From an uncultured delta proteobacterium (GTDB taxonomy: Bacteria; Desulfobacterota; Binatia; Binatales; Binataceae), in contig CAWCDG010000004.1 of assembly GCA_963794325.1 (NCBI GenBank), positions 1,703,972 to 1,767,971 of the forward strand: a stretch of DNA of 64,000 nt, written 5' to 3'. How positions within the stretch are numbered: the stretch's first letter is position 1; each line of letters starts with the position of its first letter. The notes under the pieces were generated by a model. The model saw only the letters and a list, made by a program, of their open reading frames with translations. It was not told the DNA's origin and did not search any database. This document shows positions 1 to 64,000 of this stretch, piece after piece. The position numbers and the translations under genes were made by a program.

Positions 1-11
1 ACTTGGGCGAG

Positions 12-698
12 ATGGGCAAGCGCTATTTCACTCCGCGATTTTTTGAATTCTTCGAAGAGCTGAGCCGCAACAACAATCGCGAGTGGTTCACAGCCAACAA
101 GCCGCGCTATGAGCGCGACGTGCGGGAGCCGATGCTCGCGTTTATCGCGGACTTCGCGCCGCGGCTCAGAAAGATCAATCCATGCTACGTCGCCGACCCG
201 CGCCCGTCTGGCGGATCGATGATGCGCATCTATCGCAATCTGCGCTTCTCGCGCGACAAGACGCCCTATCACACAAATGCGAGCGCAGCATTCGGCCATC
301 GCGACGGCGCGCATTTCAACTCGCCGTCGTTCTACCTGTCGCTCTCGCCGGCGGAGGCTTTCGCGGGCGTCGGCGTGTGGCATCCGCAGGCGGACACCAT
401 CGCGAAGATCCGCGATGCGATCGTCGCACATCCCGCGAAGTGGAAGAGCGCGATCAACGATAAAAAATTCAAGGCGCGCTTCGACATGATGGGCGACATG
501 CTGTCGCGCCCACCAAAGGGCTACGACGCCAGCTATCCGATGATCGAGGACCTCAAGCGCAAGGATTTCGTCGGTGGCACTCAATTCACCCGCAAGGAAG
601 TCTGCTCGCCAGAGTTCATGGATCTGTTCTCCAAAGCGTGCGCGACGTCGGCCCCATTCATGAAGTTCCTGACCGAAGCGATGGGCCTGAAGTGGTAA
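12..698 (+). CDS. DUF2461 (TIGR02453-like) family protein
   Basis: ORF 3..698. The N-terminal FTPRFFEFFEELSRNNNREWF signature is typical of the DUF2461 family. The start is probably the ATG at 12. Confidence 0.7.
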   Translation: MGKRYFTPRFFEFFEELSRNNNREWFTANKPRYERDVREPMLAFIADFAPRLRKINPCYVADPRPSGGSMMRIYRNLRFSRDKTPYHTNASAAFGHRDGAHFNSPSFYLSLSPAEAFAGVGVWHPQADTIAKIRDAIVAHPAKWKSAINDKKFKARFDMMGDMLSRPPKGYDASYPMIEDLKRKDFVGGTQFTRKEVCSPEFMDLFSKACATSAPFMKFLTEAMGLKW

Positions 699-701
699 CT
701 G

Positions 702-732
702 GATCCTAACCTCTTCTTGTCCGAGGAGAGGT
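702..732. repeat. Short REP-like hairpin repeat (GGATCCTAACCTCTYCT..GAGGAGAGGT family), copy 1
   Basis: Sequence ggatcctaacctcttcttgtccgaggagaggt lies immediately after the DUF2461 stop. Related copies are at 915-946 and 18701-18740. Confidence 0.5.
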
Positions 733-914
733 CGGCGCGAGCCGAAGGCGAGCGACGGGAGAGGTGCAACGCCAGACTGTCGCAACAGTGCCCGTTGTGC
801 TGCTGTCGAGCGGCGAACCCTTGTCTGTTCATTGAGATTAAACGAGTCGGGGTTGGTGGGCTGTCGAGCGTTGCACCTCACCCGGCGACACCGCCTTTCA
901 CGCGGCTTACGCCG

Positions 915-946
915 ACCTCCCCTCGGACAAGGAGAGGTTAGGATTT
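915..946. repeat. Short REP-like hairpin repeat, copy 2 (inverted relative to copy 1)
   Basis: cctcccctcggacaaggagaggttaggattt is nearly the reverse complement of 702-732. Confidence 0.5.
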
Positions 947-1014
947 TTGGATTGTTCGCGCCGTCTGGTTTGACGGTTGGGTCTCATGGGGATGCCGGGA
1001 TAAACTCAATCGCG

Positions 1015-4000
1015 ATGAGATGTTCTGGTTGCGGCGCTGAGAATCCGGCGGGGATGAAGTTCTGTGGCAGCTGCGGAGTTGCGCTGCGGAACAAATGTCC
1101 GCGCTGCGGATTTGAAAACTCGCCAGAGTTTAAATTTTGCGGGGAATGCGGGATGGCGCTGACGGTGGCTCGGGAAGCCATCGCTGGCGCGAACTCGCCT
1201 TCGCCGGTTGTCGAGCCCGCAGTGCGCGTCAGACTGGAGCACGAGGCGGCGGATGCGGCGGGCGGGGAGCGCAAGACTGTCACGGCGCTGTTTGCGGATA
1301 TCAAAGGGTCGATGGATCTGATGGAGCGGCTCGATCCTGAAGAGGCGCGGGCGATTGTCGATCCGGCGCTGAAACTGATGATCGACGCGATGCATCGCTA
1401 CGACGGTTACATCGTGCAGTCCACTGGCGATGGAATCTTTGCGCTGTTCGGGGCGCCAGTTGCGCATGAAGATCATGCTCAGCGCGCGCTCTATGCTGCG
1501 CTGCGCGTGCAGGAGGACATGGCGAAATATTCGGCCGGGTTGCGGGCACAGGGAAGTCCGCCGGTCGAGATTCGGGTGGGCCTCAACACCGGCGAGGTGG
1601 TGGTGCGCTCGATTCGCACCGACGACGCGCACACTGAGTACACGCCGATTGGGCATTCGATGAGCCTGGCAGCGCGAATGCAAACGCTCGCGCCGACCGG
1701 CTCGATCGTAATCACGGAGCAGACGCAGAAACTCACGGCCGGTTATTTCGAGTTGAAGCCGCTCGGCCCGGCGCGAATCAAAGGCGTCAGCGATCCGATC
1801 AACGTGTACGAGGTGCTTGGAATCGGTCCGCTCAAGACGCGGCTGCAGATGTCAGCGTCGCGCGGTTTGTCGAAGTTTGTCGGGCGACGCGCGGAGCTCG
1901 AGCAGCTCGACGGGGCGCTCGAGCTGGCGCGCGGCGGGCATGGCCAGATTGTCGCGGCGATGGCCGAGGCGGGAGTCGGCAAGTCGCGCCTGTTTCACGA
2001 ATTCAAAATGCGCCGGCAGGCTGAATGCCTGGTGCTCGAAGCGTTCTCGTTCTCACACGGCAAAGCGTCGGCATATTTGCCGGTGGTCGATCTGTTGAAG
2101 ACTTATTTCCGAATTGCCGATCGCGACGACGAGCGCACGCGTCGCGAGAAGGTTACCGGCAAGGTGCTGGCGCTGGACCGCGCGCTCGAGGATACGTTGC
2201 CGCATCTGTTCGCGCTGCTCGGAATTCCGGCCGGCGACGCTGGCCTGGACGGGATGGACCCCGCGATTCGACGCCGCCGCACGCGCGAGGCGGTTAAGAG
2301 TCTGATCGTGCGCGAGAGCCTCAATCAGCCGCTGATTCTGATTTTCGAAGATCTCCATTGGGTCGATGCGGAGTCCGAAGCGCTGTTGCAGCTGATGGCC
2401 GATTCGCTTGGCACCGCGCAAATTTTGATGATGGTCAACTATCGGCCCGAGTATCGCCATAGCTGGGGCAACAAAACCTACTACACGCAGTTGCGGCTCG
2501 ATCCGCTGGGGCCCGACAACGCGGCCGAGCTGCTGACGGCGATGATTGGCGACGCGTCCGCGCTGGCGCCGTTGAAGACGACGATAATCGAACGCACCCA
2601 GGGCAATCCATTTTTCATGGAGGAGATGGTTCAGGTGCTGTTCGACCAGGGAGTGCTGGTGCGCGACGGCGAGGTGTCGATTGCCAAGCCACTCACTTCG
2701 ATTGCGATACCGTCGACGGTCAAGGGTATCCTTGCGGCGCGAATCGACAAGCTCGCTCCCGCGGACAAGGACCTGCTGCAATCGCTCGCGGTGATCGGCA
2801 AGGAATTTCCGATCGGCCTCGTGCGCCGCGTGGTCGGAAAGGCCGATGAAGAGCTGGCGCCGATGCTATCCAACCTGCAAGCGTCCGAGTTTATCTACGA
2901 ACAACCGGCCTTTCCTGAAAACGAATACACCTTCAAGCACGCGCTGACCCAGGAAGTCGCGTACGACTCGGTTTTGATGCAACGGCGCAGGGCGATCCAT
3001 GAGCGCGCGGCGACGGCGCTCGAGGAGATGTTCGCATCGACGCTGGACGATCACGTGGCCGAACTGGCGCATCACTACGGCCGCAGTGCGAACGCGCCGA
3101 AGGCGATAGAATATCTGCGCCGCGCGGCCGAGCAGGCGGGGGCGCGGTCGGCGTACAATGACGCGATCGGTTATGTGCGCGAGGGGTTGCGGCTCCTCGC
3201 GACGATGCCGGAATCGCGCGAGCGCGATCACAGTGAGCTGAAGATCCAGATGATGATGGGGCCGCTGATCGTTGCGGTCCAGGGATTTTCGTCGGCGGAG
3301 TTGGCGACCAACGTCAAGCGCGCGCAGGAACTATGCCGCAGCGCGGGCGAGACACCGGAAGTCTTCGCTGTGCTGGCGGGGCTGTGGAGCTTCGACCACG
3401 CGAACGGACAGCTGCGCGAAAGCCGCGAGCTCGCGGACAAATTGCTCACGATGGCCGAGCGCATGCAGACCGATCTGGCGACGGGAGTCGCGCATAACGC
3501 GATGGGAACGTCGTGTCTCTGGATGGGCGAATTTGCGGCGGCGCGCGAACATCTGGAGATTGCCGGCAAAGCCTTCGACCGCGATCTGCCGCGCTTCGTG
3601 CCGATGATGCAGACGCCGGTCACGCCGTCACGCTGCAATCTTGCGTGGGCGCTTCATATGTCCGGATTTCCCGATCAGGCGCAACGCCGGATGGACGAAG
3701 CGACTGAAATGGCGCTGCAGATTCGCCGTCCGTTCAGCGTCGCGTTCGCCAATCTGTACGCGATCGTGCTGATGCACTTCCGGCGTGAATATGCGGACAT
3801 ACGGCCACGCTCGGAAGCCTTGATCGAACTGTCTCGCGAAAATGGACTTCCCTTTTGGCTGGCGGCGGGAGAGATGTGCCTGGCGCGCACGATTGCCGGC
3901 GAGGGCGAGTTTAGCGGCGACGAAGCGGCGATGACGTCCGGGCTCGCGATGCTGAAAAAAGCCGTCGAGAGCCTGGCCGCCAGCGGCGCCGACCTGATCT

Positions 4001-4404
4001 ACACGTTCTCATTCATCATGCTTGCGGAAGTCTATCTGACGATGAAACGAGTGGACGAATGCCTGCGCGCGCTCGACCAGATTGCGGAAAGGATCGAACA
4101 GAAGGATCATCGCCTGCTCGAGGTCGAAGTTCACCGGATCCGCGGCGAGGCTATTCTGCTGCGTCCCGACGGCGCCCTCGAAGCCGAGCGATGCTTCCGG
4201 CGCGCAATCGAGATTGGGGTGCGTCAGGGAGCGCGCTCATGGAAACTGCGCGCCGCGACGAGCCTGGCGCGGCTGTTAATGAAGACGGCCAGGCGCGACG
4301 AGGCGCGCGCAACCTTGACGCCGGCGTTCGCGGAGTTCACCGAGGGCTTCGATACGACCGATCTGCGCGAGGCGAAAGCGATACTCGAAGAATTAAAATC
4401 GTAG
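1015..4404 (+). CDS. Class III adenylate/guanylate cyclase fused to an AAA/STAND ATPase and C-terminal TPR-like helical repeats, with an N-terminal double zinc ribbon
   Basis: ORF 832..4404; internal ATG at 1015 (MRCSGCG). Two CxxC..CxxC zinc ribbons are followed by the cyclase catalytic motifs (TVTALFADIKGSMDL and IVQSTGDGIFALFGAP). A P-loop follows (AMAEAGVGKSRL). The C-terminus is a long helical, TPR-like region. Confidence 0.85.
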   Translation: MRCSGCGAENPAGMKFCGSCGVALRNKCPRCGFENSPEFKFCGECGMALTVAREAIAGANSPSPVVEPAVRVRLEHEAADAAGGERKTVTALFADIKGSMDLMERLDPEEARAIVDPALKLMIDAMHRYDGYIVQSTGDGIFALFGAPVAHEDHAQRALYAALRVQEDMAKYSAGLRAQGSPPVEIRVGLNTGEVVVRSIRTDDAHTEYTPIGHSMSLAARMQTLAPTGSIVITEQTQKLTAGYFELKPLGPARIKGVSDPINVYEVLGIGPLKTRLQMSASRGLSKFVGRRAELEQLDGALELARGGHGQIVAAMAEAGVGKSRLFHEFKMRRQAECLVLEAFSFSHGKASAYLPVVDLLKTYFRIADRDDERTRREKVTGKVLALDRALEDTLPHLFALLGIPAGDAGLDGMDPAIRRRRTREAVKSLIVRESLNQPLILIFEDLHWVDAESEALLQLMADSLGTAQILMMVNYRPEYRHSWGNKTYYTQLRLDPLGPDNAAELLTAMIGDASALAPLKTTIIERTQGNPFFMEEMVQVLFDQGVLVRDGEVSIAKPLTSIAIPSTVKGILAARIDKLAPADKDLLQSLAVIGKEFPIGLVRRVVGKADEELAPMLSNLQASEFIYEQPAFPENEYTFKHALTQEVAYDSVLMQRRRAIHERAATALEEMFASTLDDHVAELAHHYGRSANAPKAIEYLRRAAEQAGARSAYNDAIGYVREGLRLLATMPESRERDHSELKIQMMMGPLIVAVQGFSSAELATNVKRAQELCRSAGETPEVFAVLAGLWSFDHANGQLRESRELADKLLTMAERMQTDLATGVAHNAMGTSCLWMGEFAAAREHLEIAGKAFDRDLPRFVPMMQTPVTPSRCNLAWALHMSGFPDQAQRRMDEATEMALQIRRPFSVAFANLYAIVLMHFRREYADIRPRSEALIELSRENGLPFWLAAGEMCLARTIAGEGEFSGDEAAMTSGLAMLKKAVESLAASGADLIYTFSFIMLAEVYLTMKRVDECLRALDQIAERIEQKDHRLLEVEVHRIRGEAILLRPDGALEAERCFRRAIEIGVRQGARSWKLRAATSLARLLMKTARRDEARATLTPAFAEFTEGFDTTDLREAKAILEELKS

Positions 4405-4414
4405 CGCGATGCGC

Positions 4415-5734
4415 TTAGAGCATGCGGCCTATCTTCTGGCGCAGGCGGCCGAAGAATCCGGCGCGAGCGACTTCACGTTTAGCCACGATCGGAATCGTCG
4501 CTTCAGGCTTGCCATTAAACAGGACCGTCAGATTGCCGACCGAGACTCCCGGTTGAACCGGCGCCTCGAGGTACCGCACTGACGGCTCGAACTGAACCGT
4601 CGCCTTGGTCTCCTCGCCGCGCCCGAGCGTAAACACCGCATCGCCATTAGGCCCGATCGCGACAGTTTCATCGACACCGTCGTGCACTGGTATCGTCCTG
4701 GGCAGCGTCTTTCTCAGATCAGGCCGGTAGCTGACGAAAGTGCGAAACGCCCAATCGATCAATTTCTCGGATTCGGTAACGCGCCGCGCCTCGCTCGGCG
4801 CGCCCAGCACCGCCGACAGCAGATTCATCCCGTTGGAGGTCGCCGACGCGACCAGATGATAGCCGGCTTCGTCGACGTGGCCGGTCTTGATTCCGTTCAC
4901 GCGCGGGTCGTGGAGCAGCAGCTTGTTGAAGTTTGGCTGCGAGATTTTGTCGAAGGTGAATTCCTTGGCCGAGGTGTATTTGATCGCTTCAGGATGATGC
5001 GTGACGAGCGAGTGTGCCAGCGCGACCATGTCGGCCGCGGTGGTGAACTCGCCTTCTTCGGGCAGGCCGTCGGGATTGTCGAAGTGAGTCTCCTTGAGGC
5101 CGATTTCCGCGGCCTTGTCGTTCATCATCTTGGTGAACGCATCGGTGCTTCCTCCGAGGTATTCAGCGAGCGCGACGGCGGCATCGTTGCCCGAGGAGAC
5201 CATCAGACCAAAAAGGAGATCGTTCACCGCGACTTTCTGCCCGACGCCCAGGAACATCCGCGAGACGGTATCGTTCATGGAGAGCCGCCAGGCATTTTCG
5301 CTGATCGTGATGTCGGTCGAAGGCGAGATCTTGCCCGCCTTGAGCGCGTCGAGAGTGAGATAGAACGTCATGATCTTCGCGAGGCTCGCGGGCTGCATCT
5401 TCTCGTGCTCGTTGTAGGCGTACAGCACCGCACCGGTGTCGGCGTCGATCATCATGGCGGCCCTCGCGTCGAGGGCGAACGGCGCCGGCCGATCTCCGAG
5501 CACGTGAATCGAGCTCAGCGCAACGGCTGGGGCCTCTTCGTGCGGCTTCGGTGCGACGGGATGCCGGTGAATGACCTTCGCAAACGCAGCAGTGGAACTC
5601 GCCGCCACCACAGCGATCGCTGCAAGCACAATTATTTTCGAGATTGGTTTTATCCGCACGCCCGTCCTCAGCCGCCTGAACAGATTACTACGCGAGCGCC
5701 CGACGCGCGACGTTCGCCAATCGTCATATTCCAT
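4415..5734 (-). CDS. D-alanyl-D-alanine carboxypeptidase (serine peptidase S11, PBP5/DacC-like)
   Basis: ORF 4415..5794. Active-site motifs SLAKIM (SxxK), SGN and KTG are present, with a signal peptide. The exact start is uncertain. Confidence 0.85.
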   Translation of the reverse strand: MEYDDWRTSRVGRSRSNLFRRLRTGVRIKPISKIIVLAAIAVVAASSTAAFAKVIHRHPVAPKPHEEAPAVALSSIHVLGDRPAPFALDARAAMMIDADTGAVLYAYNEHEKMQPASLAKIMTFYLTLDALKAGKISPSTDITISENAWRLSMNDTVSRMFLGVGQKVAVNDLLFGLMVSSGNDAAVALAEYLGGSTDAFTKMMNDKAAEIGLKETHFDNPDGLPEEGEFTTAADMVALAHSLVTHHPEAIKYTSAKEFTFDKISQPNFNKLLLHDPRVNGIKTGHVDEAGYHLVASATSNGMNLLSAVLGAPSEARRVTESEKLIDWAFRTFVSYRPDLRKTLPRTIPVHDGVDETVAIGPNGDAVFTLGRGEETKATVQFEPSVRYLEAPVQPGVSVGNLTVLFNGKPEATIPIVAKREVARAGFFGRLRQKIGRML

Positions 5735-5762
5735 TTTGTCGAAGCATAAAGGAAACTGAACC

Positions 5763-7076
5763 TTGGTGGATATCTCCGTAATTTTACCGGTCATGAACGA
5801 GGCCGAAAACCTGCGGGTGCTGATCCCCAGGCTGACCGCGTTGCTGGACCGCGAGCGGATCAGTCACGAGATCGTCGTGATCGACGGCCCCTCCACCGAC
5901 GGCACTCGTGAAGTATCGCAGGAACTCGGCGCGCGGGTGGTTGAAGAACGCCGGCACGGATTCGCAGGCGCGTTGGAGACGGGTATTGCCGAGGCGCGCG
6001 GCGACTACGTGCTGACGCTCGACGCCGACCAATCGCACGACCCGGATTTCGTCGTCAAGATGTGGCGCGCTCGGACGCGCGCGGACATCGTAGTTGCGTC
6101 GCGCTACGTGCTGGGCGGCGTCGCTTACTCGGATTTTATCCGCCGATCGACCAGCTGGTTTCTGAACCAGGCATTGCGGCGGATGCTCTCGATACCGGTG
6201 CTCGACATGTCCAGCGGATATCGCCTGTACCGGCGCGAGGTGTTTGCCGAGCTGGAACTCACCTCCTCGAACTTCGAGGTGCAGGAGGAAATCCTGGTCA
6301 AGGCCTACGCCAGCGGATTCAGCGTGGTGGAAGTTCCGTTCACCTATTTTCCGCGCGGCGCGGGACGCTCGCACGCGAAGCTATTCAGCTTCGGCTGGAA
6401 GATTTTCCGCTCTTCGCTGTCACTGTGGAAAATCCGCAACTCGCTCATGTCCGCCGACTATGACGAGCGCGCCTTCTACAGCCGGATTCCGCCGCAACGC
6501 TATTGGCAGCGCCGGCGCCACCGCATCACTGTGCTATGGGCGCGCGGCGCAGACCGGGTACTCGACGCGGGATGCGGCTCCAGCTTGATCGTGCAGAGCC
6601 TCAACAACGTGGTCGGCATGGACTTCAACTACGCGAAGCTCCGCTTCTTACGCCGCTACGGGATTCCGCTGATCAACGGATCGGCCTTCGCGCTGCCATT
6701 CAAGGACGGCTCCTTCGATTGCGTAATGAGCTCGCAGGTCATTGAGCATATTCGATACGACGAGTCGATTTTCAGCGAGATGCATCGGGTGCTCCGCGCG
6801 GGCGGCACGTTGGTACTCGGCACACCCGACTACGCGACTATTGGCTGGCGGATGATCGAGCCGATTTATGGATTTCTGATGCCGGGCGGATACAAGGACC
6901 AGCACATTACGCATTACACGCTCGACCAGCTGCGCGAGATCCTGACGCGCTACGGAATCGTGATCGAGGAGGTTGCTTACATCGCGCGCAGCGAAGTGAT
7001 CCTCAAGTGCCGCAAGACTGGAATTGAGAATCGTGCGCGGGCTGAGGCCGCCGCGGTCGCATCGACGGCGGCATGA
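5763..7076 (+). CDS. Family 2 glycosyltransferase fused to a class I SAM-dependent methyltransferase domain
   Basis: N-terminal GT2 motifs (ISVILPVMNEAENL, VIDGPSTDGT, DADQSHDP). C-terminal methyltransferase motif I (VLDAGCGSS) and a type-11-like domain. Confidence 0.8.
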   Translation: MVDISVILPVMNEAENLRVLIPRLTALLDRERISHEIVVIDGPSTDGTREVSQELGARVVEERRHGFAGALETGIAEARGDYVLTLDADQSHDPDFVVKMWRARTRADIVVASRYVLGGVAYSDFIRRSTSWFLNQALRRMLSIPVLDMSSGYRLYRREVFAELELTSSNFEVQEEILVKAYASGFSVVEVPFTYFPRGAGRSHAKLFSFGWKIFRSSLSLWKIRNSLMSADYDERAFYSRIPPQRYWQRRRHRITVLWARGADRVLDAGCGSSLIVQSLNNVVGMDFNYAKLRFLRRYGIPLINGSAFALPFKDGSFDCVMSSQVIEHIRYDESIFSEMHRVLRAGGTLVLGTPDYATIGWRMIEPIYGFLMPGGYKDQHITHYTLDQLREILTRYGIVIEEVAYIARSEVILKCRKTGIENRARAEAAAVASTAA

Positions 7077-7504
7077 AGGCTGAGCGAGTCGTGCCGCTGA
7101 GAAGATCAGCCGGTGCGCTGTCTATTCTGCTGGCGATCGCGACTTGCACCGCCTCGTGCTCGAGCAATGAGGAGCAGGCGCCCGAGATGAATCTGCCCAG
7201 CATGCAAATCTCGCCCGCTGCGCCCGGCAGTTGCCGGATCGATGCAATCAAGATGTGCCAGGCGGAGGGCGGCGGGAGCGCGGCGCCGCAGGAGGAGCAG
7301 AAGGCGACGATGCCGATGCCTACCTACGGACCTCCCAATCTTCCTGACTCAATCGAATTTCAAATTCCCGCGGGCCAGGCAATCAAGCTGACGTGCTATT
7401 ACGATCCCCAGCACAAATCGGTTTACAAGGCCGACGCCACCCCGGACGCCGCGCTTACGGCGAACTCGGTCGAGTACATGACAAAACAGGGCTTCTGCGA
7501 GTAG
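7073..7504 (+). CDS. Hypothetical lipoprotein
   Basis: Signal peptide with lipobox (LAIATC). No recognisable domain. Confidence 0.45.
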   Translation: MKAERVVPLRRSAGALSILLAIATCTASCSSNEEQAPEMNLPSMQISPAAPGSCRIDAIKMCQAEGGGSAAPQEEQKATMPMPTYGPPNLPDSIEFQIPAGQAIKLTCYYDPQHKSVYKADATPDAALTANSVEYMTKQGFCE

Positions 7505-7514
7505 AGGCCCTCGG

Positions 7515-8099
7515 CTACTGGCCCGCGCGGTCGGCGGCTTTCTGCGCGGCGGCTGCTGCCGCTGCCGCGGCGGCGTGGGTCTGAGCAGTCTTTTCCATGG
7601 CGGCTTTGCGCTGCTCGCCGCGCGCGAGATTCTGTCTCATCTGAGCCCCGCCTGCGGCGCCCAGATCTTGCGATTCCCACTTGGGCTTCGCGACCGAGAC
7701 CCATCGGCCACCATCGAGCGCGTAGGTGAAAACCAGGTACTTGAGCTTGCCGGTCGCGAAACCTTTGGGGGTGCCGCCCTTCTTGCTCGGATCGTACTCG
7801 ACCCCGCCGAGCTTGCAGCTTACGACGAGATGGTTGTGCGGGCCGTAGGTTGGCAGATACTCGAACTTCTGCATCAGGTCGATGTACACTTGGCCCTTGC
7901 CTTTCTTTTCATCCTGCTCGTCGAAGTAGGGCCCGGACACATCGGAGAGTTTGTCCTGGAGCGACTGCTCCAGGGCGGGCGTCAGATCCTTTTGCGCGCG
8001 CGCATGTTGCAAGTCATATGCATTTGCGAGCGACGCATTCAGCGGAAAAAAGAGCGCGGCCGCAAGGGCGACCGCGCTGAGGATCTTGAGGTTCTTCAT
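7515..8099 (-). CDS. Hypothetical secreted protein with C-terminal poly-Ala tract
   Basis: N-terminal signal peptide (MKNLKILSAVALAAALFFPLNASLANA). No recognisable domain. Confidence 0.45.
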   Translation of the reverse strand: MKNLKILSAVALAAALFFPLNASLANAYDLQHARAQKDLTPALEQSLQDKLSDVSGPYFDEQDEKKGKGQVYIDLMQKFEYLPTYGPHNHLVVSCKLGGVEYDPSKKGGTPKGFATGKLKYLVFTYALDGGRWVSVAKPKWESQDLGAAGGAQMRQNLARGEQRKAAMEKTAQTHAAAAAAAAAAQKAADRAGQ

Positions 8100-8145
8100 A
8101 ACGTCCCAGCCATCGTCTTACTAGACGACTGGCTCGCGCAAATAT

Positions 8146-9369
8146 TTACTGACTCCCGCTGCCGCCGCTATTCAGCCCGCGGCCGAAAGCAGACACTTGC
8201 GACTGCCACTGGTCGCCGAAGGCGAGGATCAGGACCTGCTGGTTGATATGGGCGTCCTTGGTCAGCGACTTCATCGAGCCGCCACCCGCTGCCGCGAGCA
8301 CTTTGTACGCCGCTTGAGTCTGCCGATAGAACGCCGGCAACGGCGAGATCTTCGGCGGCTCCTCGCGATGCACCTTCAGCCAGAACTCGCGCTCGAACCG
8401 CTCGTGCTCTTCAGCCGCGACGTCCACCGTGTTGAAAGTCCCGTTGTTGGATTTGAATTGGCGTATCAGCGCAAGCAGCGGTGCGAAGTCCTCGGTGCGC
8501 GGGGGCGAATCGCCGACCAGCACCACGACCTTCTTGGCGTACGGCTTCCAGTCCATCTTGTTGATTCCGGTCTGGACCGCGCCCAGCGTGTCCTCTTCCC
8601 ATTCGCCGCCGCCCATCGCCTGGATGCCGTTAAGGAATTCGCTGAGCTTCTGCGGCGACAGCGTCAGCGGCTGGATATTCATCTTCTCGCCCTTGCCGCC
8701 GAACACGATTATTCCGATTCGCGCAATCGGCACCAGCCGGTGAATCGACTGAACGAGTTGCTCCATCTTGGCTTTGACGTCGTCGATGATCAGTTTCATC
8801 GAGCCGGTGCCGTCGATTACCAGCACCACGTCGAGGCCTTTACGTCGCAGCTCGCCGATGAAGCCGCCGAAGCCCGAGCCGATGCCGTGGCCGTAGCCTG
8901 AGCCCATGCCGCCGCCACGGCCGATACCGATACCGCCGCCGCCGGCTGCGCGCACGTAGTCATTGGCGAGACCGACTGCCTGCGAGGTGTCGACCGCGGT
9001 CGGCTGTTCCATCTGTTGCGGCGCCGAGTCGGGCATCGGCACTTCGGGCATGTCGAGATCCTGCATCTCGTTGCCGCCGCCACCGCCGCCGCCCGCCTCG
9101 AGGTTCACCATGATCAATTCGCGGCCACGCTGCTCGTGGACCGTGATGATCAGGAAAAGCAGGGCGAGAACGTGAAGGGCGACCGATAGAGGAAAAGGCC
9201 CGATCAACAGACCAAGCGCATCTTTTATCTTCTGCAGGCGGGTCGCATCCGCCTCGTCATCGTCGCGATTGGCCTCGGCGAGGGCCTCTCGCTTGCCGAT
9301 AATTCGGTAGAAGATAAAAGCGACGACGAACGTCGAGAGGACCAGTAAAGCGATGATTACTGCGATCAT
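8146..9369 (-). CDS. von Willebrand factor A (vWA) domain membrane protein occupying the TonB position of an ExbBD cluster
   Basis: N-terminal TM helix, acidic region and second TM, then a Gly-rich linker and a vWA domain with a MIDAS-like DGTGS motif (LVIDGTGSM). Confidence 0.75.
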   Translation of the reverse strand: MIAVIIALLVLSTFVVAFIFYRIIGKREALAEANRDDDEADATRLQKIKDALGLLIGPFPLSVALHVLALLFLIITVHEQRGRELIMVNLEAGGGGGGGNEMQDLDMPEVPMPDSAPQQMEQPTAVDTSQAVGLANDYVRAAGGGGIGIGRGGGMGSGYGHGIGSGFGGFIGELRRKGLDVVLVIDGTGSMKLIIDDVKAKMEQLVQSIHRLVPIARIGIIVFGGKGEKMNIQPLTLSPQKLSEFLNGIQAMGGGEWEEDTLGAVQTGINKMDWKPYAKKVVVLVGDSPPRTEDFAPLLALIRQFKSNNGTFNTVDVAAEEHERFEREFWLKVHREEPPKISPLPAFYRQTQAAYKVLAAAGGGSMKSLTKDAHINQQVLILAFGDQWQSQVSAFGRGLNSGGSGSQ

Positions 9370-9379
9370 ATGTAAATTC

Positions 9380-9847
9380 CTACGCTCCGCCTCCGGGGGC
9401 CGGCGCGCCGCCGCCTCCTGGAGGTAGCGAAGAGACTGCTATTGCGATTGCTTCGGCACCTGCCGACTTTGCAAGGTCAAGGATACGAACCATATCTCCC
9501 AGTATAACCTTTGGGTCGCCCTGGAAAATCACAATCTTGTCGGTCGAATTCTGCAAGGCATCATGAAGCTGCGGCACCAGCTCGGCCTCAGTGACCTGCT
9601 TGTCGTTGAGGTACACCAGATGCTCCGCCGTATACGTGACGATGATGCCCTTGGGCTTGTCGGTGGTCGTAGTTTGATCATTGGCTTTCGGTAAATCGAC
9701 GTGCGCCGCCGATTCGATCGTCACTGCCGTGGTCACCATGAAGATGATCAGCAGGACGAGAAAAATATCGGTCAGCGGGGTGATATTGATATCGGCAAAT
9801 ACCCCGCCGCCTTTGTTCTTAGTCATTTTTCCTTTTGCCATGCGCAA
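9380..9847 (-). CDS. exbD: Biopolymer transport protein ExbD/TolR
   Basis: ExbD/TolR signature FADINITPLTDIFLVLLIIFMV. Paralogous to the adjacent gene. Confidence 0.85.
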   Translation of the reverse strand: MRMAKGKMTKNKGGGVFADINITPLTDIFLVLLIIFMVTTAVTIESAAHVDLPKANDQTTTTDKPKGIIVTYTAEHLVYLNDKQVTEAELVPQLHDALQNSTDKIVIFQGDPKVILGDMVRILDLAKSAGAEAIAIAVSSLPPGGGGAPAPGGGA

Positions 9848-9865
9848 TACCTCAGCGGATGCCGA

Positions 9866-10315
9866 TCAACTTCCACCACCGGAGGGGTTGTTGGCTAATT
9901 GCGCGCCGGTCACCCGCTTGGCCGCGATTGCAATTTGTTCGGCGCCGGCTTGTTTGGCGATTCCGAGAATCCGCACCATGTCGCCGAGCAGCACTTTGCG
10001 ATCGCCCTGGAAGACGACGATCTTCTGATCGACCTTGGCCAGCGCCTCGCTCAAGGCGGACTTGAGTTCGCGCTCGGGCACGTCCTTCGAGTTCACGAAC
10101 AGCTCGTGCTGTGCGGTGTAGGTTACGATGACGCCCTTGTTTTCGGGCGCGGTGTTGGTTGCGTTAGGCAGATCGACGTGTGCGGCGGACTCGATGGTGA
10201 CGGAAGTCGTCACCATGAAGATGATCAGCAGAACCAGGAAGATGTCGGTCAGCGGCGTGATATTGATGTCGGCGAATACCCCGCCTTCGCTGCCATGAGG
10301 TCCGCTAATTGCCAC
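9866..10315 (-). CDS. exbD: Biopolymer transport protein ExbD/TolR
   Basis: Same ExbD signature (GGVFADINITPLTDIFLVLLIIFMV). Confidence 0.85.
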   Translation of the reverse strand: MAISGPHGSEGGVFADINITPLTDIFLVLLIIFMVTTSVTIESAAHVDLPNATNTAPENKGVIVTYTAQHELFVNSKDVPERELKSALSEALAKVDQKIVVFQGDRKVLLGDMVRILGIAKQAGAEQIAIAAKRVTGAQLANNPSGGGS

Positions 10316-10946
10316 GCGCTTGTCTCCCTTGGAGTGCGGCGTCGATCAGACGGTCGTCGTTGATGTGCTGGATCGCGCTGATGTTCTCAACCTTGACCGA
10401 AAAATAGTTGTAGAAAATAACCGCGACGATCGCGACCGCGAGTCCGAGCGCAGTCGAAATCAATGCTTCCGAAATACCGGCCGCGACGACCGAGAAACCG
10501 CCGGTACCCATGATTGCCATCGACTGGAACGCCACCAGAATACCGACGACCGTGCCGAACAGCCCGATGAACGGTGCCGATGCGCCCGCAGTCGCGAGTA
10601 CCCAGATGTAGCGCTTGAACTCGAGGCCTTCCTGATAGCGCCGCTCGTCGTCGAGCTCGAGCAGATGGTCGCGGTCCATCGTCTGCGCGCCCGAAATCAG
10701 CGTGTGGAAGATACGCTCGGCCGCCGTCGCGCGAGCCTGCGTCGCTTGCAGTGCTTCGTTGAACTTGCCCTGACGCAGTTGCGGGATCAGGCCGTCGGCC
10801 AGCTTGGCCGTTCTCGGTCCTACGCCCCATAGCGCCCACACGCGCTCGAAAATGATTGCGAGGCATACGACCGAAATGAAGAGCAGGGGATACGTCGCAT
10901 AGTATCCCTGCTGGATCATACCCAGAATTCCGAATTGGCTTTGCAT
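10305..10946 (-). CDS. exbB: MotA/TolQ/ExbB proton channel protein
   Basis: Three-TM MotA/TolQ/ExbB family motifs (GLFGTVVGILVAFQSMA ... GISEALISTALGLAVAIVAVIFYNYF). Confidence 0.85.
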   Translation of the reverse strand: MQSQFGILGMIQQGYYATYPLLFISVVCLAIIFERVWALWGVGPRTAKLADGLIPQLRQGKFNEALQATQARATAAERIFHTLISGAQTMDRDHLLELDDERRYQEGLEFKRYIWVLATAGASAPFIGLFGTVVGILVAFQSMAIMGTGGFSVVAAGISEALISTALGLAVAIVAVIFYNYFSVKVENISAIQHINDDRLIDAALQGRQARGN

Positions 10947-11449
10947 CTCTTATCCTCTCAAGATTGATATAGATTGAGCGGCGAAAATTTGGCCCCGCCC
11001 GAACCGTTGCGATAACTGCCCCAAAATGCCTCTACGGTCGTCCCTGACCCGGTCGCTAGTCCAATTTTTACGAAATTGGATTCCCACCAGCCGGTCAAAG
11101 CTACCGATGGCGCGGAAAGTCTGAATGCAACAATGGAAAGTATTTGTCAAGAGTCGCTGCGCGGAAGCAAAAATTTTGACCCCTCGGTCCACGATTGCGA
11201 ATGGCATTTGGCGGCTTCCCACGCCGTGCCACGTTGCAATCCTCGCGCCCCCTCGGCTAGCGAGGTCGGGCTACCATTTAAATCTAGTCTTGTTGCCATG
11301 CTTGCGACTAGCCTAAACGGGGTGGCCGGCGGTACGACGCGCACTGCTCCTCGCCTTGACTACTCGCCCACTCTCGTCTATCCAGAAGCTTGCCACAGCA
11401 TGCTTGCAGCAGGGTTTGACCGCGATGCGGTCTTTGTTTTTTTGGGCGA

Positions 11450-12070
11450 TTGAAGCTTTTGAGAAATCTGCAGCCACTACCTAATCAGACGTTGAACAGG
11501 CCCGCTCTCTTCATATGTGCGGCGCTGCTAGGCGCGTGCTTACTAGGATTCGCAGCCTGCAAAGCGACGCCAGTAGCGGCTCCCATCGCGCCCCCGCCTG
11601 TGCAAGCCGCCACCGGCCCCACCGACGAGGCCAGCCAGGCGTTGCCGAAAGATCTGTACCCCTCTATGCCCATCTATCCGGGCGCCAAGATCGAGCACGT
11701 CCGCAAGCCCAAGGGTGCGATGCGCGAAATCATGTTCAGCTCGGACGCCCAGATGCAGCAGATGGTCGCCTACTACAAGGAGCAGCTGAAGAAGAACGAC
11801 TTTCACATCACGTCGTCGCTCATCATGCCGGCACGCAAAACGTGGTCATGCGACTTCCATTACAACGGGCGCCCCGGCAGCATCATGCTCTATCCGAGCG
11901 ATCAGGATAAGACGAAAATGACGATCGATCTCATCTACGAGCTGCCCGCGCACGTGGATGAATCGCTGATGGAACCCAAGGAAGAATTCGATATAGAAGG
12001 ACCGGGCGAACTGGCCCAGCAGGCACCGAGTACAAATCCAAATCCAAGCGAGAAGGCAAAGAGGAACTAG
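11450..12070 (+). CDS. Hypothetical lipoprotein
   Basis: Signal peptide with lipobox (LLGFAAC). No recognisable domain. The start codon is uncertain (TTG at 11450). Confidence 0.45.
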   Translation: MKLLRNLQPLPNQTLNRPALFICAALLGACLLGFAACKATPVAAPIAPPPVQAATGPTDEASQALPKDLYPSMPIYPGAKIEHVRKPKGAMREIMFSSDAQMQQMVAYYKEQLKKNDFHITSSLIMPARKTWSCDFHYNGRPGSIMLYPSDQDKTKMTIDLIYELPAHVDESLMEPKEEFDIEGPGELAQQAPSTNPNPSEKAKRN

Positions 12071-12074
12071 TTAG

Positions 12075-13007
12075 ATGGCACTACTGACAGGCAAAGTTGC
12101 GGTAATCACCGGCGCCGGCCGCGGCATCGGGCGCGAAGAGGCGTTGTTGCTGGCGAAGCACGGCGCCAAGGTCGTCGTGAACGATCTCGGCGGACACTTC
12201 GACGGCACCGGGCAATCGCGCTCCCCGGCCGAGGACGTCGTCAAGGAAATCCGCTCGGCGGGCGGCGAGGCGGTCGCCAACTTCGAGAGCGTCACCGATT
12301 TCAAGGCGGCCAAGCGCATCATCGATTGCGCAATCGATAACTTCGGCAAGCTCAACATCGTGGTGAACAACGCCGGCATCCTGCGCGACCGCATGATCTT
12401 CAACATGAGCGAAGAGGACTGGGACGCCGTCGTCACCGTCCATCTGAAGGGATCGTTCAACGTCGCGCGCCACGCGACCGCGTACTGGCGCGAGCAGCAC
12501 AAGGCCGGCAACGTGCTCAACGGCCGGCTCATCAACACCAGCTCCGACTCGGGCATCCTGGGCAATGCGGGACAGAGCAACTACGGCGCTGCGAAAGCGG
12601 CAGTGGCTGCGATGGCGATAATCGTGGACCGCGAGATGAGCCGCTACGGCGTCACCGCCAATGCGATCGCGCCGGTCGCGCGCACTCGGCTGACAGTCGA
12701 TGCGACTCCGCAGACCGCCGCCGGCATGGCGAAGAAAGAAGGTGAGTGGGACGCGTTCACGCCTGCGCACGTCGCGCCGCTGGTTGCGTGGCTCGGCAGC
12801 GACGACGCCAAAGACGTTCACGGCGAAGTCTTCCGCGTCGGCCTGGGCAACGTGTGGCTGATGCGCGGATGGCACACCGGCGCCAAGGTATCGAAGAAGG
12901 GCTCGATGTGGGAGCCGGCCGAACTTGGCACGAAGCTCAAGGAAGAGCTCGCCAAGGGCGTGACCAAGAAGGAGAGCATGGGCGAGGTGATGGGCGGGGG
13001 CGTGTAG
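12075..13007 (+). CDS. SDR family NAD(P)-dependent oxidoreductase (3-hydroxyacyl-CoA dehydrogenase / MFE-2-like SDR)
   Basis: TGAGRGIG Rossmann motif, NNAG motif, catalytic Ser and YxxxK pattern. Confidence 0.85.
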   Translation: MALLTGKVAVITGAGRGIGREEALLLAKHGAKVVVNDLGGHFDGTGQSRSPAEDVVKEIRSAGGEAVANFESVTDFKAAKRIIDCAIDNFGKLNIVVNNAGILRDRMIFNMSEEDWDAVVTVHLKGSFNVARHATAYWREQHKAGNVLNGRLINTSSDSGILGNAGQSNYGAAKAAVAAMAIIVDREMSRYGVTANAIAPVARTRLTVDATPQTAAGMAKKEGEWDAFTPAHVAPLVAWLGSDDAKDVHGEVFRVGLGNVWLMRGWHTGAKVSKKGSMWEPAELGTKLKEELAKGVTKKESMGEVMGGGV

Positions 13008-13011
13008 ATTT

Positions 13012-13533
13012 TTGACCGCTGGGAAGAAAGCCAAAAGCGCGGCTCCTCGTGAGCCGCGCTTTCGTTCCATCCTGTTTATCTGCGCCGCCAACACCGCGCG
13101 CAGCGTGATGGCCGAGCATATCCTGCGTCGCGAACTCGACGCGCTCGGCTTCGACCACAAGATCGTGATCACGTCCGCGGGCATCGCGCCGTACGCGCGC
13201 GACGGTGCGCTGGTCTCGCTCGATACGCGGATGGCGCTGCGCGAAGTCGGCATCGACATCGGCGACGAAGCGACCTCCACCGATTTGAAGCGTCATCCCG
13301 AGATGCTTGAGCAGACTGATCTCATCATCGCCATGACCGAGCAGCAGGCGCGCGAGCTGGTCGAGCGATTCCCCGGCGCGAAAGAGCGGCCGGTATTCAC
13401 GCTGCGCTCGTTCGCCGGCGAGCAGGGCGATATCGAAGACCCTTACGAGAAGGGCGACCTGGTATTCGCCGAATGCCGCGATGAAATCCACCGACTGGCC
13501 CCGACCATCATCGATCGGCTCTTTCACAACTAG
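13012..13533 (+). CDS. Low-molecular-weight protein tyrosine phosphatase
   Basis: CX5R P-loop (CAANTARS) and a DPY general-acid motif. Confidence 0.85.
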   Translation: MTAGKKAKSAAPREPRFRSILFICAANTARSVMAEHILRRELDALGFDHKIVITSAGIAPYARDGALVSLDTRMALREVGIDIGDEATSTDLKRHPEMLEQTDLIIAMTEQQARELVERFPGAKERPVFTLRSFAGEQGDIEDPYEKGDLVFAECRDEIHRLAPTIIDRLFHN

Positions 13534-13565
13534 CCTCGGCGCACGTCGCGCGCGATTATGCGACT

Positions 13566-13994
13566 ATGGAATTCACCAATCCGCCTGACGCCGAAATTCG
13601 CGCGATCTTGTCGAAGCCGACCACAGTCGCTGTCATCGGATGCTCCGACAATCCGGCGCGCGACTCACTTCGAATCGCGAAATTGCTGAAGGGCCGCGGT
13701 TTCAAGGTGATCCCCGTAAATCCGCAGCTCGACGCCAACGCACTGCGCGCCGCTCTCGGCGAAAAATGCTACCCCGACCTCGCATCGATTCCCGAGTCTG
13801 TCGAGATCGTGGACGTGTTCCGCCGCTCGGAGTTCGTCCCGCAAATCGTCGAGGACGCGATCGCGAAAGGCGCCCGCGTTCTGTGGTGCCAGCTCGGCGT
13901 AATCCACCTCGACGCCGCCCGCCGCGCTAAACAGGCCGGCATGACAGTCTTGATGGACCGATGCCCGGCAATCGAATACGCGCGCCTGTTCTGA
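13566..13994 (+). CDS. CoA-binding domain protein (YccU-like)
   Basis: CoA_binding_2 family pattern (VAVIGCSDNPARDS ... KGRGFKVIPVNP). Confidence 0.8.
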   Translation: MEFTNPPDAEIRAILSKPTTVAVIGCSDNPARDSLRIAKLLKGRGFKVIPVNPQLDANALRAALGEKCYPDLASIPESVEIVDVFRRSEFVPQIVEDAIAKGARVLWCQLGVIHLDAARRAKQAGMTVLMDRCPAIEYARLF

Positions 13995-14012
13995 GGTGCT
14001 TGGGGGAATATT

Positions 14013-14339
14013 ATGACGCGCTGGGAGAGCAGAACCTTCTACGTGTACATCATGGGCAGCAAGTTTGGTGTTCTGTATATCGGGGTCACAAATAATTTGG
14101 AGCGGCGCGTGAGTGAGCATCGCAAAGGACTGATTCCCGGATTTACGAAGAAGTATCGTGTCCGGCGGCTCTTATATTTCGAACAGTTCGAAAGAGCGGT
14201 GGATGCAATCACTCGTGAGAAACAGCTCAAAGGATGGAAGCGGGCAAGAAAGCTCGATCTGATCCATTCGATGAACCTTGAGATGGTCGATCTTAGCGCG
14301 TGCTGGAGCACGCGAGATTCTTCGCTGCGCTCAGAATGA
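14013..14339 (+). CDS. GIY-YIG nuclease family protein (small, stand-alone)
   Basis: FYVYIMGSKFGVLYIGVTNNLERRVSEH GIY-YIG motif. The C-terminal residues are encoded by the left arm of a MITE-like hairpin repeat. Confidence 0.8.
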   Translation: MTRWESRTFYVYIMGSKFGVLYIGVTNNLERRVSEHRKGLIPGFTKKYRVRRLLYFEQFERAVDAITREKQLKGWKRARKLDLIHSMNLEMVDLSACWSTRDSSLRSE

Positions 14340-14426
14340 CGGAAGTTATGATGTTCCACGAAATTTCTTTTTTCTGTCTTCGTTTTATCCGTCATCCTGA
14401 GCGGAGTCTGCGCAGCGAAGGATCTC
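14314..14426. repeat. MITE-like hairpin element (GTCATCCTGAGCG..GCGAAGGATCTC family), copy 1
   Basis: Left arm gagattcttcgctgcgctcagaatgac (14314-14340) and right arm gtcatcctgagcggagtctgcgcagcgaaggatctc (14391-14426) form an inverted repeat around a ~50-nt spacer. Confidence 0.6.
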
Positions 14427-14490
14427 GTCCGCCGCGCAGCGGCGGCGCCGTTGGATTCAACCGACGAGCTGGAATCGGCGGAGGTCGCAC

Positions 14491-15672
14491 ATGCGAATAA
14501 TCGTGATCGGCGCCGGAATCGGCGGACTCGCCGCGGCACTCACGCTTCGACGCGCTGGTCTCGATGTTCAGGTCTTCGAGCAGGCCGCCGAATTGCGCGA
14601 GGTCGGCGCCGGCATCCAGATAAGTCCCAACGCGTCGCGAATCCTACATCGTCTCGGACTCGAGGAGCCGATGAGCCGCATGGGAGTGAGGCCGCACGCG
14701 GTTGTCGTCCGGCGATGGGACGACGGGCGCGAGCTAACCCGGCAGCCTCTCGCCGACGCATACGAACGTAACTTTGGCGCGCCCTACTACAACTTCCATC
14801 GCGCCGATCTGCTCGATCTTCTATCAGCGGCCGTGCCCAAAGCGATGCTGCACCTGGACCATCGATGCGTCGGACTGACCCAGCGTGCGGACCGCGTCGA
14901 GGTGCAATTCCATAACGGCGCGACCGCTGATGCCGACGTTGTCGTCGGCGCCGACGGCATTCACTCGACGGTGCGCAAAGCCATCATGGGCCCGGAGTCG
15001 CCGCGATTTTCGGGACACGTGGCGTATCGCGGGCTGGTTCCCGCGGATCGGATAGCGCACCTGGGGATGGAGCTTGCGGTCGCCGCATGGTGGGGGCCGG
15101 AGCATCATTTCGTCCACTACTATGTCGGCGCCGGCGCCCGTTACCACAATTGGGTCGCGGTCACTCCCGGCGAATGGCGCGTCGAGTCGTGGACGGCCAA
15201 AGGCGAGGTGGCAGACGCGCTCAAGGAGTTTGATGGATGGCATCCGCGGGTCCGCGAGATCATCGGCGCGGTCGAGACCACCAATCGTTGGGCGCTCTAC
15301 GACCGCGACCCCCTTCCGCGATGGACCGTCGGGCGTGTCACGCTGATGGGCGATGCGGCGCATCCGATGCTCCCCTACATGGCGCAAGGCGCGGTGCAAT
15401 CGATCGAGGACGCCGCGGTGCTGGCGAAATGTCTCGAGCGCGCCGATGCGCACGATGTGGACGCGGCGCTCCAGCGCTACGAACAGACGCGCAAGCCGCG
15501 CGCATCGCGATGCCAGGAGGGATCGCGCCGCAACGGCATCATGAACCACCTCGCCGACGGCGAAGAGCAACGAAAGCGCGATGCCAACCTGGCCTCGGCC
15601 GCCACCGCTCCGCTGCCTCAGAACGCGTGGCTTTACGGTCACGACGTCGAAGCCGAATTCGAGCAAAAGTGA
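14491..15672 (+). CDS. FAD-dependent monooxygenase (salicylate/3-hydroxybenzoate hydroxylase-like)
   Basis: GxGxxG FAD motif (MRIIVIGAGIGGLAAAL), the GADGIHS motif and a DAAH C-terminal motif. Confidence 0.85.
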   Translation: MRIIVIGAGIGGLAAALTLRRAGLDVQVFEQAAELREVGAGIQISPNASRILHRLGLEEPMSRMGVRPHAVVVRRWDDGRELTRQPLADAYERNFGAPYYNFHRADLLDLLSAAVPKAMLHLDHRCVGLTQRADRVEVQFHNGATADADVVVGADGIHSTVRKAIMGPESPRFSGHVAYRGLVPADRIAHLGMELAVAAWWGPEHHFVHYYVGAGARYHNWVAVTPGEWRVESWTAKGEVADALKEFDGWHPRVREIIGAVETTNRWALYDRDPLPRWTVGRVTLMGDAAHPMLPYMAQGAVQSIEDAAVLAKCLERADAHDVDAALQRYEQTRKPRASRCQEGSRRNGIMNHLADGEEQRKRDANLASAATAPLPQNAWLYGHDVEAEFEQK

Positions 15673-15694
15673 AATCCGTGGGCGTCGCTGTCAG

Positions 15695-16261
15695 ATGAAG
15701 CCGCGCAAATGGAAGACGCTCAGGAGCGACGTCGCGTACAGCACGCCGATTTTCGATTTGCATCGGCGGCGCTCGACGCACGCGCGGCGCGGCGAGCGCG
15801 ACTTCTTCATCCTCGATGCGCCCAACTGGGTGAATATCATCCCGCTGGCGAAAAACGGCGACGTCGTGATGATTCGGCAATGGCGTCACGGCATCTCGGA
15901 GTTCACGCTCGAGGTGCCGGGCGGAATGGTCGATCCCGAGGATTCGTCGCCATTGCATGCCGCGCGTCGCGAGATGGTCGAGGAGACCGGCTTCGATTCA
16001 GACAAGATCGTCGCACTCGGCAAGGTGCATCCGAATCCCGCAATCCAGGGCAACATCTGCTTCTCCTTCCTCGCCGAGAACGTGCACGAAGTTTCGCGTG
16101 TGGTGTCGCAAGGCGACGAAGAGACCGAGGTCGTGATGGTCCCGATGCGCGAAATACCCATCCTGATTGCGTCGGGCGATATAATGCATGCGCTGACGAT
16201 CGCCGCATTTTCATTCCTGCACGTCTATAACCCCCCGCCAAAGCGCCGCCGCAAAAAGTAG
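15695..16261 (+). CDS. NUDIX hydrolase
   Basis: ORF 15581..16261; internal ATG at 15695. Nudix box GGMVDPEDSSPLHAARREMVEETG. Confidence 0.8.
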   Translation: MKPRKWKTLRSDVAYSTPIFDLHRRRSTHARRGERDFFILDAPNWVNIIPLAKNGDVVMIRQWRHGISEFTLEVPGGMVDPEDSSPLHAARREMVEETGFDSDKIVALGKVHPNPAIQGNICFSFLAENVHEVSRVVSQGDEETEVVMVPMREIPILIASGDIMHALTIAAFSFLHVYNPPPKRRRKK

Positions 16262-16276
16262 TTTTCCAATAACTCT

Positions 16277-16320
16277 GGTTCCCCTTCCCGCTCGGGAAGG
16301 GGTTAGGGGTTAGGTTCCCC
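16277..16320. repeat. Intergenic hairpin repeat (GGTTCCCCTTCCCGCTCGGGAAGGGGTTAGGGGTTAGG family)
   Basis: Exact or near-exact copies at 26596-26645, 32688-32730 and 57058-57100. Confidence 0.6.
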
Positions 16321-16413
16321 GATTCCACCACCGCGCGAATGATTGCCGTCGCATAAGAAACCTCTGCAAGAAAATTCGGCGGCCGCGTTCAAAGAGTCGA
16401 GAGGGACGACTCG

Positions 16414-17318
16414 ATGGACGCATTCAGCTCGAAGCTCAAGCACTGGACTGGCTCATTCGCCGATCCCCGCCTGTTTCAGATTTTCTCGCTGGGCATCTTG
16501 CTCGCCGCCGGTGCGTACTTCCGCGATTTCAGCATCCGTCCATCGCAAGTCTTCCTGACCTTCGCCGCCGGCCTGCTGACGCAGACCGCGTGTTGGACGC
16601 TTACCCCGTCGAAGCCGCGCACACTGCGGAGCGTGTCATCACCTGCCTCAGCCTCACTCTGCTGCTGCGCGCTGATAATCTGATCGCGCATCCGATCGCT
16701 GCCGCCGCCGCGATTTTGTCGAAGTCGCTTTTCCGATTTCGCGGCAAGCACCTCTTCAATCCCGCGACCTTCGGCATCATTTTCGCGATCATCTTTCTCC
16801 CCGGCACGTGGGTGTCTCCCGGTCAGTGGGGCCAGGACTTCGCGATTGCTGGATGGGTCGTGATGCTCGGCATGCTGGTGACGAGTCGCGCGCGCCGCGG
16901 CGACATTAGCTGGACGTTCCTCGCGTTCTATCTCGGCGCGCTCGCGCTTCGCGTCGAATACCTCGGACAGCGATTCTATGTCTGGACGCATCAGCTCGAG
17001 AGCGGCGCGTTGCTGCTGTTCGCATTCTTTATGATTTCCGATCCGATGACCGGCCCCGACGATCGCCGCGGCAGAATCGCGCACGCCGCTCTGGTCGCCG
17101 CGATCGCGTACGCGTGGCAGTTCAGGCTCTACCACACCAACGGACTCATCTGGGCTCTGTTTATCGCGGCAGTATGCGTTCCGCTTTGGGACGCGATTTG
17201 GCCCGCGCGCAAATTCGAATGGACACAAAATGGAGGTGGCCATGTTTTATCGACGAATGCGGATTCTCGTTTCGGTGACGTTGACGATCGTCGCGCTTCT
17301 GCTCGCCGCGCCGCATGA
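16414..17318 (+). pseudogene. NqrB/RnfD-like polytopic membrane protein, split by a single-base frameshift near 16588
   Basis: ORFs 16414..16683 and 16590..17318 are in different frames and read as one membrane protein. It carries a C-terminal LLFAFFMISDPMTGP motif resembling the NqrB/RnfD family. The shift is within a short base run, so a sequencing indel is possible. Confidence 0.5.
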
Positions 17319-18642
17319 TGCGCGCGCGTTCTGCGGGTTCTACGTCGGCAAGGCTGACGGCGCGCTGGTCAATCACGCGTCGCAAGTCGTGATCGCGCAT
17401 CATGACGACAAGACCGTCATCAGCCTGATGAACGACTACCAGGGCGAGCCGTCGAATTTCGCGCTGGTGGTGCCGGTCCCGGTCGTGCTGCAGAAGGGAC
17501 AGGTGCATATCGGCGATCGCGAATTGTTCCAGAAGATCGACGCATACAGTTCGCCGCGCCTGGTCGAGTACTACGATCCTGATCCGTGCCAGCTGATGAT
17601 GCCGATGGCGGCGGCCGGCGGCGCGATGATGATGCATAGAGAGGCGAACGAATCGAGTCAGCCCGAAGCCAAGACTCTCGGCGTCAAGATCGAGGCGGAA
17701 TACACCGTCGGCGAATACGACATCGTGATTCTGTCGGCCAGGGAATCGACGGGCCTGCAGACCTGGCTGCAGCTTAACGGTTACAAGGTTCCGCTCGGCG
17801 CCGACCGGGCGCTCGAGCCGTACATTCGCAGCGATATGAAGTTCTTCGTCGCGAAGGTCAATATTGCCGAGCACAATCGCACTGGGCTGACCTACCTGCG
17901 GCCGCTGCAGTTCGCCTTCGAATCGCCAAAGTTCATGCTGCCGATTCGCCTCGGGATGATTAACTCGCAAGGCCCGCAGGACCTCGTCATCTACATGCTC
18001 ACCGAAAACGGCCGGGTCGAGACCACCAACTATCGCACCGTGAAATTGCCGACCGGCATGGACCTCCCCGAGTACGTGCGTGGCGAGTTCGGCGACTTTT
18101 ACAAGGCGATGTTCGAAGAGCAGGTCAAGCGCAACGACATGCGCGCCGTGTTCACCGAATACGTTTGGAACATGGGATGGTGCGATCCGTGCGCGGGGCC
18201 GCCGTTGTCGCGCGACGAGTTGAAAAGTCTCGGCGTGTTCTGGCTTGACGATCAGCCGGGCGGAGCGGCCCCGATGTACCGGCGTCCCGGCGGAGCGATG
18301 ATGCCGTATCCGCAGCCGATGAATGGTGCGACGCCGGTGACGCTCACGCGCCTCCATGTCCGCTACAGCGCCGACACATTCCCCGAAGATTTGATTTTTC
18401 AGGAGACGCAGGATCAGGAGAATTTCCAGGCGCGCTACGTGCTGCATCGTCCATGGGACGGCTCGCCCACCGCATGCGAGGGCGCCCGCAACTATTTCGA
18501 AGAATTGAACAAGCGCAAAGCGCAGGAGGCCGAAACCTTGGCCGATCTGACGGGATGGAATCTGCAGGATGTAATCAGGAAGGCGGGCCTGCCGCCGGAA
18601 TCGCAGCCAAAGCCATGGTGGCAGGGCATCTGGGGCTCGTGA
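17242..18642 (+). CDS. Secreted DUF2330-like protein
   Basis: Signal peptide followed by FCGFYVGKADGALVNHASQVVIAHHDDKTVISLMNDYQGEP and the internal NWGWCDPCAGPP motif. Family assignment from memory only. Confidence 0.5.
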   Translation: MFYRRMRILVSVTLTIVALLLAAPHDARAFCGFYVGKADGALVNHASQVVIAHHDDKTVISLMNDYQGEPSNFALVVPVPVVLQKGQVHIGDRELFQKIDAYSSPRLVEYYDPDPCQLMMPMAAAGGAMMMHREANESSQPEAKTLGVKIEAEYTVGEYDIVILSARESTGLQTWLQLNGYKVPLGADRALEPYIRSDMKFFVAKVNIAEHNRTGLTYLRPLQFAFESPKFMLPIRLGMINSQGPQDLVIYMLTENGRVETTNYRTVKLPTGMDLPEYVRGEFGDFYKAMFEEQVKRNDMRAVFTEYVWNMGWCDPCAGPPLSRDELKSLGVFWLDDQPGGAAPMYRRPGGAMMPYPQPMNGATPVTLTRLHVRYSADTFPEDLIFQETQDQENFQARYVLHRPWDGSPTACEGARNYFEELNKRKAQEAETLADLTGWNLQDVIRKAGLPPESQPKPWWQGIWGS

Positions 18643-18663
18643 GGATGCGGATGGTGTGGATGG

Positions 18664-18689
18664 CGCGGGGTCGTCATCGACCCCGCGCG
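18664..18689 (+). terminator. GC-rich hairpin 22 nt downstream of the DUF2330-like gene (no U-tract)
   Basis: gcgcggggtcg-tcat-cgaccccgcgc: an 11-bp perfect stem with a 4-nt loop. Confidence 0.3.
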
Positions 18690-18700
18690 CCCGTGGTATC

Positions 18701-18740
18701 GATCCTAACCTCTCCTCGGACAAGAAGAGATTAGGATTCC
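18701..18740. repeat. Short REP-like hairpin repeat, copy 3
   Basis: gatcctaacctctcctcggacaagaagagattaggattcc. Same family as 702-732 and 915-946. Confidence 0.5.
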
Positions 18741-18755
18741 GTCGGCCTGCGTGTC

Positions 18756-18962
18756 TCAGCGCTTCTCGAGCAGCCTGATCAGATTTTCAGTGTACGCCAC
18801 CAAATCTCCGCAGTTCGCGCACTTGACGTTCTGAACTCCGTTCTCCTCGATGTAGATCAGCATCGACTTCCCGCCGCATTTTGAACAAGCCAGGACGTCA
18901 TCAGCGGGATCGATCGGCCTCCGCCGCATCCATCGAGAGATCCGATTTCTGAATTTGTTCAA
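18756..18962 (-). CDS. Small zinc-ribbon protein (68 aa)
   Basis: CSKCGG...CANCGD paired CxxC motifs. No family assigned. Confidence 0.45.
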   Translation of the reverse strand: MNKFRNRISRWMRRRPIDPADDVLACSKCGGKSMLIYIEENGVQNVKCANCGDLVAYTENLIRLLEKR

Positions 18963-19074
18963 GTATGAGAGAATTGTAACATATAGAACAATTCCTCGAA
19001 CCGCCTCGAAACCTGCCGAAATGGTGAATCTGACACAATTGAAGATTAGGCATGAGCTCGCTGACGCCGCTGCA

Positions 19075-19121
19075 TTGACAGATGCCCGAGTGTGCCCTAG
19101 CCTTGCCGGTTTGCTATATTA
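19075..19121 (+). promoter_or_regulatory. Candidate sigma70-type promoter upstream of ffh
   Basis: TTGACA at 19075-19080. An extended -10-like TGcTATATT lies at 19112-19120, about 64 nt upstream of the ffh ATG. The spacing is not ideal, so this is tentative. Confidence 0.25.
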
Positions 19122-19183
19122 TCTAACTCAGCCGGCTGGGCCGAAACTGCTTTCCTCGACCTGCAATACCCGAGTTTTTATTC

Positions 19184-20524
19184 ATGTTTGATACGCTCAG
19201 CGACCGCCTCGAAGGAGTTTTCAAAAAACTCAAGGGTCAGGGACGCATCACCGAGCGCAATATCGAGGATGCGCTCCGCGAAGTCCGCCTCGCGCTGCTC
19301 GAAGCCGACGTCAATATCAAAGTCGTCCGCGATTTTATCGAGCACGTCAAATCCAAGGCGCTCGGCGCCGAAGTGCTGCGCTCGCTCTCGCCCGAGCAGC
19401 ATCTGATCAAGTTCGTCGCCACCGAGTTGCAGAACGCGATGGGCGGTACGGCGCGCGAGCTCGATCTCAAGGTTAAGCCGCCGGTCAAAATCATGGTGGT
19501 GGGCCTGCAGGGCGCGGGCAAAACCACTTCGATTGCCAAGCTCGCGCGATGGCTCAAATCCGAGCGCAAGCGCCATCCGCTTCTGGCCTCCACCGACGTT
19601 TATCGCCCGGCCGCGATGGAGCAACTCCGCGTGCTCGGTGCGCAGGCGCAAATTCCGGTCCTCGACAGCAACGAGCAGCAGGATCCAATCGAGATCGCGT
19701 CGCGCGCGATGGCCCGCGCCGAGACCGGCGGGCATGACGCGATTCTGATCGATACCGCCGGCCGCCTGCAGATCGACGAAGAGCTGATGGACGAGCTCAC
19801 GCGCCTGAAGGCGGCGCTCAATCCGCATCACATCCTTTTCGTCGCCGACGCGATGACCGGCCAGGAGGCCGCCAACGTCGCGGCCGGCTTCCACGAGCGG
19901 CTGGGAATCTCAGGCGTCATTCTGACCAAGCTCGACTCCGATGCGCGCGGTGGCGCGGCGCTTTCCGTGCGCACGATAACCGGCGCTCCGATTCTGTTCG
20001 CGGCGACCAGCGAGAAGCTCGACGGGTTCGAAGTTTTCTACCCGGATCGGCTGACCTCGCGCATCCTCGGGATGGGCGACGTGCTGACGCTGATCGAAAA
20101 GGCGCAACAGAACTACGATCAGACCAAGGCCAAGGAGCTCGAGCGCAAGTTCAAGAAGAACGAGTTCACCATCACGGATTTCGCCGAGCAGATTCGCGCG
20201 ATCAAAAAGATGGGATCGCTCGGTGAGCTGATGGGCATGATACCGGGGCTTAAGAAATTCGCGGGCGCGGCGGATTCCGAAGGCGCCAAGCTCGAGCTCG
20301 GGCGCATCGAGGCGATTATCGACTCGATGACGTTGCAGGAGCGCGGCAATCATCTGATTATCAACGGGCGCCGGCGCGCGCGAATCGCCGGCGGCAGCGG
20401 GACCTCGGTGCAGGACGTGAATCGTTTTCTCAAACAGTTCGAACAGACGCGCAAAATGATGAAGAAAATCACCCGTATGGGCGCGGGAAAAATGATGATG
20501 CGCGGACTAGGGCTCGGCAGCTAG
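19184..20524 (+). CDS. ffh: Signal recognition particle protein Ffh
   Basis: N-domain, GTPase G-domain (GLQGAGKTTS, DTAGR, TKLD) and a Met-rich M-domain. Confidence 0.95.
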   Translation: MFDTLSDRLEGVFKKLKGQGRITERNIEDALREVRLALLEADVNIKVVRDFIEHVKSKALGAEVLRSLSPEQHLIKFVATELQNAMGGTARELDLKVKPPVKIMVVGLQGAGKTTSIAKLARWLKSERKRHPLLASTDVYRPAAMEQLRVLGAQAQIPVLDSNEQQDPIEIASRAMARAETGGHDAILIDTAGRLQIDEELMDELTRLKAALNPHHILFVADAMTGQEAANVAAGFHERLGISGVILTKLDSDARGGAALSVRTITGAPILFAATSEKLDGFEVFYPDRLTSRILGMGDVLTLIEKAQQNYDQTKAKELERKFKKNEFTITDFAEQIRAIKKMGSLGELMGMIPGLKKFAGAADSEGAKLELGRIEAIIDSMTLQERGNHLIINGRRRARIAGGSGTSVQDVNRFLKQFEQTRKMMKKITRMGAGKMMMRGLGLGS

Positions 20525-20544
20525 AATATTAACAGGAGAACTGA

Positions 20545-20799
20545 ATGGCACTTGTAATCCGATTGCGCCGCCATGGCGCGCGCAAGAAACCTTTCTACCG
20601 CATCGTGGTGGCTGACTCGCGATCGCCCCGTGACGGACGCTTCGTCGCACAGGTCGGAACCTACGATCCGGCGTTCGATCCGCCGCGCGTCACGATCAAA
20701 AAGGACTTGGCCGACCAATGGCTCAAGGCTGGCGCCAAGCCGAGCGACACAGTAAGAAAGTTAATTAAACGGGCTGAAACAGCAACGGCCTCCGCCTGA
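20545..20799 (+). CDS. rpsP: 30S ribosomal protein S16
   Basis: [33 protein letters not shown] is canonical S16. Confidence 0.95.
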
Positions 20800-20826
20800 T
20801 GCGACCCGCTGCAACGGAGCCATCCT

Positions 20827-21063
20827 ATGAAGGAGCTCGTCGTATTTCTCGCGCAACAACTGGTGAACGACGCTAACGCAGTGGACGTTAAGGAGACCCA
20901 GGGCGATACCGCCTCGGTACTTGAACTGCGGGTGGCGAAGGAAGATTTAGGACGCGTGATCGGCAAGCAGGGCCGAACCGCAAAGTCGATCCGCACGATC
21001 CTGAACGCCGTCGCCTCGCGCACCAACCGCAAGGTTGTTCTCGAAATCGTCGAAGACCGATGA
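20827..21063 (+). CDS. KH domain RNA-binding protein (YlqC-like)
   Basis: GRVIGKQGRTAKSIRTIL KH motif. Conserved position between rpsP and rimM. Confidence 0.85.
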   Translation: MKELVVFLAQQLVNDANAVDVKETQGDTASVLELRVAKEDLGRVIGKQGRTAKSIRTILNAVASRTNRKVVLEIVEDR

Positions 21064-21112
21064 TCGCGCGGGCCTCGGCAACACATTTTTACCGTCCCGC
21101 TTGACAGCCTCA

Positions 21113-21613
21113 ATGCTGCGTGTCGGCCGCATAAGCGGCGCCCATGGCCTCAAGGGTGCGCTGAGATTTCGGCCCGACAATCCCGATTCCGACATATTGC
21201 AACAGGTTAAGCGGATTTTCCTGGAGCGTTCGGGGGAATCACGCGAGTTCCACGTGACCGGAGTGGCGCCGCTCAACGCGACGACCGATCGAATCACGCT
21301 CGAGGGCGTCGCGGACATCGACGCGGCCGAATCGCTCAAGGGCGCGGTCGTGATGCTCGCGACAGAGGACGTCCCGCCTGCCAAGCCGGGCGAGTTCTAC
21401 TATTACGAAGCGATCGGATGCGAGGTTTTTCTCACCGACGGCAGCCGCCTCGGTGCGATCGAAGAAGTTTTCTCCAACGGCGCGCAGGACATCTGGATTG
21501 TCCGGGACGGCGAGCGCGAGGTGCTGATTCCGGTTATTGAAAATGTCGTGAAGTCGATGGATCTTCCGGGACGTCGCGTCACCATCGATCCGATTCCCGG
21601 CCTGCTCGACTGA
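21113..21613 (+). CDS. rimM: 16S rRNA processing protein RimM
   Basis: ORF 21035..21613; ATG at 21113 (MLRVGRISGAHGLKGALR). Carries a PRC-barrel C-terminus. Confidence 0.9.
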   Translation: MLRVGRISGAHGLKGALRFRPDNPDSDILQQVKRIFLERSGESREFHVTGVAPLNATTDRITLEGVADIDAAESLKGAVVMLATEDVPPAKPGEFYYYEAIGCEVFLTDGSRLGAIEEVFSNGAQDIWIVRDGEREVLIPVIENVVKSMDLPGRRVTIDPIPGLLD

Positions 21614-21648
21614 CCATCCGGCAGCCGGATAGATTTAGACTCGCATCG

Positions 21649-22335
21649 ATGGAGTTTCACGTAATCACATTGTTCCCCGAAATGTTCGAGTCGCCGTTTC
21701 GCGGCGGCATGATCGGACGCGCGGTCGAGAATGGACTGATCGCGATCAAGGCGCATCCGTTGCGCGAGCACGGTCTCGGCAACTACCGGCAAGTCGACGA
21801 CGCTCCGTACGGCGGCGGCAGCGGGATGGTGATGCGGCCGGAGCCAATCGGAGCTGCGATCGACGCAGTCAACGCACAGCATCCCGGTCTTTGGCGCATC
21901 CTGATGACGCCTCAGGGCGAAGTGTTCGACAACTCGATGGCGCGCGACCTCGCCAAGCGCGCACCCGGCCTGATGATCGTCGCGGGCCGCTACGAAGGAA
22001 TCGACGAGCGCGTGCGCTCGCTGGTCGATCAGGAAATCTCTATCGGCGACTACGTGCTGAGCGGCGGTGAGATCCCCGCGATGGCGGTGATCGAGGCGGT
22101 GGGCAGGATGATACCCGGCGTGCTCGGCAATCCCGAATCGCTCGACGAGGAATCGTTCGCCGCCGGGATGCTCGAATATCCGCAATACACCCGGCCCGAG
22201 GAGTTCCGCGGCATGACGGTGCCCAACATTCTGCTCAGCGGCGACCACGCCAAAATTCGCGCATGGCGCGAGGCCGAAGCAAAAAAGCGCACGGCGCGCC
22301 GGCGTCCCGATCTGATCGAACGCCGCAAATTCTGA
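21649..22335 (+). CDS. trmD: tRNA (guanine37-N1)-methyltransferase TrmD
   Basis: MEFHVITLFPEMF, DDAPYGGGSGMVM and SGGEIPAMAVIEAV TrmD/SPOUT motifs. Confidence 0.95.
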   Translation: MEFHVITLFPEMFESPFRGGMIGRAVENGLIAIKAHPLREHGLGNYRQVDDAPYGGGSGMVMRPEPIGAAIDAVNAQHPGLWRILMTPQGEVFDNSMARDLAKRAPGLMIVAGRYEGIDERVRSLVDQEISIGDYVLSGGEIPAMAVIEAVGRMIPGVLGNPESLDEESFAAGMLEYPQYTRPEEFRGMTVPNILLSGDHAKIRAWREAEAKKRTARRRPDLIERRKF

Positions 22336-22337
22336 AA

Positions 22338-22895
22338 GTGTCCGACCTTTTTGTAGCGCTGATTCATCATCCGGTCGTCAATCGCAACGGAGAAACCGTA
22401 ACCTCGGCAATCACCAGCCTCGACATCCACGATATCGCGCGCGCGTCGCGAACCTACGACGTGCGCGGAGTGTTCATCGTCCATCCGATTCCCGAGCAGC
22501 GGAAATTCGCGGCGAGCATAATCGATCATTGGCGCTTCGACTTCGGCCGCGCCCACGATTCACGCCGTCGCGAAGCGCTCGAACGGGTGCAGATCGTCGT
22601 CGAACTCGACGACGCAATCGCTGAGGCATCGCGAATCTCGGGCATCCGCCCGTTAATCGTACACACCTCCGCCCGCACCGAAGGCGGCACCAGCTATACA
22701 GATCTGCGCGCGCGCCTCGAAGCACCGGACGCCCCACCAATGATGATCCTGCTAGGCACCGGTTTCGGCATGTCCCCCGAAGTCGCCGAGCGCGCCGACA
22801 TCATACTCGCGCCAATAATCGGCCCCACCGACTACAACCACCTGTCAGTCCGCTCCGCCGCCGGAATTATTTTAGATCGCCTCCGCGGCAAGTAA
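22338..22895 (+). CDS. Probable SPOUT-class RNA methyltransferase of the TM1570/DUF2168 (PF09936-like) family
   Basis: GTG at 22338, immediately after the trmD stop. N-terminal LIHHPVVNRNGETVTSAITSLDIHDIARASRTY resembles the trmD-linked TM1570-like family. Assignment from memory. Confidence 0.5.
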   Translation: MSDLFVALIHHPVVNRNGETVTSAITSLDIHDIARASRTYDVRGVFIVHPIPEQRKFAASIIDHWRFDFGRAHDSRRREALERVQIVVELDDAIAEASRISGIRPLIVHTSARTEGGTSYTDLRARLEAPDAPPMMILLGTGFGMSPEVAERADIILAPIIGPTDYNHLSVRSAAGIILDRLRGK

Positions 22896-22944
22896 CCTCA
22901 GCGCCGATCACGAGAACTGTGCGCGCAAAGCGCCGGCCGCAGTA

Positions 22945-23037
22945 GCGTCCATCGAGGTTCTTCGCTACAGCAGCTTTCGCTCAGAATGACACCTAAAGGC
23001 GGCTCGCTTTTTTGTGTCATCCTGAGCGCAGCGAAGG
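22945..23037. repeat. MITE-like hairpin element (GTCATCCTGAGCGCAGCGAAGGATCTC family), copy 2
   Basis: Arms gaggttcttcgctacagcagctttcgctcagaatgacac and gtgtcatcctgagcgcagcgaaggatctc lie between the SPOUT gene and the convergent NUDIX gene. Confidence 0.6.
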
Positions 23038-23090
23038 ATCTCGCGCTTCCGGCGCGTACCGCCTCACCACCAAGGCCCACACTTGGAAGA

Positions 23091-23696
23091 CTAGTGGTCA
23101 AGGAGGACGAGCGCCCGCAACTTCTCCACGAAGCGCCGCATATGCGGATCGGACCGCTCGAACGGGATCTCGTCGAATCCAAACCATCGCACGTCATGAA
23201 ACTCGCCACGATCGAATTCAATCGCTCGAGAGCTGTCGCCTCGCAGCAAATACCAAAGCGACACGTCGGTATGCCCTCCGTCTTTGCCGACCGTCCGCGT
23301 CACTGTGATGAACATGGGTTCCGGCCGTATGAACTCCGCCGCGAGGTTCAGTTCCTCCGACAACTCCCTGACCACGGTTGCGGTCGGATCTTCGTCCGGC
23401 TCGACATGACCTCCGCTAGGCAGCCACAACCCAGCCAGCTTGTGATCGACCAGCAGCACCTTTCCGCGCTGCTCATCGACGAGGGCGAAATAACTCACCA
23501 GATGCATGGGCGGAACATCTGGTTTCTTAGTCCTGAAGATGGGCGCACCCGAACGAATCCATTCGATCGTCGAGTCGCGATGCGCCCGCTCGAGGTCGTC
23601 AAGAGGTTCAATAGCGGCGACTATTTCGGTGATCCTGGCGCGCATTTGGTCCACAGCCTGCGAGGATACCGTCCGTGAAATCTGCGAACCACCCAT
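23091..23696 (-). CDS. NUDIX hydrolase
   Basis: Nudix box GGHVEPDEDPTATVVRELSEELNL. The overlapping plus-strand ORF 22986..23678 is judged spurious. Confidence 0.8.
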   Translation of the reverse strand: MGGSQISRTVSSQAVDQMRARITEIVAAIEPLDDLERAHRDSTIEWIRSGAPIFRTKKPDVPPMHLVSYFALVDEQRGKVLLVDHKLAGLWLPSGGHVEPDEDPTATVVRELSEELNLAAEFIRPEPMFITVTRTVGKDGGHTDVSLWYLLRGDSSRAIEFDRGEFHDVRWFGFDEIPFERSDPHMRRFVEKLRALVLLDH

Positions 23697-23753
23697 TGAG
23701 TGGGCTCGCGCATTTGGATAAATTTACTGGCTCGACTCGAGGTCTTTTCTCCC

Positions 23754-24098
23754 ATGAATACCGTTATCCAGAAGCTCGAAGAGCGGGGCCTGCGCAAGGA
23801 CCTGCCTGAATTTCGCGTCGGCGACTCGGTTCGCGTTCACGTCAAGGTCGTCGAAGGCGAGAAAGAGCGCATCCAGTCCTTCGAAGGCATCGTGATCAAA
23901 ATGAACCGCGGCGCCAATCGCGCCACCTTCACCGTGCGCAAGGTTTCGTACGGCGTCGGCGTTGAGCGAATCTTCCCGATGCATTCGCCGCGAATCGACA
24001 AGCTGCAAGTGCTGACGCGAAACCGCGTGCGCCGCGCCCGTCTCTACTATCTGCGCGGACTGTCCGGCAAAGCGGCAAGGCTCGACACCGCGACCTGA
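23754..24098 (+). CDS. rplS: 50S ribosomal protein L19
   Basis: ORF 23700..24098; ATG at 23754. [10 protein letters not shown]...[22 protein letters not shown] is canonical L19. Confidence 0.95.
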
Positions 24099-24117
24099 GC
24101 GTCAAGCGCGTCCTCGT

Positions 24118-24519
24118 TCATCGGTTGTTGGAGGCTGCGGTCTGCTCGACGCGAATTCCGGTCATGCGAACGTCGCCTTCCAGGTAGGCGCCTTCGGATA
24201 TCGCCAGGTTGCGTGTCTCGATATTTCCGAAAACTTTGGCGCGCGGCCCGAGCACCACGCGATCGCATCCGACCAGGTCTCCGCGCAACTCGCCCATTAT
24301 CAGTAGTCGCGGCGCGAAGACTTTGCCCTCGATCATTCCTTCTTCGCCGACCACCACCAGATCGACCGAGCGGACCTCGCCGCGGAACCGTCCCTCGATT
24401 CTCACCGGCTCGTGAAAGATCAGTTTGCCCGAGACGTTGACGTTGCGGCCGACTGCGACGCGGGTGCGCGCCTCGGCCCACGCCGCGCCTGCGTCCTGCG
24501 GTATCTGTGTTGATTCCAT
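24118..24519 (-). CDS. Bactofilin (DUF583/CcmA family polymer-forming cytoskeletal protein)
   Basis: Beta-helical repeat pattern (VSGKLIFHEPVRIEGRFRGEV ... GDVRMTG). It lies 4 bp downstream of the oppF-like gene on the same strand. Confidence 0.75.
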   Translation of the reverse strand: MESTQIPQDAGAAWAEARTRVAVGRNVNVSGKLIFHEPVRIEGRFRGEVRSVDLVVVGEEGMIEGKVFAPRLLIMGELRGDLVGCDRVVLGPRAKVFGNIETRNLAISEGAYLEGDVRMTGIRVEQTAASNNR

Positions 24520-24523
24520 GAAA

Positions 24524-25549
24524 CTACGGGGCCGGGAATACGTGGCACGACACGGCGTGTCCACCGCGCCCGGTTTCTAATTTCGGTTCGACGTTTGTAC
24601 AAACATCTTTCGCATAAGGGCATCTTGGATGGAAGGCACAGCCGGTCGGCGGGTTCATCGGGCTCGGCATCTCACCGGGCAGCTTGATGCGATCGGGCTT
24701 GTGCGCGGTGTCGATGGTCGGAATCGCTGAGAGCAGCGCGCGCGTGTAGGGATGCCGCGGGTTCAGATAGATCTCGTCGCGCGATGCGATCTCGACAATC
24801 TTGCCGAGGTACATGATCGCGACGCGATTGCTGATGTGCTCGACCACGCGCAAGTCGTGCGCGATGAACAGGTACGTCAGCTTCAGCTTGTCCTGCAGGT
24901 CCTGCAGCAGGTTGATTATCTGCGCCTGGATCGAGACGTCGAGCGCCGAGACCGGCTCGTCGAGCACCAGGAAGCGCGGGTTCACCGCGAGCGCCCGCGC
25001 GATTCCGATTCGCTGACGCTGCCCGCCGGAAAATTCGTGCGGCAGTCGATCCATCGCGTCGGCGCTCATCCCGACCATCGCGAGCAGCTCGGCGATTCGC
25101 CGCTCCTTTTCCACTCCGCGCGCGAGTTTGTGAATCTCGATTCCCTCGCCGACGATCGACCGCACCCGCATCCGCGGATTCAACGACGCGTACGGATCCT
25201 GGAACACCAGCTGCATCTGCTGGCGCAGCGTGCGAAGTTCCGCGCGGCCCAGCGTCGAGAGATCGCGGCCGTCGAAATAGACTTTGCCTTCGGTCGGCTC
25301 GAGCAGTTTCAGAATCAGTCGCCCCAGCGTCGATTTGCCCGAGCCCGATTCTCCGACCAATCCCAACGTTTCGCCCGGCTGGATCTCCAGGTTGACGCCC
25401 GCGACTGCTTTCACCGAAAGCTTTTTCCCGCCGATGATGCTCGTCGATCCCGCCGGAAACTCCTTGCTGAGATTCACGACGCGAACCAGCGGCGCGGTGG
25501 ACGCGCTCGCGACAGGCGCGATCGGGTTAGGCGCGGATGCAGGCGACAT
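24524..25549 (-). CDS. Oligopeptide/dipeptide ABC transporter ATP-binding protein (OppF/DppF-like)
   Basis: Walker A (GESGSGKST), ABC signature (LSGGQRQR) and Walker B ([11 protein letters not shown]). Has the C-terminal oligopeptide-ABC extension. Confidence 0.9.
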
Positions 25550-26489
25550 AGTGATTGGGGGCCTTTTGTTCGAGCGGTGGATCGGCTTCGGAGCATTTGG
25601 GGATTGCGCGCGGGCATCGCGGATGGAATCGGCAGCCTGACGGCGGACGCAACGAGCTCGGAATCGAGCCGGGGATCGCCTGCAAGCGATGGTGTCGAGT
25701 GCCGTCGATGCCCGGAATCGATCCGAGCAAACCGAGCGTGTACGGGTTGAGCGGATTTTGAAACAGATCGGCAGTCGGCGCCTGCTCCATCACGCGCGCC
25801 GCGTAGAGAATCGTCACGTCGTCGGCATACTCGGCGACGATTCCGAGATCGTGGGTGACGAGTATCACGGCGAGGCCGAGCCGGACCTGCAGTTCGCGGA
25901 TCAGGTCGAGAATCTGCGCCTGGATGGTGACGTCGAGCGCGGTGGTCGGCTCGTCGGCAATCAGCAGGCGCGGATTGCACGACAGCGCCATCGCGATCAT
26001 CACGCGCTGACGCATCCCGCCGGACAACTGATGCGGGTAGTCGTCGATGCGATGCTCGGGGTCGGCAATCCCGACCATCCGGAGCGCCTCGATCGTGCGA
26101 TTACGGGTCTCGGCGCGATTGGTGTGCTGATGCAGCCGGACCGCCTCGCCAATCTGGCTGCCGATGGTGAAGACGGGATTCAGCGAGGTCATCGGCTCCT
26201 GGAAGATCATTGCGATGCGCGCGCCGCGAACGTGGCGCATCTCGGGCTCGCTCAGCTTCAGCAGATCCTGATCCTCGAAAATCACTTCGCCGCCGACGAT
26301 GCGCGCCGACTCCGGCAGCAGCCGCATGATCGAGAGCATCGACGCCGACTTGCCCGAGCCCGACTCGCCAACGATTCCCAGCAGCTTCCCCGGCTCGACC
26401 GAAAAACTAACGCCGTCGACCGCGCGCACCTCTCCCGCGTCGGTAAAAAACGAAGTGCGCAGCGATTTAACTTCGAGCAGAGGCTTCAC
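25527..26489 (-). CDS. Oligopeptide/dipeptide ABC transporter ATP-binding protein (OppD/DppD-like)
   Basis: Walker A ([10 protein letters not shown]), LSGGMRQR and [11 protein letters not shown], plus the C-terminal oligopeptide-ABC extension. Confidence 0.9.
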
Positions 26490-26509
26490 GTGAGGTTCAG
26501 CGTATCATC

Positions 26510-26765
26510 GCCGCGCCGCAGCCATCCAGACGGATGCGACGTGGGGGAGTGGGGAAGGGGAAATCACTTTATCAAATGTGAAACCCGCGTACCGACGCGC
26601 GTCCGGTTCCCCTTCCCGCTCGGGAAGGGGTCAGGGGTTAGGTTCTTCGGCAGGGGTGACCCCTGCACCCAGTGATAAAGTGAAAAGTGAAAAGTGAGAA
26701 GCGCGAAATGTTGAGGACAACCGCTTCTGTTCCCCTTTCCCGCAGGAAAGGGGGAACAGAAGCCA
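26510..26765. repeat. Mosaic intergenic repeat block (several hairpin modules)
   Basis: Contains the modules CATCCAGACGGATGCGACGTGGGGGAGTGGGGAAGGGGAAATCACTTTATCAAATGTGAAACCC, GGTTCCCCTTCCCGCTCGGGAAGGGG, GGCAGGGGTGACCCCTGCACC and GTTCCCCTTTCCCGCAGGAAAGGGGGAAC. Each recurs elsewhere, for example at 32558-32730, 50668-50757, 53786-53845 and 56750-57100. Confidence 0.65.
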
Positions 26766-26800
26766 CACGGTCGCGACCGAGTAAAATCCGCTGGCGATAA

Positions 26801-28066
26801 CTATTGAACCTGGTGGACGATAGAGCTCACGAGGAAAATTGCGAGCGTGTTGGAACCGAATTCCGTCAGATAGAGCAATCGGTGGTCGGGCGATTCGGCC
26901 CATTGGCGCGGGAACACACCCGCATCGAAAGTGCCCACCGTCGCCGCGGCGCCGCCGCTTTTCAGCGCCGTTTCGAAATCGAGAATGCTGACCGTGCCGC
27001 CGGCCCCGACACACATATCGAATCGGTTCGTATTCGCCACCGCCATCAAACGCTTACTGAAAAAAGGCTGAGCGCCATCGGGTTCGATTCCTACCGGCGT
27101 GGTCGACAAGAGCGCATTGGTGGGATCGCTGATGAACTTGCTGGTGTCGAAAGCGAGCAGACTGTCAGAGTCACGCGCGGAAACCCATGCTACCGTATCG
27201 TTGTTCGTCAGAATGACCCGCGTCGGGGAGCATCCGGCCGGAATAGTCGCCATTACCTTGCCACTGTGGATATCCACCACCGACAATGTCCCGGGGGGAC
27301 CGGGATTCATGACCGGGAGACAGCCGTCACTGGCAATCTCGCAAGAGTTCTCGCCCGATAGCGCTTTCTCATTGGTGACGTAGAGACTACGGCCGTTGGC
27401 GGAGACCGCGAGTCCGACCGGCGCGCGGTCAACCAGGATTGTGCCGACGATCGGTTTTGGGCCCTTGCCGGAGGCGAAGGCGAGCGCCTGCTTGAAATCG
27501 ATCGCACTGACGGTATCGGGATCGCTATCCTTCTTGCCGGCAAACTCATTGGCTACGAAGATAATTCCGTTTTCGCCGGTTCTCTTGTCGACCGAAATTG
27601 CCACCTCGATCGCACTGGAATCGGTATGTATCGTTCCCATCGCGGCCTTGGAATCGTCGGCAATCGCCTTTCGCACATCGATAAACTGCACTCCGTCGGA
27701 AGTTCCGCCGGAAGGACACGATTTGCCTTGCTGGACCGTAACCAGCAGATAGCGCCCACCCTTGCTCATCGCCATGCCATGGGCAGAGCCGCAAGTCGAG
27801 ATGATGCCTTTGATGGTCGCGGAATTTTTCCTCTGCCGGATTACCTCGACGCCGCCGGTGGTTGTCGTAATGACCATCGAGACAAAGACGTAGCGCCCAT
27901 CTGCGGTTGTGACCGCCGCGAATGGAGAGCCCGGCAAGGGAATTTGCTGCTGGACCGGATTGATAGTTTGAGCGGACGAAGGATCCGAAATGCCTGGAAT
28001 CGCCGCGCACAAAATGATGGCGCTCAATACCACGCGGGACCACTTGAATTTATTTGATGATGACAT
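26801..28066 (-). CDS. Secreted YVTN-family beta-propeller repeat protein
   Basis: Signal peptide, then repeated YVTN-type blades (RYVFVSM, RSLYVTNEKA, RLLYLTEFGSNTLAIF). Confidence 0.7.
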   Translation of the reverse strand: MSSSNKFKWSRVVLSAIILCAAIPGISDPSSAQTINPVQQQIPLPGSPFAAVTTADGRYVFVSMVITTTTGGVEVIRQRKNSATIKGIISTCGSAHGMAMSKGGRYLLVTVQQGKSCPSGGTSDGVQFIDVRKAIADDSKAAMGTIHTDSSAIEVAISVDKRTGENGIIFVANEFAGKKDSDPDTVSAIDFKQALAFASGKGPKPIVGTILVDRAPVGLAVSANGRSLYVTNEKALSGENSCEIASDGCLPVMNPGPPGTLSVVDIHSGKVMATIPAGCSPTRVILTNNDTVAWVSARDSDSLLAFDTSKFISDPTNALLSTTPVGIEPDGAQPFFSKRLMAVANTNRFDMCVGAGGTVSILDFETALKSGGAAATVGTFDAGVFPRQWAESPDHRLLYLTEFGSNTLAIFLVSSIVHQVQ

Positions 28067-28295
28067 TCCCTCTTTGCGGCGAATTTTCGTTTCTGAGATT
28101 CGATCCTGCGATATGTAGCCGTTGGGGCAGTTGCGGCGGTCCCTCTACGGCAGGCAGACCGTCGCGGGCGGAGTTTGCTGGAGGCAGGCGACTATCGGCG
28201 TCAGGCCCGGAGCCGCCACTCCGACCAGTTCGGTTACGTTGGCGCCCTCGGAGTTCGGCACCCAGACGTTGCCCGAGCCAGCAGGTCGCGGGCCG

Positions 28296-29066
28296 TTAAT
28301 TCTTGGCGGTCGGCCCCTGCTTTAGCAACTCCTGGATCTTGGCGTCGAATTGCTGGTAAGGCATCGCACCGACGATGCGGACCCCGTTGAGGTTGCCATT
28401 CTGTACGTGCCCCAAGACGAACGAAGGGGTTCCCGTAATGCCCGCAGCTGTCCCTTCGGCGATGTCTTTGTCGATCACTGCCTTGTACTTGTCCGAATCG
28501 ACACAGGCCTTGAACTTGGTGACATCGAGCGACGACTTCCCGGCGTCATCGAGTATTTTGTCGGCTTGTAGCTGGCCCGAATTGGCGAATATCGTCTGGC
28601 GCATTTCCCAATATTTTCCCTGCTCGGCGGCACACCGACCGGCAACCGCGGCGCGCCGCGCATTCTCGTGGAATTCGAGCGGGAAGTCGCGGCTCACGAA
28701 TCGGAGCTTGCCGGTGTCGATGTAGTTGGTCTTGATCTGCGCGAACGCGCCGCTCTGAAAGCGCTGGCAGAACGGGCACTGGTAGTCGGTGTATTCGACC
28801 AGGACCAGCGGCGCGTTATCGCTGCCGACCGATAATCCGCCAGCGGGAAATGCATAGCTCACTTTGCTGTCTACGGGGCCACCCGGCGCGGGCGCGGTCG
28901 GCACCAAGGGGCGCTGCTCGAGGTCTTTGCGAATCGCCTTGAGCTCCTCGATTATTTGCTGCGCCTGCTCCGACGTAATGCTGTCAGCGGCCGCAGGTAG
29001 CGCACAAAAAAACAGCGCCACTACCGCAGCGAGTCCAATTACGCGTCGCCAGGTCTCGTTCATCAT
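28296..29066 (-). CDS. DsbA-like thiol:disulfide oxidoreductase (thioredoxin fold), secreted
   Basis: Signal peptide. CPFC active site (DYQCPFCQRF) and a DsbA-like helical insertion. Confidence 0.85.
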   Translation of the reverse strand: MMNETWRRVIGLAAVVALFFCALPAAADSITSEQAQQIIEELKAIRKDLEQRPLVPTAPAPGGPVDSKVSYAFPAGGLSVGSDNAPLVLVEYTDYQCPFCQRFQSGAFAQIKTNYIDTGKLRFVSRDFPLEFHENARRAAVAGRCAAEQGKYWEMRQTIFANSGQLQADKILDDAGKSSLDVTKFKACVDSDKYKAVIDKDIAEGTAAGITGTPSFVLGHVQNGNLNGVRIVGAMPYQQFDAKIQELLKQGPTAKN

Positions 29067-29403
29067 TGTCCATCCGTTTTGGTTGGTGATTCACTCCGCC
29101 GCTCCTCGCGAACCGGCGGAGCCGCCGGGTGACATACACATTTAAGGCGCGGCCTGACCCACCATTACTCCACCTTACACATAGCGACGGGTCGCTGCAC
29201 TCACGATTGGGAGATAACAGTATTTTGTTTGTCATAACAGCACCCTTTTGCTAAAGCAACTGTCGAAACCTCAAGACGTAGGAATCGAGTCCTAAAACGT
29301 CTGCGGCTCGCGCGGGAAGCACGACGGCTTCGCCTCCCCCAAACGCACCAGCCCTCACCTCATCACCTGCAGCAAGTGAGGTAGTGCCTTTTCGGAGGGA
29401 GCT

Positions 29404-32400
29404 ATGACTCGCATCGGAATCGTCGTGACTCGCTTGTTCGCGTTCACCTGCCTATTCTTCGCCGCGCTGTTGCTCATCACCGCTTGCACGGCGCTCGCAG
29501 AAAGCGACTGCAAGCCCGCGGCTCCGCTGCCGCAATCGAAGTGCAACAAGGATGCGCAATGTTGCACGGGCCTGGTTTGCGGGCCGGCTGGCAGTTCTCA
29601 AAATAATGCGACGACCCAATGCCAGCCAGGCTGCCGCATCGACGGCGTGTTCTATGCGAGCGGCGCCGTCAACGCCACACAGTGCCAGAGCTGCCAGCCC
29701 GCAGTGAGCACGAAGGCATGGAGTGATCTGGGCAACGGCACGAGCTGTAACGACCACAACGCCTGTACCCAGACCGACACATGCCAAGCTGGAGCGTGCG
29801 TCGGCAGCAAACCAATCGTCTGCACCGCCTCCGACCAGTGCCACACCGCCGGGACGTGTAATCCCAGTACGGGCGTGTGCTCGAACCCCGACAAGACCAA
29901 CGGCACGACCTGTAACGACGGCAACGCCTGCACCCAGACCGACACCTGCCAGAGCGGCACGTGCGCAGGCAGCAACCCGGTCGTCTGCACCGCCTCCGAC
30001 CAGTGCCACGTCGCGGGAACCTGTAACTCCAGCACGGGGGTGTGCTCGAACCCCAACAAGACCGACGGCACCGCTTGCAACGACAACAACGCCTGCACGA
30101 GCAACGACGTGTGCACCGGCGGCAGCTGCGCCGGTACCGCCGTCACCTGTACGGCATCTGACCAGTGCCACGGCGCGGGCACGTGCAATCCGCAGACCGG
30201 GTGCTCGAACCCGCCGCTAGCCAACGGCACAGCATGCAACGACGGCAACGCCTGCACGAGCAACGACGTCTGCACCGGCGGCAGCTGCGCCGGCGCCGCC
30301 GTCACCTGTACGGCATCTGACCAGTGCCACGGCGCGGGCACGTGCAATCCGCAGACCGGGTGCTCGAACCCGCCGCTAGCCAACGGCACGGCATGCAACG
30401 ACAACAACGCCTGCACGAGCAACGACGTGTGCACCGGCGGCAGCTGCGCCGGCACCGCCGTCACCTGTACGGCGTCTGACCAGTGCCACACGGCCGGGAC
30501 GTGTGACCCCAGCACCGGCGCGTGCTCGAACCCAGTGGCGGCCAGCGGCACGACCTGCGTCAACGCCAACGATTGCGTTTCGGGCACCGCCACCTGCAAC
30601 GGATCGGGACAGTGTATCGGGGGCACCAATGTCGCAAACGGCACTTCCTGCAATGGCGGTAACCTTTGTTTGACAGGCGGAAAGTGCTCGACGGGAACGT
30701 GCAGCGGCGGCACCCCTACGATTTGCTCCGGTCAAGACGCATGCCACACGGCTGCCACTTGTAATCCAGCTGATGGAACCTGTGCTGCCGCCACCCCGAT
30801 AGCAGATGGCCAGACCTGCAATAGCGTCGCTTGTCAGGTAGGCGGAACATGCACGGCCGGTGCGTGCAGCGGCGATAAGGCGGCGGCAGGGGGCAAGAAG
30901 GTCCTTTGTCGCCCGGCTGCAGTTGGGGCAGACGGCACGACCTGTGATGTTCCTGAATATTGCGATGGTACGAATGTAACCTGTCCGGCAGATGGTTACG
31001 TACCTGCGGGCACGCTTTGCCGAGCCATTGGGACTAATCCATCTTTTTCTACATACAATCTTTGTGACCAGGCAGAATATTGTACCGGGACGTCGAACGC
31101 TTGCCCGGCCGATACCGGCCTCGCGCTTGGTGTAGCGTGCGGAGGCGTGGGCTGCACTTCGACGGGATTTTGCCAAGGACGTTGCGGTGGAGTTAACGGG
31201 ATTGGTACCATTGCATGCAGCAGCGATAATGATTGCATGGGTCAGCCCGCAACCCGAACCCAATGTCTCCCGAGTACATTTGACCACGGCCTGCTGAAAT
31301 GTAGCGGCGGATTCAGCGAGCCCAACGGCCATACATGCACCGACAGCAATAGCGACGCTGGGACATGCGCAGATGGTCTTTGCAAAACGAGCTTTTGCAG
31401 CTACGACATCATGTGCCCTGATGGATACGTCTGTGACTCAAACCATGGTTGCGTCCTAGCTACTGCTGGTGGTTTGGGCGTCTCATGCACCGGTGACCCC
31501 ACCGGCGCCACCGTCTCCGGTACCTGCGGCTTTGATCCTGAGATCGGTACGAAAGACGACTGCTGCGCCGGGATGCAGGGAACCGGCCAAGGTGCCGCCG
31601 CAGGCCCTAACGTGTCTGGGCGCTGCGAGCAGTGCTGCAATAGCAGTACGTCAGTTAGTAGTGTTGTGAGTTGTGGTACTGACGATGTAACCCAGTGCTG
31701 TAACGGCAGATGCGCCGACACCGCCCACGACATCGACAACTGCGGCGGCTGTGCATATACCCCCCCCAGCCTCGGCGGCGGCACCAATTGCAATGAACTC
31801 CTCAGTGCTTGCTCCCCGAGTGCGACATGCAACCCGGATAATGGCGGCTGCATTTTGTCGGACGCTTGTGGCAGCACCACGGACGGGGGCCCGAATATTT
31901 GCCAAATCCCGACAGTGACGGTTACGAACTCCGCTTGTAGCGAATGCTACGCGACGAGCCTCACCGAGGTCGCAGCACTTGGAGTGACTTTTGGCAGGAA
32001 TTGTAGCACGGATGCTGATTGCCAGGGCGTTGCTGGGGCGTGCCGATTCTTCACGAGCTTCTGTGATGCAAACAGCGTGTCACCTGGCTTGGGCTGCTCC
32101 TCGAGCACTGGTTGCAGGAATGCGACTTTTAGCCAAGGTGCATGCAATGTCAATTTCACGTGCCTAACCACACTCGGGGTTACAACTTCTATCGCACCTG
32201 AGTGCACCACTTCGCCTTACACGTCCTGCGGGCTGATTTGTGCTACTGGAACTTTAAGCCAGGGGAACATCGGGACCCAATGTAGCGTAGATTCCGATTG
32301 CACCAGTGGACCGGACGGGTACCCCGGAGAGCGGTGTGAACTGACCAGCTGTCCAATTTCCCCTGGCGCGGCGCTGGCCACGTCCGGCGGCCCAGTGGCA

Positions 32401-32469
32401 GCTCAGTGCTTAATTAATGCCACCTACACCTGCCAGATACCTCTAGGAGGCGATCAATTCCAGCAGTGA
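29404..32469 (+). CDS. Secreted hyper-cysteine tandem-repeat protein (1021 aa; resembles myxobacterial-type Cys-rich repeat surface proteins)
   Basis: Signal peptide. At least six tandem 53-55-aa units of the form CNDxNACTxxDxCxxGxCxGxxxxCTASDQCHxAGTCNPxTGxCSNP. The rest is Cys/Gly/Thr-rich low-complexity sequence. There are far more than 100 cysteines in total. Confidence 0.8.
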   Translation: MTRIGIVVTRLFAFTCLFFAALLLITACTALAESDCKPAAPLPQSKCNKDAQCCTGLVCGPAGSSQNNATTQCQPGCRIDGVFYASGAVNATQCQSCQPAVSTKAWSDLGNGTSCNDHNACTQTDTCQAGACVGSKPIVCTASDQCHTAGTCNPSTGVCSNPDKTNGTTCNDGNACTQTDTCQSGTCAGSNPVVCTASDQCHVAGTCNSSTGVCSNPNKTDGTACNDNNACTSNDVCTGGSCAGTAVTCTASDQCHGAGTCNPQTGCSNPPLANGTACNDGNACTSNDVCTGGSCAGAAVTCTASDQCHGAGTCNPQTGCSNPPLANGTACNDNNACTSNDVCTGGSCAGTAVTCTASDQCHTAGTCDPSTGACSNPVAASGTTCVNANDCVSGTATCNGSGQCIGGTNVANGTSCNGGNLCLTGGKCSTGTCSGGTPTICSGQDACHTAATCNPADGTCAAATPIADGQTCNSVACQVGGTCTAGACSGDKAAAGGKKVLCRPAAVGADGTTCDVPEYCDGTNVTCPADGYVPAGTLCRAIGTNPSFSTYNLCDQAEYCTGTSNACPADTGLALGVACGGVGCTSTGFCQGRCGGVNGIGTIACSSDNDCMGQPATRTQCLPSTFDHGLLKCSGGFSEPNGHTCTDSNSDAGTCADGLCKTSFCSYDIMCPDGYVCDSNHGCVLATAGGLGVSCTGDPTGATVSGTCGFDPEIGTKDDCCAGMQGTGQGAAAGPNVSGRCEQCCNSSTSVSSVVSCGTDDVTQCCNGRCADTAHDIDNCGGCAYTPPSLGGGTNCNELLSACSPSATCNPDNGGCILSDACGSTTDGGPNICQIPTVTVTNSACSECYATSLTEVAALGVTFGRNCSTDADCQGVAGACRFFTSFCDANSVSPGLGCSSSTGCRNATFSQGACNVNFTCLTTLGVTTSIAPECTTSPYTSCGLICATGTLSQGNIGTQCSVDSDCTSGPDGYPGERCELTSCPISPGAALATSGGPVAAQCLINATYTCQIPLGGDQFQQ
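29745..30560 (+). repeat. Coding tandem DNA repeat (period ~159-165 bp, about 5 units) inside the Cys-rich gene
   Basis: Near-identical units starting gc(a/t)tgcaacgac at 30074, 30233 and 30392; more diverged units lie upstream. Confidence 0.7.
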
Positions 32470-32500
32470 GTGACTAATTCAGACAAGCGGTCGTGCATTA

Positions 32501-32545
32501 CCAGGTTGACTCTTACGCGACAAGAACGCGTAAGAGTCAACCTGG
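32501..32545 (+). terminator. Perfect 19-bp stem hairpin 32 nt downstream of the Cys-rich gene (no U-tract)
   Basis: ccaggttgactcttacgcg-acaagaa-cgcgtaagagtcaacctgg. Confidence 0.4.
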
Positions 32546-32557
32546 TGCTCGCCGCGA

Positions 32558-32730
32558 CGCCGCCATCCAGACGGATGCGACGTGGGGGAGTGGGGAAGGG
32601 GAAATCACTTTATCAAATGTGAAACCCGCGGTGGGTTTCACACTTCCTTCGGCAGGGGTGACCCCTGCAACCAGTATCCTACAACCGGTTCCCCTTCCCG
32701 CTCGGGAAGGGGTTAGGGGTTAGGTTCTTC
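32558..32730. repeat. Mosaic intergenic repeat block (direct-repeat partner of 26510-26650)
   Basis: Repeats about 75 bp of 26513-26590 almost exactly (CCATCCAGACGGATGCGACGTGGGGGAGTGGGGAAGGGGAAATCACTTTATCAAATGTGAAACCCGCG). It also carries the GGCAGGGGTGACCCCTGCA and GGTTCCCCTTCCCGCTCGGGAAGGGGTTAGGGGTTAGG modules. Confidence 0.65.
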
Positions 32731-32840
32731 GTGCGTGCGCGCGATTCCGAATACCTCGCCCGTTACTTTACGGGAGAGGCGGCCGGCGGGCGCAGCCGCC
32801 GGTAGGTGAGGGTTCCGGGCCACATCGCAAGAGCTGGCCT

Positions 32841-32945
32841 AATGACTTTTTGTGTCATTCTTGAGCGCTTCTGGATAACTCCGCTTTCACCAGCCGAAGC
32901 CCTGAGCCCAGCCGAGCGGGGAAGAATCCCGGATTCTTCTTTGCC
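32841..32945. repeat. Degenerate MITE-like hairpin (GTGTCATTCTTGAGCG variant) plus a gaagaatcccggattcttc palindrome
   Basis: aatgactttttgtgtcattcttgagcgcttctgg and the palindrome at 32920-32940. The GC content drops to the right of this point. Confidence 0.4.
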
Positions 32946-33199
32946 TCGCTCACTGAAGGGGAGCCGTCGCGACGCGCGTCCGCGTGCGGCGAGTGAGGGA
33001 CGTTTGCGCGGCGCGATTGTCTCGCGCGTCGCGATCAGATCCCAAGCTAAATACGAACGTTTGACGTGCGAGAAGTAAAATCAAGGCAAGCAGTTGCCTC
33101 GTCACAAAATCGCTGAGGTTTCAGTGGCCGAATGTTTCAGAACCGTACATCGCACGCGGGAAGGTTGCTCAGTGTATAATTCTGAACCCTAACGCGCCT

Positions 33200-33796
33200 A
33201 TGCCAAAGAAGAGAAATATACGGACGCAACGGCCAGACGATGCGTTTTCGATGGGGCCAATCTCGTTCGCTCGCTTCGGAAAAAATCTTGTCTGGAAGAG
33301 CGATTGGCCTGAAGGCGCCTTTAATGAAATGCAAGAGCAGCGAATCCAACACTATCCCAAAACCGTAGAGAAGATTGACAAGCTCATATCTGAGATCACA
33401 AGCCTCATCGGCGAGCTGCCGCCTGATAGGCTTCTACATCGAGCTTGGTGGGAAATGACCCATCTGCACAGGAAAGTTGCCAACGAAACCAGCGTCGCGT
33501 CAGACGAGAGCGCTTCGGTTCGAATGATCGACTACGTTCAAAGCGTTATCGCTGCTGCGCCGCGAGAGCATAGTCCACGAGAAGAGTTAACAGAAGAAGA
33601 GTGGGCAACGCTACGAGAAAAGGTCGACGAGCTTTTCCGAACGGTCTCCTTTGACTATCAATTCTGCCGTACCGCAAAGAACAAAGCCGAAGATCCGAAT
33701 TTCGACAAAGACTTCGAAGAATTCCGATTGCGGCTGAGATCTACTGGTGCAACGTCAGGGGTAAGAGATATCAGGTCCATGAAACCGCCTACCTGA
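33200..33796 (+). CDS. Hypothetical protein, fragment 1 of a probable single ~815-aa ORF; low-GC region
   Basis: No recognisable domain. The downstream frame is already open from 33655. Adding one base in the aaa run near 33781 fuses this ORF to the next. Confidence 0.4.
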   Translation: MPKKRNIRTQRPDDAFSMGPISFARFGKNLVWKSDWPEGAFNEMQEQRIQHYPKTVEKIDKLISEITSLIGELPPDRLLHRAWWEMTHLHRKVANETSVASDESASVRMIDYVQSVIAAAPREHSPREELTEEEWATLREKVDELFRTVSFDYQFCRTAKNKAEDPNFDKDFEEFRLRLRSTGATSGVRDIRSMKPPT

Positions 33797-33801
33797 AGGA
33801 T

Positions 33802-34608
33802 ATGTTCCTTCCACATTCTGACGTGTTGCAGGAACTATTTGGCATCTCTGGCGAGCAGTTCGTCGATGAGATTACTAAAATCTGGCATGTACTATCGTTT
33901 GGCATCAGCGATGCGGCCGAGTCATTCGGTCGATTTCAGGACGATGTAATGGACGCGCTCGACAGGAAGAGGATCGGCTTACCACCGCCGACTGAAGATG
34001 AAATGTTAGCCTTGACGTCTGAGGTCGTGAAGGAACACGGATGGGAAGATCGCCAAGATGACGTTTTAGGCCGCTTCTTTGGTATGGATCTTTTCGATCT
34101 TCAAAAAACCACAACACTCCCGCGTCGCTTACTGGACGAGTTATCTTGGTCGCCCGGAGAGGAAGTGGAATTCTTTGCAGAAGGTGCGTATAGCGGTTGG
34201 CCTCTTCGTGTCTGGCCGATCTTCAAGCGTCCTTTCATCCGATTGGACGGCCGATACTATTGTTTCGATCTCTATAGCCTTCTCGACAATCTTTACCGCG
34301 TCATGCAGCGCCTGATCCGAAATCTTAAGCCATCCTATGAGCAAACTTGGAACCGCATTCAGCAGAAAGCATCGGAAGACCTTCCTTTCAAATACTTAGA
34401 GACCTTGCTGCCAGGGGCAGATGTATGGAGGCAGGTTTACTATCGCGGTAAAACAGTCACGGGCGCCAGCGAATGGTGCGAGACTGACGGACTCCTCATT
34501 TATGATGACCACCTGTTCGTCATCGAGCGAGAGGTGGGGCCTTCACGTACACGCCTCCTGCGATCGATTTTCCTGCCTATGTTGCATCACTTAGGAACCT
34601 CGTCTTAA
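33802..34608 (+). CDS. Hypothetical protein, fragment 2 of the probable single ORF
   Basis: No recognisable domain. Contains the acidic segment DGLLIYDDHLFVIEREVG. A one-base change in the tttt run near 34567 would fuse it to the 34644 ORF. Confidence 0.4.
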   Translation: MFLPHSDVLQELFGISGEQFVDEITKIWHVLSFGISDAAESFGRFQDDVMDALDRKRIGLPPPTEDEMLALTSEVVKEHGWEDRQDDVLGRFFGMDLFDLQKTTTLPRRLLDELSWSPGEEVEFFAEGAYSGWPLRVWPIFKRPFIRLDGRYYCFDLYSLLDNLYRVMQRLIRNLKPSYEQTWNRIQQKASEDLPFKYLETLLPGADVWRQVYYRGKTVTGASEWCETDGLLIYDDHLFVIEREVGPSRTRLLRSIFLPMLHHLGTSS

Positions 34609-34643
34609 AGCCCGCAACGCAGGGCAAGCGATTCGTTGAGTAT

Positions 34644-34955
34644 TTGAAAAGTGCCGACGCGGTTCCTTTGTTCGACAGAGATCACAAGCAGGTCGGTGAG
34701 CTACGCAAGAAGAACTTTCGCCACATCACAATATGCCCGGTAACCCTCGACCCATTCACCGAAATAGCCGCTCAGGTACAACATCTCCGTAAGATTGGTG
34801 TCGACGTTGGTTCCGAGCCCATTTGGGTCGTATCTCTAGACGATCTCCGCGTGTACGCGGACATTTTCGAAAATCCCCTGCTTTTCCTGACACTACGTGG
34901 AGCAGAGAATGCAAGGTTTCCGGTCGAACGTTATCAGGTCCGACGACGAGCTTGA
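34644..34955 (+). CDS. Hypothetical protein, fragment 3 of the probable single ORF
   Basis: TTG start. Its frame is open from 34509. It overlaps the next ORF by 59 nt in another frame; a one-base change at the ttt run near 34916 would fuse them. Confidence 0.35.
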   Translation: MKSADAVPLFDRDHKQVGELRKKNFRHITICPVTLDPFTEIAAQVQHLRKIGVDVGSEPIWVVSLDDLRVYADIFENPLLFLTLRGAENARFPVERYQVRRRA

Positions 34956-35652
34956 TCATCTGGGCCTCTACCTAAAGCACAACCATTTCACTACCTATGC
35001 TCAGGAAATTCACGGTGACTCCGATGCCAGAATCAGGTTCGTCGGATACCGGGCGAGTATCGACAAATTTTTTAGTGAGCGCATGCTTGACCCAACCACA
35101 CCCTGCCCTTTAAAGCAGGAAATCCCACCACGCATTCTGGAGATTGTCGAGTTCCTATCGCGCAGCAACAAACCGGGCCGCGCGGAAATCGCTGCCTTTC
35201 TGCTGGATATTGACGCCGTAAGGCGTACGCCGGTCGCGAGGAACATCGATGAGGAATTGTTGAGGCAGCCCACCACTAAGCGACCGATGCCATTCTCGAT
35301 GCATGCTGGCGTGAATCTGACAGTCTTCTGCTGGACCAACGCTTGGGCCCAGAGACGAGCTCCCCTTGCGCTTTACCACACGCGGACAGTGTTCCTGATC
35401 CACGAAGAGTCGCGTCGCCTTTTGCTTGAACTAAGTTACACAGACTCCGGCGTTCTCAAAGACATCGACTGGAATTGGGTAGACTCAGCCAGCATACCTT
35501 CGCATGAGTTGCCAAGCTTGCGCGCCAACGCAGACGGGTTGCGTCGCGAAAGGATCACCAAGGCGAAGGGCGCAAAGGGGAAAATCGAAAGAAACGATCC
35601 GTGTCCTTGCGGCAGCGGCAGGAAGTACAAGCGATGCTGCCTGGGGCGATAG
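34897..35652 (+). CDS. Hypothetical protein with C-terminal SEC-C zinc-binding motif, fragment 4 of the probable single ORF
   Basis: GTG start. The C-terminus DPCPCGSGRKYKRCCLGR matches the SecA C-terminal (SEC-C) metal-binding motif. Nothing else is recognisable. Confidence 0.45.
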   Translation: MEQRMQGFRSNVIRSDDELDHLGLYLKHNHFTTYAQEIHGDSDARIRFVGYRASIDKFFSERMLDPTTPCPLKQEIPPRILEIVEFLSRSNKPGRAEIAAFLLDIDAVRRTPVARNIDEELLRQPTTKRPMPFSMHAGVNLTVFCWTNAWAQRRAPLALYHTRTVFLIHEESRRLLLELSYTDSGVLKDIDWNWVDSASIPSHELPSLRANADGLRRERITKAKGAKGKIERNDPCPCGSGRKYKRCCLGR

Positions 35653-35699
35653 CAAGCCAATGAAAGGGATAGAGTTCTCTCGTTGCTCTCTCTGCGCGA

Positions 35700-35966
35700 T
35701 ATGCATCGCATCAAGCAATCCTGCTTTAGTTGTCCCTCACCCGCGCCGGAGGCGCGGCCTCTCCCCACGAACGGGCGAGGCTAAGAACCCAGGGTCCCTC
35801 TGCGGAGCCTGCCCTGAGCGAAGTCGAAGGGGTCGGGATGACACAAGGACTCAGGAGTGGCTGCGCAGGATCCGGATGCGCACCTTGAATCGCGCGCGAA
35901 AAAAATCGCGCGCTGAACAAGGTCCCTCTCCTTAAATCCTCTCCCGTCGGGAGAGGGGAAGATAAG
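35700..35966. repeat. Cluster of short hairpin repeats (CTCTCCCGN6CGGGAGAGG..ATAAG family and a GTGTCATCCCGACCCCTTCGACTTCGCTCAGG variant)
   Basis: ctctcccgtcgggagaggggaagataag at 35937-35966 recurs at 47264-47300. The interval 35812-35845 is a variant of the MITE-like family. Confidence 0.45.
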
Positions 35967-36016
35967 AAAAACACATCGCCTGCTCAGTTTCGGTATCAAC
36001 GCCAAGCCGGAAAACT

Positions 36017-36044
36017 ATTCGTGTTTCGTTCTCCTGAACTTTAT
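36017..36044. repeat. 28-bp direct repeat (left copy) flanking the IS1595-family transposon-like unit
   Basis: attcgtgtttcgttctcctgaactttat is identical to 38828-38855. Confidence 0.7.
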
Positions 36045-36224
36045 GGGGATTAGTAGTTTGTTGACACCATTCCTGCTAATCTGGCGTCGGCGTGACAGGC
36101 CGACGACAACCGTTGACATTCGCACCTGCTATATTCGCTGTCTGATCGCCTTGCGTTTTTAAGTGCGGTCTATAACCAAGGACGTTCTCCGCTTCGTCGG
36201 AGTTCGTGTTATAAGGTCAGCGTC

Positions 36225-37070
36225 ATGGCAAGATTGCGGTTTCGGTTTGAATTGAGGCGGGACGCCAAGGGCGTCCAATTGCAGAAGCTCGCCAAGATCG
36301 CCGAGGAGACGCAACGTTTCTTGCGAATGATGGCGAAGGACGTAGAGAACGACCGGCTTCAGGAAGATTGGGTTGCCGTTAATTTCTTGGACCACTCGAT
36401 CGGTTACGACTTAGAATTCATCGGTGACGCCGACGAAGACGAAGCACGAATCTTCCGCCGCGCTGTTCTCCATGTTGCAAATTGGACTACGAACGGTCAC
36501 TCGCGCGAGGGTGTGCAAGGTGTTCGGAAGGAAACGCTTCTCCAATTCGCAAAGATCGCAGAGCCGCTCGAATCTACAGAGAAAATAGATTGGGGGTTTT
36601 TTAACGGAACCGATCCCGATCTTCCTACCGACGCTCCCTTGGACTGGCGTTCCTTAACTAAGAGCCAGGCTCTCGCTGTCTCTGAGCGATTGAGCCAAAT
36701 AATTGAATACCGAGGAATGATTCAGGGAATCATTCACTCTCTGTACAAAGAATCGTCGCCTCCGTACTTCGACGCTAGGCAGTTATCTACTCAAGATATA
36801 GTTAAGTGCTTGTATAAACAGGAAGACTACAGACTTGTAGTTAACTTGTTGCAACGGCGGGACGCCGTAGTAATAGTCTCTGGACTCATTAAGGCACGTC
36901 GCCTAGATCGCAAAATCACAGAGATTCGTATCGAACGAATGCGTTCCACAGAACCATTGTCCGATGCGGAGTTTGCGAAGTTGCAGGGCGCTGCACCGGA
37001 GTTGACAGGACGACTAAGCACTGACGATTTCATTGAGCGCCAGCGCCGTAGAGACAATGGCGACGAATAA
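36225..37070 (+). CDS. Hypothetical protein (281 aa), transposon cargo gene 1
   Basis: ATG at 36225. No recognisable domain or HTH. It overlaps the downstream PIN gene by 14 nt, so the two are probably co-transcribed. Confidence 0.45.
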   Translation: MARLRFRFELRRDAKGVQLQKLAKIAEETQRFLRMMAKDVENDRLQEDWVAVNFLDHSIGYDLEFIGDADEDEARIFRRAVLHVANWTTNGHSREGVQGVRKETLLQFAKIAEPLESTEKIDWGFFNGTDPDLPTDAPLDWRSLTKSQALAVSERLSQIIEYRGMIQGIIHSLYKESSPPYFDARQLSTQDIVKCLYKQEDYRLVVNLLQRRDAVVIVSGLIKARRLDRKITEIRIERMRSTEPLSDAEFAKLQGAAPELTGRLSTDDFIERQRRRDNGDE

Positions 37071-37629
37071 ACAACAAGCGTACATGGATTCTTGCTGCTT
37101 TATCGAATACGTAAAGCACAAGGTGGGCATTCCATTAAGTACCGAGCGCGACAACGAAGCTTGGTATATTGGCCAATTGCTACAAGCATCGGCTGACCGA
37201 GACATTGAAATATACACTTCTACGTTAACCGTCGCCGAATGCACTCACGCTGAAGGCGATATAAGTGATGAAGTTCAGGATTGGTTTATTCGGCTTCTAA
37301 CGTCGGGGAAGCACGTAATATTAGTAGAGCCAGATATTTTCGTCGCAGAACTCGCTAGAGACCTACGATGGAGACATAACATTCGCCTAGGGGGTGCGGA
37401 TGGCTTGCACGTCGCTTCAGGTATCGATAGGGCTTGCGTCGAATTCTTGACGTTGGAAGGCGAGAAAAAGAATAACGCGATTCTCAGAAACAAGGGTGAG
37501 ATCGTAAAGCTGGGCATGACTCCTCGGCATCCCTCCGATACAACCTGTCTTAGCGAGGAGTACCGACAACAGGTCGTGCCTGGTGTGCCTCCAGCGCCAC
37601 GAAAAAGGAAGATGGGAAAGAAGAAGTAA
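37057..37629 (+). CDS. PIN-domain (VapC-like) putative ribonuclease, transposon cargo gene 2
   Basis: Acidic residues sit in PIN-like positions: AYMDSCCFIEY (Asp 1), STLTVAEC (Glu) and GGADGLHVASGIDRAC (Asp 3 and 4). The C-terminal tail is basic. The start could be ATG 37057 or 37084. Confidence 0.5.
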   Translation: MATNKQQAYMDSCCFIEYVKHKVGIPLSTERDNEAWYIGQLLQASADRDIEIYTSTLTVAECTHAEGDISDEVQDWFIRLLTSGKHVILVEPDIFVAELARDLRWRHNIRLGGADGLHVASGIDRACVEFLTLEGEKKNNAILRNKGEIVKLGMTPRHPSDTTCLSEEYRQQVVPGVPPAPRKRKMGKKK

Positions 37630-37838
37630 GGCGCTATCTAGCGCTTCTGCTTTTGCGCCTTATCGATTTTTTCTTTCGGGACGTTCACCAGGTGCCGCAT
37701 CATCCGGTCGAATTCTGACATGTCCGCGTTTTTCAGTGCTTCGCGGAGTTCTTTTGTCTTCGCGCGGATTGACGGGGAATCTGAAGTCGCCTTGGGCACG
37801 TCGCCACTTTAGCGAATTCACAGGCACGCGGCTACGGA

Positions 37839-38774
37839 CTAGACGTTTGATATGAGTTCAGCAAACGGATCGTCGTCGTGACGCCGATTGTGCCGATACG
37901 TGAACTCCGACAGATAAAGCGGTAAGTAGTCTTTCGATACTTTATGATAGCTGCCCATGATGCCGCGCCGGAGCAACGACCAGAACGATTCAATCGTCTG
38001 CGTATGCACACGACCGCGCACGTACTCATCGTTCTTGTGCGTAACGAAATCGTGCTTGAAGCCCATCCGATCCAGATTCCGGTAACGGAAGCTCTCATCA
38101 GTCGCGATCAGATCGACCTTACTCGAAACCGTCTTTTTGACGAAATCATCATACGTTCGGAAATCGGCATCTTCGACCATCTGGCAGACTACGTTGCCTT
38201 TGCGGGCAATGGCTCCGATGACTTCGGTCTTTCCGACAGGGCCGCGCCGATTGGCGCGTTGGCTCTTGTGCTTGTTGCGCTCCAAGCCGCCAAGGTAAAC
38301 CTCATCGATCTCGACCACGCCCATCAGTTGTTCCCACTGCGAATCTTTCATCGCGGCGCGCAGTCTCATGCACTGATACCAAGTCGTGTGATAGTTGTTC
38401 AGGTGCTTCGAGCCGTACATCATCCGGTGAAGCTGGAGCGCACTGATTCCCTTCTTCGACGTGAGCATCAAGTATCCGATTTTGAACCACGATTTGAGCG
38501 GGCGTTTCGTGTTCTCAAAAATCGTGTGCGTGATCACGCTGAACCTGTAGCCGTTCTGCTTGCCGCACGTGAGCACTTCGCCAGTCTCTTTGTTGACCGA
38601 CTCTTTGCCGCTCTTGCAGACCCAATTGAATGGACGCGCCTTGAGTTCGTAAACCTTTTCGTTCCCGCATCGCGGACAGGTAACCTTGCCATCCGGCCAG
38701 CGCATATCCTTGACGTACTGGCGACAAGCTTCTTCGGTCGGGAACCGTTGATCGAAAGCATCTAGCGTTTGCAT
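37839..38774 (-). CDS. IS1595-family transposase (ISXO2-like DDE transposase with N-terminal zinc ribbon)
   Basis: N-terminal CPRCGN...C zinc ribbon and a DDE_Tnp_IS1595 core (VEIDEVYLGG ... IATDESFRY ... HTQTIESFWSLLRRGIMGSYHKVSKDYLPLYLSEFTYRHNRR). Confidence 0.9.
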   Translation of the reverse strand: MQTLDAFDQRFPTEEACRQYVKDMRWPDGKVTCPRCGNEKVYELKARPFNWVCKSGKESVNKETGEVLTCGKQNGYRFSVITHTIFENTKRPLKSWFKIGYLMLTSKKGISALQLHRMMYGSKHLNNYHTTWYQCMRLRAAMKDSQWEQLMGVVEIDEVYLGGLERNKHKSQRANRRGPVGKTEVIGAIARKGNVVCQMVEDADFRTYDDFVKKTVSSKVDLIATDESFRYRNLDRMGFKHDFVTHKNDEYVRGRVHTQTIESFWSLLRRGIMGSYHKVSKDYLPLYLSEFTYRHNRRHDDDPFAELISNV

Positions 38775-38827
38775 ACTGATCAGAATAGCGGATTAGCGAG
38801 TCGGTGTCAACAGCCTACTAATCCCCG

Positions 38828-38855
38828 ATTCGTGTTTCGTTCTCCTGAACTTTAT
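38828..38855. repeat. 28-bp direct repeat (right copy) flanking the transposon-like unit
   Basis: attcgtgtttcgttctcctgaactttat is identical to 36017-36044. Confidence 0.7.
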
Positions 38856-38858
38856 TGC

Positions 38859-38886
38859 CAAAAACGTTTCACGTGAAACGTTTTTG
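38859..38886. repeat. Perfect 28-bp palindrome CAAAAACGTTTCACGTGAAACGTTTTTG
   Basis: Self-complementary with a CACGTG core. A second copy of the 24-bp core lies 135 bp away. Confidence 0.7.
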
Positions 38887-38995
38887 CACAAAAAGCGAAC
38901 AAAATCAGGCGCTTGTGAAATCTGAAACCCGGGAATCGCACCAATTTAATGTGACGATCGGTCGGCGCCGATCAACTCGATGTTATCGGCGTCCG

Positions 38996-39019
38996 AAAAC
39001 GTTTCACGTGAAACGTTTT
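38996..39019. repeat. Second copy of the perfect palindrome AAAACGTTTCACGTGAAACGTTTT
   Basis: Identical 24-bp core, 20 nt downstream of the oppC stop. Confidence 0.7.
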
Positions 39020-39038
39020 GCTCCTGGACGCCGGTTAA

Positions 39039-40122
39039 TCAGGTGGCGTTAGCGGGGTCCAGGCGGTCTCTTAGGTGGTCGCCCAGGAAGTTAAACGACA
39101 TTACGGCCAGGAAGATGAAGATTCCCGGGATTAAGATCCAGGGGTAGCGGGCCAGGTTTTGGACGTCCTGGGCTTGGGCCAGGAGGTTGCCCCAGCTGGC
39201 GGCGGGTTCCTGGATGCCGAGGCCCAACAGCGACAGGGCGCTTTCGCCTAAGATGAAGCCGGGGATTGAGAGGGTGGCGGCGACGATTGCGTAGCCCATC
39301 ACCGACGGGATGATGTGGCGGGTGATGATGCGCCATCGCGAGGCGCCGAGCGCGCGGGCTGCTTCGACGTACGGCCGCGAGCGCACCGAGGACGCCATCC
39401 CGCGGATGATTCGCGCGAAGCCGGCCCAACTGATGAAGCTCATGATCGCGACGATCATGAAAAACGTCGCGACCGCGCCAAGTCCCGACGGAATCACCGC
39501 CGCGAGCGCCAGTAAAAAATAGAATGACGGCAGCGACATCTCGATTTCGGACCATCGCATGATCAGGAAATCGACTGTGCCGCCGATGTATCCCGACAGC
39601 GCGCCGACCGTGATGCCCAGTGAAAAAGTGATCAGCACGCCGATCAGCCCGACGCACATGCTCACGCGCGAGCCGTAAACGATTCGCGACCAAAGGTCGC
39701 GGCCCAAGGCCGTCGCTGCCGAGCATGAAGTACGGCACGCGCTCGCTGTCAGTGGTGAACAGGTGCCAGTGCGAGAACAGGTGGATGTCGAGCCGCTGCG
39801 AATTGTCGGCGGCGAAGGTGCGCGCACTGCTGTCCTGCATATGCATCGGATGCGTATAGAAAATACTGCGCGACCATTCGGACGGCGCGCTCAGGTGAAG
39901 CGACATCGGCGGACAATCGGGCATCTCGCGATTCTGATACGCGGGATCGTAGCTCGCGAAGAACGGCGACGCAGCGGCGAGCAGGTAGAATACGGCGAGG
40001 CAGATTGCGGAAAAGCGCACCGTCCGCGACGCGAGACGCCACTCGCGCGCGATGCTCAATGTTCTCGGCGCGGATACCTCAGCGCCTTGTAGATTTGCCT
40101 GCAATGCGGGAACGGCGTTCAT
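39039..40122 (-). pseudogene. Oligopeptide/dipeptide ABC transporter permease (OppC/DppC-like) with a single-base frameshift near 39700
   Basis: The N-terminal part is in ORF 39091..40122 and the C-terminal part in ORF 39039..39827. The conserved GSDGLGRDLWSRIVYGSRVS motif is split by one extra base in a gggcc run. This may be a real pseudogene or a homopolymer sequencing indel. Confidence 0.7.
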
Positions 40123-40123
40123 A

Positions 40124-41104
40124 TCATTCGGCCGCCACCGACGAAAAATCGACGCGCGGATCGACCGCGACCAGCGCGATGTCGGCGAGCAGGTTGCCGA
40201 CCAGCAGCAGGATCGTGCCCATCAGCACCGATCCCATGACCAGGTAGATGTCGAGCGAGCGGACCGCGTCGAGCATCAAGAGCCCGAGCCCCTGCAGGTT
40301 CATCACGGCCTCGACCAGGGCGGCGCCGCCGAGCAGGTCGCCCAGCGAGTATCCCGCCATCGTGACGAACGGGTTCATCGCGTTGCGCAGCACGTGCTTG
40401 TAGATCACGACGCGCTCGGAAAGTCCCTTGGCGCGCGCGGTGCGCACGAATTCGGAATTTTTAATTTCGAGAATCTGCGATCGCATCAGGCGCATCAGTC
40501 CGGCGGTTCCCGAAATGCCCAGCACCAACACGGGCAGTATGAGATGGTTGATGCGATCGGCGACCTGGTTCAGCGGAGAGAGCGTCGCATAGTCGGGCGA
40601 GTAAGTGCCGCCGATTGGAAACCATCCGGTCTCCAGCGCGAAGTACATCGTGAGGAAGGCGAGAAAGAAACTCGGCACCGACATCCCGAAGAACGCGAGG
40701 AAGGACAGAAAGCGATCCCAGATCGAGTTCTGATTCACCGCGACGATAATTCCGATCGGTATCGCGATCAGCCACGATAAAAGCATGCTGCTCGCCGCCA
40801 GGATGATCGTGTTGAAGGCGCGCGACGCGATAAGGCCGGTGACGCTCACCCGGTACTGCAGCGAGAAGCCGAAATTGAGATGCAGCACGCCCCACAGCCA
40901 CTTGAAGTATCGGACCATCAGGGGCTGGTCGAGCCCGAACTGCGCTTCGAGCTGATGAATCACTTCGGGCGTCATAGTCGGGTTGAGCTTGAGATTGGAG
41001 ACGAAGTCGCCCGGCACCATCGACATCGCAAGAAACGAAATGAAGGTGATCCCGAGAATCAGCGGGATCATATTGAGCAGGCGACGGATCAGGAAGCGGG
41101 TCAT
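40124..41104 (-). CDS. Oligopeptide/dipeptide ABC transporter permease (OppB/DppB-like)
   Basis: MTRFLIRRLLNMIPLILGITFISF N-terminus. Typical 6-TM permease with the EAA-like region TARAKGLSERVVIYKHVLRNA. Confidence 0.9.
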   Translation of the reverse strand: MTRFLIRRLLNMIPLILGITFISFLAMSMVPGDFVSNLKLNPTMTPEVIHQLEAQFGLDQPLMVRYFKWLWGVLHLNFGFSLQYRVSVTGLIASRAFNTIILAASSMLLSWLIAIPIGIIVAVNQNSIWDRFLSFLAFFGMSVPSFFLAFLTMYFALETGWFPIGGTYSPDYATLSPLNQVADRINHLILPVLVLGISGTAGLMRLMRSQILEIKNSEFVRTARAKGLSERVVIYKHVLRNAMNPFVTMAGYSLGDLLGGAALVEAVMNLQGLGLLMLDAVRSLDIYLVMGSVLMGTILLLVGNLLADIALVAVDPRVDFSSVAAE

Positions 41105-41158
41105 CGTGTCATCGGGGTGTCGGGCCTGATATTTCGACGTGGGTGATGCGCGGGATGT

Positions 41159-42907
41159 TCAGTCGGCCTTGAATTCCATCCACTCCGGTTTGTAGAGGCC
41201 CCAAACTTTCGGTTGATAGTTTTCGAGAGAGTTTTTCCACGAGGCATAGCGCTGCCCGCGCACAGTTTCGATTATCGGCAGCTGGTCGTGCAGAATTTGC
41301 TGGATTTTCCAGTAGTACGGCGCGCGCTTGTTGGGATCCATCTCGGACGCTCCCTGGTCGAGCAGCGTGTCGATCTCGGCTTCCCACGGCGTGGCCGGCG
41401 TCGGCTGATTGGGATTCCAGATATGAAGATTGCCCGACGAGCGATAGAAATTCGCGCCATCGTTCGGCTCGACGCCGCCGGTGAATCCCATCAGTATGCA
41501 ATCCCAATCGAACGATGAATCGAGCTTATCCACCAGCGTGGTGAACTCGAGCGGCCGATAGTTCACCTTGATGCCGAGGCGCTCGAGGTCCTGTTTGAAG
41601 ATGGTGCACATCTCGTTGCGCTCGGGGTTGCCGGTGTTGGTAGTGAGATCGAATTCGAGGCGATTGCCTTTCGGATCGGTTCGCACGCCGGGTTTGACCA
41701 GATGATAACCGGCGCCTTCGAGCATGTCGGCGGCGAGTTTCGGATCGTACTCGTAGTCCTTCAGATTCGGATTGGAGAAAATTTTGTTCTCGGGAGAGAT
41801 ATCCGCGACCGCCGACTCCGCGAGACCATGAAAGACAAGATCGATCATCGATTTCTTATCGACCATGTGCGCCATCGCCTGCAGGAACTTCAGATCGGTA
41901 AACCAGGTGAGCTTCGGATTAGTGACTCCGCCTTTTACGAAACGCCGCGGATTGCGATTGAAGCTGAAGAAGAGCGTGCCGGTATCGACGCCCATTTTCT
42001 GAATCGAGATGTCGAGTTCGTGATTCTTCGCCTTCTGCTCCAGCGGATAGACCTCCTCAGCTCGTGGACTGTAAACGTCGATTTGTCCGGATAGATAGCG
42101 CAGATACTCAGCGTTCGCGTCGGGCACGATTGTGAAGTTCTGCCCGTGCAGGCGCGGCAACTGGCCGCCATGCTCGTCTTTCATCCAGAAGCTGTCGTTG
42201 CGCACGTAATTGACCACCTGGCTTTGCGAGTAACGCACCATCTTGTAAATCCCGTTGCCGATAATCTGGCCGGGCGGTGTGTTGATACCCCAGGCGTGGT
42301 TGAAATCGCCGGCTTTCCAAACTGGCTCGAGGATATGGGCTGGAAGGACTTGCAGACCCTCCAGCGCAGCGATCAGCGGCGCAAAGGGCTTGGGCAGATG
42401 CAGCACTACGGTGTAATCGTCAGGTGCCTCGGCTTCGATTCGCTTTTTGTCGACCAGAAGCACCGGACGCGAGCTGTTCGGCACCTTAGGATCGTAGATA
42501 ACGTCCAGCGTGAACAATACGTCGTGTGCGGTGAAAGGCTGCCCATCAAACCACTTCACGTCCCGGCGCAGATGAAGCGTGATCGACTTGTTATCGGGCG
42601 CGAGGTCCCATTTCTCGGCCAAGCGAGGTTCCGGAAGAGTCGTGACGGGATTGAGTTGGAGCAGCGTTTCGAACAGGTCGCCGGTGAGCTGACCCGAGCT
42701 GGCATCGGTGATCAGAATCGGATTGAAGGTGCGCGGATCGCTGCCGATAACGGTGTAGAGGATTTGTTCCTTTTCGTGTTCGTTGCCGGGACGATTCACG
42801 CGGCATCCGGAGAAGATCGCGATCGAGAGCAGCGCGATCACGCAGGTGACGGCCGGTAAAATTCGCTCGTGCCGGTTATCAGCTTTTGTTTGGAAACGGG
42901 CTGCCAT
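41159..42907 (-). CDS. ABC transporter substrate-binding protein, family 5 (OppA/DppA-like)
   Basis: 582 aa. Signal or lipoprotein N-terminus and SBP_bac_5-like layout. Sits directly upstream of the permease genes. Confidence 0.85.
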   Translation of the reverse strand: MAARFQTKADNRHERILPAVTCVIALLSIAIFSGCRVNRPGNEHEKEQILYTVIGSDPRTFNPILITDASSGQLTGDLFETLLQLNPVTTLPEPRLAEKWDLAPDNKSITLHLRRDVKWFDGQPFTAHDVLFTLDVIYDPKVPNSSRPVLLVDKKRIEAEAPDDYTVVLHLPKPFAPLIAALEGLQVLPAHILEPVWKAGDFNHAWGINTPPGQIIGNGIYKMVRYSQSQVVNYVRNDSFWMKDEHGGQLPRLHGQNFTIVPDANAEYLRYLSGQIDVYSPRAEEVYPLEQKAKNHELDISIQKMGVDTGTLFFSFNRNPRRFVKGGVTNPKLTWFTDLKFLQAMAHMVDKKSMIDLVFHGLAESAVADISPENKIFSNPNLKDYEYDPKLAADMLEGAGYHLVKPGVRTDPKGNRLEFDLTTNTGNPERNEMCTIFKQDLERLGIKVNYRPLEFTTLVDKLDSSFDWDCILMGFTGGVEPNDGANFYRSSGNLHIWNPNQPTPATPWEAEIDTLLDQGASEMDPNKRAPYYWKIQQILHDQLPIIETVRGQRYASWKNSLENYQPKVWGLYKPEWMEFKAD

Positions 42908-43766
42908 CGTCGAGGCTCAAGTTTATTACATTGGCTCCTGGAGCCGGGGTCAACACGAAAGTCGAATCGGGGATGACGCCATTGACGATCGGCCGGAGAT
43001 AGCGAAAGGTCACGCGGCTGCCGGCCTCTGGAAAAGTCGCATCGACGACGTACGGGAAGGTCACTCCGCCGATATCATGATAGTCGCTGTACCGCACTTC
43101 GTAACTGACGCGGCCGTCGGCGCCCGTCTCGCGCACCATCGCGAGATTGCCGTCGGTGAATCCAAGCTCGCGAGTTCCCGCCGAGCTGTTGCCGTACGTC
43201 GCGATAATCATATCGCCGTCTTTCGATACCAGATCCGGAGGTGTGCTTAGCGGGAAATCAGGCGGCGCGAGGCCCATCAGCAGGCCGACGGCGTCAGTGG
43301 GCGCCATCGGGATTCGCACATATTTGTAGAGCGTGTCGGCGTTCGCCTGCCCGCGCATGAAGCGATTCTGCGCGGGCTCGAAGATGGCGAGGTCCGTGCC
43401 CTGCGCTGCGAGCAACAATGCGACGCCGAACGGCGACATCGCCTCGACGCGGAGATTACCCGGCCGCTTGGCGACGATTTCCTCTTTCGCCTTCACATGC
43501 TGAGTGCCCGCCGTATATTCCATCACGGCAGGACTCTGCACGCACGCGAGTTTTCGGTCGCGATCTACCAGCGCCGCCGTCATTTTCCCGGCCTGGTATT
43601 TGTCCTCGGTCCAGCCCGGGATTGGCGTCGCGTCATCCGGAACGGCGGGAGTGTGAATGATGATGCAGGCGGACGTTCCAACCATCGCCAGCAGCAGCAT
43701 GGATGCGACCGCCAGCGAGATTGTTTTTCGGCGCCGGGCGCGTTCAGTGGCCCGCGCTGGCGGCAT
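42879..43766 (-). CDS. Hypothetical lipoprotein (possibly DUF4292/LolB-like)
   Basis: ORF 42879..43892; likely start at the ATG at 43766 (MPPARA...). Lipobox LAMVGTSAC. Family assignment is weak. Confidence 0.4.
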   Translation of the reverse strand: MPPARATERARRRKTISLAVASMLLLAMVGTSACIIIHTPAVPDDATPIPGWTEDKYQAGKMTAALVDRDRKLACVQSPAVMEYTAGTQHVKAKEEIVAKRPGNLRVEAMSPFGVALLLAAQGTDLAIFEPAQNRFMRGQANADTLYKYVRIPMAPTDAVGLLMGLAPPDFPLSTPPDLVSKDGDMIIATYGNSSAGTRELGFTDGNLAMVRETGADGRVSYEVRYSDYHDIGGVTFPYVVDATFPEAGSRVTFRYLRPIVNGVIPDSTFVLTPAPGANVINLSLDDGSPFPNKS

Positions 43767-45513
43767 TCTGCAGAACCTGAATCTTGTCCTTGAGTCGAGC
43801 GACCTGGTCGGTCTCCTGCGCCTTCTTGAGCGCGTCGGTGTACTCGTGGCCCGCTTCCTTGGTTTTGCCCAGCTTCCGATAGGCGTCGCCAAGATGCTCG
43901 GTAATCGTCGGATCGCTGCCGGTCAGGTTGACCGCTCGCTCCAACTGCTCGACTGCTTTTTTGTAATCGCCCTTCTGATAGTAAACCCATCCGAGGCTGT
44001 CGACGTAAAATCCGTCTTCGGGTTCGATATCGAGCGCGCGCTTGATGAGCTTTTCGGCCTCGACCAGATTTACGCCCTGCTCGGCGTAACTGTAGCCGAG
44101 GTAGTTCAGCGCCTGCGCGTTGGCGGGATTCAGCTCGATGGCCTTCTTCATCTCGGCCATGCCCTCATCGCGCTGCTTGTTCTGATCGAGCGCGGCGCCG
44201 AGCGTGAAGTGGAACTTGTCACTCTTGGGATCGGCCGCGACCATCTTGCGCGCGAGCTCGATCGCCGCCGGGTAATCTTTCTTTTCCTGATAAACGCCGA
44301 CCATGAAGCCGATGATTTCCGGATCGTTGGGCTTCTTGGCGAGCGCGTCCTTCAACGCTCCCAGCGCCTCATCGTATTTGTTCTGCTTGTCGTACAGGTA
44401 CGCGAGCTGGAGGCGCGACTCGATGTAGTGCTCGTTGTCGGTGGGAATCTTGTTGAACTCGGCGATCGCCTTGTCGCTCTCGGACAGCTCCGTGTATACG
44501 GTGCCGAGGTAGTAGTGGACTCGATAATTCTTCGGCTCTGATCCGAGCACGAGGTTGAACTCGGTCGCGGCGTCGTCGAAATTTCCCTGCTCGACGTACA
44601 GCAGGCCAATCTTGGTGCGGGTGTCGGCGGGATTGGTCTCGACCTGCTCGGCGCGCTTCAGCTCGTCGAGCGCTTCGTTGTATTTCTTCTGGCCGACGAG
44701 GATTTCGGCCTTGCGCTTGCGGACCAGCTCGTTGTTCGGATTGATTTGAGTGATCTTGTTGTAATAGACCAGCGCATCCTGCGGGCGTTCCTGCCGTTCG
44801 CGAAGCAGCGCAAAATCAAGCAGCACCAGCTCCGACTGCGGATTGAGGTCGAGCGCTTTCTGATACTCTTTTTCGGCGCCAGCGTAATCCTTCGACGCCA
44901 CCATCACCTTGCCGGCGTAGTAGTAGCCAAGGAATGACGTGGGATCGAGCTTGATCAGCTCTTCGAAGGTCTTCTCGGCTTCGGGGTAGTCGCCGCGCTT
45001 GGCGTATAGAGTTCCGAGATAGAGGTAGGCTTCCTGATTCTTGGGATTGAGGCGCAGCACCTCGCGGTAATCTTTTTCCGCCGTCGTATCGTCGCCGAGC
45101 GCCGAACTGATTCCCGCGCCGAGCAGACGCGCGTCGGCCGAGTCGGGATTGATCGCGAGCGCCTGGTTTACCTGCTCGAGGGCCTCCTTCAGCCGTCCGT
45201 CGCGGACGTAGAGCTTGGCGAGCTGGACCTTCAGCGCGGCGTTGCCGGGATCGTACTGGACCGCCTCGGCGTAGTCCTTCATCGCTTCTTCGCGGTCGCC
45301 GTCATTGGTGGCGACCTCGGCCCGCAGGAACGCGCTCATCGCGCGCGCATCCGATGGCACGTCGACCGCCGGCGCTCCGCCGAAGGGATTGTCGCCGCCG
45401 ACGCTGGCGCTGCGGAGCAGTTCAGGCTTGGTACGAGTGACCGAGGTGCAGCCGATAAACGCTAAGGATACGACGCCTAGCGCGATGGCCGCGCGTGTTC
45501 TGAAACATATCAT
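43744..45513 (-). CDS. TPR-repeat lipoprotein
   Basis: About 15 tandem TPR units (AxxxYxxAlxxxP pattern). Probable lipoprotein start MICFRTRAAIALGVVSLAFIGCTS. Confidence 0.8.
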   Translation of the reverse strand: MICFRTRAAIALGVVSLAFIGCTSVTRTKPELLRSASVGGDNPFGGAPAVDVPSDARAMSAFLRAEVATNDGDREEAMKDYAEAVQYDPGNAALKVQLAKLYVRDGRLKEALEQVNQALAINPDSADARLLGAGISSALGDDTTAEKDYREVLRLNPKNQEAYLYLGTLYAKRGDYPEAEKTFEELIKLDPTSFLGYYYAGKVMVASKDYAGAEKEYQKALDLNPQSELVLLDFALLRERQERPQDALVYYNKITQINPNNELVRKRKAEILVGQKKYNEALDELKRAEQVETNPADTRTKIGLLYVEQGNFDDAATEFNLVLGSEPKNYRVHYYLGTVYTELSESDKAIAEFNKIPTDNEHYIESRLQLAYLYDKQNKYDEALGALKDALAKKPNDPEIIGFMVGVYQEKKDYPAAIELARKMVAADPKSDKFHFTLGAALDQNKQRDEGMAEMKKAIELNPANAQALNYLGYSYAEQGVNLVEAEKLIKRALDIEPEDGFYVDSLGWVYYQKGDYKKAVEQLERAVNLTGSDPTITEHLGDAYRKLGKTKEAGHEYTDALKKAQETDQVARLKDKIQVLQNAASAGH

Positions 45514-45746
45514 CGCTAAAAAAGATTCCCGGGAGAGCTTCTCAATTGACGCTCGTACCAACACTACTATAACGATCGTGAGCGCAAAGGTGTACCGCAT
45601 CCTCGAAACCGATCGGGACCGATGCGCTCTTAAATACACTACAAGATTTCCGCCACCGGATGCGACCGCGCAAGCCTCTTTTGATTTTCCCGATGCTTGC
45701 CACCGCCCATCGCCTCGGCTAGGCAGGAGCCGGAGCCGCCTCTCAA

Positions 45747-47147
45747 TTGCCGCATCTCACTACCGAAAATCCGCAACCAGCCGCCGTGCCGAGCGCGCCG
45801 GCGATCACTCTGCGTACTCCGCGCAAGCTCGGCCTGATCCCGCTGGCGTGCGTGATGTACCTGGTGGTGAGCGGGGGCGCGTACGGCCTCGAAGATGCGG
45901 TCAAGATGGCGGGTCCGCGCCTGACGCTCCTGCTATGCCTGGTCGTGCCGCTGACGCTCAGCATCCCGACCGCCCTGATGGCGGCTGAGCTGACGGCGCT
46001 GATGCCGGTCGAGGGCGGCTTCTACTTTTGGGTCAAGGAAGCGATTGGCCCGTTCGCGGGCTTCGCCGAGGCGTACCTGACAATTTTATACACCGCCTTC
46101 GACATGGCGATTTATCCGGTACTGTTTGCCAGCTATCTTTCGTTCATTGTGCCACTCGGCCCGATTGGGCAAATCGCGATCGGAGTGGCGCTGGTCTGGG
46201 CGGCGGGCGGACTGAATTTTCTCGGGGTCAGGCCGGTCGGGATGGCGTCGGTAATACTCGCCGCAATTCTCGTCTCGCCGTTCGCGATCCTGGTGATCGC
46301 CGGCCTCCCGCGGCTGGTTCATTTCACGATGCCGACGCCGCCGCTGTTCGGCACAGACCCGTGGGGTGCGCTCGCGGCCGGACTGACAGTCGTCATCTGG
46401 AATTTCAGCGGATGGGAAAATCTGAGCGTGGTGTCCGCGGAAATCGAAAATCCGCGGCGCAACTACCTGCGCGCGATTATGATCGCGATGCCGATAATCG
46501 TCGCCGGTTACGTTCTCCCGCTCGCGGTTTCCGTCTCGGGCGCGACCACCGCCGCCGATTGGGGCACCGGCTACTTCTCGCAAATCGGCAAACTGATCGG
46601 CGGTCCCGCACTCGGCGGCGCGCTGGCGATAGGCGGCGCCGTGATGTCATTCGCAGTGTTCGAAGCCGCGATGCTGTGGGTGTCGCGCATGCCGTTCGTC
46701 CTCGCGCGCGAGCGCTACCTGTCACCGCCGCTGGCACAACTGTGGTCCACGACTGCAACGCCGGGCAAATCGATCCTGCTCTGCTGCATCGTGTTCACGC
46801 TGCTGGTGCCAGTGGGATTCGTCGCGCTGGTAGTGCTCGACGTCTTCTTCTACATGGCAGCGCTGGCATTGGAGTTGTTCGCACTATTGAGACTGCGCAA
46901 ACTGATGCCTCATCGCACCGGCATGTTCACAATCGGCGGCGGCCGGGTCGGCCTCGCGATAGTCGTAACGCTCCCGATTCTAACGTGGGCCGCAACCTTC
47001 GGCTTGGCAATCTCAGCCGGCGTCGCAAAAAGAGATTTCATACTGGCGATCGCCCTCGGCGCCCTGGTCTGGCCCGCGTACCGGTTTTGTCAGCGCCACT
47101 ATGGCGGCCCGCCCGCAATCGATCCCGCACCCACGAGCATCAGTTGA
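45747..47147 (+). CDS. APC-family amino acid permease
   Basis: 12-TM layout and an N-terminal APC consensus region (LGLIPLACVMYLVVSGGAYGLEDAV). Confidence 0.8.
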   Translation: MPHLTTENPQPAAVPSAPAITLRTPRKLGLIPLACVMYLVVSGGAYGLEDAVKMAGPRLTLLLCLVVPLTLSIPTALMAAELTALMPVEGGFYFWVKEAIGPFAGFAEAYLTILYTAFDMAIYPVLFASYLSFIVPLGPIGQIAIGVALVWAAGGLNFLGVRPVGMASVILAAILVSPFAILVIAGLPRLVHFTMPTPPLFGTDPWGALAAGLTVVIWNFSGWENLSVVSAEIENPRRNYLRAIMIAMPIIVAGYVLPLAVSVSGATTAADWGTGYFSQIGKLIGGPALGGALAIGGAVMSFAVFEAAMLWVSRMPFVLARERYLSPPLAQLWSTTATPGKSILLCCIVFTLLVPVGFVALVVLDVFFYMAALALELFALLRLRKLMPHRTGMFTIGGGRVGLAIVVTLPILTWAATFGLAISAGVAKRDFILAIALGALVWPAYRFCQRHYGGPPAIDPAPTSIS

Positions 47148-47235
47148 AGCTTTTCACCCCTGATGACATAGAGACTATGCACGCGCCGCAGCACCCTCAC
47201 CTACCGGCCGCGATGCGGCCGGCCTCCTCTCCCGT

Positions 47236-47300
47236 AAAGCTCCCCTCACCCGCGCCAAGGGCGCGACCTCTCCCGCAACTCAGCGGGAGAGGCGAATAAG
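47236..47300. repeat. Hairpin repeat (CCCCTCACCCGCGCC..GGCGCG and CTCTCCCGCAACTCAGCGGGAGAGG modules)
   Basis: Shares modules with 35740-35966. Confidence 0.4.
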
Positions 47301-47349
47301 ATGTCGCGTGGAACGCAACATCCTAACTGGGGCGAGGTATTTCGGAGCG

Positions 47350-49128
47350 TCACTTGCGCGCGGTCAGGCGGTACACGGCGAGTGCTTCGTTCTCCGAGAC
47401 CGGCTCAATCGCGAACTTTCCTTGCAGAGCATCGAGCTCGCCCTTTAACACATCGGCGTATTGCTGTGACTCGGGCGGCGCGATCAGGAGAAAGACCGGC
47501 GTCTTCGCATCAATCGCCGATGCGAGCGAATCCGCCACCGCCGCAGACATCTGATCGCCATCAAAGACGACCGGGGGCACCGGACCGGTCCATCCATTCG
47601 CACGCTTCTCGTACAGGCGATGCAGATGGTAGTCGGTGAACCGTTCGCCCGGATCGAGCGAGTTCAATCCCACGAATCGGCGACTCCCCGCGGGCAGATA
47701 CAATTCGAGAAACTGCAGCGAGATGTTGCTGACGACGGTCGCGTCGGGAGGCATCGTCGAATCCATATCTTCCAGCGTCGAAACCATCACGGAATTGACA
47801 ATGGAAGGCTGCACGGACAATCTCGCCATCACCTCCGACGCCAGCGACACGACCATCAGCACGTCGAGCACGATCACCGCAGCCGCGGTCGCGATCTGAC
47901 TCGCGCTCAGGGTTTTATTGCGCAGCACGTTGCGCATCCAGCGATTCGCCTGCGCCGCTCCCGCACCGGCCGCGATGAACAGTACGAAGGCCGCTGGAAG
48001 AATGAACGCCACGTCGGTGAATAAATAGAAACAATAGAGCCCGGTCAGCGCTGCCAGATATCCGATCCCGAACCACAACAATCGGCGAGCCGCAGTTCTT
48101 TCAGGAGCGCGAAGGATCGCGACGAATCCGACAATCGCGAACGCCGCCGCCGCGAACGGGTAGAGGAAGTAGCGCGCATCACCGCGATCACCGAGCATCC
48201 CGTCGAGCCCGAGCAGCGTGGTGGCGTACACGATCAAATTGCCATGCGGATTTCGCGGCAGCGTAGGACCAAACAGGTACGCGATGCTGAACGTCTTCCC
48301 GCCCGCGCCATAGACTTCAGGCACCCACCACGAGTATCCACTCGCGAACGCGCTTCCGAGATTGAGCTCATTCTGATGCAACTGCCACGCGACCGGAATC
48401 GAGAAACCAATTGCAATCGCGATTCCCGCTTTGAGCAGGCTGGAGAGATCTTGACGCTCCAACGGCACCATCAAAACGCACACCGCGAGACCGACGAGGA
48501 TGGTGGCGTTGGTGGGGCGGATTATCGTCGAGAACCCGGCCAAGATACCGAATATCAACCATGCGCACACTCGCATCCAGCTCGGCAGCCGGCTCACGTA
48601 GCCCGACGTCGCAACCATCATCATCACCGCAGCGCAAATCGTCACGAACAACGTGGGCACGTCGCTCATCACCAGCGACGAATAGGTGATGAACACCGGG
48701 GAGAGCGTGAGCAGCAGCGCCGCAATCGTCGCCGCTAGCCCCCGGAACAGGCCGCGCGTCAGCATGAAAACGCCGAGCACCGAGAGCATCCCGAGAACCA
48801 TCGAAGTGTAAGGCCGGAAATCCGCGCCATTCAATCGGTAGAAAAATTCCAGAATCAGCGGGTAGCCGCCGGTATAGCGCGACGGGTAAGTATATCCACC
48901 GAAATGCAGCACCGCACCGCGACCCTTCGCCAGGTTCACCGCCGACGCGGCGTACTCGAGCCCGTCCGGCCACGGCATCAGCTCCAACCCCCGCCGCCAG
49001 CCGGCAAACAAAGTCGTCAGGGCCATCAGCAACATGATTGCCAAGAGGACTGCGAAGCTCAGAAAGTCGCGGCGGGATATCGCCAGACCGGACGCGGCGG
49101 ACGGCTCCGATGACTTCGCGCGACTCAT
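47350..49128 (-). CDS. Glycosyltransferase family 39-like (ArnT/PMT-type) polytopic membrane protein
   Basis: Multi-TM N-terminal half with an ArnT/PMT_2-like signature region (YGAGGKTFSIAYLFGP / GYPLILEFFY). Confidence 0.7.
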   Translation of the reverse strand: MSRAKSSEPSAASGLAISRRDFLSFAVLLAIMLLMALTTLFAGWRRGLELMPWPDGLEYAASAVNLAKGRGAVLHFGGYTYPSRYTGGYPLILEFFYRLNGADFRPYTSMVLGMLSVLGVFMLTRGLFRGLAATIAALLLTLSPVFITYSSLVMSDVPTLFVTICAAVMMMVATSGYVSRLPSWMRVCAWLIFGILAGFSTIIRPTNATILVGLAVCVLMVPLERQDLSSLLKAGIAIAIGFSIPVAWQLHQNELNLGSAFASGYSWWVPEVYGAGGKTFSIAYLFGPTLPRNPHGNLIVYATTLLGLDGMLGDRGDARYFLYPFAAAAFAIVGFVAILRAPERTAARRLLWFGIGYLAALTGLYCFYLFTDVAFILPAAFVLFIAAGAGAAQANRWMRNVLRNKTLSASQIATAAAVIVLDVLMVVSLASEVMARLSVQPSIVNSVMVSTLEDMDSTMPPDATVVSNISLQFLELYLPAGSRRFVGLNSLDPGERFTDYHLHRLYEKRANGWTGPVPPVVFDGDQMSAAVADSLASAIDAKTPVFLLIAPPESQQYADVLKGELDALQGKFAIEPVSENEALAVYRLTARK

Positions 49129-50654
49129 CGCGAGACGACTCCGCGCGCGTCGGCGCGTGGCTCATCGTCGTACTGCTCATCCCGCGCGTCGCGCGGATGC
49201 TCTACCCAACAATATGGGTCGAGGACGATTTCTACCTCGAGAGCGCGTGGCTGGTGAGCGTTGGGATGCGCCCGTACCTGGATTTCGTTCAACCGCATAT
49301 GCCGCTGCTCGAATGGATCGCGGCAGGTTACCTCAAGTTGTTCGGCGCAAGCTATCTGTCGATCGAAATCCTGAACGAGGCCGCGATCTTCGCAACCAGC
49401 CTGCTGACCTACGCGCTCGCGCGCCGAGTCGCCGGCCGTCCGACCGCGATCGCCGCGTCGATTCTGTACGCCTACAGCTCGCTGGTCTTTCGCTACCACG
49501 CGTACGAGCGCGAGAGCTTCGTCGCGCCGCTGCTTGTCCTCGCCGCGATCGTCACGCTCGACGATACGATGCCCGCGATACGCCAGGCCGTTTTGGTTGC
49601 TCTCATTTTCTTCGTCGCGTGCGCAATCAAGCTGACCGCCGGGATTGCGTTCCCGGTGATGCTGATTTTCATCGCATACCCACAGGCTAAAGCCCGTGCC
49701 ACTGGCGCGATCGTATCGGGCTTAGTCTTCACCCTCGCGCTCGGCGCATTCAGCGCGATCCTCTATTCGCTCTACGGCAACGAGTTCATCTTTCAGACTT
49801 TCGCGTTTCACTTCCTGAAAGGGCGCGACCTTGCGCTCGACACCGCACTTTTCCCGCGCATGATTCTCGACGTGCTGGTACCGATGTTCATCCTCGGATG
49901 CTGGCACGTCTTCGCCGATCGCATTTTCAATCGCGGGACGATTCTGGTGATCGCGATCGTCGCCGCCGAGTACGCGTTTTACGGCGTGCTGAGTCCGACC
50001 GCATGGGCCCACAACTATCTCGAGGTGCTGCCATTCATCGCAATCGTCGCGGGAATCGGCGCATCGGCTCTCGCACACGCGGCCGCGATATCGCCACGAC
50101 GATGGCAGTCGATTGTAGGCGGTGCGGCGTTGATCCTGATTTCTCTCATCTGGATCGCGCCGATTATCAACGAGAACTGGCTGCATGGCAGCGTCTATGG
50201 ATTCGGCTTCGTGCCGCGCGCCGAAATCTCCAAGGTCGCGGACGCGTTGCGCGCCGCCAGCAAACCGGACGACGACGTGATCGCGCCGTCGTTCCTGTGC
50301 TTCGAAGCCAACCGCCGCGAATTGATCCGCTATCCCGAAACCTACGGCGTCTATCGCGAAGCAGAAGTGGAATACGATCGCGACGGTTTCTTCGCCGCCC
50401 GCCGCCACATGGGCGCCGCCGATTTCTTCCAGCTGATCTCGGACACGCGTCACTTCTGGACCGATCAGATGCGCGCCGCAATCGTCGGCGGGAAAGTCTC
50501 AGCGGTCATCAGCGACTCACCGATCCAACTGTTCCCGCTGGTGCTGGTCCCCGAAGATTTCCTGACAAGCAACGGCTTCCGCCCGATGCTGATTACCGAT
50601 CACTTCACGCTGTGGACCCGAACCCCCGCGCCGCCGGCGACGCCAAATCAGTAG
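49110..50654 (+). CDS. Glycosyltransferase family 39-like (ArnT/PMT-type) polytopic membrane protein
   Basis: ORF 49038..50654; probable start at 49110 (MTSRDSS). Multi-TM protein of the same GT-C style as its neighbour; the two genes diverge with overlapping 5' ends. Confidence 0.7.
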   Translation: MTSRDSSRDDSARVGAWLIVVLLIPRVARMLYPTIWVEDDFYLESAWLVSVGMRPYLDFVQPHMPLLEWIAAGYLKLFGASYLSIEILNEAAIFATSLLTYALARRVAGRPTAIAASILYAYSSLVFRYHAYERESFVAPLLVLAAIVTLDDTMPAIRQAVLVALIFFVACAIKLTAGIAFPVMLIFIAYPQAKARATGAIVSGLVFTLALGAFSAILYSLYGNEFIFQTFAFHFLKGRDLALDTALFPRMILDVLVPMFILGCWHVFADRIFNRGTILVIAIVAAEYAFYGVLSPTAWAHNYLEVLPFIAIVAGIGASALAHAAAISPRRWQSIVGGAALILISLIWIAPIINENWLHGSVYGFGFVPRAEISKVADALRAASKPDDDVIAPSFLCFEANRRELIRYPETYGVYREAEVEYDRDGFFAARRHMGAADFFQLISDTRHFWTDQMRAAIVGGKVSAVISDSPIQLFPLVLVPEDFLTSNGFRPMLITDHFTLWTRTPAPPATPNQ

Positions 50655-50667
50655 GGAGAGGAACGTA

Positions 50668-50757
50668 ATTGAATGTGAAACCCTCCGCGGGTTTCACGCT
50701 TCCGCGGCAGGGGTGACCCCTGCACCCGGTGCTAATCGCGAAATGTTGAGGACAACC
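50668..50757. repeat. Mosaic hairpin repeat (ATGTGAAACCCTCCGCGGGTTTCAC + GGCAGGGGTGACCCCTGCACC + GCGAAATGTTGAGGACAACC modules)
   Basis: Near-identical module copies at 53786-53845, 56775-56845, 32616-32680 and 26644-26720. Confidence 0.65.
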
Positions 50758-50780
50758 TTTCGCTCTGAGGTTCCTGATAT

Positions 50781-50858
50781 TAGTGGCACAGGCTTTAGCC
50801 TGTGATTTTCTGGTCCATGCAGATCAGGAAAGAATCACAGGCTAAAGCCTGTGCCACT
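50781..50858. repeat. Perfect 27-bp inverted repeat with a 24-nt loop abutting the anti-sigma gene stop
   Basis: tagtggcacaggctttagcctgtgatt (50781-50807) is the exact reverse complement of 50832-50858. Confidence 0.7.
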
Positions 50859-51885
50859 ATTTCGAATGCCAGGTCGCGCCGCCGTCGGAAGTCGCGAAAC
50901 TCTTTCCGCGCTCCGTTGTGATAGTTGCGTCCTTCGCGCTGCTCGCCAACACCCGCGTAAGATTGTCGCTGATGGGCGCTGTGATGCGCACCCAATGATC
51001 GCCACCGTCTGTCGTGCGGATGATCGTCCCGCTAAGACCCACGACCCAACACACAGTCGCCGACGGCGCCGATCCCGCAACGAGATCATTGCTCACACCG
51101 CTCTGCTGCAGCCTCAACCCGGAATTGCTCGCGTCGCGTCGCCGCACGAATCCATTCTTACCCACGATCCACGTGACAGATCGGTCGGGCGACATGATCG
51201 TGACGAGCACTTCACCACCGATCGCTCCACCCGCGCCAGCGCCAGCCGGGGCCGCCTGCGCGACCATCGCGCGTGGGCCTGGAACCTGCGCGCTCTCCAT
51301 TCGATGGAGACGCGCGCCGCCGCTCATCGCTTCCGCGCGAGGCGCCAGCTGCGTCTTCGCTTCATTCATCGCGAGCTCGTTCGAGGCTGGCGGCGCAGAT
51401 GCGGGAGCGGGCGCGGCAGGTGCGGACGCTGATTCGGCGGCTGGCGATGCGGGCGCAGGTGCGGGCGCCCTTTCCGCAAGTTCGACGGCCGGAGCTTCAT
51501 GCTTCGCCATCGCGACGAGCTGATCGCTTTGCGGCTGCTCATTCACGGACTGCCGTATCGCGACGAAAACGAGCAGCGCAGCGACGGCAGCGAGCGCGGG
51601 AATCGCGATTCGCCATCTTCGATACCACGGGACTTCAGATGCCGACTCCAAGCTGCGCGCACTCTCGCCGGCGCGAGCGATATCGGCCAACAGCAGCTGG
51701 CATCGCATGCAATCGGCGAAGTGCGTTTCCAGACGATCGCGTTCCGCCGCCGCCAATGACCGATCGCTGTACGCTGCGAGCGATTCCGCGTCGGCGCATT
51801 CGGGCGTAGCCGGACCGGCTTGCGCGCGCATCGCACGGCGCAGAATCGGGTCGAGCTGATCGTTATTTCGATTGGCCGGCGTCAC
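50857..51885 (-). CDS. Anti-sigma factor with N-terminal zinc-finger (HxxxCxxC) and C-terminal BNR/Asp-box beta-propeller-like domain
   Basis: HFADCMRCQ motif, a central TM helix and an Ala/Pro-rich linker. C-terminal Asp-box repeats (TTDGGDHW, TSDGGATW). Sits immediately downstream of a sigma-70 family gene. Confidence 0.6.
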   Translation of the reverse strand: MTPANRNNDQLDPILRRAMRAQAGPATPECADAESLAAYSDRSLAAAERDRLETHFADCMRCQLLLADIARAGESARSLESASEVPWYRRWRIAIPALAAVAALLVFVAIRQSVNEQPQSDQLVAMAKHEAPAVELAERAPAPAPASPAAESASAPAAPAPASAPPASNELAMNEAKTQLAPRAEAMSGGARLHRMESAQVPGPRAMVAQAAPAGAGAGGAIGGEVLVTIMSPDRSVTWIVGKNGFVRRRDASNSGLRLQQSGVSNDLVAGSAPSATVCWVVGLSGTIIRTTDGGDHWVRITAPISDNLTRVLASSAKDATITTERGKSFATSDGGATWHSK

Positions 51886-51949
51886 GTCGTCACTATCCTT
51901 CTACACTTTGAACGTGCGGCCGCCCGAAAATTGCACTGTGATTGTTGCC

Positions 51950-52813
51950 TCATTTGGGGTCCGGGAGCGCGCGCGACAGATCGATCTGCAAATCGCCCGC
52001 AGCCCAATCATAACACAGCAGGATCTGCTCGCGGCTGAGCTGGTTGCCCTCGCGCAGCGCGCGCTCGATCTCGCGTTTGAGTCCATCGCGCGTGCGTGCC
52101 AACCGGCGCGACACCGTGGATTCATGCTCGTCCATCACGCGGCCAATCTCCTTGAGCGACAGGTCGTGCCGGTAGTAGTACGCCATCCGCATCCGGTCCC
52201 GCGGCGCGAGCGACTTGAGCGCATTGTCGAGCGCTTCGCCCAGCATCGCGACGTAGCGGGCGCGCTCACCGGATTCCTCGCCATGGTCGTCGCTCGATGC
52301 AGCAGCCTGATCGGCGTGATCGTCCAGCGGCGCGATACGGCTCTGAGAGCGGATGTAATCGACGTGGCGCTGCGCCAGCACCGCTCGCATCCAGGTGAGA
52401 AGAGAGCTGCGGCCGTGAAAGTAGCTGAGGATCGAGCGGCGGCGACCGTCGCGAACTTCCATCCCGTACATCTCGGCCCACAAAGAATCCGCGAGATCGC
52501 GGCCGCGGGCCTCATCGCCGGCAATCGCGCGCGCCGCGGCATAGAGCTGCGGCCTGAAACCCGTGATGAAATGCTCCCACGGCGCGGATTCGCCGTGCTG
52601 ACACGCGAGCGCGAGGCTCAGGTCTTCGGCGTGGATAGCGTCGATGAACGAATCGATGCCGGCCTCGAGCACGCCGGTCGCGCACGCGCCGCGATAGGCC
52701 GTATCGCGGAGCGACTCGTCGCTGACACCCCATCGAGCGCCGCCCGCGCGTTTGCAAAGCCGCTCCAGTGCGCGAGCATGTCGCGCGACGAACTCTGGCG
52801 GCGCTTCGCTCAC
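51950..52813 (-). CDS. Sigma-70 family RNA polymerase sigma factor (ECF-like with N-terminal extension)
   Basis: Region 2 (LTWMRAVLAQRHVDYIRS) and region 4 HTH (LSLKEIGRVMDEHESTVSRRLARTRDGLKREI). Confidence 0.8.
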   Translation of the reverse strand: MSEAPPEFVARHARALERLCKRAGGARWGVSDESLRDTAYRGACATGVLEAGIDSFIDAIHAEDLSLALACQHGESAPWEHFITGFRPQLYAAARAIAGDEARGRDLADSLWAEMYGMEVRDGRRRSILSYFHGRSSLLTWMRAVLAQRHVDYIRSQSRIAPLDDHADQAAASSDDHGEESGERARYVAMLGEALDNALKSLAPRDRMRMAYYYRHDLSLKEIGRVMDEHESTVSRRLARTRDGLKREIERALREGNQLSREQILLCYDWAAGDLQIDLSRALPDPK

Positions 52814-53276
52814 GTTGGTCGCCGACTTACCACGCGATCGAGGATAGACAAGAGGACGCGCATTCGGAATCGTGCGCGCAAAGAATCTGCGTGCGGCTTC
52901 GACGAGCCGTTCTTAAAGGAGAACAGTACGGGAACCCAGTCCGCGCGTATCGCGCGTCTGAGTCTAGCGGTCCGCCCCCGCGGATTAGCCGGCGGTGGTG
53001 GAGAGGTAACTCGCCAGCATCAGGGCCCCGACCGTCAATGCGGAACCCATGACCACGAATACCGCCATACGCGCCATGCTGCTCATCGCAGATTCTCCTG
53101 GCGAAAAGCCCCCTGAAAGGCTGGCTTTCCGCAACTTCGGACATTACCACGCCTTATCTGACAAATCAGTTAGCGCGATGCTCCACAGTCGTCAAGAGGG
53201 GCGATAGCGGGGTGCAAATTCAGTCAAACGTCGCTGAATTTGCTTGTTGCTTCGGGATAGGAGAGAACTCGGAACG

Positions 53277-53771
53277 ATGAAGATGATGCGCAGATGGGTT
53301 GGACTGATCGGGGCCGGGGTGCTCGCGATGCTCTTGTTAGCGGCGTACGCGCAAGCGGCGGATGACGACTCGGCAGCGGTGCAGAATCAGATTCGTATCG
53401 CGCTCGAGAAGTGGAAACTCGATTTCAACGCCCGCGACGCGTCGCAAGTCTGCGCGCTATTCGCTCCGGACTTAATTTCCAATTTTCGCGGCGAGCCCGA
53501 AGACACCTACAACTCTCTATGCGCCAATATGCAGGCCGCGCTGACTGACCCGGCCAAGACTTATCACTACGAGCTGGAAATCAAGGAGATCCTGGTCTCG
53601 GGCGACCTCGCCGTCGTAAGGCTGGTGTGGACGCTCCACGTGCACCCAAAAGACAACACCGCATCTGGAACGACGACTCGCGAGCCCGGCATGGACATCT
53701 TCCGGCGCCAGCCCGACGGCAGTTGGAAGATATCGAGATATATGGCGTATGAGTCGCCGGGTCCGACGTAG
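53277..53771 (+). CDS. Secreted SnoaL-like/NTF2-fold (DUF4440-like) protein
   Basis: ORF 53244..53771. Signal peptide, then an NTF2-like pattern (IRIALEKWKLDFNARDASQVCALFAPDLIS ... DIFRRQPDGSWKI). Confidence 0.5.
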   Translation: MKMMRRWVGLIGAGVLAMLLLAAYAQAADDDSAAVQNQIRIALEKWKLDFNARDASQVCALFAPDLISNFRGEPEDTYNSLCANMQAALTDPAKTYHYELEIKEILVSGDLAVVRLVWTLHVHPKDNTASGTTTREPGMDIFRRQPDGSWKISRYMAYESPGPT

Positions 53772-53785
53772 AGAGAGGAACTGAT

Positions 53786-53845
53786 TGTATGTGAAACCCT
53801 CCGCGGGTTTCACGCTTCCGCGGCAGGGGTAACCCCTGCACCTTG
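53786..53845. repeat. Mosaic hairpin repeat (ATGTGAAACCCTCCGCGGGTTTCAC + GGCAGGGGTAACCCCTGCACC)
   Basis: Same modules as 50668-50757. Confidence 0.65.
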
Positions 53846-53902
53846 GAATTAAGAAAGATGCGGGGCTTCGCCCCTGTTAGAAGGGGCTAAGGGGAAGTGT
53901 CG

Positions 53903-53946
53903 GGCGCCGAGCGATCCTTTGTGATCGCTCGGCGCCTTTATCTTTG
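53903..53946 (+). terminator. Rho-independent terminator candidate between convergent genes
   Basis: 14-bp perfect stem ggcgccgagcgatc / gatcgctcggcgcc with loop ctttgt, followed by TTTATCTTTG. Confidence 0.5.
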
Positions 53947-53949
53947 TGG

Positions 53950-54462
53950 CTAGTGCTTCTGATCGTAGTGGCGCTCGGAGGCCATATAGCGGTATGGGTG
54001 CGACTTCCAGTCGTGGCGCGCTATTGGATGATTCTCGAGGTACTCGTGCAGTCCCGGGTGACTGTCGAGGTAGCCATGATTGTCGACGAGTGCCGGGTCC
54101 TTCTCGAGCTGCCGCGACACCTCGGGATGCGAGTCCATGTAGCGATCAGTGGTTGCCAGCGGATGTCCGCCGTTCCATTCGCGATGGTCGTGACGCCATT
54201 CGTCGCTCATGAAGCGGTACGGATGCTGCTGCAGGTCGCGTCTTACTTCCGGATGCGCCGACATGTAGGCGTCGAGACCCGGATGAGTCGCGAGGAATTG
54301 CGGGTTATCCGCCAGCGAAGGATTGGCTCCCAATTGATGCGCGACTTCGGGATGCTCGTCGAGGTAGCGGTTGTCGAAGTGGCCGACCGGGCCGGCGAAG
54401 GCGGTCGCGCTAATCGCGCCGGCGAAGGCTATCGCCGCTAAAATTGTGATGGATTTTTTCAT
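53950..54462 (-). CDS. Secreted protein with internal HPE/HPG repeats
   Basis: Signal peptide. Repeated HPEV..L..DP.L.DN..YL..HPGL..YL..HP..R.D...HPYR.M..E units. No family assigned. Confidence 0.45.
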   Translation of the reverse strand: MKKSITILAAIAFAGAISATAFAGPVGHFDNRYLDEHPEVAHQLGANPSLADNPQFLATHPGLDAYMSAHPEVRRDLQQHPYRFMSDEWRHDHREWNGGHPLATTDRYMDSHPEVSRQLEKDPALVDNHGYLDSHPGLHEYLENHPIARHDWKSHPYRYMASERHYDQKH

Positions 54463-54684
54463 GATTGATCTCCTGTTCTAGCAACGCGCGTTTTGCGCTG
54501 TTGTTGGTTGCTGCGATGAGAGTGAGACGGGGTGTATCGCGGATTCGTTTACATCGCGTCGGTGGAATTTTGATCGGAGCGTGTAAACGAACATTAAGGT
54601 TGTTTCGTCAAATGGGTCGGGAATTTGTAATATCGGTCGCGGGCCGATTTGTTTCAGTTTTGACGCGTCCCGGGACTGATTACG

Positions 54685-55254
54685 GTGGAGCTTTCCGATG
54701 AGGACCTGTGCAGGAGAATCGCCGAGCGCGATGCGGACGCATTCGAGCTCATGGTCGACCGCCATCAGGCGCGTGCGTACCGGCTCGCGGCGTCAATCCT
54801 CGGCAACGAGGCCGACGCGCGCGACGTCTCGCAGGACGCGTTCATTCGCTTGTACGAGTCGGCGGCGCAGTTCGATAGGCGATCGCGCTTTTCGACCTGG
54901 TTCTACCGGATCCTGGTCAATTTGTGCATCGACCATCAGCGCAAGAATCGATGGTGGAAGCGGCTGTCGCCGCTTGCGACTCCCGGAATCGACGACCCCG
55001 ACGAACGCGCTTTCGATCCGCCGTCGAGCGAGGCCGGTCCCGAAGAAGACGTGATGTTGAAACAATCGATAAGCCGGCTTCGTCCGGCGCTCGCGAAGCT
55101 GTCGCCGCAACAGCGTGCCGCCGTCTTGCTGCAGACGCAGGAGGGGCTCTCCAGCCGCGAGATTGGCGAGGTGCTCAAGTGCTCGGAAGCGACCGCGCGC
55201 GTGCATGTGCATCGCGGGATCGCGCAGCTGCGCAAATTGATTTCGAACGACTGA
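54685..55254 (+). CDS. ECF-subfamily RNA polymerase sigma factor
   Basis: Region 2 (FELMVDRHQARAYRLAASILGNEADARDVSQDAFIRLY...WFYRILVNLCID) and region 4 (LSSREIGEVLKCSEATARVHVHRGIAQLR). Confidence 0.9.
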   Translation: MELSDEDLCRRIAERDADAFELMVDRHQARAYRLAASILGNEADARDVSQDAFIRLYESAAQFDRRSRFSTWFYRILVNLCIDHQRKNRWWKRLSPLATPGIDDPDERAFDPPSSEAGPEEDVMLKQSISRLRPALAKLSPQQRAAVLLQTQEGLSSREIGEVLKCSEATARVHVHRGIAQLRKLISND

Positions 55255-55259
55255 CCACG

Positions 55260-55817
55260 ATGGCTACTACTCATCCAGAGACCGAACTAATCCCGTATCT
55301 GCGCAATGAGTTGAGCGCGGATGAACGCGAGCGGGTCGGGGCGCATCTGGCGCGATGTGCGCAGTGTCGCGAGTCGGCCGAGGCGTCGTCGGCGATGCTG
55401 TCGAATCTCGCGCGTGTGGTCGATGACGTCAGTGAGCCGGATTGGGCGGCGTACCGCGGCGAGCTAAGACGCAAGCTGCGCGCGAGCCAGTCACCGAGCG
55501 CAAGCGTTCGCGGCCGGTGGCGATGGCGGCGAGAGGACCTTCGATTGCCGGTCTTCGGCTGGCCGTCGATGGCGATGGGCGCGGCGGCGGTCGCCGTGCT
55601 CGCGATCGCAATCGTGATGCATCGTGGGGCAGGAAGTTCGCAAGCACCCGGCGTCGATCAGCTCGAACTGCAACAGGAGCTGAGCAGCACGGATGTCGGC
55701 CTGCTGGCGAATTATCACGTCGTCGAGCATCTCGATTTGCTCGAGAACTACGACGTGATCGAGCATCTGGATGAGCTGGGGCCCGGGAATCGCCAGAACA
55801 ATGAAACGCCTTCGTAA
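55260..55817 (+). CDS. Anti-sigma factor (zf-HC2 type, single TM)
   Basis: ATG 6 nt after the sigma stop. HLARCAQCRE zinc-finger motif and a TM helix (MAMGAAAVAVLAIAIVM). Confidence 0.7.
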   Translation: MATTHPETELIPYLRNELSADERERVGAHLARCAQCRESAEASSAMLSNLARVVDDVSEPDWAAYRGELRRKLRASQSPSASVRGRWRWRREDLRLPVFGWPSMAMGAAAVAVLAIAIVMHRGAGSSQAPGVDQLELQQELSSTDVGLLANYHVVEHLDLLENYDVIEHLDELGPGNRQNNETPS

Positions 55818-56085
55818 AGTGGCAGCGACGACGCTCGTGGCGGTCATACTGGTGGTTTTCGAAAATGGGAGGATTTCGGCGCAGGAGGCGCCGCCGGATT
55901 TGAAAATGCTGATGAACCTCGACCTCTTCGAACCACGCCATGGTGGCATCGCAAGGCACGCCGGGGGCGGGCGCATCAGGCGACGACTCGATGCTCGATC
56001 AAATTCGCACGCTCGACGCTATGGGATACCTGGGAAATCACGACGACGTGGACGCAGAAGATCTGCCCGCTCCAAGAGCGGCTAG
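55801..56085 (+). CDS. Small hypothetical secreted protein (weak call)
   Basis: ORF 55771..56085; MKRLRKVAATTLVAVILVVF is signal-like. An alternative ORF at 55940..56182 lies in another frame, so this call is very uncertain. Confidence 0.2.
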   Translation: MKRLRKVAATTLVAVILVVFENGRISAQEAPPDLKMLMNLDLFEPRHGGIARHAGGGRIRRRLDARSNSHARRYGIPGKSRRRGRRRSARSKSG

Positions 56086-56178
56086 CGTGCCGCCCGGTGC
56101 GGAAGATGTCGCACCCCCCAAGCCGGCTCCGCGAATGCCGTCGAGCCATCCGAGCAACGACGTCGAGGGGCCGCAAGA

Positions 56179-56748
56179 ATGACGCGAGGCAGGCATATCG
56201 CGAGTGCGTTGATCGTCGCGGCGTTGATCCTGTTCGGAATTGCGCCGGCGACTTCCGCCCATGCGCAATCGTCACCGCCGGCGGGATCGTCGATGCCCGC
56301 GAGCGACGCCGAGCGCGCGCTCGCCGCGCAGCATCCGAAGGAGTGGGCAAACCTGACGCCCGATCAGCGTGAGCGCGTGCTCGAGAATTACCGGCGATGG
56401 CAATCGATGCGCCCCGAAGATCGGCAGCGCGTCCAGCAGAACTTTCAGACGTTCCGCAATCTGCCGCCTGAAGAGCGCAAGCGAGTGCTCGAAGGATTGC
56501 GGAGGTGGCGCCAGCTTCCGCAGGCACGTCGCGATGAATTGCAGCACGACTATGCGCGCTGGCGCGGTCTGCCGCCGGATCAGCGCGACCGGATGATGAA
56601 GCGATATCAGCAATTCGAACAACTGCCGCCGGCGCAGCGCCAACGAATGATGGCCAACTGGCATCGATGGCAACAGATGACCCCCGAGCAGCGCCGCGAA
56701 GCACGTCGCCGCCTGGGATTGTGGCGCCGACATCCGCAGCAGCCGTAG
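56179..56748 (+). CDS. DUF3106-like periplasmic repeat protein
   Basis: Signal peptide. At least five repeats of the form RW..LPP(E/D)(E/Q)R.R(V/M) that are typical of DUF3106. Its position after an ECF sigma/anti-sigma pair fits known context. Confidence 0.6.
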   Translation: MTRGRHIASALIVAALILFGIAPATSAHAQSSPPAGSSMPASDAERALAAQHPKEWANLTPDQRERVLENYRRWQSMRPEDRQRVQQNFQTFRNLPPEERKRVLEGLRRWRQLPQARRDELQHDYARWRGLPPDQRDRMMKRYQQFEQLPPAQRQRMMANWHRWQQMTPEQRREARRRLGLWRRHPQQP

Positions 56749-56749
56749 C

Positions 56750-57100
56750 GGGGATGGGAAGGGGAAATCACTTGATTAAATGTGAAACCCTCCGCGGGTT
56801 TCATTTTTCACTGCTTCCGCGGCAGGGGTGACCCCTGCACCCAGTGATAATCGCAAAACGGCGAGGACGCCATTTTCCTCTCAAGTTCTTTTCTTGGGTC
56901 ATTCTAGTGTCGCGTCCCACAAATATCTTTAAAAGTGATCTGGATCGTTCTGGACGGCCACCCAGGAGGCTTTCAAGTCTCGGCCATCCTTTCTGTTCCC
57001 CCTTTCCCACGGGAAAGGGGGTGAAGGGGATAGGACGGGTGGAATAGTTGCCTCATATCCGGTTCCCCTTCCCTCGAGGGAAGGGGTTAGGGGTTAGGTT
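56750..57100. repeat. Mosaic intergenic repeat block; its right half is the inverted partner of 58510-58625
   Basis: Modules: GGGAAGGGGAAATCACTTGATTAAATGTGAAACCCTCCGCGGGTTTCA, GGCAGGGGTGACCCCTGCACC, CCCACAAATATCTTTAAAAG, CTGTTCCCCCTTTCCCACGGGAAAGGGGG...GGTTCCCCTTCCCTCGAGGGAAGGGGTTAGGGGTTAGG. Confidence 0.65.
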
Positions 57101-57262
57101 TTTTACATCGACTGCCATGCGTGCACATTCACTTTTTGTGTCACGACTTTTTCCCTGCGCCAGCTGTAAACGATCCTTTCGCCCGCTGCGTCTTACATTC
57201 GATTCGCAAATTCATTAATCCGATTGCTCTGCAATCGACGTACAGGCAGGAGGAGTATCTGT

Positions 57263-58420
57263 ATGTTTCTATCTCTACGAAAATGGCCGGCAGCTTTCCT
57301 CGCCGCGCCACTTGCGCTTGGTCTCGCATCGGGATTGGCCTGCGCTGAAACCTTCGACGCACCGCTGGTTCAATGCAAATCGGTCATTGCGCCATCCATG
57401 CTTACAACCTGCGCGGCGGTCCAGGATCCGCTCAAGCGCGGCGGTGCGACGATCAACGATCAAGGCGACGTGACGGTGATAGTCGCCGGCGCCGCGACCA
57501 ATACTACGTATGCCGTCAGTCTCGTCTCGAACGACGGCACTCAGACAACGTCGATTGGCAATCTGAAGACCGGTGTCGCGGGAGACGGCGCGTTTCGCAA
57601 GGACGCGTTCTTCAAATTCGGGACGGTCGGCGCCGGCAACGTGGTGCTGAGCAGCGGCGGCGAGCAATTCGTCACCGGGCTGTCGATCTCGAGCAACGGC
57701 CTCGAATCGGCGCGCGATTTCCAGCCGGCGCTGGTGCGATGCACCGACGTGACGGCGCCGGGAGGTCTTTCAGGTTGCGGCAGCGATTCTTTGACCAGGG
57801 GCCGGGTCGATATTGAGAACGCCGACGGCGCACTATCGATCCATGTGATCGGCGCGCGGCCCAGTACTAGCTACACGGCTATCCTGCGAGCGCCGGGCGG
57901 CGGGACGACTCCACTAGGAACCGTTGGGCCGACAGATAAGGCGGGCAACGGCATGCTGATTGTCTCGAATGCGTTCGCGGCCGGCACGATTGGATCGGGA
58001 TCGGTCGTGTTGCAGAGCAGCAGCACGGATGAGTTCGTCTCGGGATTCAAAGTGGATCAGAAATTCGTGCGTCCGGAAGTTTCAGCGTCGAACCTGGTGC
58101 CGTGCGGAAGCGTGACCGATCCGATACTTGCGAACTGCGGCAGCGATCCGCTCGACAGGGGCGCATACGAAGTGAACGCGGCAGGCAGAGTCAACGTGAG
58201 GTTGACGGGCGCGAATCCAAGCACGAATTACGAGTTGTTCTTCCGACCGCTCGACGATTCGGGTGACGTGGACACAGGCATTGCGATACCGACGAACGCG
58301 CTAGGCAATGCCGAGACGGGCCTGAAGAAGTTCTTCACGCCGAATACCGTCGCCTCGGGAACGTTCGTGGTGAAGTCCGGGACCTTTGACGAGTTCGTGG
58401 CGGGGTTCGAGCTGCACTGA
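57263..58420 (+). CDS. Secreted protein with three ~130-aa internal repeats
   Basis: Signal peptide (MFLSLRKWPAAFLAAPLALGLASGLACA). Three units of the form C..V.AP..L..CG.DPL.RG...N..G.V.V...GA.P.T.Y. No family assigned. Confidence 0.5.
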   Translation: MFLSLRKWPAAFLAAPLALGLASGLACAETFDAPLVQCKSVIAPSMLTTCAAVQDPLKRGGATINDQGDVTVIVAGAATNTTYAVSLVSNDGTQTTSIGNLKTGVAGDGAFRKDAFFKFGTVGAGNVVLSSGGEQFVTGLSISSNGLESARDFQPALVRCTDVTAPGGLSGCGSDSLTRGRVDIENADGALSIHVIGARPSTSYTAILRAPGGGTTPLGTVGPTDKAGNGMLIVSNAFAAGTIGSGSVVLQSSSTDEFVSGFKVDQKFVRPEVSASNLVPCGSVTDPILANCGSDPLDRGAYEVNAAGRVNVRLTGANPSTNYELFFRPLDDSGDVDTGIAIPTNALGNAETGLKKFFTPNTVASGTFVVKSGTFDEFVAGFELH

Positions 58421-58479
58421 ATCTAAAATCGCGCAGACTGGCGGGCGGCTCGAGCGAATCGAGTCGCCCGCTTCGTTTC

Positions 58480-58625
58480 CAGCGTGCTGTCCCGCAAATA
58501 TCTTTAAGAACAGAGCCCTAACCCCTGGCCCCTTCCCCAACAAAGGGGAAGGGGATTTGAGGCAACAATTCCGTCCCGTCCTATCCCCCTCACCCCCTTT
58601 CCCGCGAGAAAGGGGGAACAGAAGG
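58480..58625. repeat. Mosaic repeat block, inverted copy of 56900-57100
   Basis: The reverse complement of 56990-57100 aligns to 58510-58625 at roughly 85% identity (CCCTAACCCCTGGCCCCTTCCCC...AAAGGGGGAACAGAAG). CCCGCAAATATCTTTAAGAAC also recurs. Confidence 0.6.
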
Positions 58626-58631
58626 TCTCTT

Positions 58632-60164
58632 CTAAGGAGTGGATCGGTCGAGCGATCGATACTGAATCGCCTCGCTCACGTGATGCGCGGCGATCGCGGC
58701 GGAACCGTCGAGATCGGCAATCGTGCGCGAGACTTTCAGGATGCGCGTGTAGGCGCGCGCGCTCAGGCCGAGGCGGTTGATCGCCAGCTCGAGCAGACGC
58801 TCGCCGCCGGCCTCGATTTGGCAGTGCACGCGAAGATCGCTCGCGCGCATCTGCGCGTTGCAGAAAAACGGCATCCCCTTGAAGCGCGACAGTTGCGCCT
58901 CGCGCGCACGATTCACGCGATCGCGAATTGCTATCGACGGTTCTCGCGCGACGCGGTCGGTCAGGTCCTTGTACTTCACCGCGGGCACCTCGATGTGGAT
59001 GTCGATGCGATCGAGCAGCGGTCCTGAGATGCGCGAGCGATAACGCTGAATCGCGATCGGCGAGCATGAGCATTCGTGCTGCGGGTCGGTGTAAAAACCG
59101 CACGGACACGGGTTCATCGCAGCTACGAGCATCACCGAGGCCGGGAAGGTCAGCGTGCCCATCACGCGCGAGATGGTGATGCGCGCATCTTCGAGCGGCT
59201 GGCGCAGGACCTCGAGCACGTTCTTGCGGAACTCCGGCAGCTCGTCGAGGAACAGGACACCGTGATGCGCGAGGCTGACTTCGCCGGGGCGCGGAATCGA
59301 TCCGCCGCCGATAAGACCGGCGTCCGAGATCGTATGATGAGGGCTGCGAAACGGACGCGTCGTGATCAGCGCGCGACCGTCGAGCAGGCCCATCACCGAG
59401 TGCACCTTGGTGGTCTCGATCGCCTCCTCGAAGGTCATCGTCGGCAAGATCGACGGCAGCCGCTTCGCGAGCATCGTCTTGCCCGAGCCGGGCGGCCCGA
59501 TCATCAGGACGTTGTGACCGCCGGCCGCCGCGACTTCGAGCGCGCGCTTGGCCTGCTCCTGTCCTTTGACCTCGCTGAAATCGACGTCGTAAACGTTCGC
59601 CTCGCCGAACGCCGCGGTGAGATCGACCGGAATCGATTGCAGCGGGCGCAAGCCCTCGAAGAATTCGAAAGCCTCGCGCAGGCTCTCGACTCCGAGCACC
59701 GCGGTACCCTCGCCGACGACGGCGGCCTCGGAGGCATTCTCGCGCGGCAAGATCACGCCCTCGAACTTTGCGGATCGCGCGAGCAACGCAGTCGGCAGCG
59801 CACCCTTGATCCCCTTGATACGGCCGTCGAGCGCGAGTTCGCCGAGAATGAGATAGCCGCGCAGACGCGCGCGATCCTTGAGCACGTTTTGTGCGGCGAG
59901 AATTCCGAGCGCGAGTGGAAGGTCGAACGCCGAGCCCTCCTTGCGCGTGTCGGCGGGCGCGAGATTAATCGTCATCTTGCGCGTGGGAAATTCGAAGCCG
60001 GAATTTTTGATCGCCGACTTGACCCGATCGAGCGCCTCCTTGACCGCGCCTTCGGCCAGCCCGACCAATCGATGCGGCGGTATGCCGGCGCCGATGTCGA
60101 TTTCGACTTCGACGGGGAACGCGTCAACCCCGACCAGCGCGCTCGATATTACGCTTGCGTGCAA
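58632..60164 (-). CDS. YifB/ComM-family Mg-chelatase-like AAA+ ATPase
   Basis: N-terminal Lon-protease-like domain, Walker A ([15 protein letters not shown]), Walker B ([10 protein letters not shown]) and a C-terminal Mg_chelatase_C domain. Confidence 0.9.
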
Positions 60165-60261
60165 AAATGACCTTCGCTGCTAACAGCCAGTTGACACTAG
60201 CGCAACGAGCGCCCCTGCGCGATGCATGTTATCTGGGGTACATTGTTACTTCGGTGACTGT

Positions 60262-60356
60262 TCCGAATGTCATTCTGAAGGCCGAAGGCCGTAGAATCCC
60301 GGACTCTGTGGGCTGCGGGACCCTACCGCTTCGCTTCAGGGTGACAGAAAAAGGGC
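60262..60356. repeat. MITE-like hairpin element variant (GTCATTCTGAAGGCCGAAGG ... CCGCTTCGCTTCAGGGTGAC)
   Basis: Imperfect inverted arms at 60269-60288 and 60336-60355. Located between the comM start and the paaX-like stop. Confidence 0.45.
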
Positions 60357-61183
60357 TACTCGCGCGGAGCGTGCGCGCGCATGAAGCGGCGCCAGATCTG
60401 CCGCGCATTCTGATCGTAGTCGGACATCACATTTATCAAATTACTCAGCGCGCGCTGCGGCATCAGCTCTTCGGGCAGCACCGGGTCCAGATTGATATGC
60501 CGAATCACGTCGCGCCCGAGCACCATCGATTCTGCTGCGGCAGTATCCAGTGGCAGGCGCTCGAGCTTGCTCTTGCTGGCGATCAATTCATCGGCGAGCG
60601 CGCGATACGTCGCGAGCATCGATGCGATGTCCCACAGTTCGGTCGCCTTCGCGCGCGCCTCGTCGTCGAGATCCTGCAAGCCCACCACCAGCGCCGCAGG
60701 ATGAAGCCCCAGCGCGCGCAATTGATCGCGCAGTCCCGCCACCGAATCGCGCAGATTGTCGGGGCGAATCCACAGACCGCTTTGAAGTTCGCGAAATCCT
60801 CGCAGGCGCATCGCGCGTTCGTGACGGCGTAGCGCGGCGCGATCGCTGCGCGGGATTGCGGCGTCGAAAACGCCAATCCACGCGCCCGACCACGGCTTGG
60901 CGAGGTTGTCGAGATGCCGCCACTTGCGCACTTCCTCGCGCATCGCCTCGCCCGACGGACTCAGCCGATAGCGCCCGCGACCGGTGTTCGCCGCGACCGA
61001 TTGCTCGACCAGCCGCGTCAGTGCCATCCGCAAACTCTGCTCCGAGAATCCCAGCGCAATTCCAACGCCCGCAATTTCCTGCACCGACATCTCGCGTGGA
61101 TATCGATTCGACAGGAAATCGATCACCAGCTCGCGCGCGGTGAGGTGCCGGGGTACATAACGAGGATTTGCAATCGTTGCCAT
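60356..61183 (-). CDS. PaaX-family transcriptional regulator
   Basis: N-terminal wHTH (LTARELVIDFLSNRY...MSVQEIAGVGIALGFSEQSLRMALTRLVEQS) and a PaaX_C-like C-terminal domain. Confidence 0.75.
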   Translation of the reverse strand: MATIANPRYVPRHLTARELVIDFLSNRYPREMSVQEIAGVGIALGFSEQSLRMALTRLVEQSVAANTGRGRYRLSPSGEAMREEVRKWRHLDNLAKPWSGAWIGVFDAAIPRSDRAALRRHERAMRLRGFRELQSGLWIRPDNLRDSVAGLRDQLRALGLHPAALVVGLQDLDDEARAKATELWDIASMLATYRALADELIASKSKLERLPLDTAAAESMVLGRDVIRHINLDPVLPEELMPQRALSNLINVMSDYDQNARQIWRRFMRAHAPRE

Positions 61184-61255
61184 TCTCTGTTACATACAGC
61201 TTCGTGAGGCAAAGATTAAACGCCCCGATACTTCAATGGAAGATTGGAGGATAGC

Positions 61256-62206
61256 ATGTTCCAGGCGCGTAGCGTTTTCTCCGACGACGAACTGCTGATG
61301 CTCAAGCGCAAGTCGCAGTGGCGCGCGGCGTGGATGATCTTTCACGCGTGGGCGGTGATCGCCGGTGCGATGGCGCTGTTCGTATGGTGGCCGAATCCGC
61401 TGACCTTCATCGCGGCGACGTTGATAATCGGCGCGCGGCAACTCGGGCTCGCGATTTTGTCGCATGACGCGTCGCACGGCCTGCTGTTCAGCAATATGAA
61501 GCTGAACGATTTCGCCGGCACGTGGCTGACCGACTACGCGCTGTTCGGCGACATGTACGCGTACCGGCCCTACCACGTCGCCGGGCACCATCGGTTCACG
61601 CAACAGAAAAACGATCCGGACCTCGGGCTGACGGCGCCGTTTCCGATCACGCGGAGCAGCATGCGGCGCAAGGTCATTCGCGATCTCACCGGGCAGACCG
61701 CCTACAAGCAGAAGAGGGCGCTGATCCGTCGCGCGTTCGGAAGCGCGGATATGACGGCCTCGCAGCGGCTCGCGATGGGCTGGAAGCGGCTGCACGGCGC
61801 GATCGTCAGCAACGCAATTATTTTCGCGATACTCGCGGCGACCGGACACTGGTGGCTATTCCCCGCGCTGTGGGTGTTCCCGTACATGACGTTCCACGAG
61901 CTGGTCGTGCGCATTCGAAGCATCGCCGAGCATTCGATGGCGCCCGACAACGACGACCCGATGCGCAACACGCGCACCACGCACGCGAACTGGCTGATGC
62001 GCGCATTCGTCGCCCCGTACTTCGTGAACTACCACCTCGAGCATCACCTGCTGATGGCGGTCCCGTGCTACAACCTCCCGCGCGCGCATCAAATCCTGTT
62101 GGCGAAGGGCTACGGACCGCGGATGGAGAAACAACCGGGCTACGCCGCGGTGCTCGCGCTGGCAACGTCGAAGGAGGAGCTATCGCAAATCCAGGCCGCC
62201 GCGTAA
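61256..62206 (+). CDS. Fatty acid desaturase family membrane protein
   Basis: Three histidine boxes: HDASHG, HVAGHH and EHHL. Confidence 0.85.
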   Translation: MFQARSVFSDDELLMLKRKSQWRAAWMIFHAWAVIAGAMALFVWWPNPLTFIAATLIIGARQLGLAILSHDASHGLLFSNMKLNDFAGTWLTDYALFGDMYAYRPYHVAGHHRFTQQKNDPDLGLTAPFPITRSSMRRKVIRDLTGQTAYKQKRALIRRAFGSADMTASQRLAMGWKRLHGAIVSNAIIFAILAATGHWWLFPALWVFPYMTFHELVVRIRSIAEHSMAPDNDDPMRNTRTTHANWLMRAFVAPYFVNYHLEHHLLMAVPCYNLPRAHQILLAKGYGPRMEKQPGYAAVLALATSKEELSQIQAAA

Positions 62207-62261
62207 TCCGCAAAATTTCAGAATCAAAGGTCCTCCACCCGCCGCTCGAAGACGAGCGTCG

Positions 62262-62285
62262 GCCTCCCCCCACTAAAGGGGGAGG
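62262..62285 (+). terminator. Hairpin between convergent desaturase and CoA-transferase genes (weak terminator candidate)
   Basis: gcctccccc-cactaaa-gggggaggc: a 9-bp stem followed by AATTTCAG. Confidence 0.3.
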
Positions 62286-62298
62286 CAATTTCAGAAAA

Positions 62299-63501
62299 TC
62301 AGGGCCAGACGGCGCCGTCCGCAACTAACTGCTCGCGGGCTGATTTGCCGAGGCCTAGTAGCTCGCCGAGGACGTAATCGAAATCTTCGCCGACTTCGGG
62401 GGCGATCCTGGTGACTTTTCCTGAGCCGTTGGAGAGCTTGAAGGGGATTCCGGTGACGTGCGTCGTCGCACCTTTATTGGTCGAGACTGCGGGCCAGAAG
62501 CCGCGCTCCTTCAGTTGCGGATCGCGGGCACAGAGATCGATGCCGTTCTCGACGACGCCCGCTGCGATGCCGGCGCGTTGCATATCGCCATCGCGTCTTC
62601 GGCGCTGTGTTCGGCGGTCCATCGCGAGACGTTGGCGTCGAGCTCGGCGCTGTTTTGCATCCGCAGATAGAGCGTGCGGAATTTTGGGTCATGAGCCCAG
62701 TCCGGGGAGCCGATTGCGGTGACGAAACGACGCCATTCGGGGCCGGTGCGGACGCTGATCGCGACCCATCGATCGTCGTCAGTGTCGAGTGGGCGGCATT
62801 TGTAAACGCCGTGCGGCGCTGCGGGACCTTCCTGCGAATTGTAGCCGGGCACCGACTGCGTGCGGCCGTTAGCCGAGATGTCGAGCAGCGCGGGGCCGAT
62901 TACGCTCGCGACGGCCTCGAACTGCGACAGATCGACGAACTGTCCGTGGCCCGTGCGGCGTCGATGCCATAGCGCGACCAGCGCCGCGAGTGCGCCCGAG
63001 TATCCACCGACCATGTCGGCGTACGAGTAGCCGTAGCCGGCCGGCGTGCCGTCGGGCTCGGCCATCAAGTGCGTGTATCCCGTGAGCGCCTGCAGCGTCG
63101 GGCCGTAACTGACGTAGCTCGAGCGCGGGCCGGTGTGGCCGAGACCGGACATGCTGATGCAGATGATGTCGGGCTTCACCTGCTTTGAGACTTTCGTAAT
63201 CCATCCCCCACATCCGCATCACGCGCGCGGAAAAATTATCCATCACGATGTCGCTCATCGCGGCGAGGCGGCGCGCCAGCTCGACGCCGCGCGGATGCTG
63301 CATGTTGAGCGCGACCGAAAGTTTGCTGCGATGCAGGTCGCATTGCAGGCCGAGCTTGCGATTGCCCATCGGCGGCGGATCCTTGCGCTCGACCTTGACG
63401 ACCTGCGCGCCATGGTCGCCGAGGATGCGCGTCGCGACCGGCCCGGCGACGACCCAGGTGAAGTCGAGGATGCGCACGCCGTCGAGCGGCATCGCGCACA
63501 T
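62299..63501 (-). pseudogene. CoA-transferase family III (CaiB/BaiF-like) gene interrupted by two single-base frameshifts (~63185 and ~62620)
   Basis: Three consecutive minus-strand ORFs cover the N-terminal (MPLDGVRILDFTWVVAGP), middle (KPDIICISMSGLGHTGP) and C-terminal thirds of the family. The first shift falls in a GG run (gcaggtgaag). Confidence 0.7.
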
Positions 63502-63503
63502 GG

Positions 63504-64000
63504 TCAGATCACTCCTTCGGCCGCGAGCACGGCGATCGCTTCAGGAGCCATCGCGAGCTCGTCGCGCAGAATCTCGCCGGTATGCTCGCCGACCAGCGGC
63601 GGGCGTCGCGTCACGCGCCACGGCGTGCCGTTGAAAAGATACGGCGCGCCCGGGTAGCGGAATTTGCGGCCGAGCTCGGGATGATCGACCTCGACAAAGT
63701 AGCCGCGCTCGATGAGCTGATCGTCGTCGAACAGCGCCTCGGGCGGACGCACTGTCGCGTAGGGCTGGCGCAAAAGCTGCGCGCGTTCGAGCAGCTCGTC
63801 GCGCGGATAATCCTTGACCCAATCGTCGAGCACGTCGAAGACATGCTCGGCCATCAGGTAGCGATACATCGGCTGCTGGTAGTTGGGATCGTCGAGGTCG
63901 GCCGCTTTGCCGTCGGACTTGACCCATTCGATCAGCGACGTCCAGTCGCCGAGCGTGCAATGCATGATGTAACCGTCGCGGCATTTGCCGACGCGAAAAA
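63504..64000 (-). CDS. CoA-transferase family III (CaiB/BaiF-like), C-terminal part; gene runs off the window end
   Basis: FVEVDHPELGRKFRYPGAPYLFNGTP...PLVGEHTGEIL C-terminal signature. The reading frame is open to position 64000. Confidence 0.75.
   Translation of the reverse strand, partial: FRVGKCRDGYIMHCTLGDWTSLIEWVKSDGKAADLDDPNYQQPMYRYLMAEHVFDVLDDWVKDYPRDELLERAQLLRQPYATVRPPEALFDDDQLIERGYFVEVDHPELGRKFRYPGAPYLFNGTPWRVTRRPPLVGEHTGEILRDELAMAPEAIAVLAAEGVI

Follow-up and report, generated by a model that had tools for sequence, protein, structure and literature searches.

Chromosomal integration hotspots and defence islets have conserved flanks around unrelated, strain-specific cargo of low GC content, such as toxin–antitoxin pairs, STAND NTPases and IS elements. 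The junction between oppC and oppD in Candidatus Binatus (Binatota), a soil bacterium, has the same character. However, it lies within a single transporter operon, where the permease genes give way to the ATPase genes, and not between operons or at a tRNA gene; the site is without a dedicated integrase. The 64-kb stretch of DNA analysed here, in which this junction is occupied, is referred to as the window.

IS1595-family elements with passenger genes are called transporter IS in the work of Siguier, Gagnevin & Chandler (2009, cited in PMC3129680). The element in the window shares with them a DDE_Tnp_IS1595 transposase with an N-terminal Zn-ribbon, short terminal inverted repeats, a −35 within one end, passengers unconnected with transposition and an overall size of 2.8 kb. 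The 8-bp target duplication typical of the family is found in its sister copies, whereas that of the window copy is 28 bp, and its cargo is an uncharacterised OB-fold/PIN pair.

Typical VapB antitoxins of VapBC modules have 70–90 aa with AbrB, RHH, Phd or HTH domains. The OB-fold/PIN pair resembles VapBC in that the PIN fold is nearest to VapC, the acidic residues are kept, and the PIN gene is downstream of and overlaps a co-directional partner. Both are located on mobile elements and in defence or restriction–modification neighbourhoods. In contrast, the partner in the window is a 281-aa protein in which an N-terminal alpha/beta region accompanies an OB fold, and is not a small VapB. A further gene of the insert has its relative in WP_086368691.1 (812 aa) from plasmid pFPPDNB1-4 of Photobacterium damselae, with which it is collinear over residues 2–809 at 36–60% identity across three reading frames. 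The C-terminal SEC-C motif is shared, but the window copy is a pseudogene.

The opp operon and its junction in relatives

The window encodes the following transporter genes.

24,524–25,549, minus strand: oppF, ABC ATPase, intact (ABC_tran 3e-36, oligo_HPY 7e-21)
25,527–26,489, minus strand: oppD, ABC ATPase, intact (ABC_tran 1e-29, oligo_HPY 5e-20)
39,039–40,122, minus strand: oppC, permease, frameshifted (BPD_transp_1/OppC_N)
40,124–41,104, minus strand: oppB, intact, with the expected Pfam domain (BPD_transp_1)
41,159–42,907, minus strand: oppA, intact (SBP_bac_5)

These genes form a complete Opp/Dpp-type set of a family-5 solute-binding protein, two BPD_transp_1 permeases and two ABC ATPases with oligo_HPY. 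The five genes are not contiguous, and the gap between oppC and oppD is 12.5 kb. An earlier note, made from the letters alone, had described an operon split by about 12.5 kb between permease and ATPase genes, with no transporter genes in the gap; gene layout and Pfam domains agree with this, and the scanned ORFs of the gap match no transporter family. The oppC gene has one extra T at 39,707, a 1-nt frameshift, and its permease domain is readable only once this is corrected. It may be a sequencing error, as it is a single T and oppC is intact (360 aa) in L001, a locus 99.8% identical to the window over 12.3 kb.

Twelve related metagenome loci with a short oppC–oppD spacer were fetched, two of which are identical (L119/L120), leaving 11 distinct loci (L082, L086, L090, L097, L105, L110, L112, L113, L119/L120, L123 and L127). 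Their spacers are 25–97 bp long and have a conserved core, and none of the 11 contains scars of the window's repeats. OppD comes directly after OppC in these relatives and is 80–98% identical to the window OppD, while OppA identities are 59–87%. The closest sampled relative has a short spacer, and the part of its OppD present on the contig, 128 N-terminal residues, shows 98% identity. The adjacency of oppC and oppD in these loci is contrary to the conserved synteny that the earlier note had named as evidence against an acquired insert. Other relatives have differing inserts, from 0.3 to more than 3.7 kb, at the same junction.

L092: 364 bp
L126: 290 bp
L094/L096: 806 bp, Phd and VapC PIN
L100/L101: 3.1 kb, GC 0.53, nSTAND NTPase
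L102: at least 3.7 kb, TumE/TumA and an IS1595 transposase
L001: at least 3 kb

Because relatives hold differing inserts there, the oppC–oppD junction is a recurrent insertion hotspot in the Binatus lineage. A scan of genome contigs with OppD was uninformative for synteny; among the matches listed, only ATPases of 51–61% identity from scattered phyla were found. Exact-protein look-ups of the window OppF, OppD, transposase and 421-aa propeller returned nothing on record, and therefore the oppD-side context of sister strains was not recovered.

The sequence in front of oppD is also conserved.

26,499–26,509, minus strand: extended −10-like motif GATGATACGCT of the ancestral oppD leader, ending 9 nt before the oppD start codon

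All 17 loci compared have the pattern GATG[AC]TA...T equally far from the oppD start, regardless of the gap size. The motif was not called by a generic promoter scan because it has no −35. Its resemblance to the consensus suggests a putative promoter upstream of oppD. If oppDF keeps its own extended −10-type promoter, the spacer would tolerate insertions, and the motif may explain the insertion tolerance of the site.

Composition and parts of the insert

GC content drops from about 0.61 to 0.50–0.52 over 33–39 kb, in line with the drop noted earlier at 33.1–38.8 kb, and is bimodal within the insert (0.58–0.65 and 0.50–0.52). GC3 is 0.51–0.56 in the low-GC genes and 0.80 in oppD and oppF. Tetranucleotide usage correlates with that of the remaining window at 0.55–0.73 (z −10 to −18.5) in 3-kb windows starting at 28–36 kb and at 0.953 ± 0.022 elsewhere. 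At least three separately bounded parts were found, namely a host-GC module, a low-GC NERD/SEC-C segment and an IS1595-family element. The view of the 12.5 kb as composite acquired DNA is upheld by the adjacency in relatives, by the sharp deviation from the flanks in both GC and tetranucleotides, and by these parts. The insert is foreign and shuffled DNA, composite and mostly ordinary. The same note had credited it with every hallmark of acquired DNA; low GC, an IS and repeats are present, but an integrase and a tRNA gene are not, and half of the insert (26.5–32.7 kb) has host-like GC. No Rfam family was found within 24–43.5 kb.

The host-GC module adjoins oppD.

26,508–26,673: mosaic hairpin-rich repeat, copy 1, holding about 30 nt of ancestral oppD-upstream sequence (CCGTCTGGATGG...GGCGA)
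26,801–28,066, minus strand: 421-aa secreted beta-propeller-like protein, weak NCBIfam beta-propeller matches
28,296–29,066, minus strand: 256-aa DsbA-like thiol:disulfide oxidoreductase with a CPFC motif (Thioredoxin_4 8e-32, DSBA 1e-14)
29,404–32,469, plus strand: 1021-aa secreted cysteine-rich repeat protein with 128 Cys, sub-threshold Disintegrin match only
32,500–32,546: perfect 20-bp-stem hairpin, just past the 1021-aa gene
32,549–32,733: mosaic repeat, copy 2, in direct orientation to copy 1 and with an additional hairpin unit of 41 nt

The propeller protein has an N-terminal hydrophobic signal-like segment and no Pfam match; its NCBIfam matches (TIGR03866 at 2.5e-9, YncE and lactonase-type) are all weak. 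Tandem repeats of 159–165 nt occupy 29,833–30,533 in the 1021-aa gene. The tetranucleotide deviation of this module owes partly to the repetitive Cys/Thr/Gly-rich gene. The mosaic repeats, earlier placed at 26,510–26,765 and 32,558–32,730, are real; the copies of about 170 bp are 98% identical, with sub-blocks of 82, 47 and 29 nt at 97–98% in rearranged order, and the mosaic core had 0 matches in 100 shuffles. The pair brackets only 26.7–32.5 kb and not the whole insert. Since a piece of the old oppD leader is contained in the repeats, the oppD-side attachment region would have been duplicated on entry of the module. The module could have been relocated from elsewhere in its own genome rather than acquired externally.

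The low-GC segment contains the following gene.

33,200–35,652, plus strand: NERD/SEC-C pseudogene of about 815 aa, with three frameshifts near 33,733, 34,535 and 34,880

Sequencing errors were ruled out as the source of these frameshifts because L146, an independent assembly, has the identical sequence at all three sites. The "SEC-C ORF" described before does have SEC-C, but it is the last fragment of this frameshifted gene and not a separate unknown ORF.

The IS1595-family element and its target

The element and the repeats around it are as follows.

36,017–36,044: 28-bp direct repeat, left copy (the target "unit"), single copy in L001
36,045–38,826: IS1595-family transporter IS, 2,782 bp (IRL 36,045–36,068, IRR 38,803–38,826)
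37,839–38,774, minus strand: IS1595-family DDE transposase, 311 aa (PF12762 1e-36, PF12760 3e-13, NF033547 7e-50)
38,828–38,855: 28-bp direct repeat, right copy, perfect match to the left copy
38,861–38,884 and 38,996–39,019: 24-bp palindrome AAAACGTTTCACGTGAAACGTTTT, present twice, belonging to the IS target and to the 218-bp stretch in common with L001

The transposase family, the 24-bp terminal inverted repeats and the 28-bp direct repeats had all been proposed beforehand and were borne out. The inverted repeats are complementary at 22 of 24 positions and recur in L149 and L155, and the −35 of the transposase promoter (TTGACA) is inside IRR. The 28-bp pair brackets the IS only. L001 shares the first 218 bp past oppC and has one 28-bp unit without the IS, an unoccupied target; it differs from the window immediately beyond the unit and is therefore not a clean pre-insertion allele.

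Two groups of sister elements (L149–L154 and L155–L159) are inserted between the same unit and palindrome with duplications of 8 bp (AACTAAAA), and the unit is present on just one of their sides. The 8-bp rule of the family fails in the window copy, with its duplication of 28 bp. An att core, or part of a longer inverted repeat, was ruled out for the 28-bp repeat by the sisters' duplication at the homologous cut together with their one-sided unit. The IS1595 copy of L130 (56% identical) has no recognisable inverted repeats and therefore gives no help on the duplication length. All three independent elements examined share one specific target of about 55 bp (unit–A-rich–palindrome). Since the two sister elements sit in this motif elsewhere, the unit–palindrome cassette is a preferred target of the IS. 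Site specificity this strong is not known to occur in the IS1595 family, and an IS with apparent sequence-specific targeting is modestly novel.

The OB-fold/PIN cargo

The IS carries two passenger genes.

36,225–37,070, plus strand: 281-aa OB-fold protein of an uncharacterised family
37,057–37,629, plus strand: 190-aa VapC-like PIN protein, its start overlapping the end of the 281-aa gene by 14 nt

The PIN protein matches Pfam PIN at E 0.002, below the gathering score, while PF01850 is found in 16 of its 19 non-identical homologues (17 of 20 listed). Its AF2 model has a pLDDT of 88.8 and comes closest in fold to VapC toxins. Two acidic residues, E61 and D115, never vary, and most members have D or E at position 11. 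A PIN domain with conserved acidic active-site residues, as in the toxins of VapBC, is thus present on the basis of the AF2 fold, E61 and D115. The subfamily also has a conserved Cys/His set (C13, C14, C62, H64, H118 and C127), which is not known from characterised VapC proteins. The other half of VapBC, a small upstream DNA-binding antitoxin, is not matched: no AbrB, RHH, Phd or HTH domain was found in the 281-aa partner, and its OB fold resembles SSB, RPA and the anticodon-binding domains of class IIb aaRS. PADLOC, PHROGs and NCBIfam gave nothing for either protein. For the 281-aa protein, searching PDB sequences with the family profile yielded noise only, and tblastn against plasmids gave no match. 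The family alignment contains no relatives in viral contigs.

A 281-aa homologue followed by the PIN gene is found in L142, L143–L145, a Logan contig, L155–L159 and the window, and L141 has a truncated PIN remnant. Some 600 clusters at 50% identity came out of a profile search, and the two genes are moderately widespread and in every case linked. The pair is located in an integrative element (L142) and among restriction–modification genes (L143), and the remnant is beside a type I restriction–modification system (L141).

The most fitting reading of the pair is an atypical VapBC-like module carried by the IS, with putative toxin–antitoxin activity, and the pair is modestly novel. PIN would act as an RNase toxin, and the upstream, translationally coupled OB protein would neutralise or direct it via its conserved C-terminal tail. 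Carrying such a module would make the element more stable, and abortive-infection-type protection may be possible. The earlier note had looked to the insert for an undescribed system, and this pair is the sole candidate, although with the VapBC-like reading just given. PADLOC-DB v2 had no system-model match for the 281-aa, PIN, 421-aa propeller or 1021-aa proteins or the NERD/SEC-C fragments, save a 19-residue SEC-C motif alone. The assertion that all unassignable proteins lie in the insert did not hold, as the 589-aa and 273-aa genes upstream of oppA in L001 are also without a recorded Pfam match. A bolder proposal, possible though on balance doubtful, is that OB and Cys/His-rich PIN constitute an undescribed two-gene toxin–antitoxin or abortive-infection family without a Pfam or PADLOC model. 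An anticodon-binding-type OB domain would then gate or target a VapC-like tRNase; in Binatus, the family would be spread by an IS1595 transporter IS homing to a hairpin-bearing site of about 55 bp, and the oppC–oppD spacer would be one place of accumulation.

Alternatively, both proteins could be accessory factors of the transposon, with OB binding single-stranded or structured DNA and the nuclease aiding recognition or processing at the unit/palindrome site. The unusual target specificity of the IS for a hairpin-forming motif would suit such a role. The pair also accompanies 85%-identical transposases in two elements, and because its proteins are only 37% identical, a long association of cargo and transposase is indicated. 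However, the sister element L149–L154 uses the same target with an 8-bp duplication, yet has different cargo (235, 181 and 67 aa). OB–PIN is also found without an IS1595 transposase among the called genes of the fetched loci L142, L143 and L141 (the remnant), and PIN fold and gene order match VapC toxins. This role is therefore considered unlikely, and the VapBC-like module is preferred.

Origin of the insert

With a probability of roughly 75%, the locus derives from a compact ancestral opp operon whose spacer was a recurrent landing site and was filled in at least three separable events. The starting point would be oppABCDF with a short oppC–oppD spacer that repeatedly received accessory DNA. 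A low-GC, horizontally acquired segment would have settled beside oppC first, bringing the NERD/SEC-C gene, which would later decay through its three frameshifts, and the cassette of 28-bp unit and 24-bp palindrome. Second, the 2.8-kb transporter IS would have entered the cassette by DDE transposition. Third, the 6-kb host-GC module would have come to lie on the oppD side between its direct repeats of about 170 bp. The empty sites, the part boundaries, the domains and folds assigned and the conserved pairing of the cargo genes are observed. The oppD-side junction of this particular island was not seen in any close relative, and the order and number of events are thus inferred solely from where the parts end and how they differ in composition.

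Had the whole 12.5 kb come in as one integrative island (ICE, IME or prophage remnant) through a single site-specific recombination event, the contiguous gap of deviant composition would be accounted for, with direct repeats readable as att sites. Like a classical island, the insert is absent from close relatives and compositionally deviant. However, the 18 principal ORFs tested are free of integrase, recombinase and relaxase domains, and a tRNA or tmRNA gene was not found anywhere in the 64 kb. Neither direct-repeat pair spans the whole insert, its GC is bimodal, and L001 has the beginning of the insert without the IS and with other DNA beyond. The insert is not a classical integrase/tRNA island, and one-step entry is very improbable.

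Equally small is the chance that the split is an assembly artefact in a chimeric MAG contig. The source is a metagenome, and contigs of related assemblies break at the repeats, that of L001 2.8 kb beyond the unit and that of L146 precisely where the IS ends. Against this, the oppC–218 bp–unit junction is reproduced at 100% identity in the independent assembly L001, and that of low-GC flank, unit and IS in L146 and L147 (the latter at 99.95%). The oppD-side boundary keeps ancestral leader sequence that is also present in L100, and other relatives have genuine inserts at this junction within single contigs. Least probable of all is an ancestral insert lost by repeated deletion. Precise excision at the direct repeats around sub-segments would be permitted, but the 11 short-spacer loci, including the closest sampled relative, have a conserved core without repeat scars, and occupied sites hold unrelated cargo.

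Significance

Across several genomes, the locus cleanly illustrates how an operon in an uncultured soil phylum can contain an insertion hotspot. It is a well-documented case without a new principle, and current ideas on islands, IS elements and toxin–antitoxin modules stand. Two parts are of experimental interest, the OB-fold/PIN pair and the IS1595 transporter IS with its apparent sequence-specific targeting and one anomalous 28-bp duplication. Some lineages have a short, empty oppC–oppD spacer, and in others it is filled with unrelated toxin–antitoxin pairs, with a STAND NTPase, with IS elements or with the composite of 12.5 kb. These findings suggest a rule in which an internal promoter that frees the distal genes of an operon would also make the spacer a safe harbour.

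The opp operon and its empty sites

A peptide/nickel-type ABC transporter operon is located on the minus strand, and all five genes carry the expected Pfam domains:

24524-25549, minus strand, oppF
25527-26489, minus strand, oppD
39039-40122, minus strand, oppC, readable only across two frames
40124-41104, minus strand, oppB
41159-42907, minus strand, oppA

OppB shares a 90%-identity cluster with MAG proteins named Candidatus Binatus sp., which places the organism in the Binatota. Compared with L001, a 99.8%-identical contig from another sample that encodes an intact 360-aa OppC, the window oppC has one extra T at 39707 (GGCCTTGGGCC in the window, GGCCTGGGCC in L001). Over 12.3 kb, 21 further differences separate the two, most of them substitutions. 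The extra T reflects either inactivation of the transporter in the window strain or a single-base assembly error.

An earlier note had described this operon as split by a composite accessory insert and proposed a search for an empty site in related genomes. A scan of metagenome contigs for OppA yielded 59 related loci (L-numbers; OppA identity 47-93%), on which all window proteins were placed by tblastn. The oppC-oppD spacer is only 25-97 bp in 11 distinct loci, whose OppD is 80-98% identical to that of the window (12 were fetched, L119 and L120 being the same: L082, L086, L090, L097, L105, L110, L112, L113, L119/L120, L123, and L127). No window island protein was found by tblastn in these 11 loci. 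The split is thus confirmed, the empty site is at hand, and a contiguous oppABCDF is the ancestral state.

Other relatives carry different DNA at exactly the same spacer:

L092, 364 bp
L126, 290 bp
L094/L096, 806 bp, Phd/YefM-like antitoxin and VapC PIN toxin
L100/L101, 3.1 kb (L100 13848-16975), GC 0.53, NTPase and 307-aa ORF
L102, at least 3.7 kb, TumE toxin, TumA-like HVO_A0114/MarR protein, and an IS1595 transposase at the contig end
L001, at least 3 kb

The oppC-oppD junction is a recurrent intra-operon hotspot. The NTPase of L100 (465 aa, nSTAND1/AAA_16) is accompanied by a 307-aa ORF without a Pfam match and is possibly an Avs-like defence gene. A short repeat, GTCATTCT(T/A)GAGCG...GAAGAATCCCG, occurs in the variable DNA of this junction in three genomes (window 32799-32867; L001 12353-12446; L102 4917-4960) and is probably a dispersed REP/MITE-like element.

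Two conserved genes directly upstream of oppA have no Pfam match on record. They encode proteins of 589-631 aa (window 43744-45639; L001 5592-7361) and 273 aa (window ~42879-43700; L001 7405-8226), and the larger keeps its synteny with oppA in nearly every related locus. These 589-aa and 273-aa genes lie outside the island, and contrary to the earlier note the unassignable proteins of the window are thus not confined to it.

The oppD leader

The motif GATG[AC]TA...T, which has the shape of an extended -10 element (TGnTAnnnT), occupies the same position upstream of oppD in all 17 loci compared, whatever the size of the gap:

26499-26509, minus strand, extended -10-like motif, also in 16 related loci

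Its end lies 9-10 nt from the oppD start codon, and in the most compact spacers it overlaps the region of the oppC stop. No Shine-Dalgarno-like sequence is visible at the oppD leader. A generic promoter scan did not call the motif because it lacks a -35 element. Judging from this conservation, oppDF would have its own internal promoter with a very short or absent leader. Such a promoter would remove polarity, and the spacer could then be tolerated as a landing site.

Composition and the secreted-protein module

The GC content is 0.58-0.65 over 26.5-33 kb and ~0.61 outside the island, and it falls to 0.50-0.52 across most of 33-39 kb, with 0.565 in the 35-36 kb bin. In tetranucleotide usage, background windows correlate with the remainder of the stretch at 0.953 +/- 0.022; those that start at 28-36 kb reach only 0.55-0.73 (z -10 to -18.5). 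In the low-GC genes GC3 is 0.51-0.56, whereas it is 0.80 in oppD/F. The compositional deviation that the earlier note had expected is therefore present in GC, tetranucleotides, and GC3, and together with the empty sites it supports a composite accessory insertion. The deviation at 29-32.5 kb is partly due to one repetitive Cys-, Thr-, and Gly-rich gene.

The 26.7-32.5 kb segment has host-like GC and contains three genes, each with an N-terminal signal-like segment. For the 421-aa protein, matches are limited to weak ones with beta-propellers of the YncE, lactonase, and PQQ-associated types, and the 256-aa protein is DsbA/Thioredoxin_4-like with a CPFC motif. On the opposite strand, a gene with tandem repeats of 159-165 nt encodes a 1021-aa protein containing 128 cysteines (12.5%). 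The DsbA-like oxidoreductase and the adjoining 1021-aa protein would form a sensible functional unit, because up to 64 disulfide bonds may be needed. The module is flanked by direct repeats:

26508-26673, repeat copy 1
32549-32733, repeat copy 2

The two ~170-bp copies share the same hairpin-forming sub-blocks at 97-98% identity and differ in the placement of one 41-nt unit; one sub-block also occurs at the oppC-oppD junction of L092. Both copies start with ~30 nt (CCGTCTGGATGG...GGCGA) that correspond to the ancestral oppD leader of L100, L113, L119, and L127, and therefore the attachment region was duplicated at the entry of the segment. Copy 1 alone runs on into the -10-like motif and oppD.

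The NERD/SEC-C pseudogene

The low-GC segment spans ~32.9-36.0 kb, and in it four ORF fragments (198, 268, 103, and 251 aa) at 33200-35652 represent one gene. Read in three frames, they are collinear with residues 2-809 of a Photobacterium damselae plasmid protein of 812 aa annotated as 'SEC-C metal-binding domain-containing protein', which has a weak NERD match and a C-terminal SEC-C motif. L146, an independent assembly, has the same sequence as the window at all three frameshift sites, and the gene is therefore a genuine pseudogene. The SEC-C ORF of the earlier note is the last fragment of this frameshifted gene.

The IS1595 element and its target

The IS1595-family transposase, 24-bp inverted repeats, and 28-bp direct repeats reported from the first reading are all present in the island:

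36045-38826, IS1595 transporter IS, 24-bp inverted repeats, 22/24 complementary
36225-37070, passenger gene of 281 aa
37057-37629, passenger PIN gene, start position adopted from database protein P0024 (190 aa, 100% identical)

The 311-aa transposase matches DDE_Tnp_IS1595, Zn_ribbon_IS1595, and NF033547, and the right end of the IS contains a TTGACA -35. Elements of the IS1595 family that carry passengers form an established class, the 'transporter IS' (PMC3129680, citing Siguier et al. 2009). Two further elements, each at an unrelated locus, have transposases of 85-86% identity:

L149-L154, sister element between a ParE toxin gene and a MoxR/VWA pair
L155-L159, sister element between an H+-PPase gene and an aldo-keto reductase gene

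Both sister elements have the inverted repeat of the window IS and an 8-bp duplication, AACTAAAA. On one side of each is a homologue of the 28-bp unit (…TTCGTTCTCCTGAACT) and on the other the palindrome AACGTTTCACGTGAAACGTT; the unit/palindrome motif is TTCGTKTTTCGTTCTCCTGAACT-N4-12-AACGTTTCACGTGAAACGTT. The window IS has a perfect 28-bp direct repeat on both sides and joins this unit at the homologous nucleotide (…GAACTTTAT followed by GGGG), with the palindrome just beyond. L001 has one copy of the unit and no IS; its unit and palindrome are adjacent and unoccupied. Just past the unit, identity between L001 and the window is ~68% over the next 22 nt, and L001 therefore represents an unoccupied target, not a perfect pre-insertion allele. 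In the set of 159 fetched loci, the flanks of these elements and L001 are the only places with the palindrome core, which argues for sequence-specific targeting. The 28-bp duplication in the window is 20 bp longer than the canonical 8 bp; an exceptionally long stagger or a secondary duplication could account for it.

The perfect 24-bp palindrome AAAACGTTTCACGTGAAACGTTTT is AT-rich within a 61% GC genome. Its copies are as follows:

window 38861-38884
window 38996-39019, the copy closest to oppC, inside a longer hairpin (CGGCGTCC...GGACGCCG)
L149 ~7349-7372
L155 ~4420-4443

A terminator, an operator, and a repeat element are candidate roles.

Against the window IS, the cargo half in L146 is ~99% identical and the transposase half (37.5-38.8 kb) ~81%; the two modules would therefore have separate histories. 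The identity break lies near the convergent PIN/transposase intergenic region and reflects either module exchange among IS copies or chimeric assembly. The sister element of L149, whose transposase is 86% identical to that of the window, carries three other passenger ORFs of 235, 181, and 67 aa (L149 5703-7240; also L150-L154), and these have no Pfam match.

The OB-fold/PIN cargo

Pfam, PADLOC, PHROG, and NCBIfam contain no match to the 281-aa protein. Its relatives number 23 in a k-mer-limited search; a full profile search recovered 626 cluster representatives, of which 207 reach E<=1e-30, and nearly all of the 626 are ~270 aa long. One family member has a sub-threshold tRNA_anti-codon OB match. 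The conserved C-terminal tail (residues 245-277), GxAPxLTGxLSTxxFI..R, is modeled with low confidence, which would fit folding upon partner binding.

An overlapping PIN gene follows the 281-aa homologue in every context examined (window, L142, L143-L145, a Logan contig, and L155-L159), and L141 has a homologue with a 55-residue PIN remnant. The neighborhoods are mobile or defence-like and include a DUF3987 integrative element, a type I R-M system, and an Mrr/methylase gene with a resolvase and an AcrVA2-like gene. The PIN model has a pLDDT of 88.8, its top fold matches are the VapC and FitB toxins, and E61 and D115 are invariant in family alignments. Besides the acidic residues, C13, C14, C62, H64, H118, and C127 are invariant or nearly so in this subfamily, and this Cys/His set may be a metal-binding site. 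The pair is most likely a VapBC-like addiction or abortive-infection module, with a predicted, atypically large OB-fold partner. This partner is not the small DNA-binding antitoxin of VapBC, and the pair is therefore not filed as a VapBC member.

Overall organization

A PADLOC run found no defence system, and no integrase, recombinase, or relaxase domain was detected in the ORFs scanned. The whole 64 kb lacks tRNA and tmRNA genes, and an Rfam search of 24-43.5 kb matched no RNA family. Rather than one island, the region consists of nested insertions that have accumulated at a recurrent hotspot within the operon. Two of its parts are modestly novel, namely a target-specific IS1595 transporter IS with an anomalous 28-bp repeat and the uncharacterised OB-fold/PIN cargo of this element.

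Follow-up and report, generated by a model that had tools for sequence, protein, structure and literature searches.

A DsbA-family gene and a hyper-cysteine protein gene as a two-gene unit within a composite insertion in Candidatus Binataceae

A 64-kb stretch of DNA (the window) from a soil bacterium, assigned to Candidatus Binataceae from its Ffh, encodes a secreted DsbA-family oxidoreductase next to a secreted protein with an extreme number of cysteines. Does the enzyme fold its neighbor, and do the two genes move as part of a cassette? A preliminary description had proposed a self-contained folding and export module of three genes, the third encoding a beta-propeller, in a mobile 6-kb unit bracketed by direct repeats. 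All three open reading frames are present (Table 1). We propose a two-gene unit, DsbA plus Cys-rich gene, within a 12.5-kb insertion that splits an opp operon, with an acquired DsbA that folds its neighbor; we regard the chances of this combined reading as about even.

Table 1. Features of the locus (positions in the window)
Feature	Position	Strand	Remarks
oppF	24524-25549	-	ABC ATPase gene; identical genes in L001 annotated ABC_tran + oligo_HPY
oppD	25527-26489	-	ABC ATPase gene; identical genes in L001 annotated ABC_tran + oligo_HPY; collinear with L088
Direct repeat, copy 1	26508-26589		first 31 nt come from the native spacer upstream of oppD
Composite ~12.5-kb insertion between oppD and oppC	26539-39036 (26.54-39.04 kb)		from blastn against L088
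Left mosaic of dispersed hairpin modules	26603-26763		CCCCTTCCCGCTCGGGAAGGGG+TTAGGGG, GGCAGGGGTGACCCCTGC, AATGTTGAGGACAACC
Secreted YVTN-like beta-propeller protein	26801-28066	-	421 aa; inside insertion, outside conserved pair
Two-gene unit, DsbA + Cys-rich gene, 4.2 kb	28292-32512		common to L002-L005 (second species), 84-92% nucleotide identity
Secreted DsbA-family oxidoreductase	28296-29066	-	256 aa
Divergent intergenic region	29067-29403		between DsbA and Cys-rich genes
Secreted hyper-cysteine protein	29404-32469	+	1021 aa
Perfect 20-bp stem-loop	32500-32546	+	directly 3' of Cys-rich stop codon
Direct repeat, copy 2	32549-32630		duplicates left junction including 31 nt of native opp spacer
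Right-flank hairpin modules	32645-32731		same modules as left flank, order differs
Four successive ORFs, function unassigned	33200-35652	+	low-GC stretch (GC ~0.51); last ORF with SEC-C motif
IS1595-family element	36017-38855		inverted repeats 36045-36068 and 38803-38826; transposase 37839-38774 (-)
oppC, oppB, oppA	39091-42907	-	proximal half of split operon

The encoded proteins

The enzyme matches Pfam Thioredoxin_4 with 111 bits (cut-off 23.2) and DSBA with 54.9 bits, in keeping with its earlier description as a DsbA-like CPFC thioredoxin. CPFC (residues 97-100) is invariant in 23 homologs, and T213-P214 and a second cysteine pair (C145/C188) are likewise invariant. An N-terminal amphipathic helix and a Pro/Ala linker (aa 28-66) lie ahead of the catalytic domain. 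By sequence, the nearest solved structures are 4PWO/4PWP, BdbD (3EU3), and the 3F4R series (E 1e-22 to 1e-14); 7UNN is also among the top matches. The 3F4R series, presumably Wolbachia alpha-DsbA1, has the deposition title 'putative uncharacterized protein'. Some of the C. diphtheriae DsbA, BdbD, and 3F4R-series proteins have a second disulfide with a structural role, and none of them is known to be paired with a hyper-cysteine repeat protein. The window enzyme has the Thr-cisPro motif in common with C. diphtheriae DsbA (4PWO/4PWP; PMC4546943), B. subtilis BdbD, and the 3F4R series, whose hosts are Gram-positive or alpha-proteobacterial, unlike the window host.

ScsC entries are among the weaker PDB sequence matches (E ~1e-8), and the alignment of the family profile with PmScsC (4XVW) starts at profile position 49. 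Proteus mirabilis and Caulobacter ScsC and Wolbachia alpha-DsbA2 are trimeric DsbA-fold disulfide isomerases (PMC5524982, PMC6450059, PMC8900818, PMC6450060). The window enzyme shares with them a helical stem and flexible linker before the catalytic domain, but the sequence similarity is modest and a copper-resistance context is absent. Since its N-terminal helix and linker resemble their trimerisation stem, it may work as an isomerase and not a simple oxidase.

The Cys-rich protein was said to contain more than 100 cysteines; we count 128 (12.5%), 126 of which lie after the predicted signal-peptide cleavage site (between ALA and ES), and it could form up to 63 disulfides. Its layout is a signal peptide, ~7 eight-Cys beta-hairpin units, two disintegrin-like modules (CR..CD..E.C.G..CP.D, aa 500-570), and a C-terminal half. 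Periodicity of the spacing C-x5-C-x5-C-x4-C-x6/7-C-x5-C-x5-C-x5/6-C-x10 is confined to aa ~115-490, where the DNA repeats every 159-165 nt. The other ~70 cysteines are aperiodic, so the earlier picture of tandem eight-Cys units fits only ~40% of the protein. The C-terminal half is Cys-rich, aperiodic, and rare: in a set of 1.84 billion cluster representatives it has only 12 relatives.

AF2 predicts a beta-hairpin repeat array for aa 108-390 (mean pLDDT 94.6), and the N-terminal half is modeled as a rod of disulfide-stapled beta-hairpin repeats. DUF7107 (PF23416) matches aa 101-499 with 27.2 bits (cut-off 24.6). Homologs carry PF23416 and PF00526 (Dicty_CTDC); the latter is tabulated among repeat families modeled without known structure (PMC8078820). 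Disintegrin scores 24.9 bits, under its 35.1-bit cut-off, and the CR..CD.PEYC.G...CP.D motif is disintegrin-like. The disintegrin plus cysteine-rich domains of ADAM and snake-venom proteins are, beside the two repeat families, the nearest known counterparts. A Foldseek search gave no match at E < 1e-3; the best, weak matches are disintegrin/Cys-rich domains of ADAM10 and venom metalloproteinases and the Entamoeba Gal/GalNAc lectin. Myxococcales MAGs contain homologs, but the suggested kinship to myxobacterial repeat families was not borne out: the protein has no NCBIfam match, and DUF4215 is not among its Pfam matches.

Over the last ~135 nt ahead of the Cys-rich ATG, identity to the second species (L002) is ~98%, a conservation above that of either coding sequence that hints at regulation. 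The divergent intergenic region has no better RNA fold than its shuffles (z = -0.55). The stem-loop after the Cys-rich gene is a likely transcription end, with the T-run absent. The third protein matches the YVTN S-layer propeller 1L0Q locally (E = 1.6e-13), as its earlier naming implied; its NCBIfam propeller matches are below threshold, and no Pfam family matches at E <= 0.01.

The insertion and its repeats

An insertion splits an opp/dpp-type operon whose distal half, by gene content and collinearity, consists of oppF and oppD. The operon (oppABCDF) is contiguous in a relative with 93% identical Ffh (L088), where the oppD-oppC gap is 69 nt. With blastn, window 23693-26538 corresponds to L088 13815-16671 and homology picks up again at window 39037 (L088 16690). 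The window thus holds a composite ~12.5-kb insertion. Its left breakpoint may lie anywhere from 26539 to 26568, and oppC encodes 343 aa, vs 354 aa in L088. Judged by its composition, the low-GC stretch of four ORFs is a second, foreign part of the insertion. The IS1595-family element has two passenger ORFs and is flanked by a perfect 28-nt direct repeat.

The near-identical direct repeats reported earlier (~75 bp) are present as 82-nt copies with 80 identical positions (98%); for their 48-nt core, 0 matches are expected in shuffles. The last ~40 nt of copy 1 come from a dispersed intergenic element and stop within the GTGAAACCC/GGGTTTCAC hairpin loop, and the GTGAAACCC hairpin is complete at copy 2 (through 32641). 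Hairpin modules are shared by both flanks, as described, though their order differs between left and right. The left mosaic also holds a 19-bp stem (26723-26763), and more copies of its modules occur at 16275, 50668, 53784, 56712-57105, and 58594. No Rfam family matches them.

Whether the repeats are generic or junction-specific has an answer on both sides. They are partly generic because the modules recur at at least 5 other intergenic sites, and partly junction-specific because they include a duplication of 31 nt from the native opp spacer. In the 82-nt repeat, a duplicated insertion junction is joined to generic REP-like hairpin modules; it does not mark the end of a mobile cassette. REP/BIME-type mosaic intergenic repeats occur in proteobacteria. 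The window modules are likewise short, GC-rich, dispersed intergenic hairpins, variably ordered and often just after stop codons; their sequences are unrelated to REP/BIME, they lack an Rfam match, and no RAYT-type transposase was identified.

Conservation of the pair and alternative readings

The window and L002 share exactly the 4.2-kb unit, with 90% identical DsbA and 76% identical Cys-rich proteins. The segment ends 4 nt beyond the stop codon of the DsbA gene and 43 nt beyond that of the Cys-rich gene, and its flanks differ between the two loci (hisD-hisB-sedolisin on one side, an AAA_16 gene on the other). The claimed linkage of the two genes is upheld by this sharply bounded unit. Retention of the DsbA neighbor is seen in the second species (L002-L005) but not in four other lineages with the same Cys-rich C-terminal region (L006, L007/L089, L092, and L093); the Cys-rich gene is full-length in L006 and truncated or frameshifted in L007/L089. 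In other phyla, DsbA-family genes adjoin Cys-rich secreted genes above expectation. Among 80 DsbA-family loci from other genomes, five have a Cys-rich secreted ORF within 1 kb, vs 0.31 expected (~16-fold; Poisson P = 1.7e-5, binomial P = 7e-4). Two of these five ORFs carry related repeats (L073, E = 2e-8; L063, E = 1e-7). One Geobacter MAG contains two DsbA paralogs, each adjoining one of three paralogous Cys-rich genes.

Among the matches listed, the nearest outside relatives of the window DsbA are beta-proteobacterial (59-72% identity), relatives in other phyla reach <=48%, and the gene is apparently absent from other Binatia in the genome scan. The beta-proteobacterial genes lie in the order recX-alaS-4HBT-dsbA-comEC, and the window DsbA is ~70% identical to the syntenic gene (alaS-dsbA-comEC). 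Casimicrobiaceae-like Betaproteobacteria have this lineage as a core gene in conserved synteny; horizontal acquisition of the window gene is therefore most likely. The preliminary description had left room for a housekeeping DsbA; the gene lies outside the conserved housekeeping context of its closest outside relatives, and we predict that it is an accessory copy.

The enzyme could also be a general periplasmic oxidase, possibly the main one of the organism, with the Cys-rich gene co-moved as a mere neighbor. Co-transfer of two genes needs no functional link, accessory DsbAs can complement general DsbA functions (PMC6067686), and four Cys-rich lineages do without the neighbor. The beta-proteobacterial core gene also has no Cys-rich partner (none at 12 loci examined for synteny, 53-72% identical). 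Against such hitch-hiking stand the sharp ends of the shared segment between differing flanks, the enrichment of Cys-rich secreted genes near DsbA-family genes, and the highly conserved region upstream of the Cys-rich gene, and we consider it rather unlikely. A ScsC-type copper or redox-stress defense protein with no relation to its neighbor would explain the ScsC matches and the similar stem-plus-linker architecture. The ScsC matches are far weaker than those to 4PWO/4PWP, 7UNN, and BdbD (E 1e-20 to 1e-12), and no scsB, scsD, or copper genes were found in the window, which makes this very improbable.

A mobile 6-kb cassette of propeller, DsbA, and Cys-rich genes, excising, duplicating, or exchanging through the 82-nt repeats and hairpins, accounts for repeats that exactly bracket 26590-32548 and for the attL/attR-like copy of native target sequence at copy 2. 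RecA-mediated deletion between such repeats is physically possible. This reading is nonetheless improbable: the 6-kb unit has no recombinase gene or terminal inverted repeats of its own, the hairpin modules are generic and differently ordered, and the one other strain compared (L001) is identical across both junctions. The empty site in L088 matches a 12.5-kb insertion, contrary to the proposed 6-kb mobile entity. L002 has the pair without the propeller and without flanking repeats. The propeller was counted earlier as a cassette member, but neither the second species nor any of the other 92 loci has it; it is a mere neighbor within the insertion.

A candidate enzyme-substrate pair

The two-gene unit is a plausible candidate for a dedicated foldase-substrate pair. 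Sec would export both proteins, and the enzyme would form or reshuffle disulfides as its Cys-rich neighbor emerges into the periplasm. The 64-kb window contains no DsbB, VKOR, DsbD/CcdA, or export genes, so the module is not self-sufficient, contrary to the first proposal, and electrons would have to go to a partner encoded outside the window.

The genes for SrgA and DsbL lie next to those of their substrates, the pef fimbrial operon and assT. These accessory paralogs, DsbL/DsbI with AssT (UPEC, Salmonella) and plasmid-encoded SrgA (S. Typhimurium) (PMC6067686), resemble the window DsbA as extra enzymes with a patchy distribution and a proposed narrow substrate set. The window DsbA differs in subfamily (Thioredoxin_4, CPFC, N-terminal helical stem), and no DsbB/DsbI-type partner adjoins it. 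The DsbL and SrgA substrates have one or few disulfides, whereas the putative substrate here may have ~63. That a substrate can come with a folding enzyme of its own is an established concept, and the pair in Candidatus Binataceae is a likely candidate for a further case.

The cysteine-rich protein and its two neighbors

Three open reading frames were predicted in the 6-kb segment at 26590-32548, and all three lie at the positions first proposed for them. The Cys-rich gene encodes a 1021 amino acid product with 128 cysteines (12.5%), of which 126 fall in the mature chain; as this is an even number, 63 disulfides would be possible. The product begins with a Sec-type signal peptide. A lipobox-like ITAC motif is not kept among orthologs, so cleavage after ALA/AFA is likelier. 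The regular cysteine unit is C-x5-C-x5-C-x4-C-x6/7-C-x5-C-x5-C-x5/6-C-x10 (53-55 amino acids, with a DNA period of 159-165 nt). The protein had been described as built of tandem eight-cysteine units, which holds only for amino acids ~115-490. Beyond this array are two disintegrin-like modules (CR..CD.PEYC.G...CP.D, amino acids ~500-570) and a C-terminal half that is Cys-rich and aperiodic.

A Pfam scan of amino acids 101-499 places three stretches in DUF7107 (PF23416; 27.2 bits against a gathering score of 24.6), a family not reported at E <= 0.01 when the full-length protein is scanned. Neither the full-length nor the repeat-region scan matches Dicty_CTDC (PF00526), which is present only in homologs (for example P0008, at 44.9 bits). 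Disintegrin (PF00200) stays below its gathering score (24.9 vs 35.1 bits, amino acids 460-530). The myxobacterial Cys-rich repeat that had been suggested as a relative was not recovered: there is no NCBIfam family at E <= 0.01, and DUF4215 (PF13948) is absent from the protein's Pfam matches. We take TIGR02232 to be the TIGRFAM counterpart of this Myxococcus repeat. Exact-sequence look-ups gave no match for the Cys-rich protein or for OppC, and the cluster representative of the former (P0001) did match.

The structure of amino acids 108-390 was modelled by AlphaFold2 from 55 homologs as a regular array of short beta-hairpins (mean pLDDT 94.6). This model has no Foldseek match in the PDB at E < 1e-3. 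The weak top matches are the Entamoeba Gal/GalNAc lectin and the disintegrin/Cys-rich domains of ADAM10 or snake venom, and those of disintegrin type agree with the sub-threshold Pfam Disintegrin match. The C-terminal half gave no usable model (pLDDT only 30.3, with 5 sequences). Dicty_CTDC is itself one of the repeat families tabulated as modelled with no known structure (PMC8078820).

The 256 amino acid neighbor clearly belongs to the DsbA family, matching PF13462 (Thioredoxin_4) at 111.2 bits (cut-off 23.2) and PF01323 (DSBA) at 54.9 bits (cut-off 25.6). Its C97-P98-F99-C100 active site and T213-P214 pair are invariant in 23 homologs, and the proline is probably in the cis conformation. Read directly, the N-terminus (MMNETWRRVIGLAAVVALFFCALPAAA/DS) is a Sec signal peptide and predicts periplasmic export. 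Ahead of the catalytic domain is an amphipathic helix (amino acids 29-50) with a/d-like spacing, then a PA-rich linker; both are kept across the family. Assignment to the Rcas_1661 thioredoxin-like (seleno)lipoprotein (NF041057) was rejected, as the match has 113.1 bits against a 190-bit equivalog cut-off and there is no lipobox (Phe is at -1 before C21). The window encodes no DsbB, VKOR, DsbD or second DsbA in its 64 kb. The pair of DsbA-family and Cys-rich genes is therefore not redox-self-sufficient, and the description of the locus as a self-contained module is not supported by the window.

The third gene encodes a secreted 421 amino acid protein, a putative propeller, whose YVTN-type match is only local (amino acids 260-334 against 1L0Q, E = 1.6e-13). 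It has no Pfam family, and its NCBIfam matches are far under their cut-offs.

Locations of features in the window and in loci from other genomes (window positions unless a locus is named)
Feature	Position	Description
Propeller gene	26801..28066(-)	
DsbA-family gene	28296..29066(-)	
Cys-rich gene	29404..32469(+)	
82-nt direct repeats	26508-26589; 32549-32630	
oppF, oppD	24524-26489(-)	left of the region
oppC, oppB, oppA	39091-42907(-)	right of the region, beyond 39 kb
Insertion, host-like-GC part	26.6-32.5 kb	propeller, DsbA and Cys-rich genes
Insertion, GC ~0.51 part	33-39 kb	ORFs of unknown function (one with SEC-C motif) and IS1595-family element
Four consecutive ORFs	33200-35652	different frames, GC ~0.51; last with C-terminal SEC-C motif
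IS1595-family element	36017-38855	transposase 37839-38774(-); passenger ORFs 36225-37070, 37033-37629
24-nt inverted repeats of IS1595-family element	36045-36068; 38803-38826	
Hairpin modules elsewhere	16275-16321; 50668-50773; 53784-53851; 56712-57105; 58594-58624	
Cys-rich ORF, Acidobacteriota MAG	L027 1-1746	three thrombospondin type-1 repeats and teneurin-type EGF; DsbA-family gene follows after 40 nt on the same strand
DsbA-family gene and Cys-rich ORF, Geobacter MAG	L042 1616-4826	Cys-rich ORF with STIG1-like repeats by Pfam
DsbA-family gene and paralog of the L042 Cys-rich ORF, same MAG	L038 5292-8656	
Cys-rich neighbor of DsbA-family gene	L063	Disintegrin, 79 bits; related to window protein
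Cys-rich ORF	L073	8-Cys unit as in window Cys-rich protein, E = 2e-8

A split opp operon and its insertions

Candidatus Binataceae proteins match the host Ffh at 82-93% identity. In L088, a close relative (Ffh 93% identical), oppF-oppD-oppC-oppB-oppA are contiguous, with an oppD-oppC gap of 69 nt. Given this unbroken operon and blastn collinearity of window and L088 up to 26538 and again from 39037, we conclude that the window carries a ~12.5-kb insertion (26539-39036) at the oppC stop codon. The encoded OppC has 343 amino acids in the window vs 354 in L088. The empty site thus corresponds to 12.5 kb instead of the 6-kb unit that the preliminary description set out as a cassette.

The four ORFs of the low-GC part have no Pfam or PADLOC family, save the SEC-C motif on the last, and may be one disrupted gene. 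The IS1595-family element is flanked by a perfect 28-nt direct repeat, much longer than the ~8-bp target duplication of this family. The right junction of the insertion has two copies of the palindrome AAAACGTTTCACGTGAAACGTTTT, 135 nt apart, in the interval from the end of this element to oppC (38858-39019). Only one other strain, L001, was compared; it is 99.66% identical over 19403-32776 and does not differ in structure there. At window ~32776 it carries an extra ~2 kb (L001 13372-15370) that includes an IS1595-like fragment and a 195 amino acid ORF. The position immediately to the right of the second 82-nt repeat is a hot spot for insertions.

The near-identical direct repeat reported around the 6-kb segment is real: 80 of 82 nt are identical, and none would be expected by chance. 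The first 31 nt match the oppD-oppC spacer of L088 (29/31 in the left copy, 27/31 in the middle copy), so the second copy duplicates the junction at the left end of the insertion. The final ~40 nt (GGGAAGGGGAAATCACTTNATNAAATGTGAAACCC) are a dispersed element with another copy at 56750. The duplication ends within the loop of a GTGAAACCC/GGGTTTCAC hairpin that is complete only at the middle copy. Hairpin modules recur elsewhere in the window as a mosaic of variable order, typically starting right after stop codons; their order differs between the left and right flanks of the 6-kb segment, L088 also has at least one copy, and Rfam has no family for any of the intergenic repeats. The repeats are thus generic in their modules, which recur at other intergenic sites, and junction-specific in the duplicated 31 nt of native spacer.

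As in a mobile unit, the 82-nt repeats that flank the 6-kb segment contain target sequence, here the 31 nt of opp spacer. The segment has no recombinase among its three ORFs (the sole transposase, of IS1595, is 5 kb outside), and inverted repeats are absent from its ends at 26590 and 32548. There is no matching empty site, and no unit with the same ends was found at another location; only 28292-32512 recurs, in L002 of a second species, where it has no such repeats. These observations do not show a discrete mobile cassette, and the cassette-with-repeats reading is largely not supported. RecA-mediated deletion between the repeats could occur. The insertion has left oppDF downstream of the dsbA and propeller genes, with all four genes in minus-strand orientation, so that transcription running on from the inserted genes could drive the orphaned oppDF, which is speculation.

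Two other segments differ from L088. Window 16262-19067 stands in place of L088 9279-9884. It codes for an RnfD/NqrB-like fragment and for a protein with DUF2330, and like the opp insertion it is bordered on the left by a hairpin module (16275). Window 22898-23693 holds a NUDIX gene, on the minus strand between an RNA methyltransferase gene and rplS, that is absent from L088.

Relatives of the pair and adjacency in other genomes

Repeat-level homologs of the Cys-rich protein number in the thousands (4,605 matches) and are fused to many other domains. Orthologs that cover the C-terminal half are rare: five among the 120 repeat-level matches listed, three loci in a JGI metagenome scan, and 12 relatives of this half when 1.84 billion cluster representatives were searched exhaustively.

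The DsbA neighbor is kept in some of these loci. In the second species (L002-L005), the Cys-rich ortholog is 76% identical and its divergent DsbA neighbor 90% identical to that of the window. There is no DsbA near the full-length relative in L006 (62% identical), near the truncated or frameshifted copies in L007/L089, or near the distant relatives in L092 and L093. The DNA common to the window and L002 is exactly 28292-32512 (4.2 kb), ending 4 nt past the DsbA stop and 43 nt past the Cys-rich stop. The surroundings are wholly different, with hisD-hisB-sedolisin on one side and an AAA_16 gene on the other, and neither the propeller nor the 82-nt repeats were found there. The propeller, earlier counted as a member of the cassette, has no relative among the 92 other loci, which together span 1.39 Mb. 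As a Rosetta-stone partner it was also rejected: it is not significantly similar to the lactonase-type propellers fused to repeat homologs (E 0.011, 0.10), and this reading is further weakened because the Cys repeat is fused to many unrelated domains besides.

Just ahead of the Cys-rich start, a stretch of ~135 nt (29268-29403) is ~98% identical to the second species, above either coding sequence. This stretch has no sigma-70 consensus, and no enrichment of sigma-70 promoters or terminators was found in the region. A structured RNA in the conserved leader was dropped, as the fold is no better than that of shuffled sequence (z = -0.55). An unknown regulator may bind this stretch. The DsbA/Cys-rich intergenic region of L002 has a 20-nt tandem repeat (9745-9784) inside a ~89-nt insertion that is absent from the window. 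Abutting the right boundary of the pair is the C-terminal piece of a DUF308/HdeD-like membrane protein, lacking a start (L002 12679-12888; E = 6e-4, below cut-off), perhaps the scar of an insertion.

Outside its own clade, the nearest relatives of the DsbA among the matches listed are from Casimicrobiaceae and other uncultured Betaproteobacteria (59-72% identical); those in other phyla reach at most 48% among the matches listed. In those Betaproteobacteria the gene is part of a conserved recX-alaS-thioesterase-dsbA-comEC synteny (9-10 of 12 genome loci and two further contigs) and is a core gene. An identity of ~70% between phyla, the place inside an insertion and the position outside the beta-proteobacterial synteny point to horizontal acquisition by the Binataceae lineage and an accessory role.

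Adjacency was scanned at 80 reference-genome loci of the DsbA family, with 1.16 Mb of flanking sequence and with Arg-rich alternative-frame artefacts excluded. Five of the seven genuine Cys-rich secreted ORFs share the strand of the DsbA gene and are no more than 1 kb from it, where the density farther away predicts 0.31 (Poisson P = 1.7e-5; binomial P = 7e-4), in what is a small sample. The adjacent ORFs are from Acidobacteriota and Geobacter and have differing modules. One Geobacter MAG (L038, L042) has two DsbA paralogs, each beside one of three paralogous genes for Cys-rich secreted proteins (604, 683 and 820 amino acids, 53-79 Cys). Though the sample is small, this signal (5 of 80 loci) is the strongest argument that DsbA/Cys-rich adjacency reflects function.

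A possible foldase and its client

We propose that both products would be exported and that the DsbA-fold enzyme would oxidise cysteines of its neighbor; given 63 closely spaced disulfides, reshuffling would be more plausible than oxidation. A trimerisation stem and linker turn ScsC and alpha-DsbA2 into isomerases (PMC6450059, PMC6450060, PMC5524982). The amphipathic helix and Pro/Ala linker of the window DsbA resemble these elements, a likeness that offers a lead. Accessory DsbAs devoted to particular substrates are an established concept, as in DsbL/DsbI with AssT and in SrgA (PMC6067686). The window enzyme differs in its DsbA subfamily and in coming from an uncultured phylum, and by this analogy the locus appears to be a new, unusually extreme candidate example.

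Functional coupling of the two genes is plausible, and we put it at about even. A wider proposal is more doubtful: that bacteria of several phyla with eukaryote-like, extremely disulfide-dense extracellular proteins (8-Cys CTDC/DUF7107 rods; disintegrin-like, TSP1/EGF-like and STIG1-like arrays) repeatedly have, next to the gene for such a substrate, one for a DsbA-fold foldase of its own, and that the two genes are transferred between genomes together. The pair in Binataceae would be a case of this: its foldase would have been captured from a beta-proteobacterial core gene and may act on its 63-disulfide client as an oligomeric isomerase.

The locus documents a core operon (opp) split by stepwise insertions with unusually long flanking duplications (82 nt and 28 nt). 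These junction duplications and the cross-phylum adjacency signal, which suggests a rule, are the parts most worth pursuing. If the coupling is functional, the pair would be a natural and genetically compact recipe for a protein of ~63 disulfides, one foldase and one client, of practical interest for bacterial production of disulfide-dense proteins, and would help to account for the use that bacteria make of eukaryote-like Cys-rich matrix or adhesion modules.

What the first reader, a model, noticed from the sequence alone, without database searches (positions are those of the whole stretch)
33200..35652. Four adjacent low-GC ORFs probably form one ~815-aa gene of unknown family ending in a SecA-type SEC-C zinc motif
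The ORFs 33200..33796, 33802..34608, 34644..34955 and 34897..35652 are on the same strand with gaps or overlaps of only -59 to +35 nt. At each junction the next frame is already open upstream. One-base changes inside short homopolymers (aaa near 33781, tttt near 34567, ttt near 34916) fuse them into a single ORF. The fused product ends in DPCPCGSGRKYKRCCLGR, the SEC-C metal-binding motif. The rest has no family I can recognise. It includes an acidic DGLLIYDDHLFVIEREVG segment that could be a degenerate nuclease-like core. Its position in a low-GC block next to a transposon in an accessory island makes it a candidate defence or effector gene. It may be pseudogenised, or it may simply be mis-called because of indels.
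Basis: inference. Interest (0 to 1): 0.65.

Follow-up and report, generated by a model that had tools for sequence, protein, structure and literature searches.

The report
Frameshifted nuclease gene with SecA-like tail
The four small reading frames are the wreck of one 817-residue gene, broken by three single-base indels. It belongs to a widespread but unstudied family of stand-alone nucleases carrying a SecA-type zinc tail, which turn up in phage-defence islands, plasmids and prophages.

Summary
ORFs 33200..33796, 33802..34608, 34644..34955 and 34897..35652 are pieces of one gene. More than 100 intact homologues of about 815 aa cover 100% of the fused product (50-88% identity).

DNA alignment to the closest intact homologue shows exactly three 1-nt indels: a deletion at about 33728, a deletion at about 34527 and an inserted A at 34890. 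All three recur in two other public assemblies, so they are probably real mutations. They are recent: dN/dS is 0.13, and all 70 invariant family residues are retained.

The family has 822 clusters at 50% identity and occurs in more than 12 phyla. Only its SEC-C tail matches any curated model. An AlphaFold model (pLDDT 88) shows:
- a helical N-domain;
- a PD-(D/E)xK, NERD-like nuclease core with invariant D430, E443-x-K/R445 and Q475;
- an alpha/beta C-domain;
- the zinc knuckle.

The second frameshift cuts the ExK motif.

There is no conserved partner gene. Neighbours are often restriction-modification (R-M), Abi, TIR or toxin-antitoxin (TA) genes, or prophage cargo.

Best reading: a dead copy of an uncharacterised single-gene defence nuclease. 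The defence role is inferred, not shown.

The parts
32921..33199 (+). Conserved non-coding leader upstream of the gene. It travels with the gene in other genomes.
   Evidence: It aligns with L001 226-530 as part of one 86%-identity block covering 32921..35787. The alignment contains frequent 1-3-nt indels, so the region is not coding. Contig L095 from another assembly begins at window position 32922. Neither a convincing sigma-70 promoter nor an Rfam match was found.
33200..33729 (+). Gene segment 1, residues 1-177 of the repaired protein: a small N-terminal beta-sheet and the start of the helical domain.
   Evidence: ORF 33200..33796. Homology to intact proteins continues in this frame only up to FEEFR.
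33727..33730 (+). Frameshift 1: a 1-nt deletion. The window has CGA-TTG-CGG where intact relatives have CGG TTT GCA (..FEEFR F AAEIYW..).
   Evidence: DNA alignment with L001 and L004. The same deletion is present in L094 and L095.
33730..34527 (+). Gene segment 2, residues 178-443: the rest of the helical N-domain and the first half of the nuclease core, including E428, D430 and E443.
   Evidence: Frame of ORF 33802..34608, open from 33655. Alignment to homologues.
34216..34832 (+). PD-(D/E)xK (NERD-like) nuclease domain, residues about 340-545. Catalytic-type residues are D430 (34486-34488), E443 (34525-34527), R445 (34530-34532) and Q475 (34620-34622).
   Evidence: - The AF2 model has alpha-beta-beta-beta-alpha-beta topology at residues 378-533.
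- D430, E443 and Q475 are invariant and position 445 is K or R.
- Foldseek hits go to PD-(D/E)xK nucleases.
- Pfam NERD matches the same region in relatives.
34526..34528 (+). Frameshift 2: a 1-nt deletion (GA-GCG versus GAG GCC) inside the E-x-K/R catalytic motif.
   Evidence: It is shared by L094 and L095. It produces the spurious 'VIEREVG' reading.
34528..34889 (+). Gene segment 3, residues 444-564: the second half of the nuclease domain.
   Evidence: Frame of ORF 34644..34955, open from 34509. Homologues read ...RGGAFTYTPPA...ENPLLFL.
34890..34890 (+). Frameshift 3: an inserted A (CTG-A-CAC TAC). It is not in a homopolymer.
   Evidence: It is shared by L094 and L095.
34891..35652 (+). Gene segment 4, residues 565-817 plus the stop codon: the C-terminal alpha/beta domain and the SEC-C tail.
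   Evidence: ORF 34897..35652. Homologues read LHYVEQRMQ....
35590..35643 (+). SEC-C (SecA-type) Cys-rich metal-binding motif, DPCPCGSGRKYKRCCLGR.
   Evidence: Pfam PF02810, E=1.4e-9. PDB sequence hits go to the SecA zinc-binding domain and the YchJ C-terminus. The Cys, Gly and Lys positions are nearly invariant in the family.
35653..36044 (+). Conserved downstream non-coding region, interrupted at 36044/36045 by the IS1595 element.
   Evidence: Patches match the downstream regions of L001 and L004. L004 has the uninterrupted site.
36017..38855 (.). IS1595-type element. It is not part of the gene; it marks the locus as a mobile-DNA hotspot.
- Terminal inverted repeats: 36045-36068 and 38803-38826.
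- 28-nt target-site duplication: 36017-36044 and 38828-38855.
- Two cargo ORFs and the transposase.

Best explanation
**What it is.** Window 33200..35652 is a recently inactivated copy of a single 817-codon gene.

**Predicted architecture of the ancestral protein**
1. A short N-terminal beta-sheet plus a large helical domain (residues about 1-340).
2. A PD-(D/E)xK restriction-endonuclease-like core of the NERD type (about 340-545), with an E-x-D ... E-x-(K/R) ... Q active-site signature.
3. An alpha/beta C-terminal domain (about 545-795).
4. A SecA-type SEC-C zinc/iron knuckle.

**How it most likely works (inferred).**
- The protein works alone as a Mg2+-dependent nuclease. Its helical and C-terminal domains probably keep the active site shut until an invader-derived cue is bound. 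It then cuts nucleic acid, giving anti-phage or anti-mobile-element immunity or abortive infection. This is the logic of other single-protein PD-(D/E)xK defence nucleases such as Upx and Shedu.
- The SEC-C knuckle probably serves as a small docking module for a protein partner or the ribosome.

**State of this copy.**
- Three fixed 1-nt indels break the reading frame.
- The second indel splits the E-x-K/R motif, so no fragment can be an active nuclease.
- The gene arrived as foreign, low-GC DNA. It sits beside an IS1595 insertion, in 12.6 kb of DNA that separates the permease and ATPase genes of an opp-type operon.

**Shown:** one gene; the three indels; family size and distribution; the fold and motif; the lack of a partner gene.
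**Inferred:** nuclease activity; the defence role; the role of SEC-C.
For: **One gene**
- More than 100 intact full-length homologues.
- Exactly three 1-nt indels relative to L001.

**The indels are real and recent**
- The same three indels occur in the Logan contig L094 (run ERR11718638), which is identical over the CDS.
- They also occur in the ENA contig L095 (ERZ25039590), which differs at 23 CDS positions.
- dN/dS against L001 is 0.13 overall and 0.08-0.24 in each of the four segments.
- The repaired protein keeps 70 of 70 invariant and 155 of 158 near-invariant family residues.
- The other window ORFs with Pfam matches (25 of the 30 scanned) have full-length domain coverage, so indels are not a general feature of the assembly.

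**Nuclease**
- AF2 model with pLDDT 88 and pTM 0.85.
- Invariant D430, E443 and Q475, with K or R at 445.
- Foldseek top hits are Upx 9wuf (prob 0.97), Shedu SduA, AF1548, the R2 endonuclease, HamA, Cas4, Can2 and lambda exonuclease.
- Pfam NERD scores above its gathering threshold in the Lactococcus homologue. It scores E=0.025 on the D..ExK region of the Photobacterium homologue.

**Stand-alone, mobile and defence-associated**
- No neighbour family recurs in more than 7 of 82 loci.
- Immediate neighbours include type I, IIG and ISP restriction-modification genes, MADS, DISARM, PARIS, Mokosh and type IV restriction enzymes.
- Individual loci sit next to ApeA, TIR and type I R-M genes, type I R-M and recombinases, Lit and AbiE plus MNT-HEPN.
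- Seven IMG/VR loci lie inside genuine prophages, beside XamI, Eco57I, Schlafen and Fic cargo.
- The family is patchily present in more than 12 phyla and on plasmids.
- 76 of 79 untruncated copies are intact, so the gene is normally under selection.
Against: - No member of the family has been tested, and no paper was found on it.
- All structural matches are weak. No Foldseek E-value is at or below 1e-3, and TM-scores are about 0.2.
- The PADLOC models for Upx, Shedu and other systems do not match.
- The defence-island association is only semi-quantitative. Many loci, including L004, sit among housekeeping genes. I could not compute a formal enrichment.
- Sequence conservation inside the nearest clade is high (mean column identity 63%), which is unusual for fast-evolving immune sensors.
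- I could not establish the sequencing platform of the supporting assemblies. A context-dependent basecalling error shared by all three is therefore not formally excluded.
Confidence: 0.62

Rival explanations
1. The gene is intact and functional in the organism. The three frameshifts are sequencing or assembly errors, for example systematic long-read basecalling errors.
For: - All four indels in the region, including the one in the OppC-like gene, involve a single base. Three of them change the length of a 1-3-base run.
- Apart from the indels the gene looks perfectly healthy: dN/dS is 0.13 and no invariant residue is lost.
- Related contigs come from assemblies whose contig names suggest long reads. 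L095 is visibly noisy, with 43 gap openings in 5.9 kb.
Against: - The three indels are identical in three separately assembled sequences, one of which differs at 23 CDS positions.
- One indel is an A inserted outside any homopolymer. The other two are in runs of only 2-3 bases.
- No other frameshift showed up among the other 30 window ORFs scanned with Pfam: the 25 with matches have full-length domain coverage.
- Three indels in 2.45 kb, against none detected in more than 25 kb of other coding sequence, is not what a uniform error process gives.
Confidence: 0.15
2. The family is a nuclease, but not an immune protein. It would serve the mobile elements that carry it, or DNA repair or recombination. 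Possible roles are plasmid or prophage maintenance, exclusion of competing elements, or processing of DNA ends.
For: - It is found on plasmids and in prophages.
- It lies beside RecA, a Y-family polymerase, recombinases and Rpn nucleases in some plasmids.
- Its conservation is stronger than is usual for immune sensors.
- Some copies sit alone among housekeeping genes.
Against: - It has no conserved association with any replication, partition, integration or repair gene.
- No terminal repeats or target duplications bound the gene cassette.
- The recurrent neighbours are R-M, Abi, TIR and toxin-antitoxin modules.
Confidence: 0.2
3. The protein belongs to the SecA/YecA secretion-chaperone world, as the database names 'YecA family' and 'SEC-C domain protein' suggest. 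On this view it is not a nuclease.
For: - Some sources name it 'YecA family protein'.
- The tail is almost identical to the SecA metal-binding domain. That domain binds SecB and ribosomes (bioRxiv 10.1101/613315).
Against: - The similarity to YecA, YchJ and SecA is confined to the last 20-35 residues. NCBIfam scores are 25-41 bits against cut-offs of 140-158.
- The remaining 790 residues or so have a different fold with a nuclease core.
- The same tail occurs on unrelated defence proteins in PADLOC: E2, E1-E2 and PDC-S12.
Confidence: 0.03
4. The four ORFs are separate genes, or one gene expressed by programmed ribosomal frameshifting.
For: The ORFs each have a possible start codon.
Against: - Intact relatives encode the whole protein in one frame.
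- The fragments cut through folded domains and through the active-site motif.
- Two -1 deletions and one +1 insertion would need three different recoding events. No slippery sites are present, and no relative has them.
Confidence: 0.01

Closest known systems
Upx (Gao et al. 2020 single-gene system; cryo-EM 9wuf; PMC13099982, PMC13601566)
   Same: - It is a single large polypeptide that works without a partner gene.
- It has a PD-(D/E)xK nuclease effector joined to large helical or sensor regions.
- It is the best Foldseek match of the full-length model (E=5e-3, prob 0.97, 600 aligned columns).
- The Upx N-terminal domain uses a D-x-R variant of the motif. This family tolerates R in place of K.
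   Different: - Identity is 13% and the TM-score about 0.2.
- The PADLOC Upx model does not match.
- Upx has about 1270 residues, with its canonical core at the extreme C-terminus and a second atypical core at the N-terminus.
- Here there are 817 residues, one central core, an extra C-terminal domain and a SEC-C knuckle that Upx lacks.
- Whether this family senses terminase, as Upx does, is unknown.
Shedu SduA (8ps4/8ps5) and other defence PD-(D/E)xK nucleases (HamA, Cas4, Can2)
   Same: The restriction-endonuclease-like core. These are the top Foldseek hits for residues 336-817 (E=4e-3 to 0.7).
   Different: - There is no sequence-level match to the Shedu or Hachiman models.
- The flanking domains differ.
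- Hachiman, Cas4 and Can2 work with partners or signals encoded nearby. This family has none.
NERD, nuclease-related domain (Pfam PF08378)
   Same: - The D...ExK region of divergent family members matches the NERD profile. The Lactococcus homologue scores 24.1 bits against a cut-off of 22.1. The Photobacterium homologue scores E=0.025 at residues 420-482.
- NCBI names the Lactococcus fragment 'NERD domain-containing protein'.
   Different: - The window protein and its close relatives do not reach the NERD threshold.
- NERD describes only about 110 of the 817 residues.
SecA C-terminal metal-binding domain, and YecA and YchJ (SEC-C, PF02810)
   Same: The last 20 residues or so (GRNDPCPCGSGRKYKRCC) are a textbook SEC-C motif. 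In SecA this domain binds metal, SecB and ribosomes (10.1101/613315).
   Different: Nothing else is shared. The family is not a YecA or YchJ equivalog.
Rugutis (lactococcal plasmid anti-phage protein with a SEC-C motif; PMC11381338)
   Same: It is a single-gene anti-phage candidate that carries a SEC-C motif and otherwise has an unmatched fold.
   Different: It has 359 aa, the motif is at the N-terminus, and no nuclease core is reported. I did not detect homology.

Membership tests
PD-(D/E)xK (restriction endonuclease-like) superfamily | alpha-beta-beta-beta-alpha-beta core fold | tested here: met
   In the AF2 model the core elements are H378-403, E408-418, E424-435, E438-445, H458-484 and E489-492. 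Foldseek hits are dominated by PD-(D/E)xK nucleases, each of them weak.
PD-(D/E)xK (restriction endonuclease-like) superfamily | Acidic residue on beta2 and a (D/E)-x-K motif on beta3 | tested here: met
   D430 and E443 are invariant. Position 445 is R in 42 and K in 21 of 63 sequences. E428 and Q475 are also invariant. In the window copy the motif is split by frameshift 2.
PD-(D/E)xK (restriction endonuclease-like) superfamily | Metal-dependent nuclease activity | not testable with these tools
   This needs biochemistry on an intact homologue.
NERD (Pfam PF08378) | Profile match at or above the gathering score (22.1 bits) | tested here: inconclusive
   - There is no hit for the window fragments, P0004, P0044 or P0078.
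- The Lactococcus homologue (30% identical) scores 24.1 bits.
- The Photobacterium and Exiguobacterium homologues score E=0.025 and E=0.12.
SEC-C motif (Pfam PF02810) | Profile match above 20.4 bits with the Cys-x-Cys ... Cys-Cys/His ligands | tested here: met
   The match scores 38.1 bits and the motif is CPCGSGRKYKRCC.
YecA / YchJ (NCBIfam PRK10396, PRK01617, PRK02250 and others) | Whole-protein match above the curated cut-off (140-158 bits) | tested here: not met
   Scores are 25-41 bits and the matches are confined to the last 20-80 residues.
Upx defence system | Sequence-profile match to the Upx model | tested here: not met
   There is no PADLOC Upx hit, even at E<=10.
Upx defence system | Architecture: about 1270 aa, N-terminal sensor with an atypical nuclease, middle domain, canonical core at the extreme C-terminus (PMC13099982) | tested here: not met
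   This protein has 817 aa, a single central core, and another 270 residues plus SEC-C after it. The fold resemblance is weak (TM 0.22).
Shedu (SduA) | Sequence-profile match to the SduA/DUF4263 models | tested here: not met
   There are no PADLOC or Pfam hits. There is only a weak fold match of the core.
Anti-phage defence system (generic) | Preferential location in defence islands or mobile-element cargo regions | tested here: inconclusive
   Many neighbours are R-M, MADS, DISARM, PARIS, Mokosh, TIR, ApeA, Lit or AbiE genes, or prophage cargo. Other loci are housekeeping. No formal enrichment statistic could be computed.
Anti-phage defence system (generic) | Experimental protection against phage | not testable with these tools
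   I found no published test.
Transposon or insertion sequence encoding its own nuclease | Terminal inverted repeats and target-site duplication bounding the gene cassette | tested here: not met
   Only REP-like host repeats flank the cassette. The neighbouring IS1595 element has its own ends and its own duplication.

The most novel reading that the evidence does not exclude
The family is a new type of single-protein immune nuclease. Its SecA-like metal-binding knuckle would tether it to the ribosome or to SecB. The nuclease would then be licensed by events at the translation or secretion machinery, such as nascent phage proteins or a phage-induced block of Sec targeting, rather than by direct recognition of DNA. 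The same SEC-C tail on unrelated defence proteins (E2 and E1-E2 of ubiquitin-like systems, PDC-S12, Rugutis) would mark a shared docking strategy.
Probability: 0.1. Interest if true: 0.75.

Novelty: new variant of a known kind. Interest (0 to 1): 0.45.

Why it matters
The window copy is dead, so it is only a marker of gene loss in a mobile-DNA hotspot. It does, however, point to a large and well-conserved protein family that no curated library describes beyond a 19-residue tail:
- 822 clusters at 50% identity;
- present in more than 12 phyla, on plasmids and in prophages;
- a confident structural model with a clear nuclease active site.

If intact members protect against phages, this adds a stand-alone nuclease system to the defence catalogue. 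It would also give a handle on why SecA-type zinc knuckles recur on immune proteins. The repeated independent inactivation also hints that the gene is costly to keep. Examples are this copy, an IS30-split copy in Lactococcus, and three truncated copies among the species representatives.

Tried and rejected
- **Curated libraries.** Pfam, NCBIfam, PADLOC and PDB-sequence searches were run on the fragments, on intact homologues and on the 63-sequence profile. Only the SEC-C tail matched.
- **Phage records.** tblastn found no match in 50,697 records. BFVD gave only weak nuclease-core hits.
- **Conserved partner gene.** All-against-all clustering of 1285 neighbour ORFs from 83 loci (82 of them with a family ORF) found none.
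- **The gene cassette as a transposon.** Rejected: it has no terminal inverted repeats or target duplication, only REP-like host repeats that match in both orientations.
- **Regulatory signals.** Promoter, terminator and Rfam scans of the locus found nothing above background.
- **Literature.** Searches for SEC-C with nuclease, defence or NERD found no description of the family.
- **GC3-based frameshift scan.** My scan of the window was too coarse to call frameshifts. I replaced it with Pfam domain-coverage checks.
- **Programmed frameshifting and four separate genes.** Rejected on homology.
Full report
**1. The observation**

Their frames (start mod 3) are 2, 1, 0 and 1, and they are separated by +5, +35 and -59 nt. 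At each junction the following frame is already open upstream. The last ORF ends in a Pfam SEC-C motif (PF02810, E=1.4e-9). The region lies in a 6-kb block of GC 0.50-0.52 within a sequence of GC about 0.60. It is next to an IS1595 transposase.

**2. One gene, three indels**

A provisional 815-aa fusion retrieved 716 homologues. More than 100 are intact proteins of 797-838 aa covering 97-100% of the query at 50-88% identity.

The closest homologue, P0001 (88% identity), is encoded on contig L001. The window aligns to L001 at 86% nucleotide identity from 32921 to 35787. Inside the coding sequence the alignment has exactly three gaps:
- one base missing at 33727-33730 (CGA-TTG against CGGTTTG);
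- one base missing at 34526-34528 (GA-GCG against GAGGCC);
- one extra A at 34890 (CTG-A-CAC).

Repairing these gives an 817-codon ORF with no internal stop. Its proposed sites (33781, 34567, 34916) are each 26-54 nt away from the real ones.

**3. Real mutation or artefact?**

*The indels recur in other assemblies.*
- The fragment proteins are present in the public protein collection.
- A Logan contig from run ERR11718638 (L094) is identical to the window over the whole CDS, including the three indels.
- An ENA contig from assembly ERZ25039590 (L095) spans window 32922-38826. It differs at 23 CDS positions, has five further insertions and two stop codons, and also carries all three indels.

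*The rest of the window looks clean.*
- I scanned 31 other window ORFs with Pfam. Of the 26 with a match, all but one show full-length domain coverage. Examples are Ffh, TrmD, RimM, ExbB/ExbD and the ABC components.
- The single exception is the OppC-like permease at 39039..40122(-), just beyond the IS element. It has one extra C near 39700.

*Reading.* Indels are therefore concentrated in 33.7-39.7 kb rather than spread through the assembly. I read them as real, fixed mutations with about 0.8 probability. The caveat is that I could not learn the sequencing platform.

*They are recent.*
- dN/dS against L001 is 0.13 overall and 0.08-0.24 in each of the four segments.
- The repaired protein keeps all 70 invariant and 155 of 158 near-invariant residues of a 63-sequence family alignment.

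**4. The family**

- A profile search of 1.84 billion representatives found 822 clusters at E<=1e-30, nearly all about 800-820 aa.
- Among GTDB species representatives, 123 loci were confirmed. They come from Nitrospirota, Latescibacterota, Desulfobacterota-type lineages, Alpha-, Beta- and Gammaproteobacteria, Verrucomicrobiota, Planctomycetota, Chloroflexota, Acidobacteriota, Bacteroidota, Spirochaetota, Caldisericota and Actinomycetota. This patchy spread is typical of horizontally moving accessory genes.
- Copies also occur on plasmids of Photobacterium, Aliarcobacter, Bradyrhizobium, Rhizobium, Exiguobacterium and Lactococcus.
- Pfam, NCBIfam, PADLOC and PDB sequences recognise nothing but the SEC-C tail.
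- I found no paper on the family.

**5. Structure and active site**

AlphaFold2 with the family alignment gave a confident model of P0004 (pLDDT 88, pTM 0.85). It has four parts:
- a three-stranded N-terminal sheet and a long helical domain (to about residue 340);
- an alpha-beta-beta-beta-alpha-beta unit (378-533);
- a mixed alpha/beta C-terminal domain;
- the SEC-C knuckle.

In the central unit E428, D430, E443 and Q475 are invariant, and residue 445 is R (42 of 63) or K (21 of 63). This is the PD-(D/E)xK signature.

Foldseek against the PDB gave the following.
- The full model matched Upx best (9wuf; E=5e-3, prob 0.97, 600 columns, 13% identity). Next came AF1548, Nt.BspD6I, Can2, VC1899, CdiA-CT, lambda exonuclease and MGME1.
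- A second model of residues 336-817 (pLDDT 81.5) matched Shedu SduA, AF1548, the R2 endonuclease, HamA, Cas4 and Can2.
- Every match is weak, but they agree on the superfamily.

Independently, Pfam NERD (nuclease-related domain) passes its threshold on the corresponding region of the 30%-identical Lactococcus homologue. It gives sub-threshold hits on the D..ExK region of the Photobacterium and Exiguobacterium homologues.

The 'REVG' part is created by frameshift 2, which falls between E443 and R445. None of the four fragments can be a working nuclease.

**6. Genomic company**

*No conserved partner.* Clustering 1285 neighbour ORFs from 83 loci (82 of them with a family ORF) found no partner. 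The commonest neighbour family, a 510-aa protein in loci with type I R-M genes, occurs in 7 loci.

*Chromosomal neighbours.*
- The 149 immediate neighbours include type I, IIG and ISP R-M genes, MADS, DISARM, PbeA, PARIS, Mokosh, type IV restriction enzymes, NERD proteins, integrases and IS transposases.
- One locus has ApeA, two TIR proteins and a type I R-M system within 10 kb.
- In Anaeromyxobacter sp. K the gene sits beside a type I R-M system and recombinases.
- Another locus has type ISP fragments, HicB and transposases.

*Plasmid neighbours.*
- Aliarcobacter: Lit.
- Bradyrhizobium: AbiE and MNT-HEPN.
- Lactococcus: AbiE.

*Prophages.* Seven IMG/VR loci place the gene inside bona fide prophages. 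These carry terminase, capsid, P2 GpU/Ogr, sheath and integrase genes, beside XamI, Eco57I, Schlafen and Fic cargo.

*Counter-examples.* Some copies sit alone among housekeeping genes.

*State of the copies.* 76 of 79 copies not cut by a contig end are intact. Disrupted copies recur: L026, L073, L075, the IS30-split Lactococcus gene and this window.

**7. Mechanism**

I propose that the protein is a self-contained, signal-gated PD-(D/E)xK nuclease. This is the logic experimentally shown for Upx, whose nuclease is essential for defence and is triggered by phage proteins (PMC13099982, PMC13601566).

The SEC-C knuckle is almost identical to the SecA metal-binding domain, which binds metal, SecB and ribosomes (bioRxiv 10.1101/613315). 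The same tail occurs on unrelated PADLOC defence proteins: E2, E1-E2 and PDC-S12. This suggests a reusable docking module.

All of this is inference. Nuclease activity, substrate, trigger and phenotype are untested.

**8. Local history**

- The gene and its conserved non-coding flanks occur in different contexts in L001 and in L004. L004 comes from a related host that shares the window's REP-like repeats.
- In the window, an IS1595 element with two cargo ORFs inserted 390 nt downstream of the gene. Comparison with the empty site in L004 shows a genuine 28-nt target duplication.
- The low-GC block and three other genes separate the permease genes of an opp-type operon from its ATPase genes, 12.6 kb away. 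The OppC-like gene is itself frameshifted.
- The picture is an accessory-DNA hotspot in which several genes are decaying.

**9. Verdict**

- The object in the window is a recent pseudogene.
- Its interest lies in the family it reveals, an uncharacterised, widespread, stand-alone NERD-type nuclease with a SecA-like tail. This is probably a new variant of the single-protein nuclease defence systems.

My confidence in each step:
- one gene: 0.97;
- real frameshifts: 0.8;
- nuclease fold: 0.85;
- defence role: about 0.55.

Noticed in passing
window 36017-38855: An IS1595-type element has 24-nt terminal inverted repeats (36045-36068 and 38803-38826) and a perfect 28-nt target-site duplication (36017-36044 and 38828-38855). 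The duplication was verified against the single-copy empty site in L004. As far as I recall, 28 nt is far longer than the roughly 8 bp usual for this family. The element carries two cargo ORFs: 36225..37070 (281 aa, no family) and 37033..37629 (198 aa, weak PIN, E=0.002). The cargo may be a toxin-like module.
   Followed up: partly
window 39039-40122 (- strand), junction near 39700: The OppC-like permease is frameshifted by one extra C (ggg-c-cgc-gac). The OppC_N domain is in one frame and BPD_transp_1 (profile positions 1-181 of 184) is in another. It is the only other broken gene I detected among the 31 other window ORFs I scanned.
   Followed up: partly
window 24524-26489 and 39039-42907 (- strand): An opp/dpp-type ABC operon appears split. 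The binding protein and two permeases lie at 39-43 kb and the two ATPases at 24.5-26.5 kb. About 12.6 kb lies between them: an unknown gene, a DsbA-like gene, a Cys-rich giant protein, the nuclease pseudogene and the IS1595 element.
   Followed up: no
window 38858-38884 and 38993-39019: There are two copies of a near-perfect palindrome, AAAACGTTTCACGTGAAACGTTTT, with a CACGTG core. The same palindrome lies downstream of the homologous gene in L004. It could be an operator or a terminator belonging to the gene cassette.
   Followed up: no
window 26645-26677, 32616-32815, 47186-47328, 50666-50734, 53780-53880, 56775-56849: A dispersed REP-like intergenic repeat family is shared with the genome of L004, a MAG labelled 'uncultured delta proteobacterium' (MFD05580.bin.2.15). 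This suggests the window's host is a related lineage. Pieces of it flank the nuclease cassette in both orientations.
   Followed up: partly
window 29404-32469 (+) and 28296-29066 (-): A 1021-aa, extremely Cys-rich repeat protein has a signal-peptide-like N-terminus (repeats of ...CNDGNACTQTDTCQ.G.C.G...) and a weak Disintegrin hit (E=4e-5). It lies next to a DsbA-like thioredoxin. A perfect 20-nt hairpin at 32500-32546 follows it.
   Followed up: no
window 832-4404 (+): A 1190-aa protein combines a double zinc ribbon, an adenylate/guanylate cyclase domain, an AAA_16 (STAND-type) ATPase and TPR repeats.
   Followed up: no
L095 (ENA ERZ25039590 contig_93633), equivalent to window 32922-38826: A 5.9-kb contig from another assembly covers exactly the nuclease cassette plus the IS1595 element. 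It stops at the IS end and at the left REP boundary. It shares the three indels but has many extra indels, two stop codons, and a split cargo ORF (118 + 111 aa). This is either further decay or low-coverage noise.
   Followed up: partly
L089 (Lactococcus plasmid pUCCL637D) 5358-8718; L026, L073, L075: Other family members are independently inactivated. An IS30 sits inside the Lactococcus gene, and there are N-terminally truncated or frameshifted copies in three GTDB genomes. This hints at recurrent loss of a costly gene.
   Followed up: partly
L008 9164-10000: In one locus a DUF5131 (phage Gp37/Gp68-like) gene ends one base before the start of the nuclease gene. A second DUF5131 fragment lies upstream. 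This was not seen in other loci.
   Followed up: no
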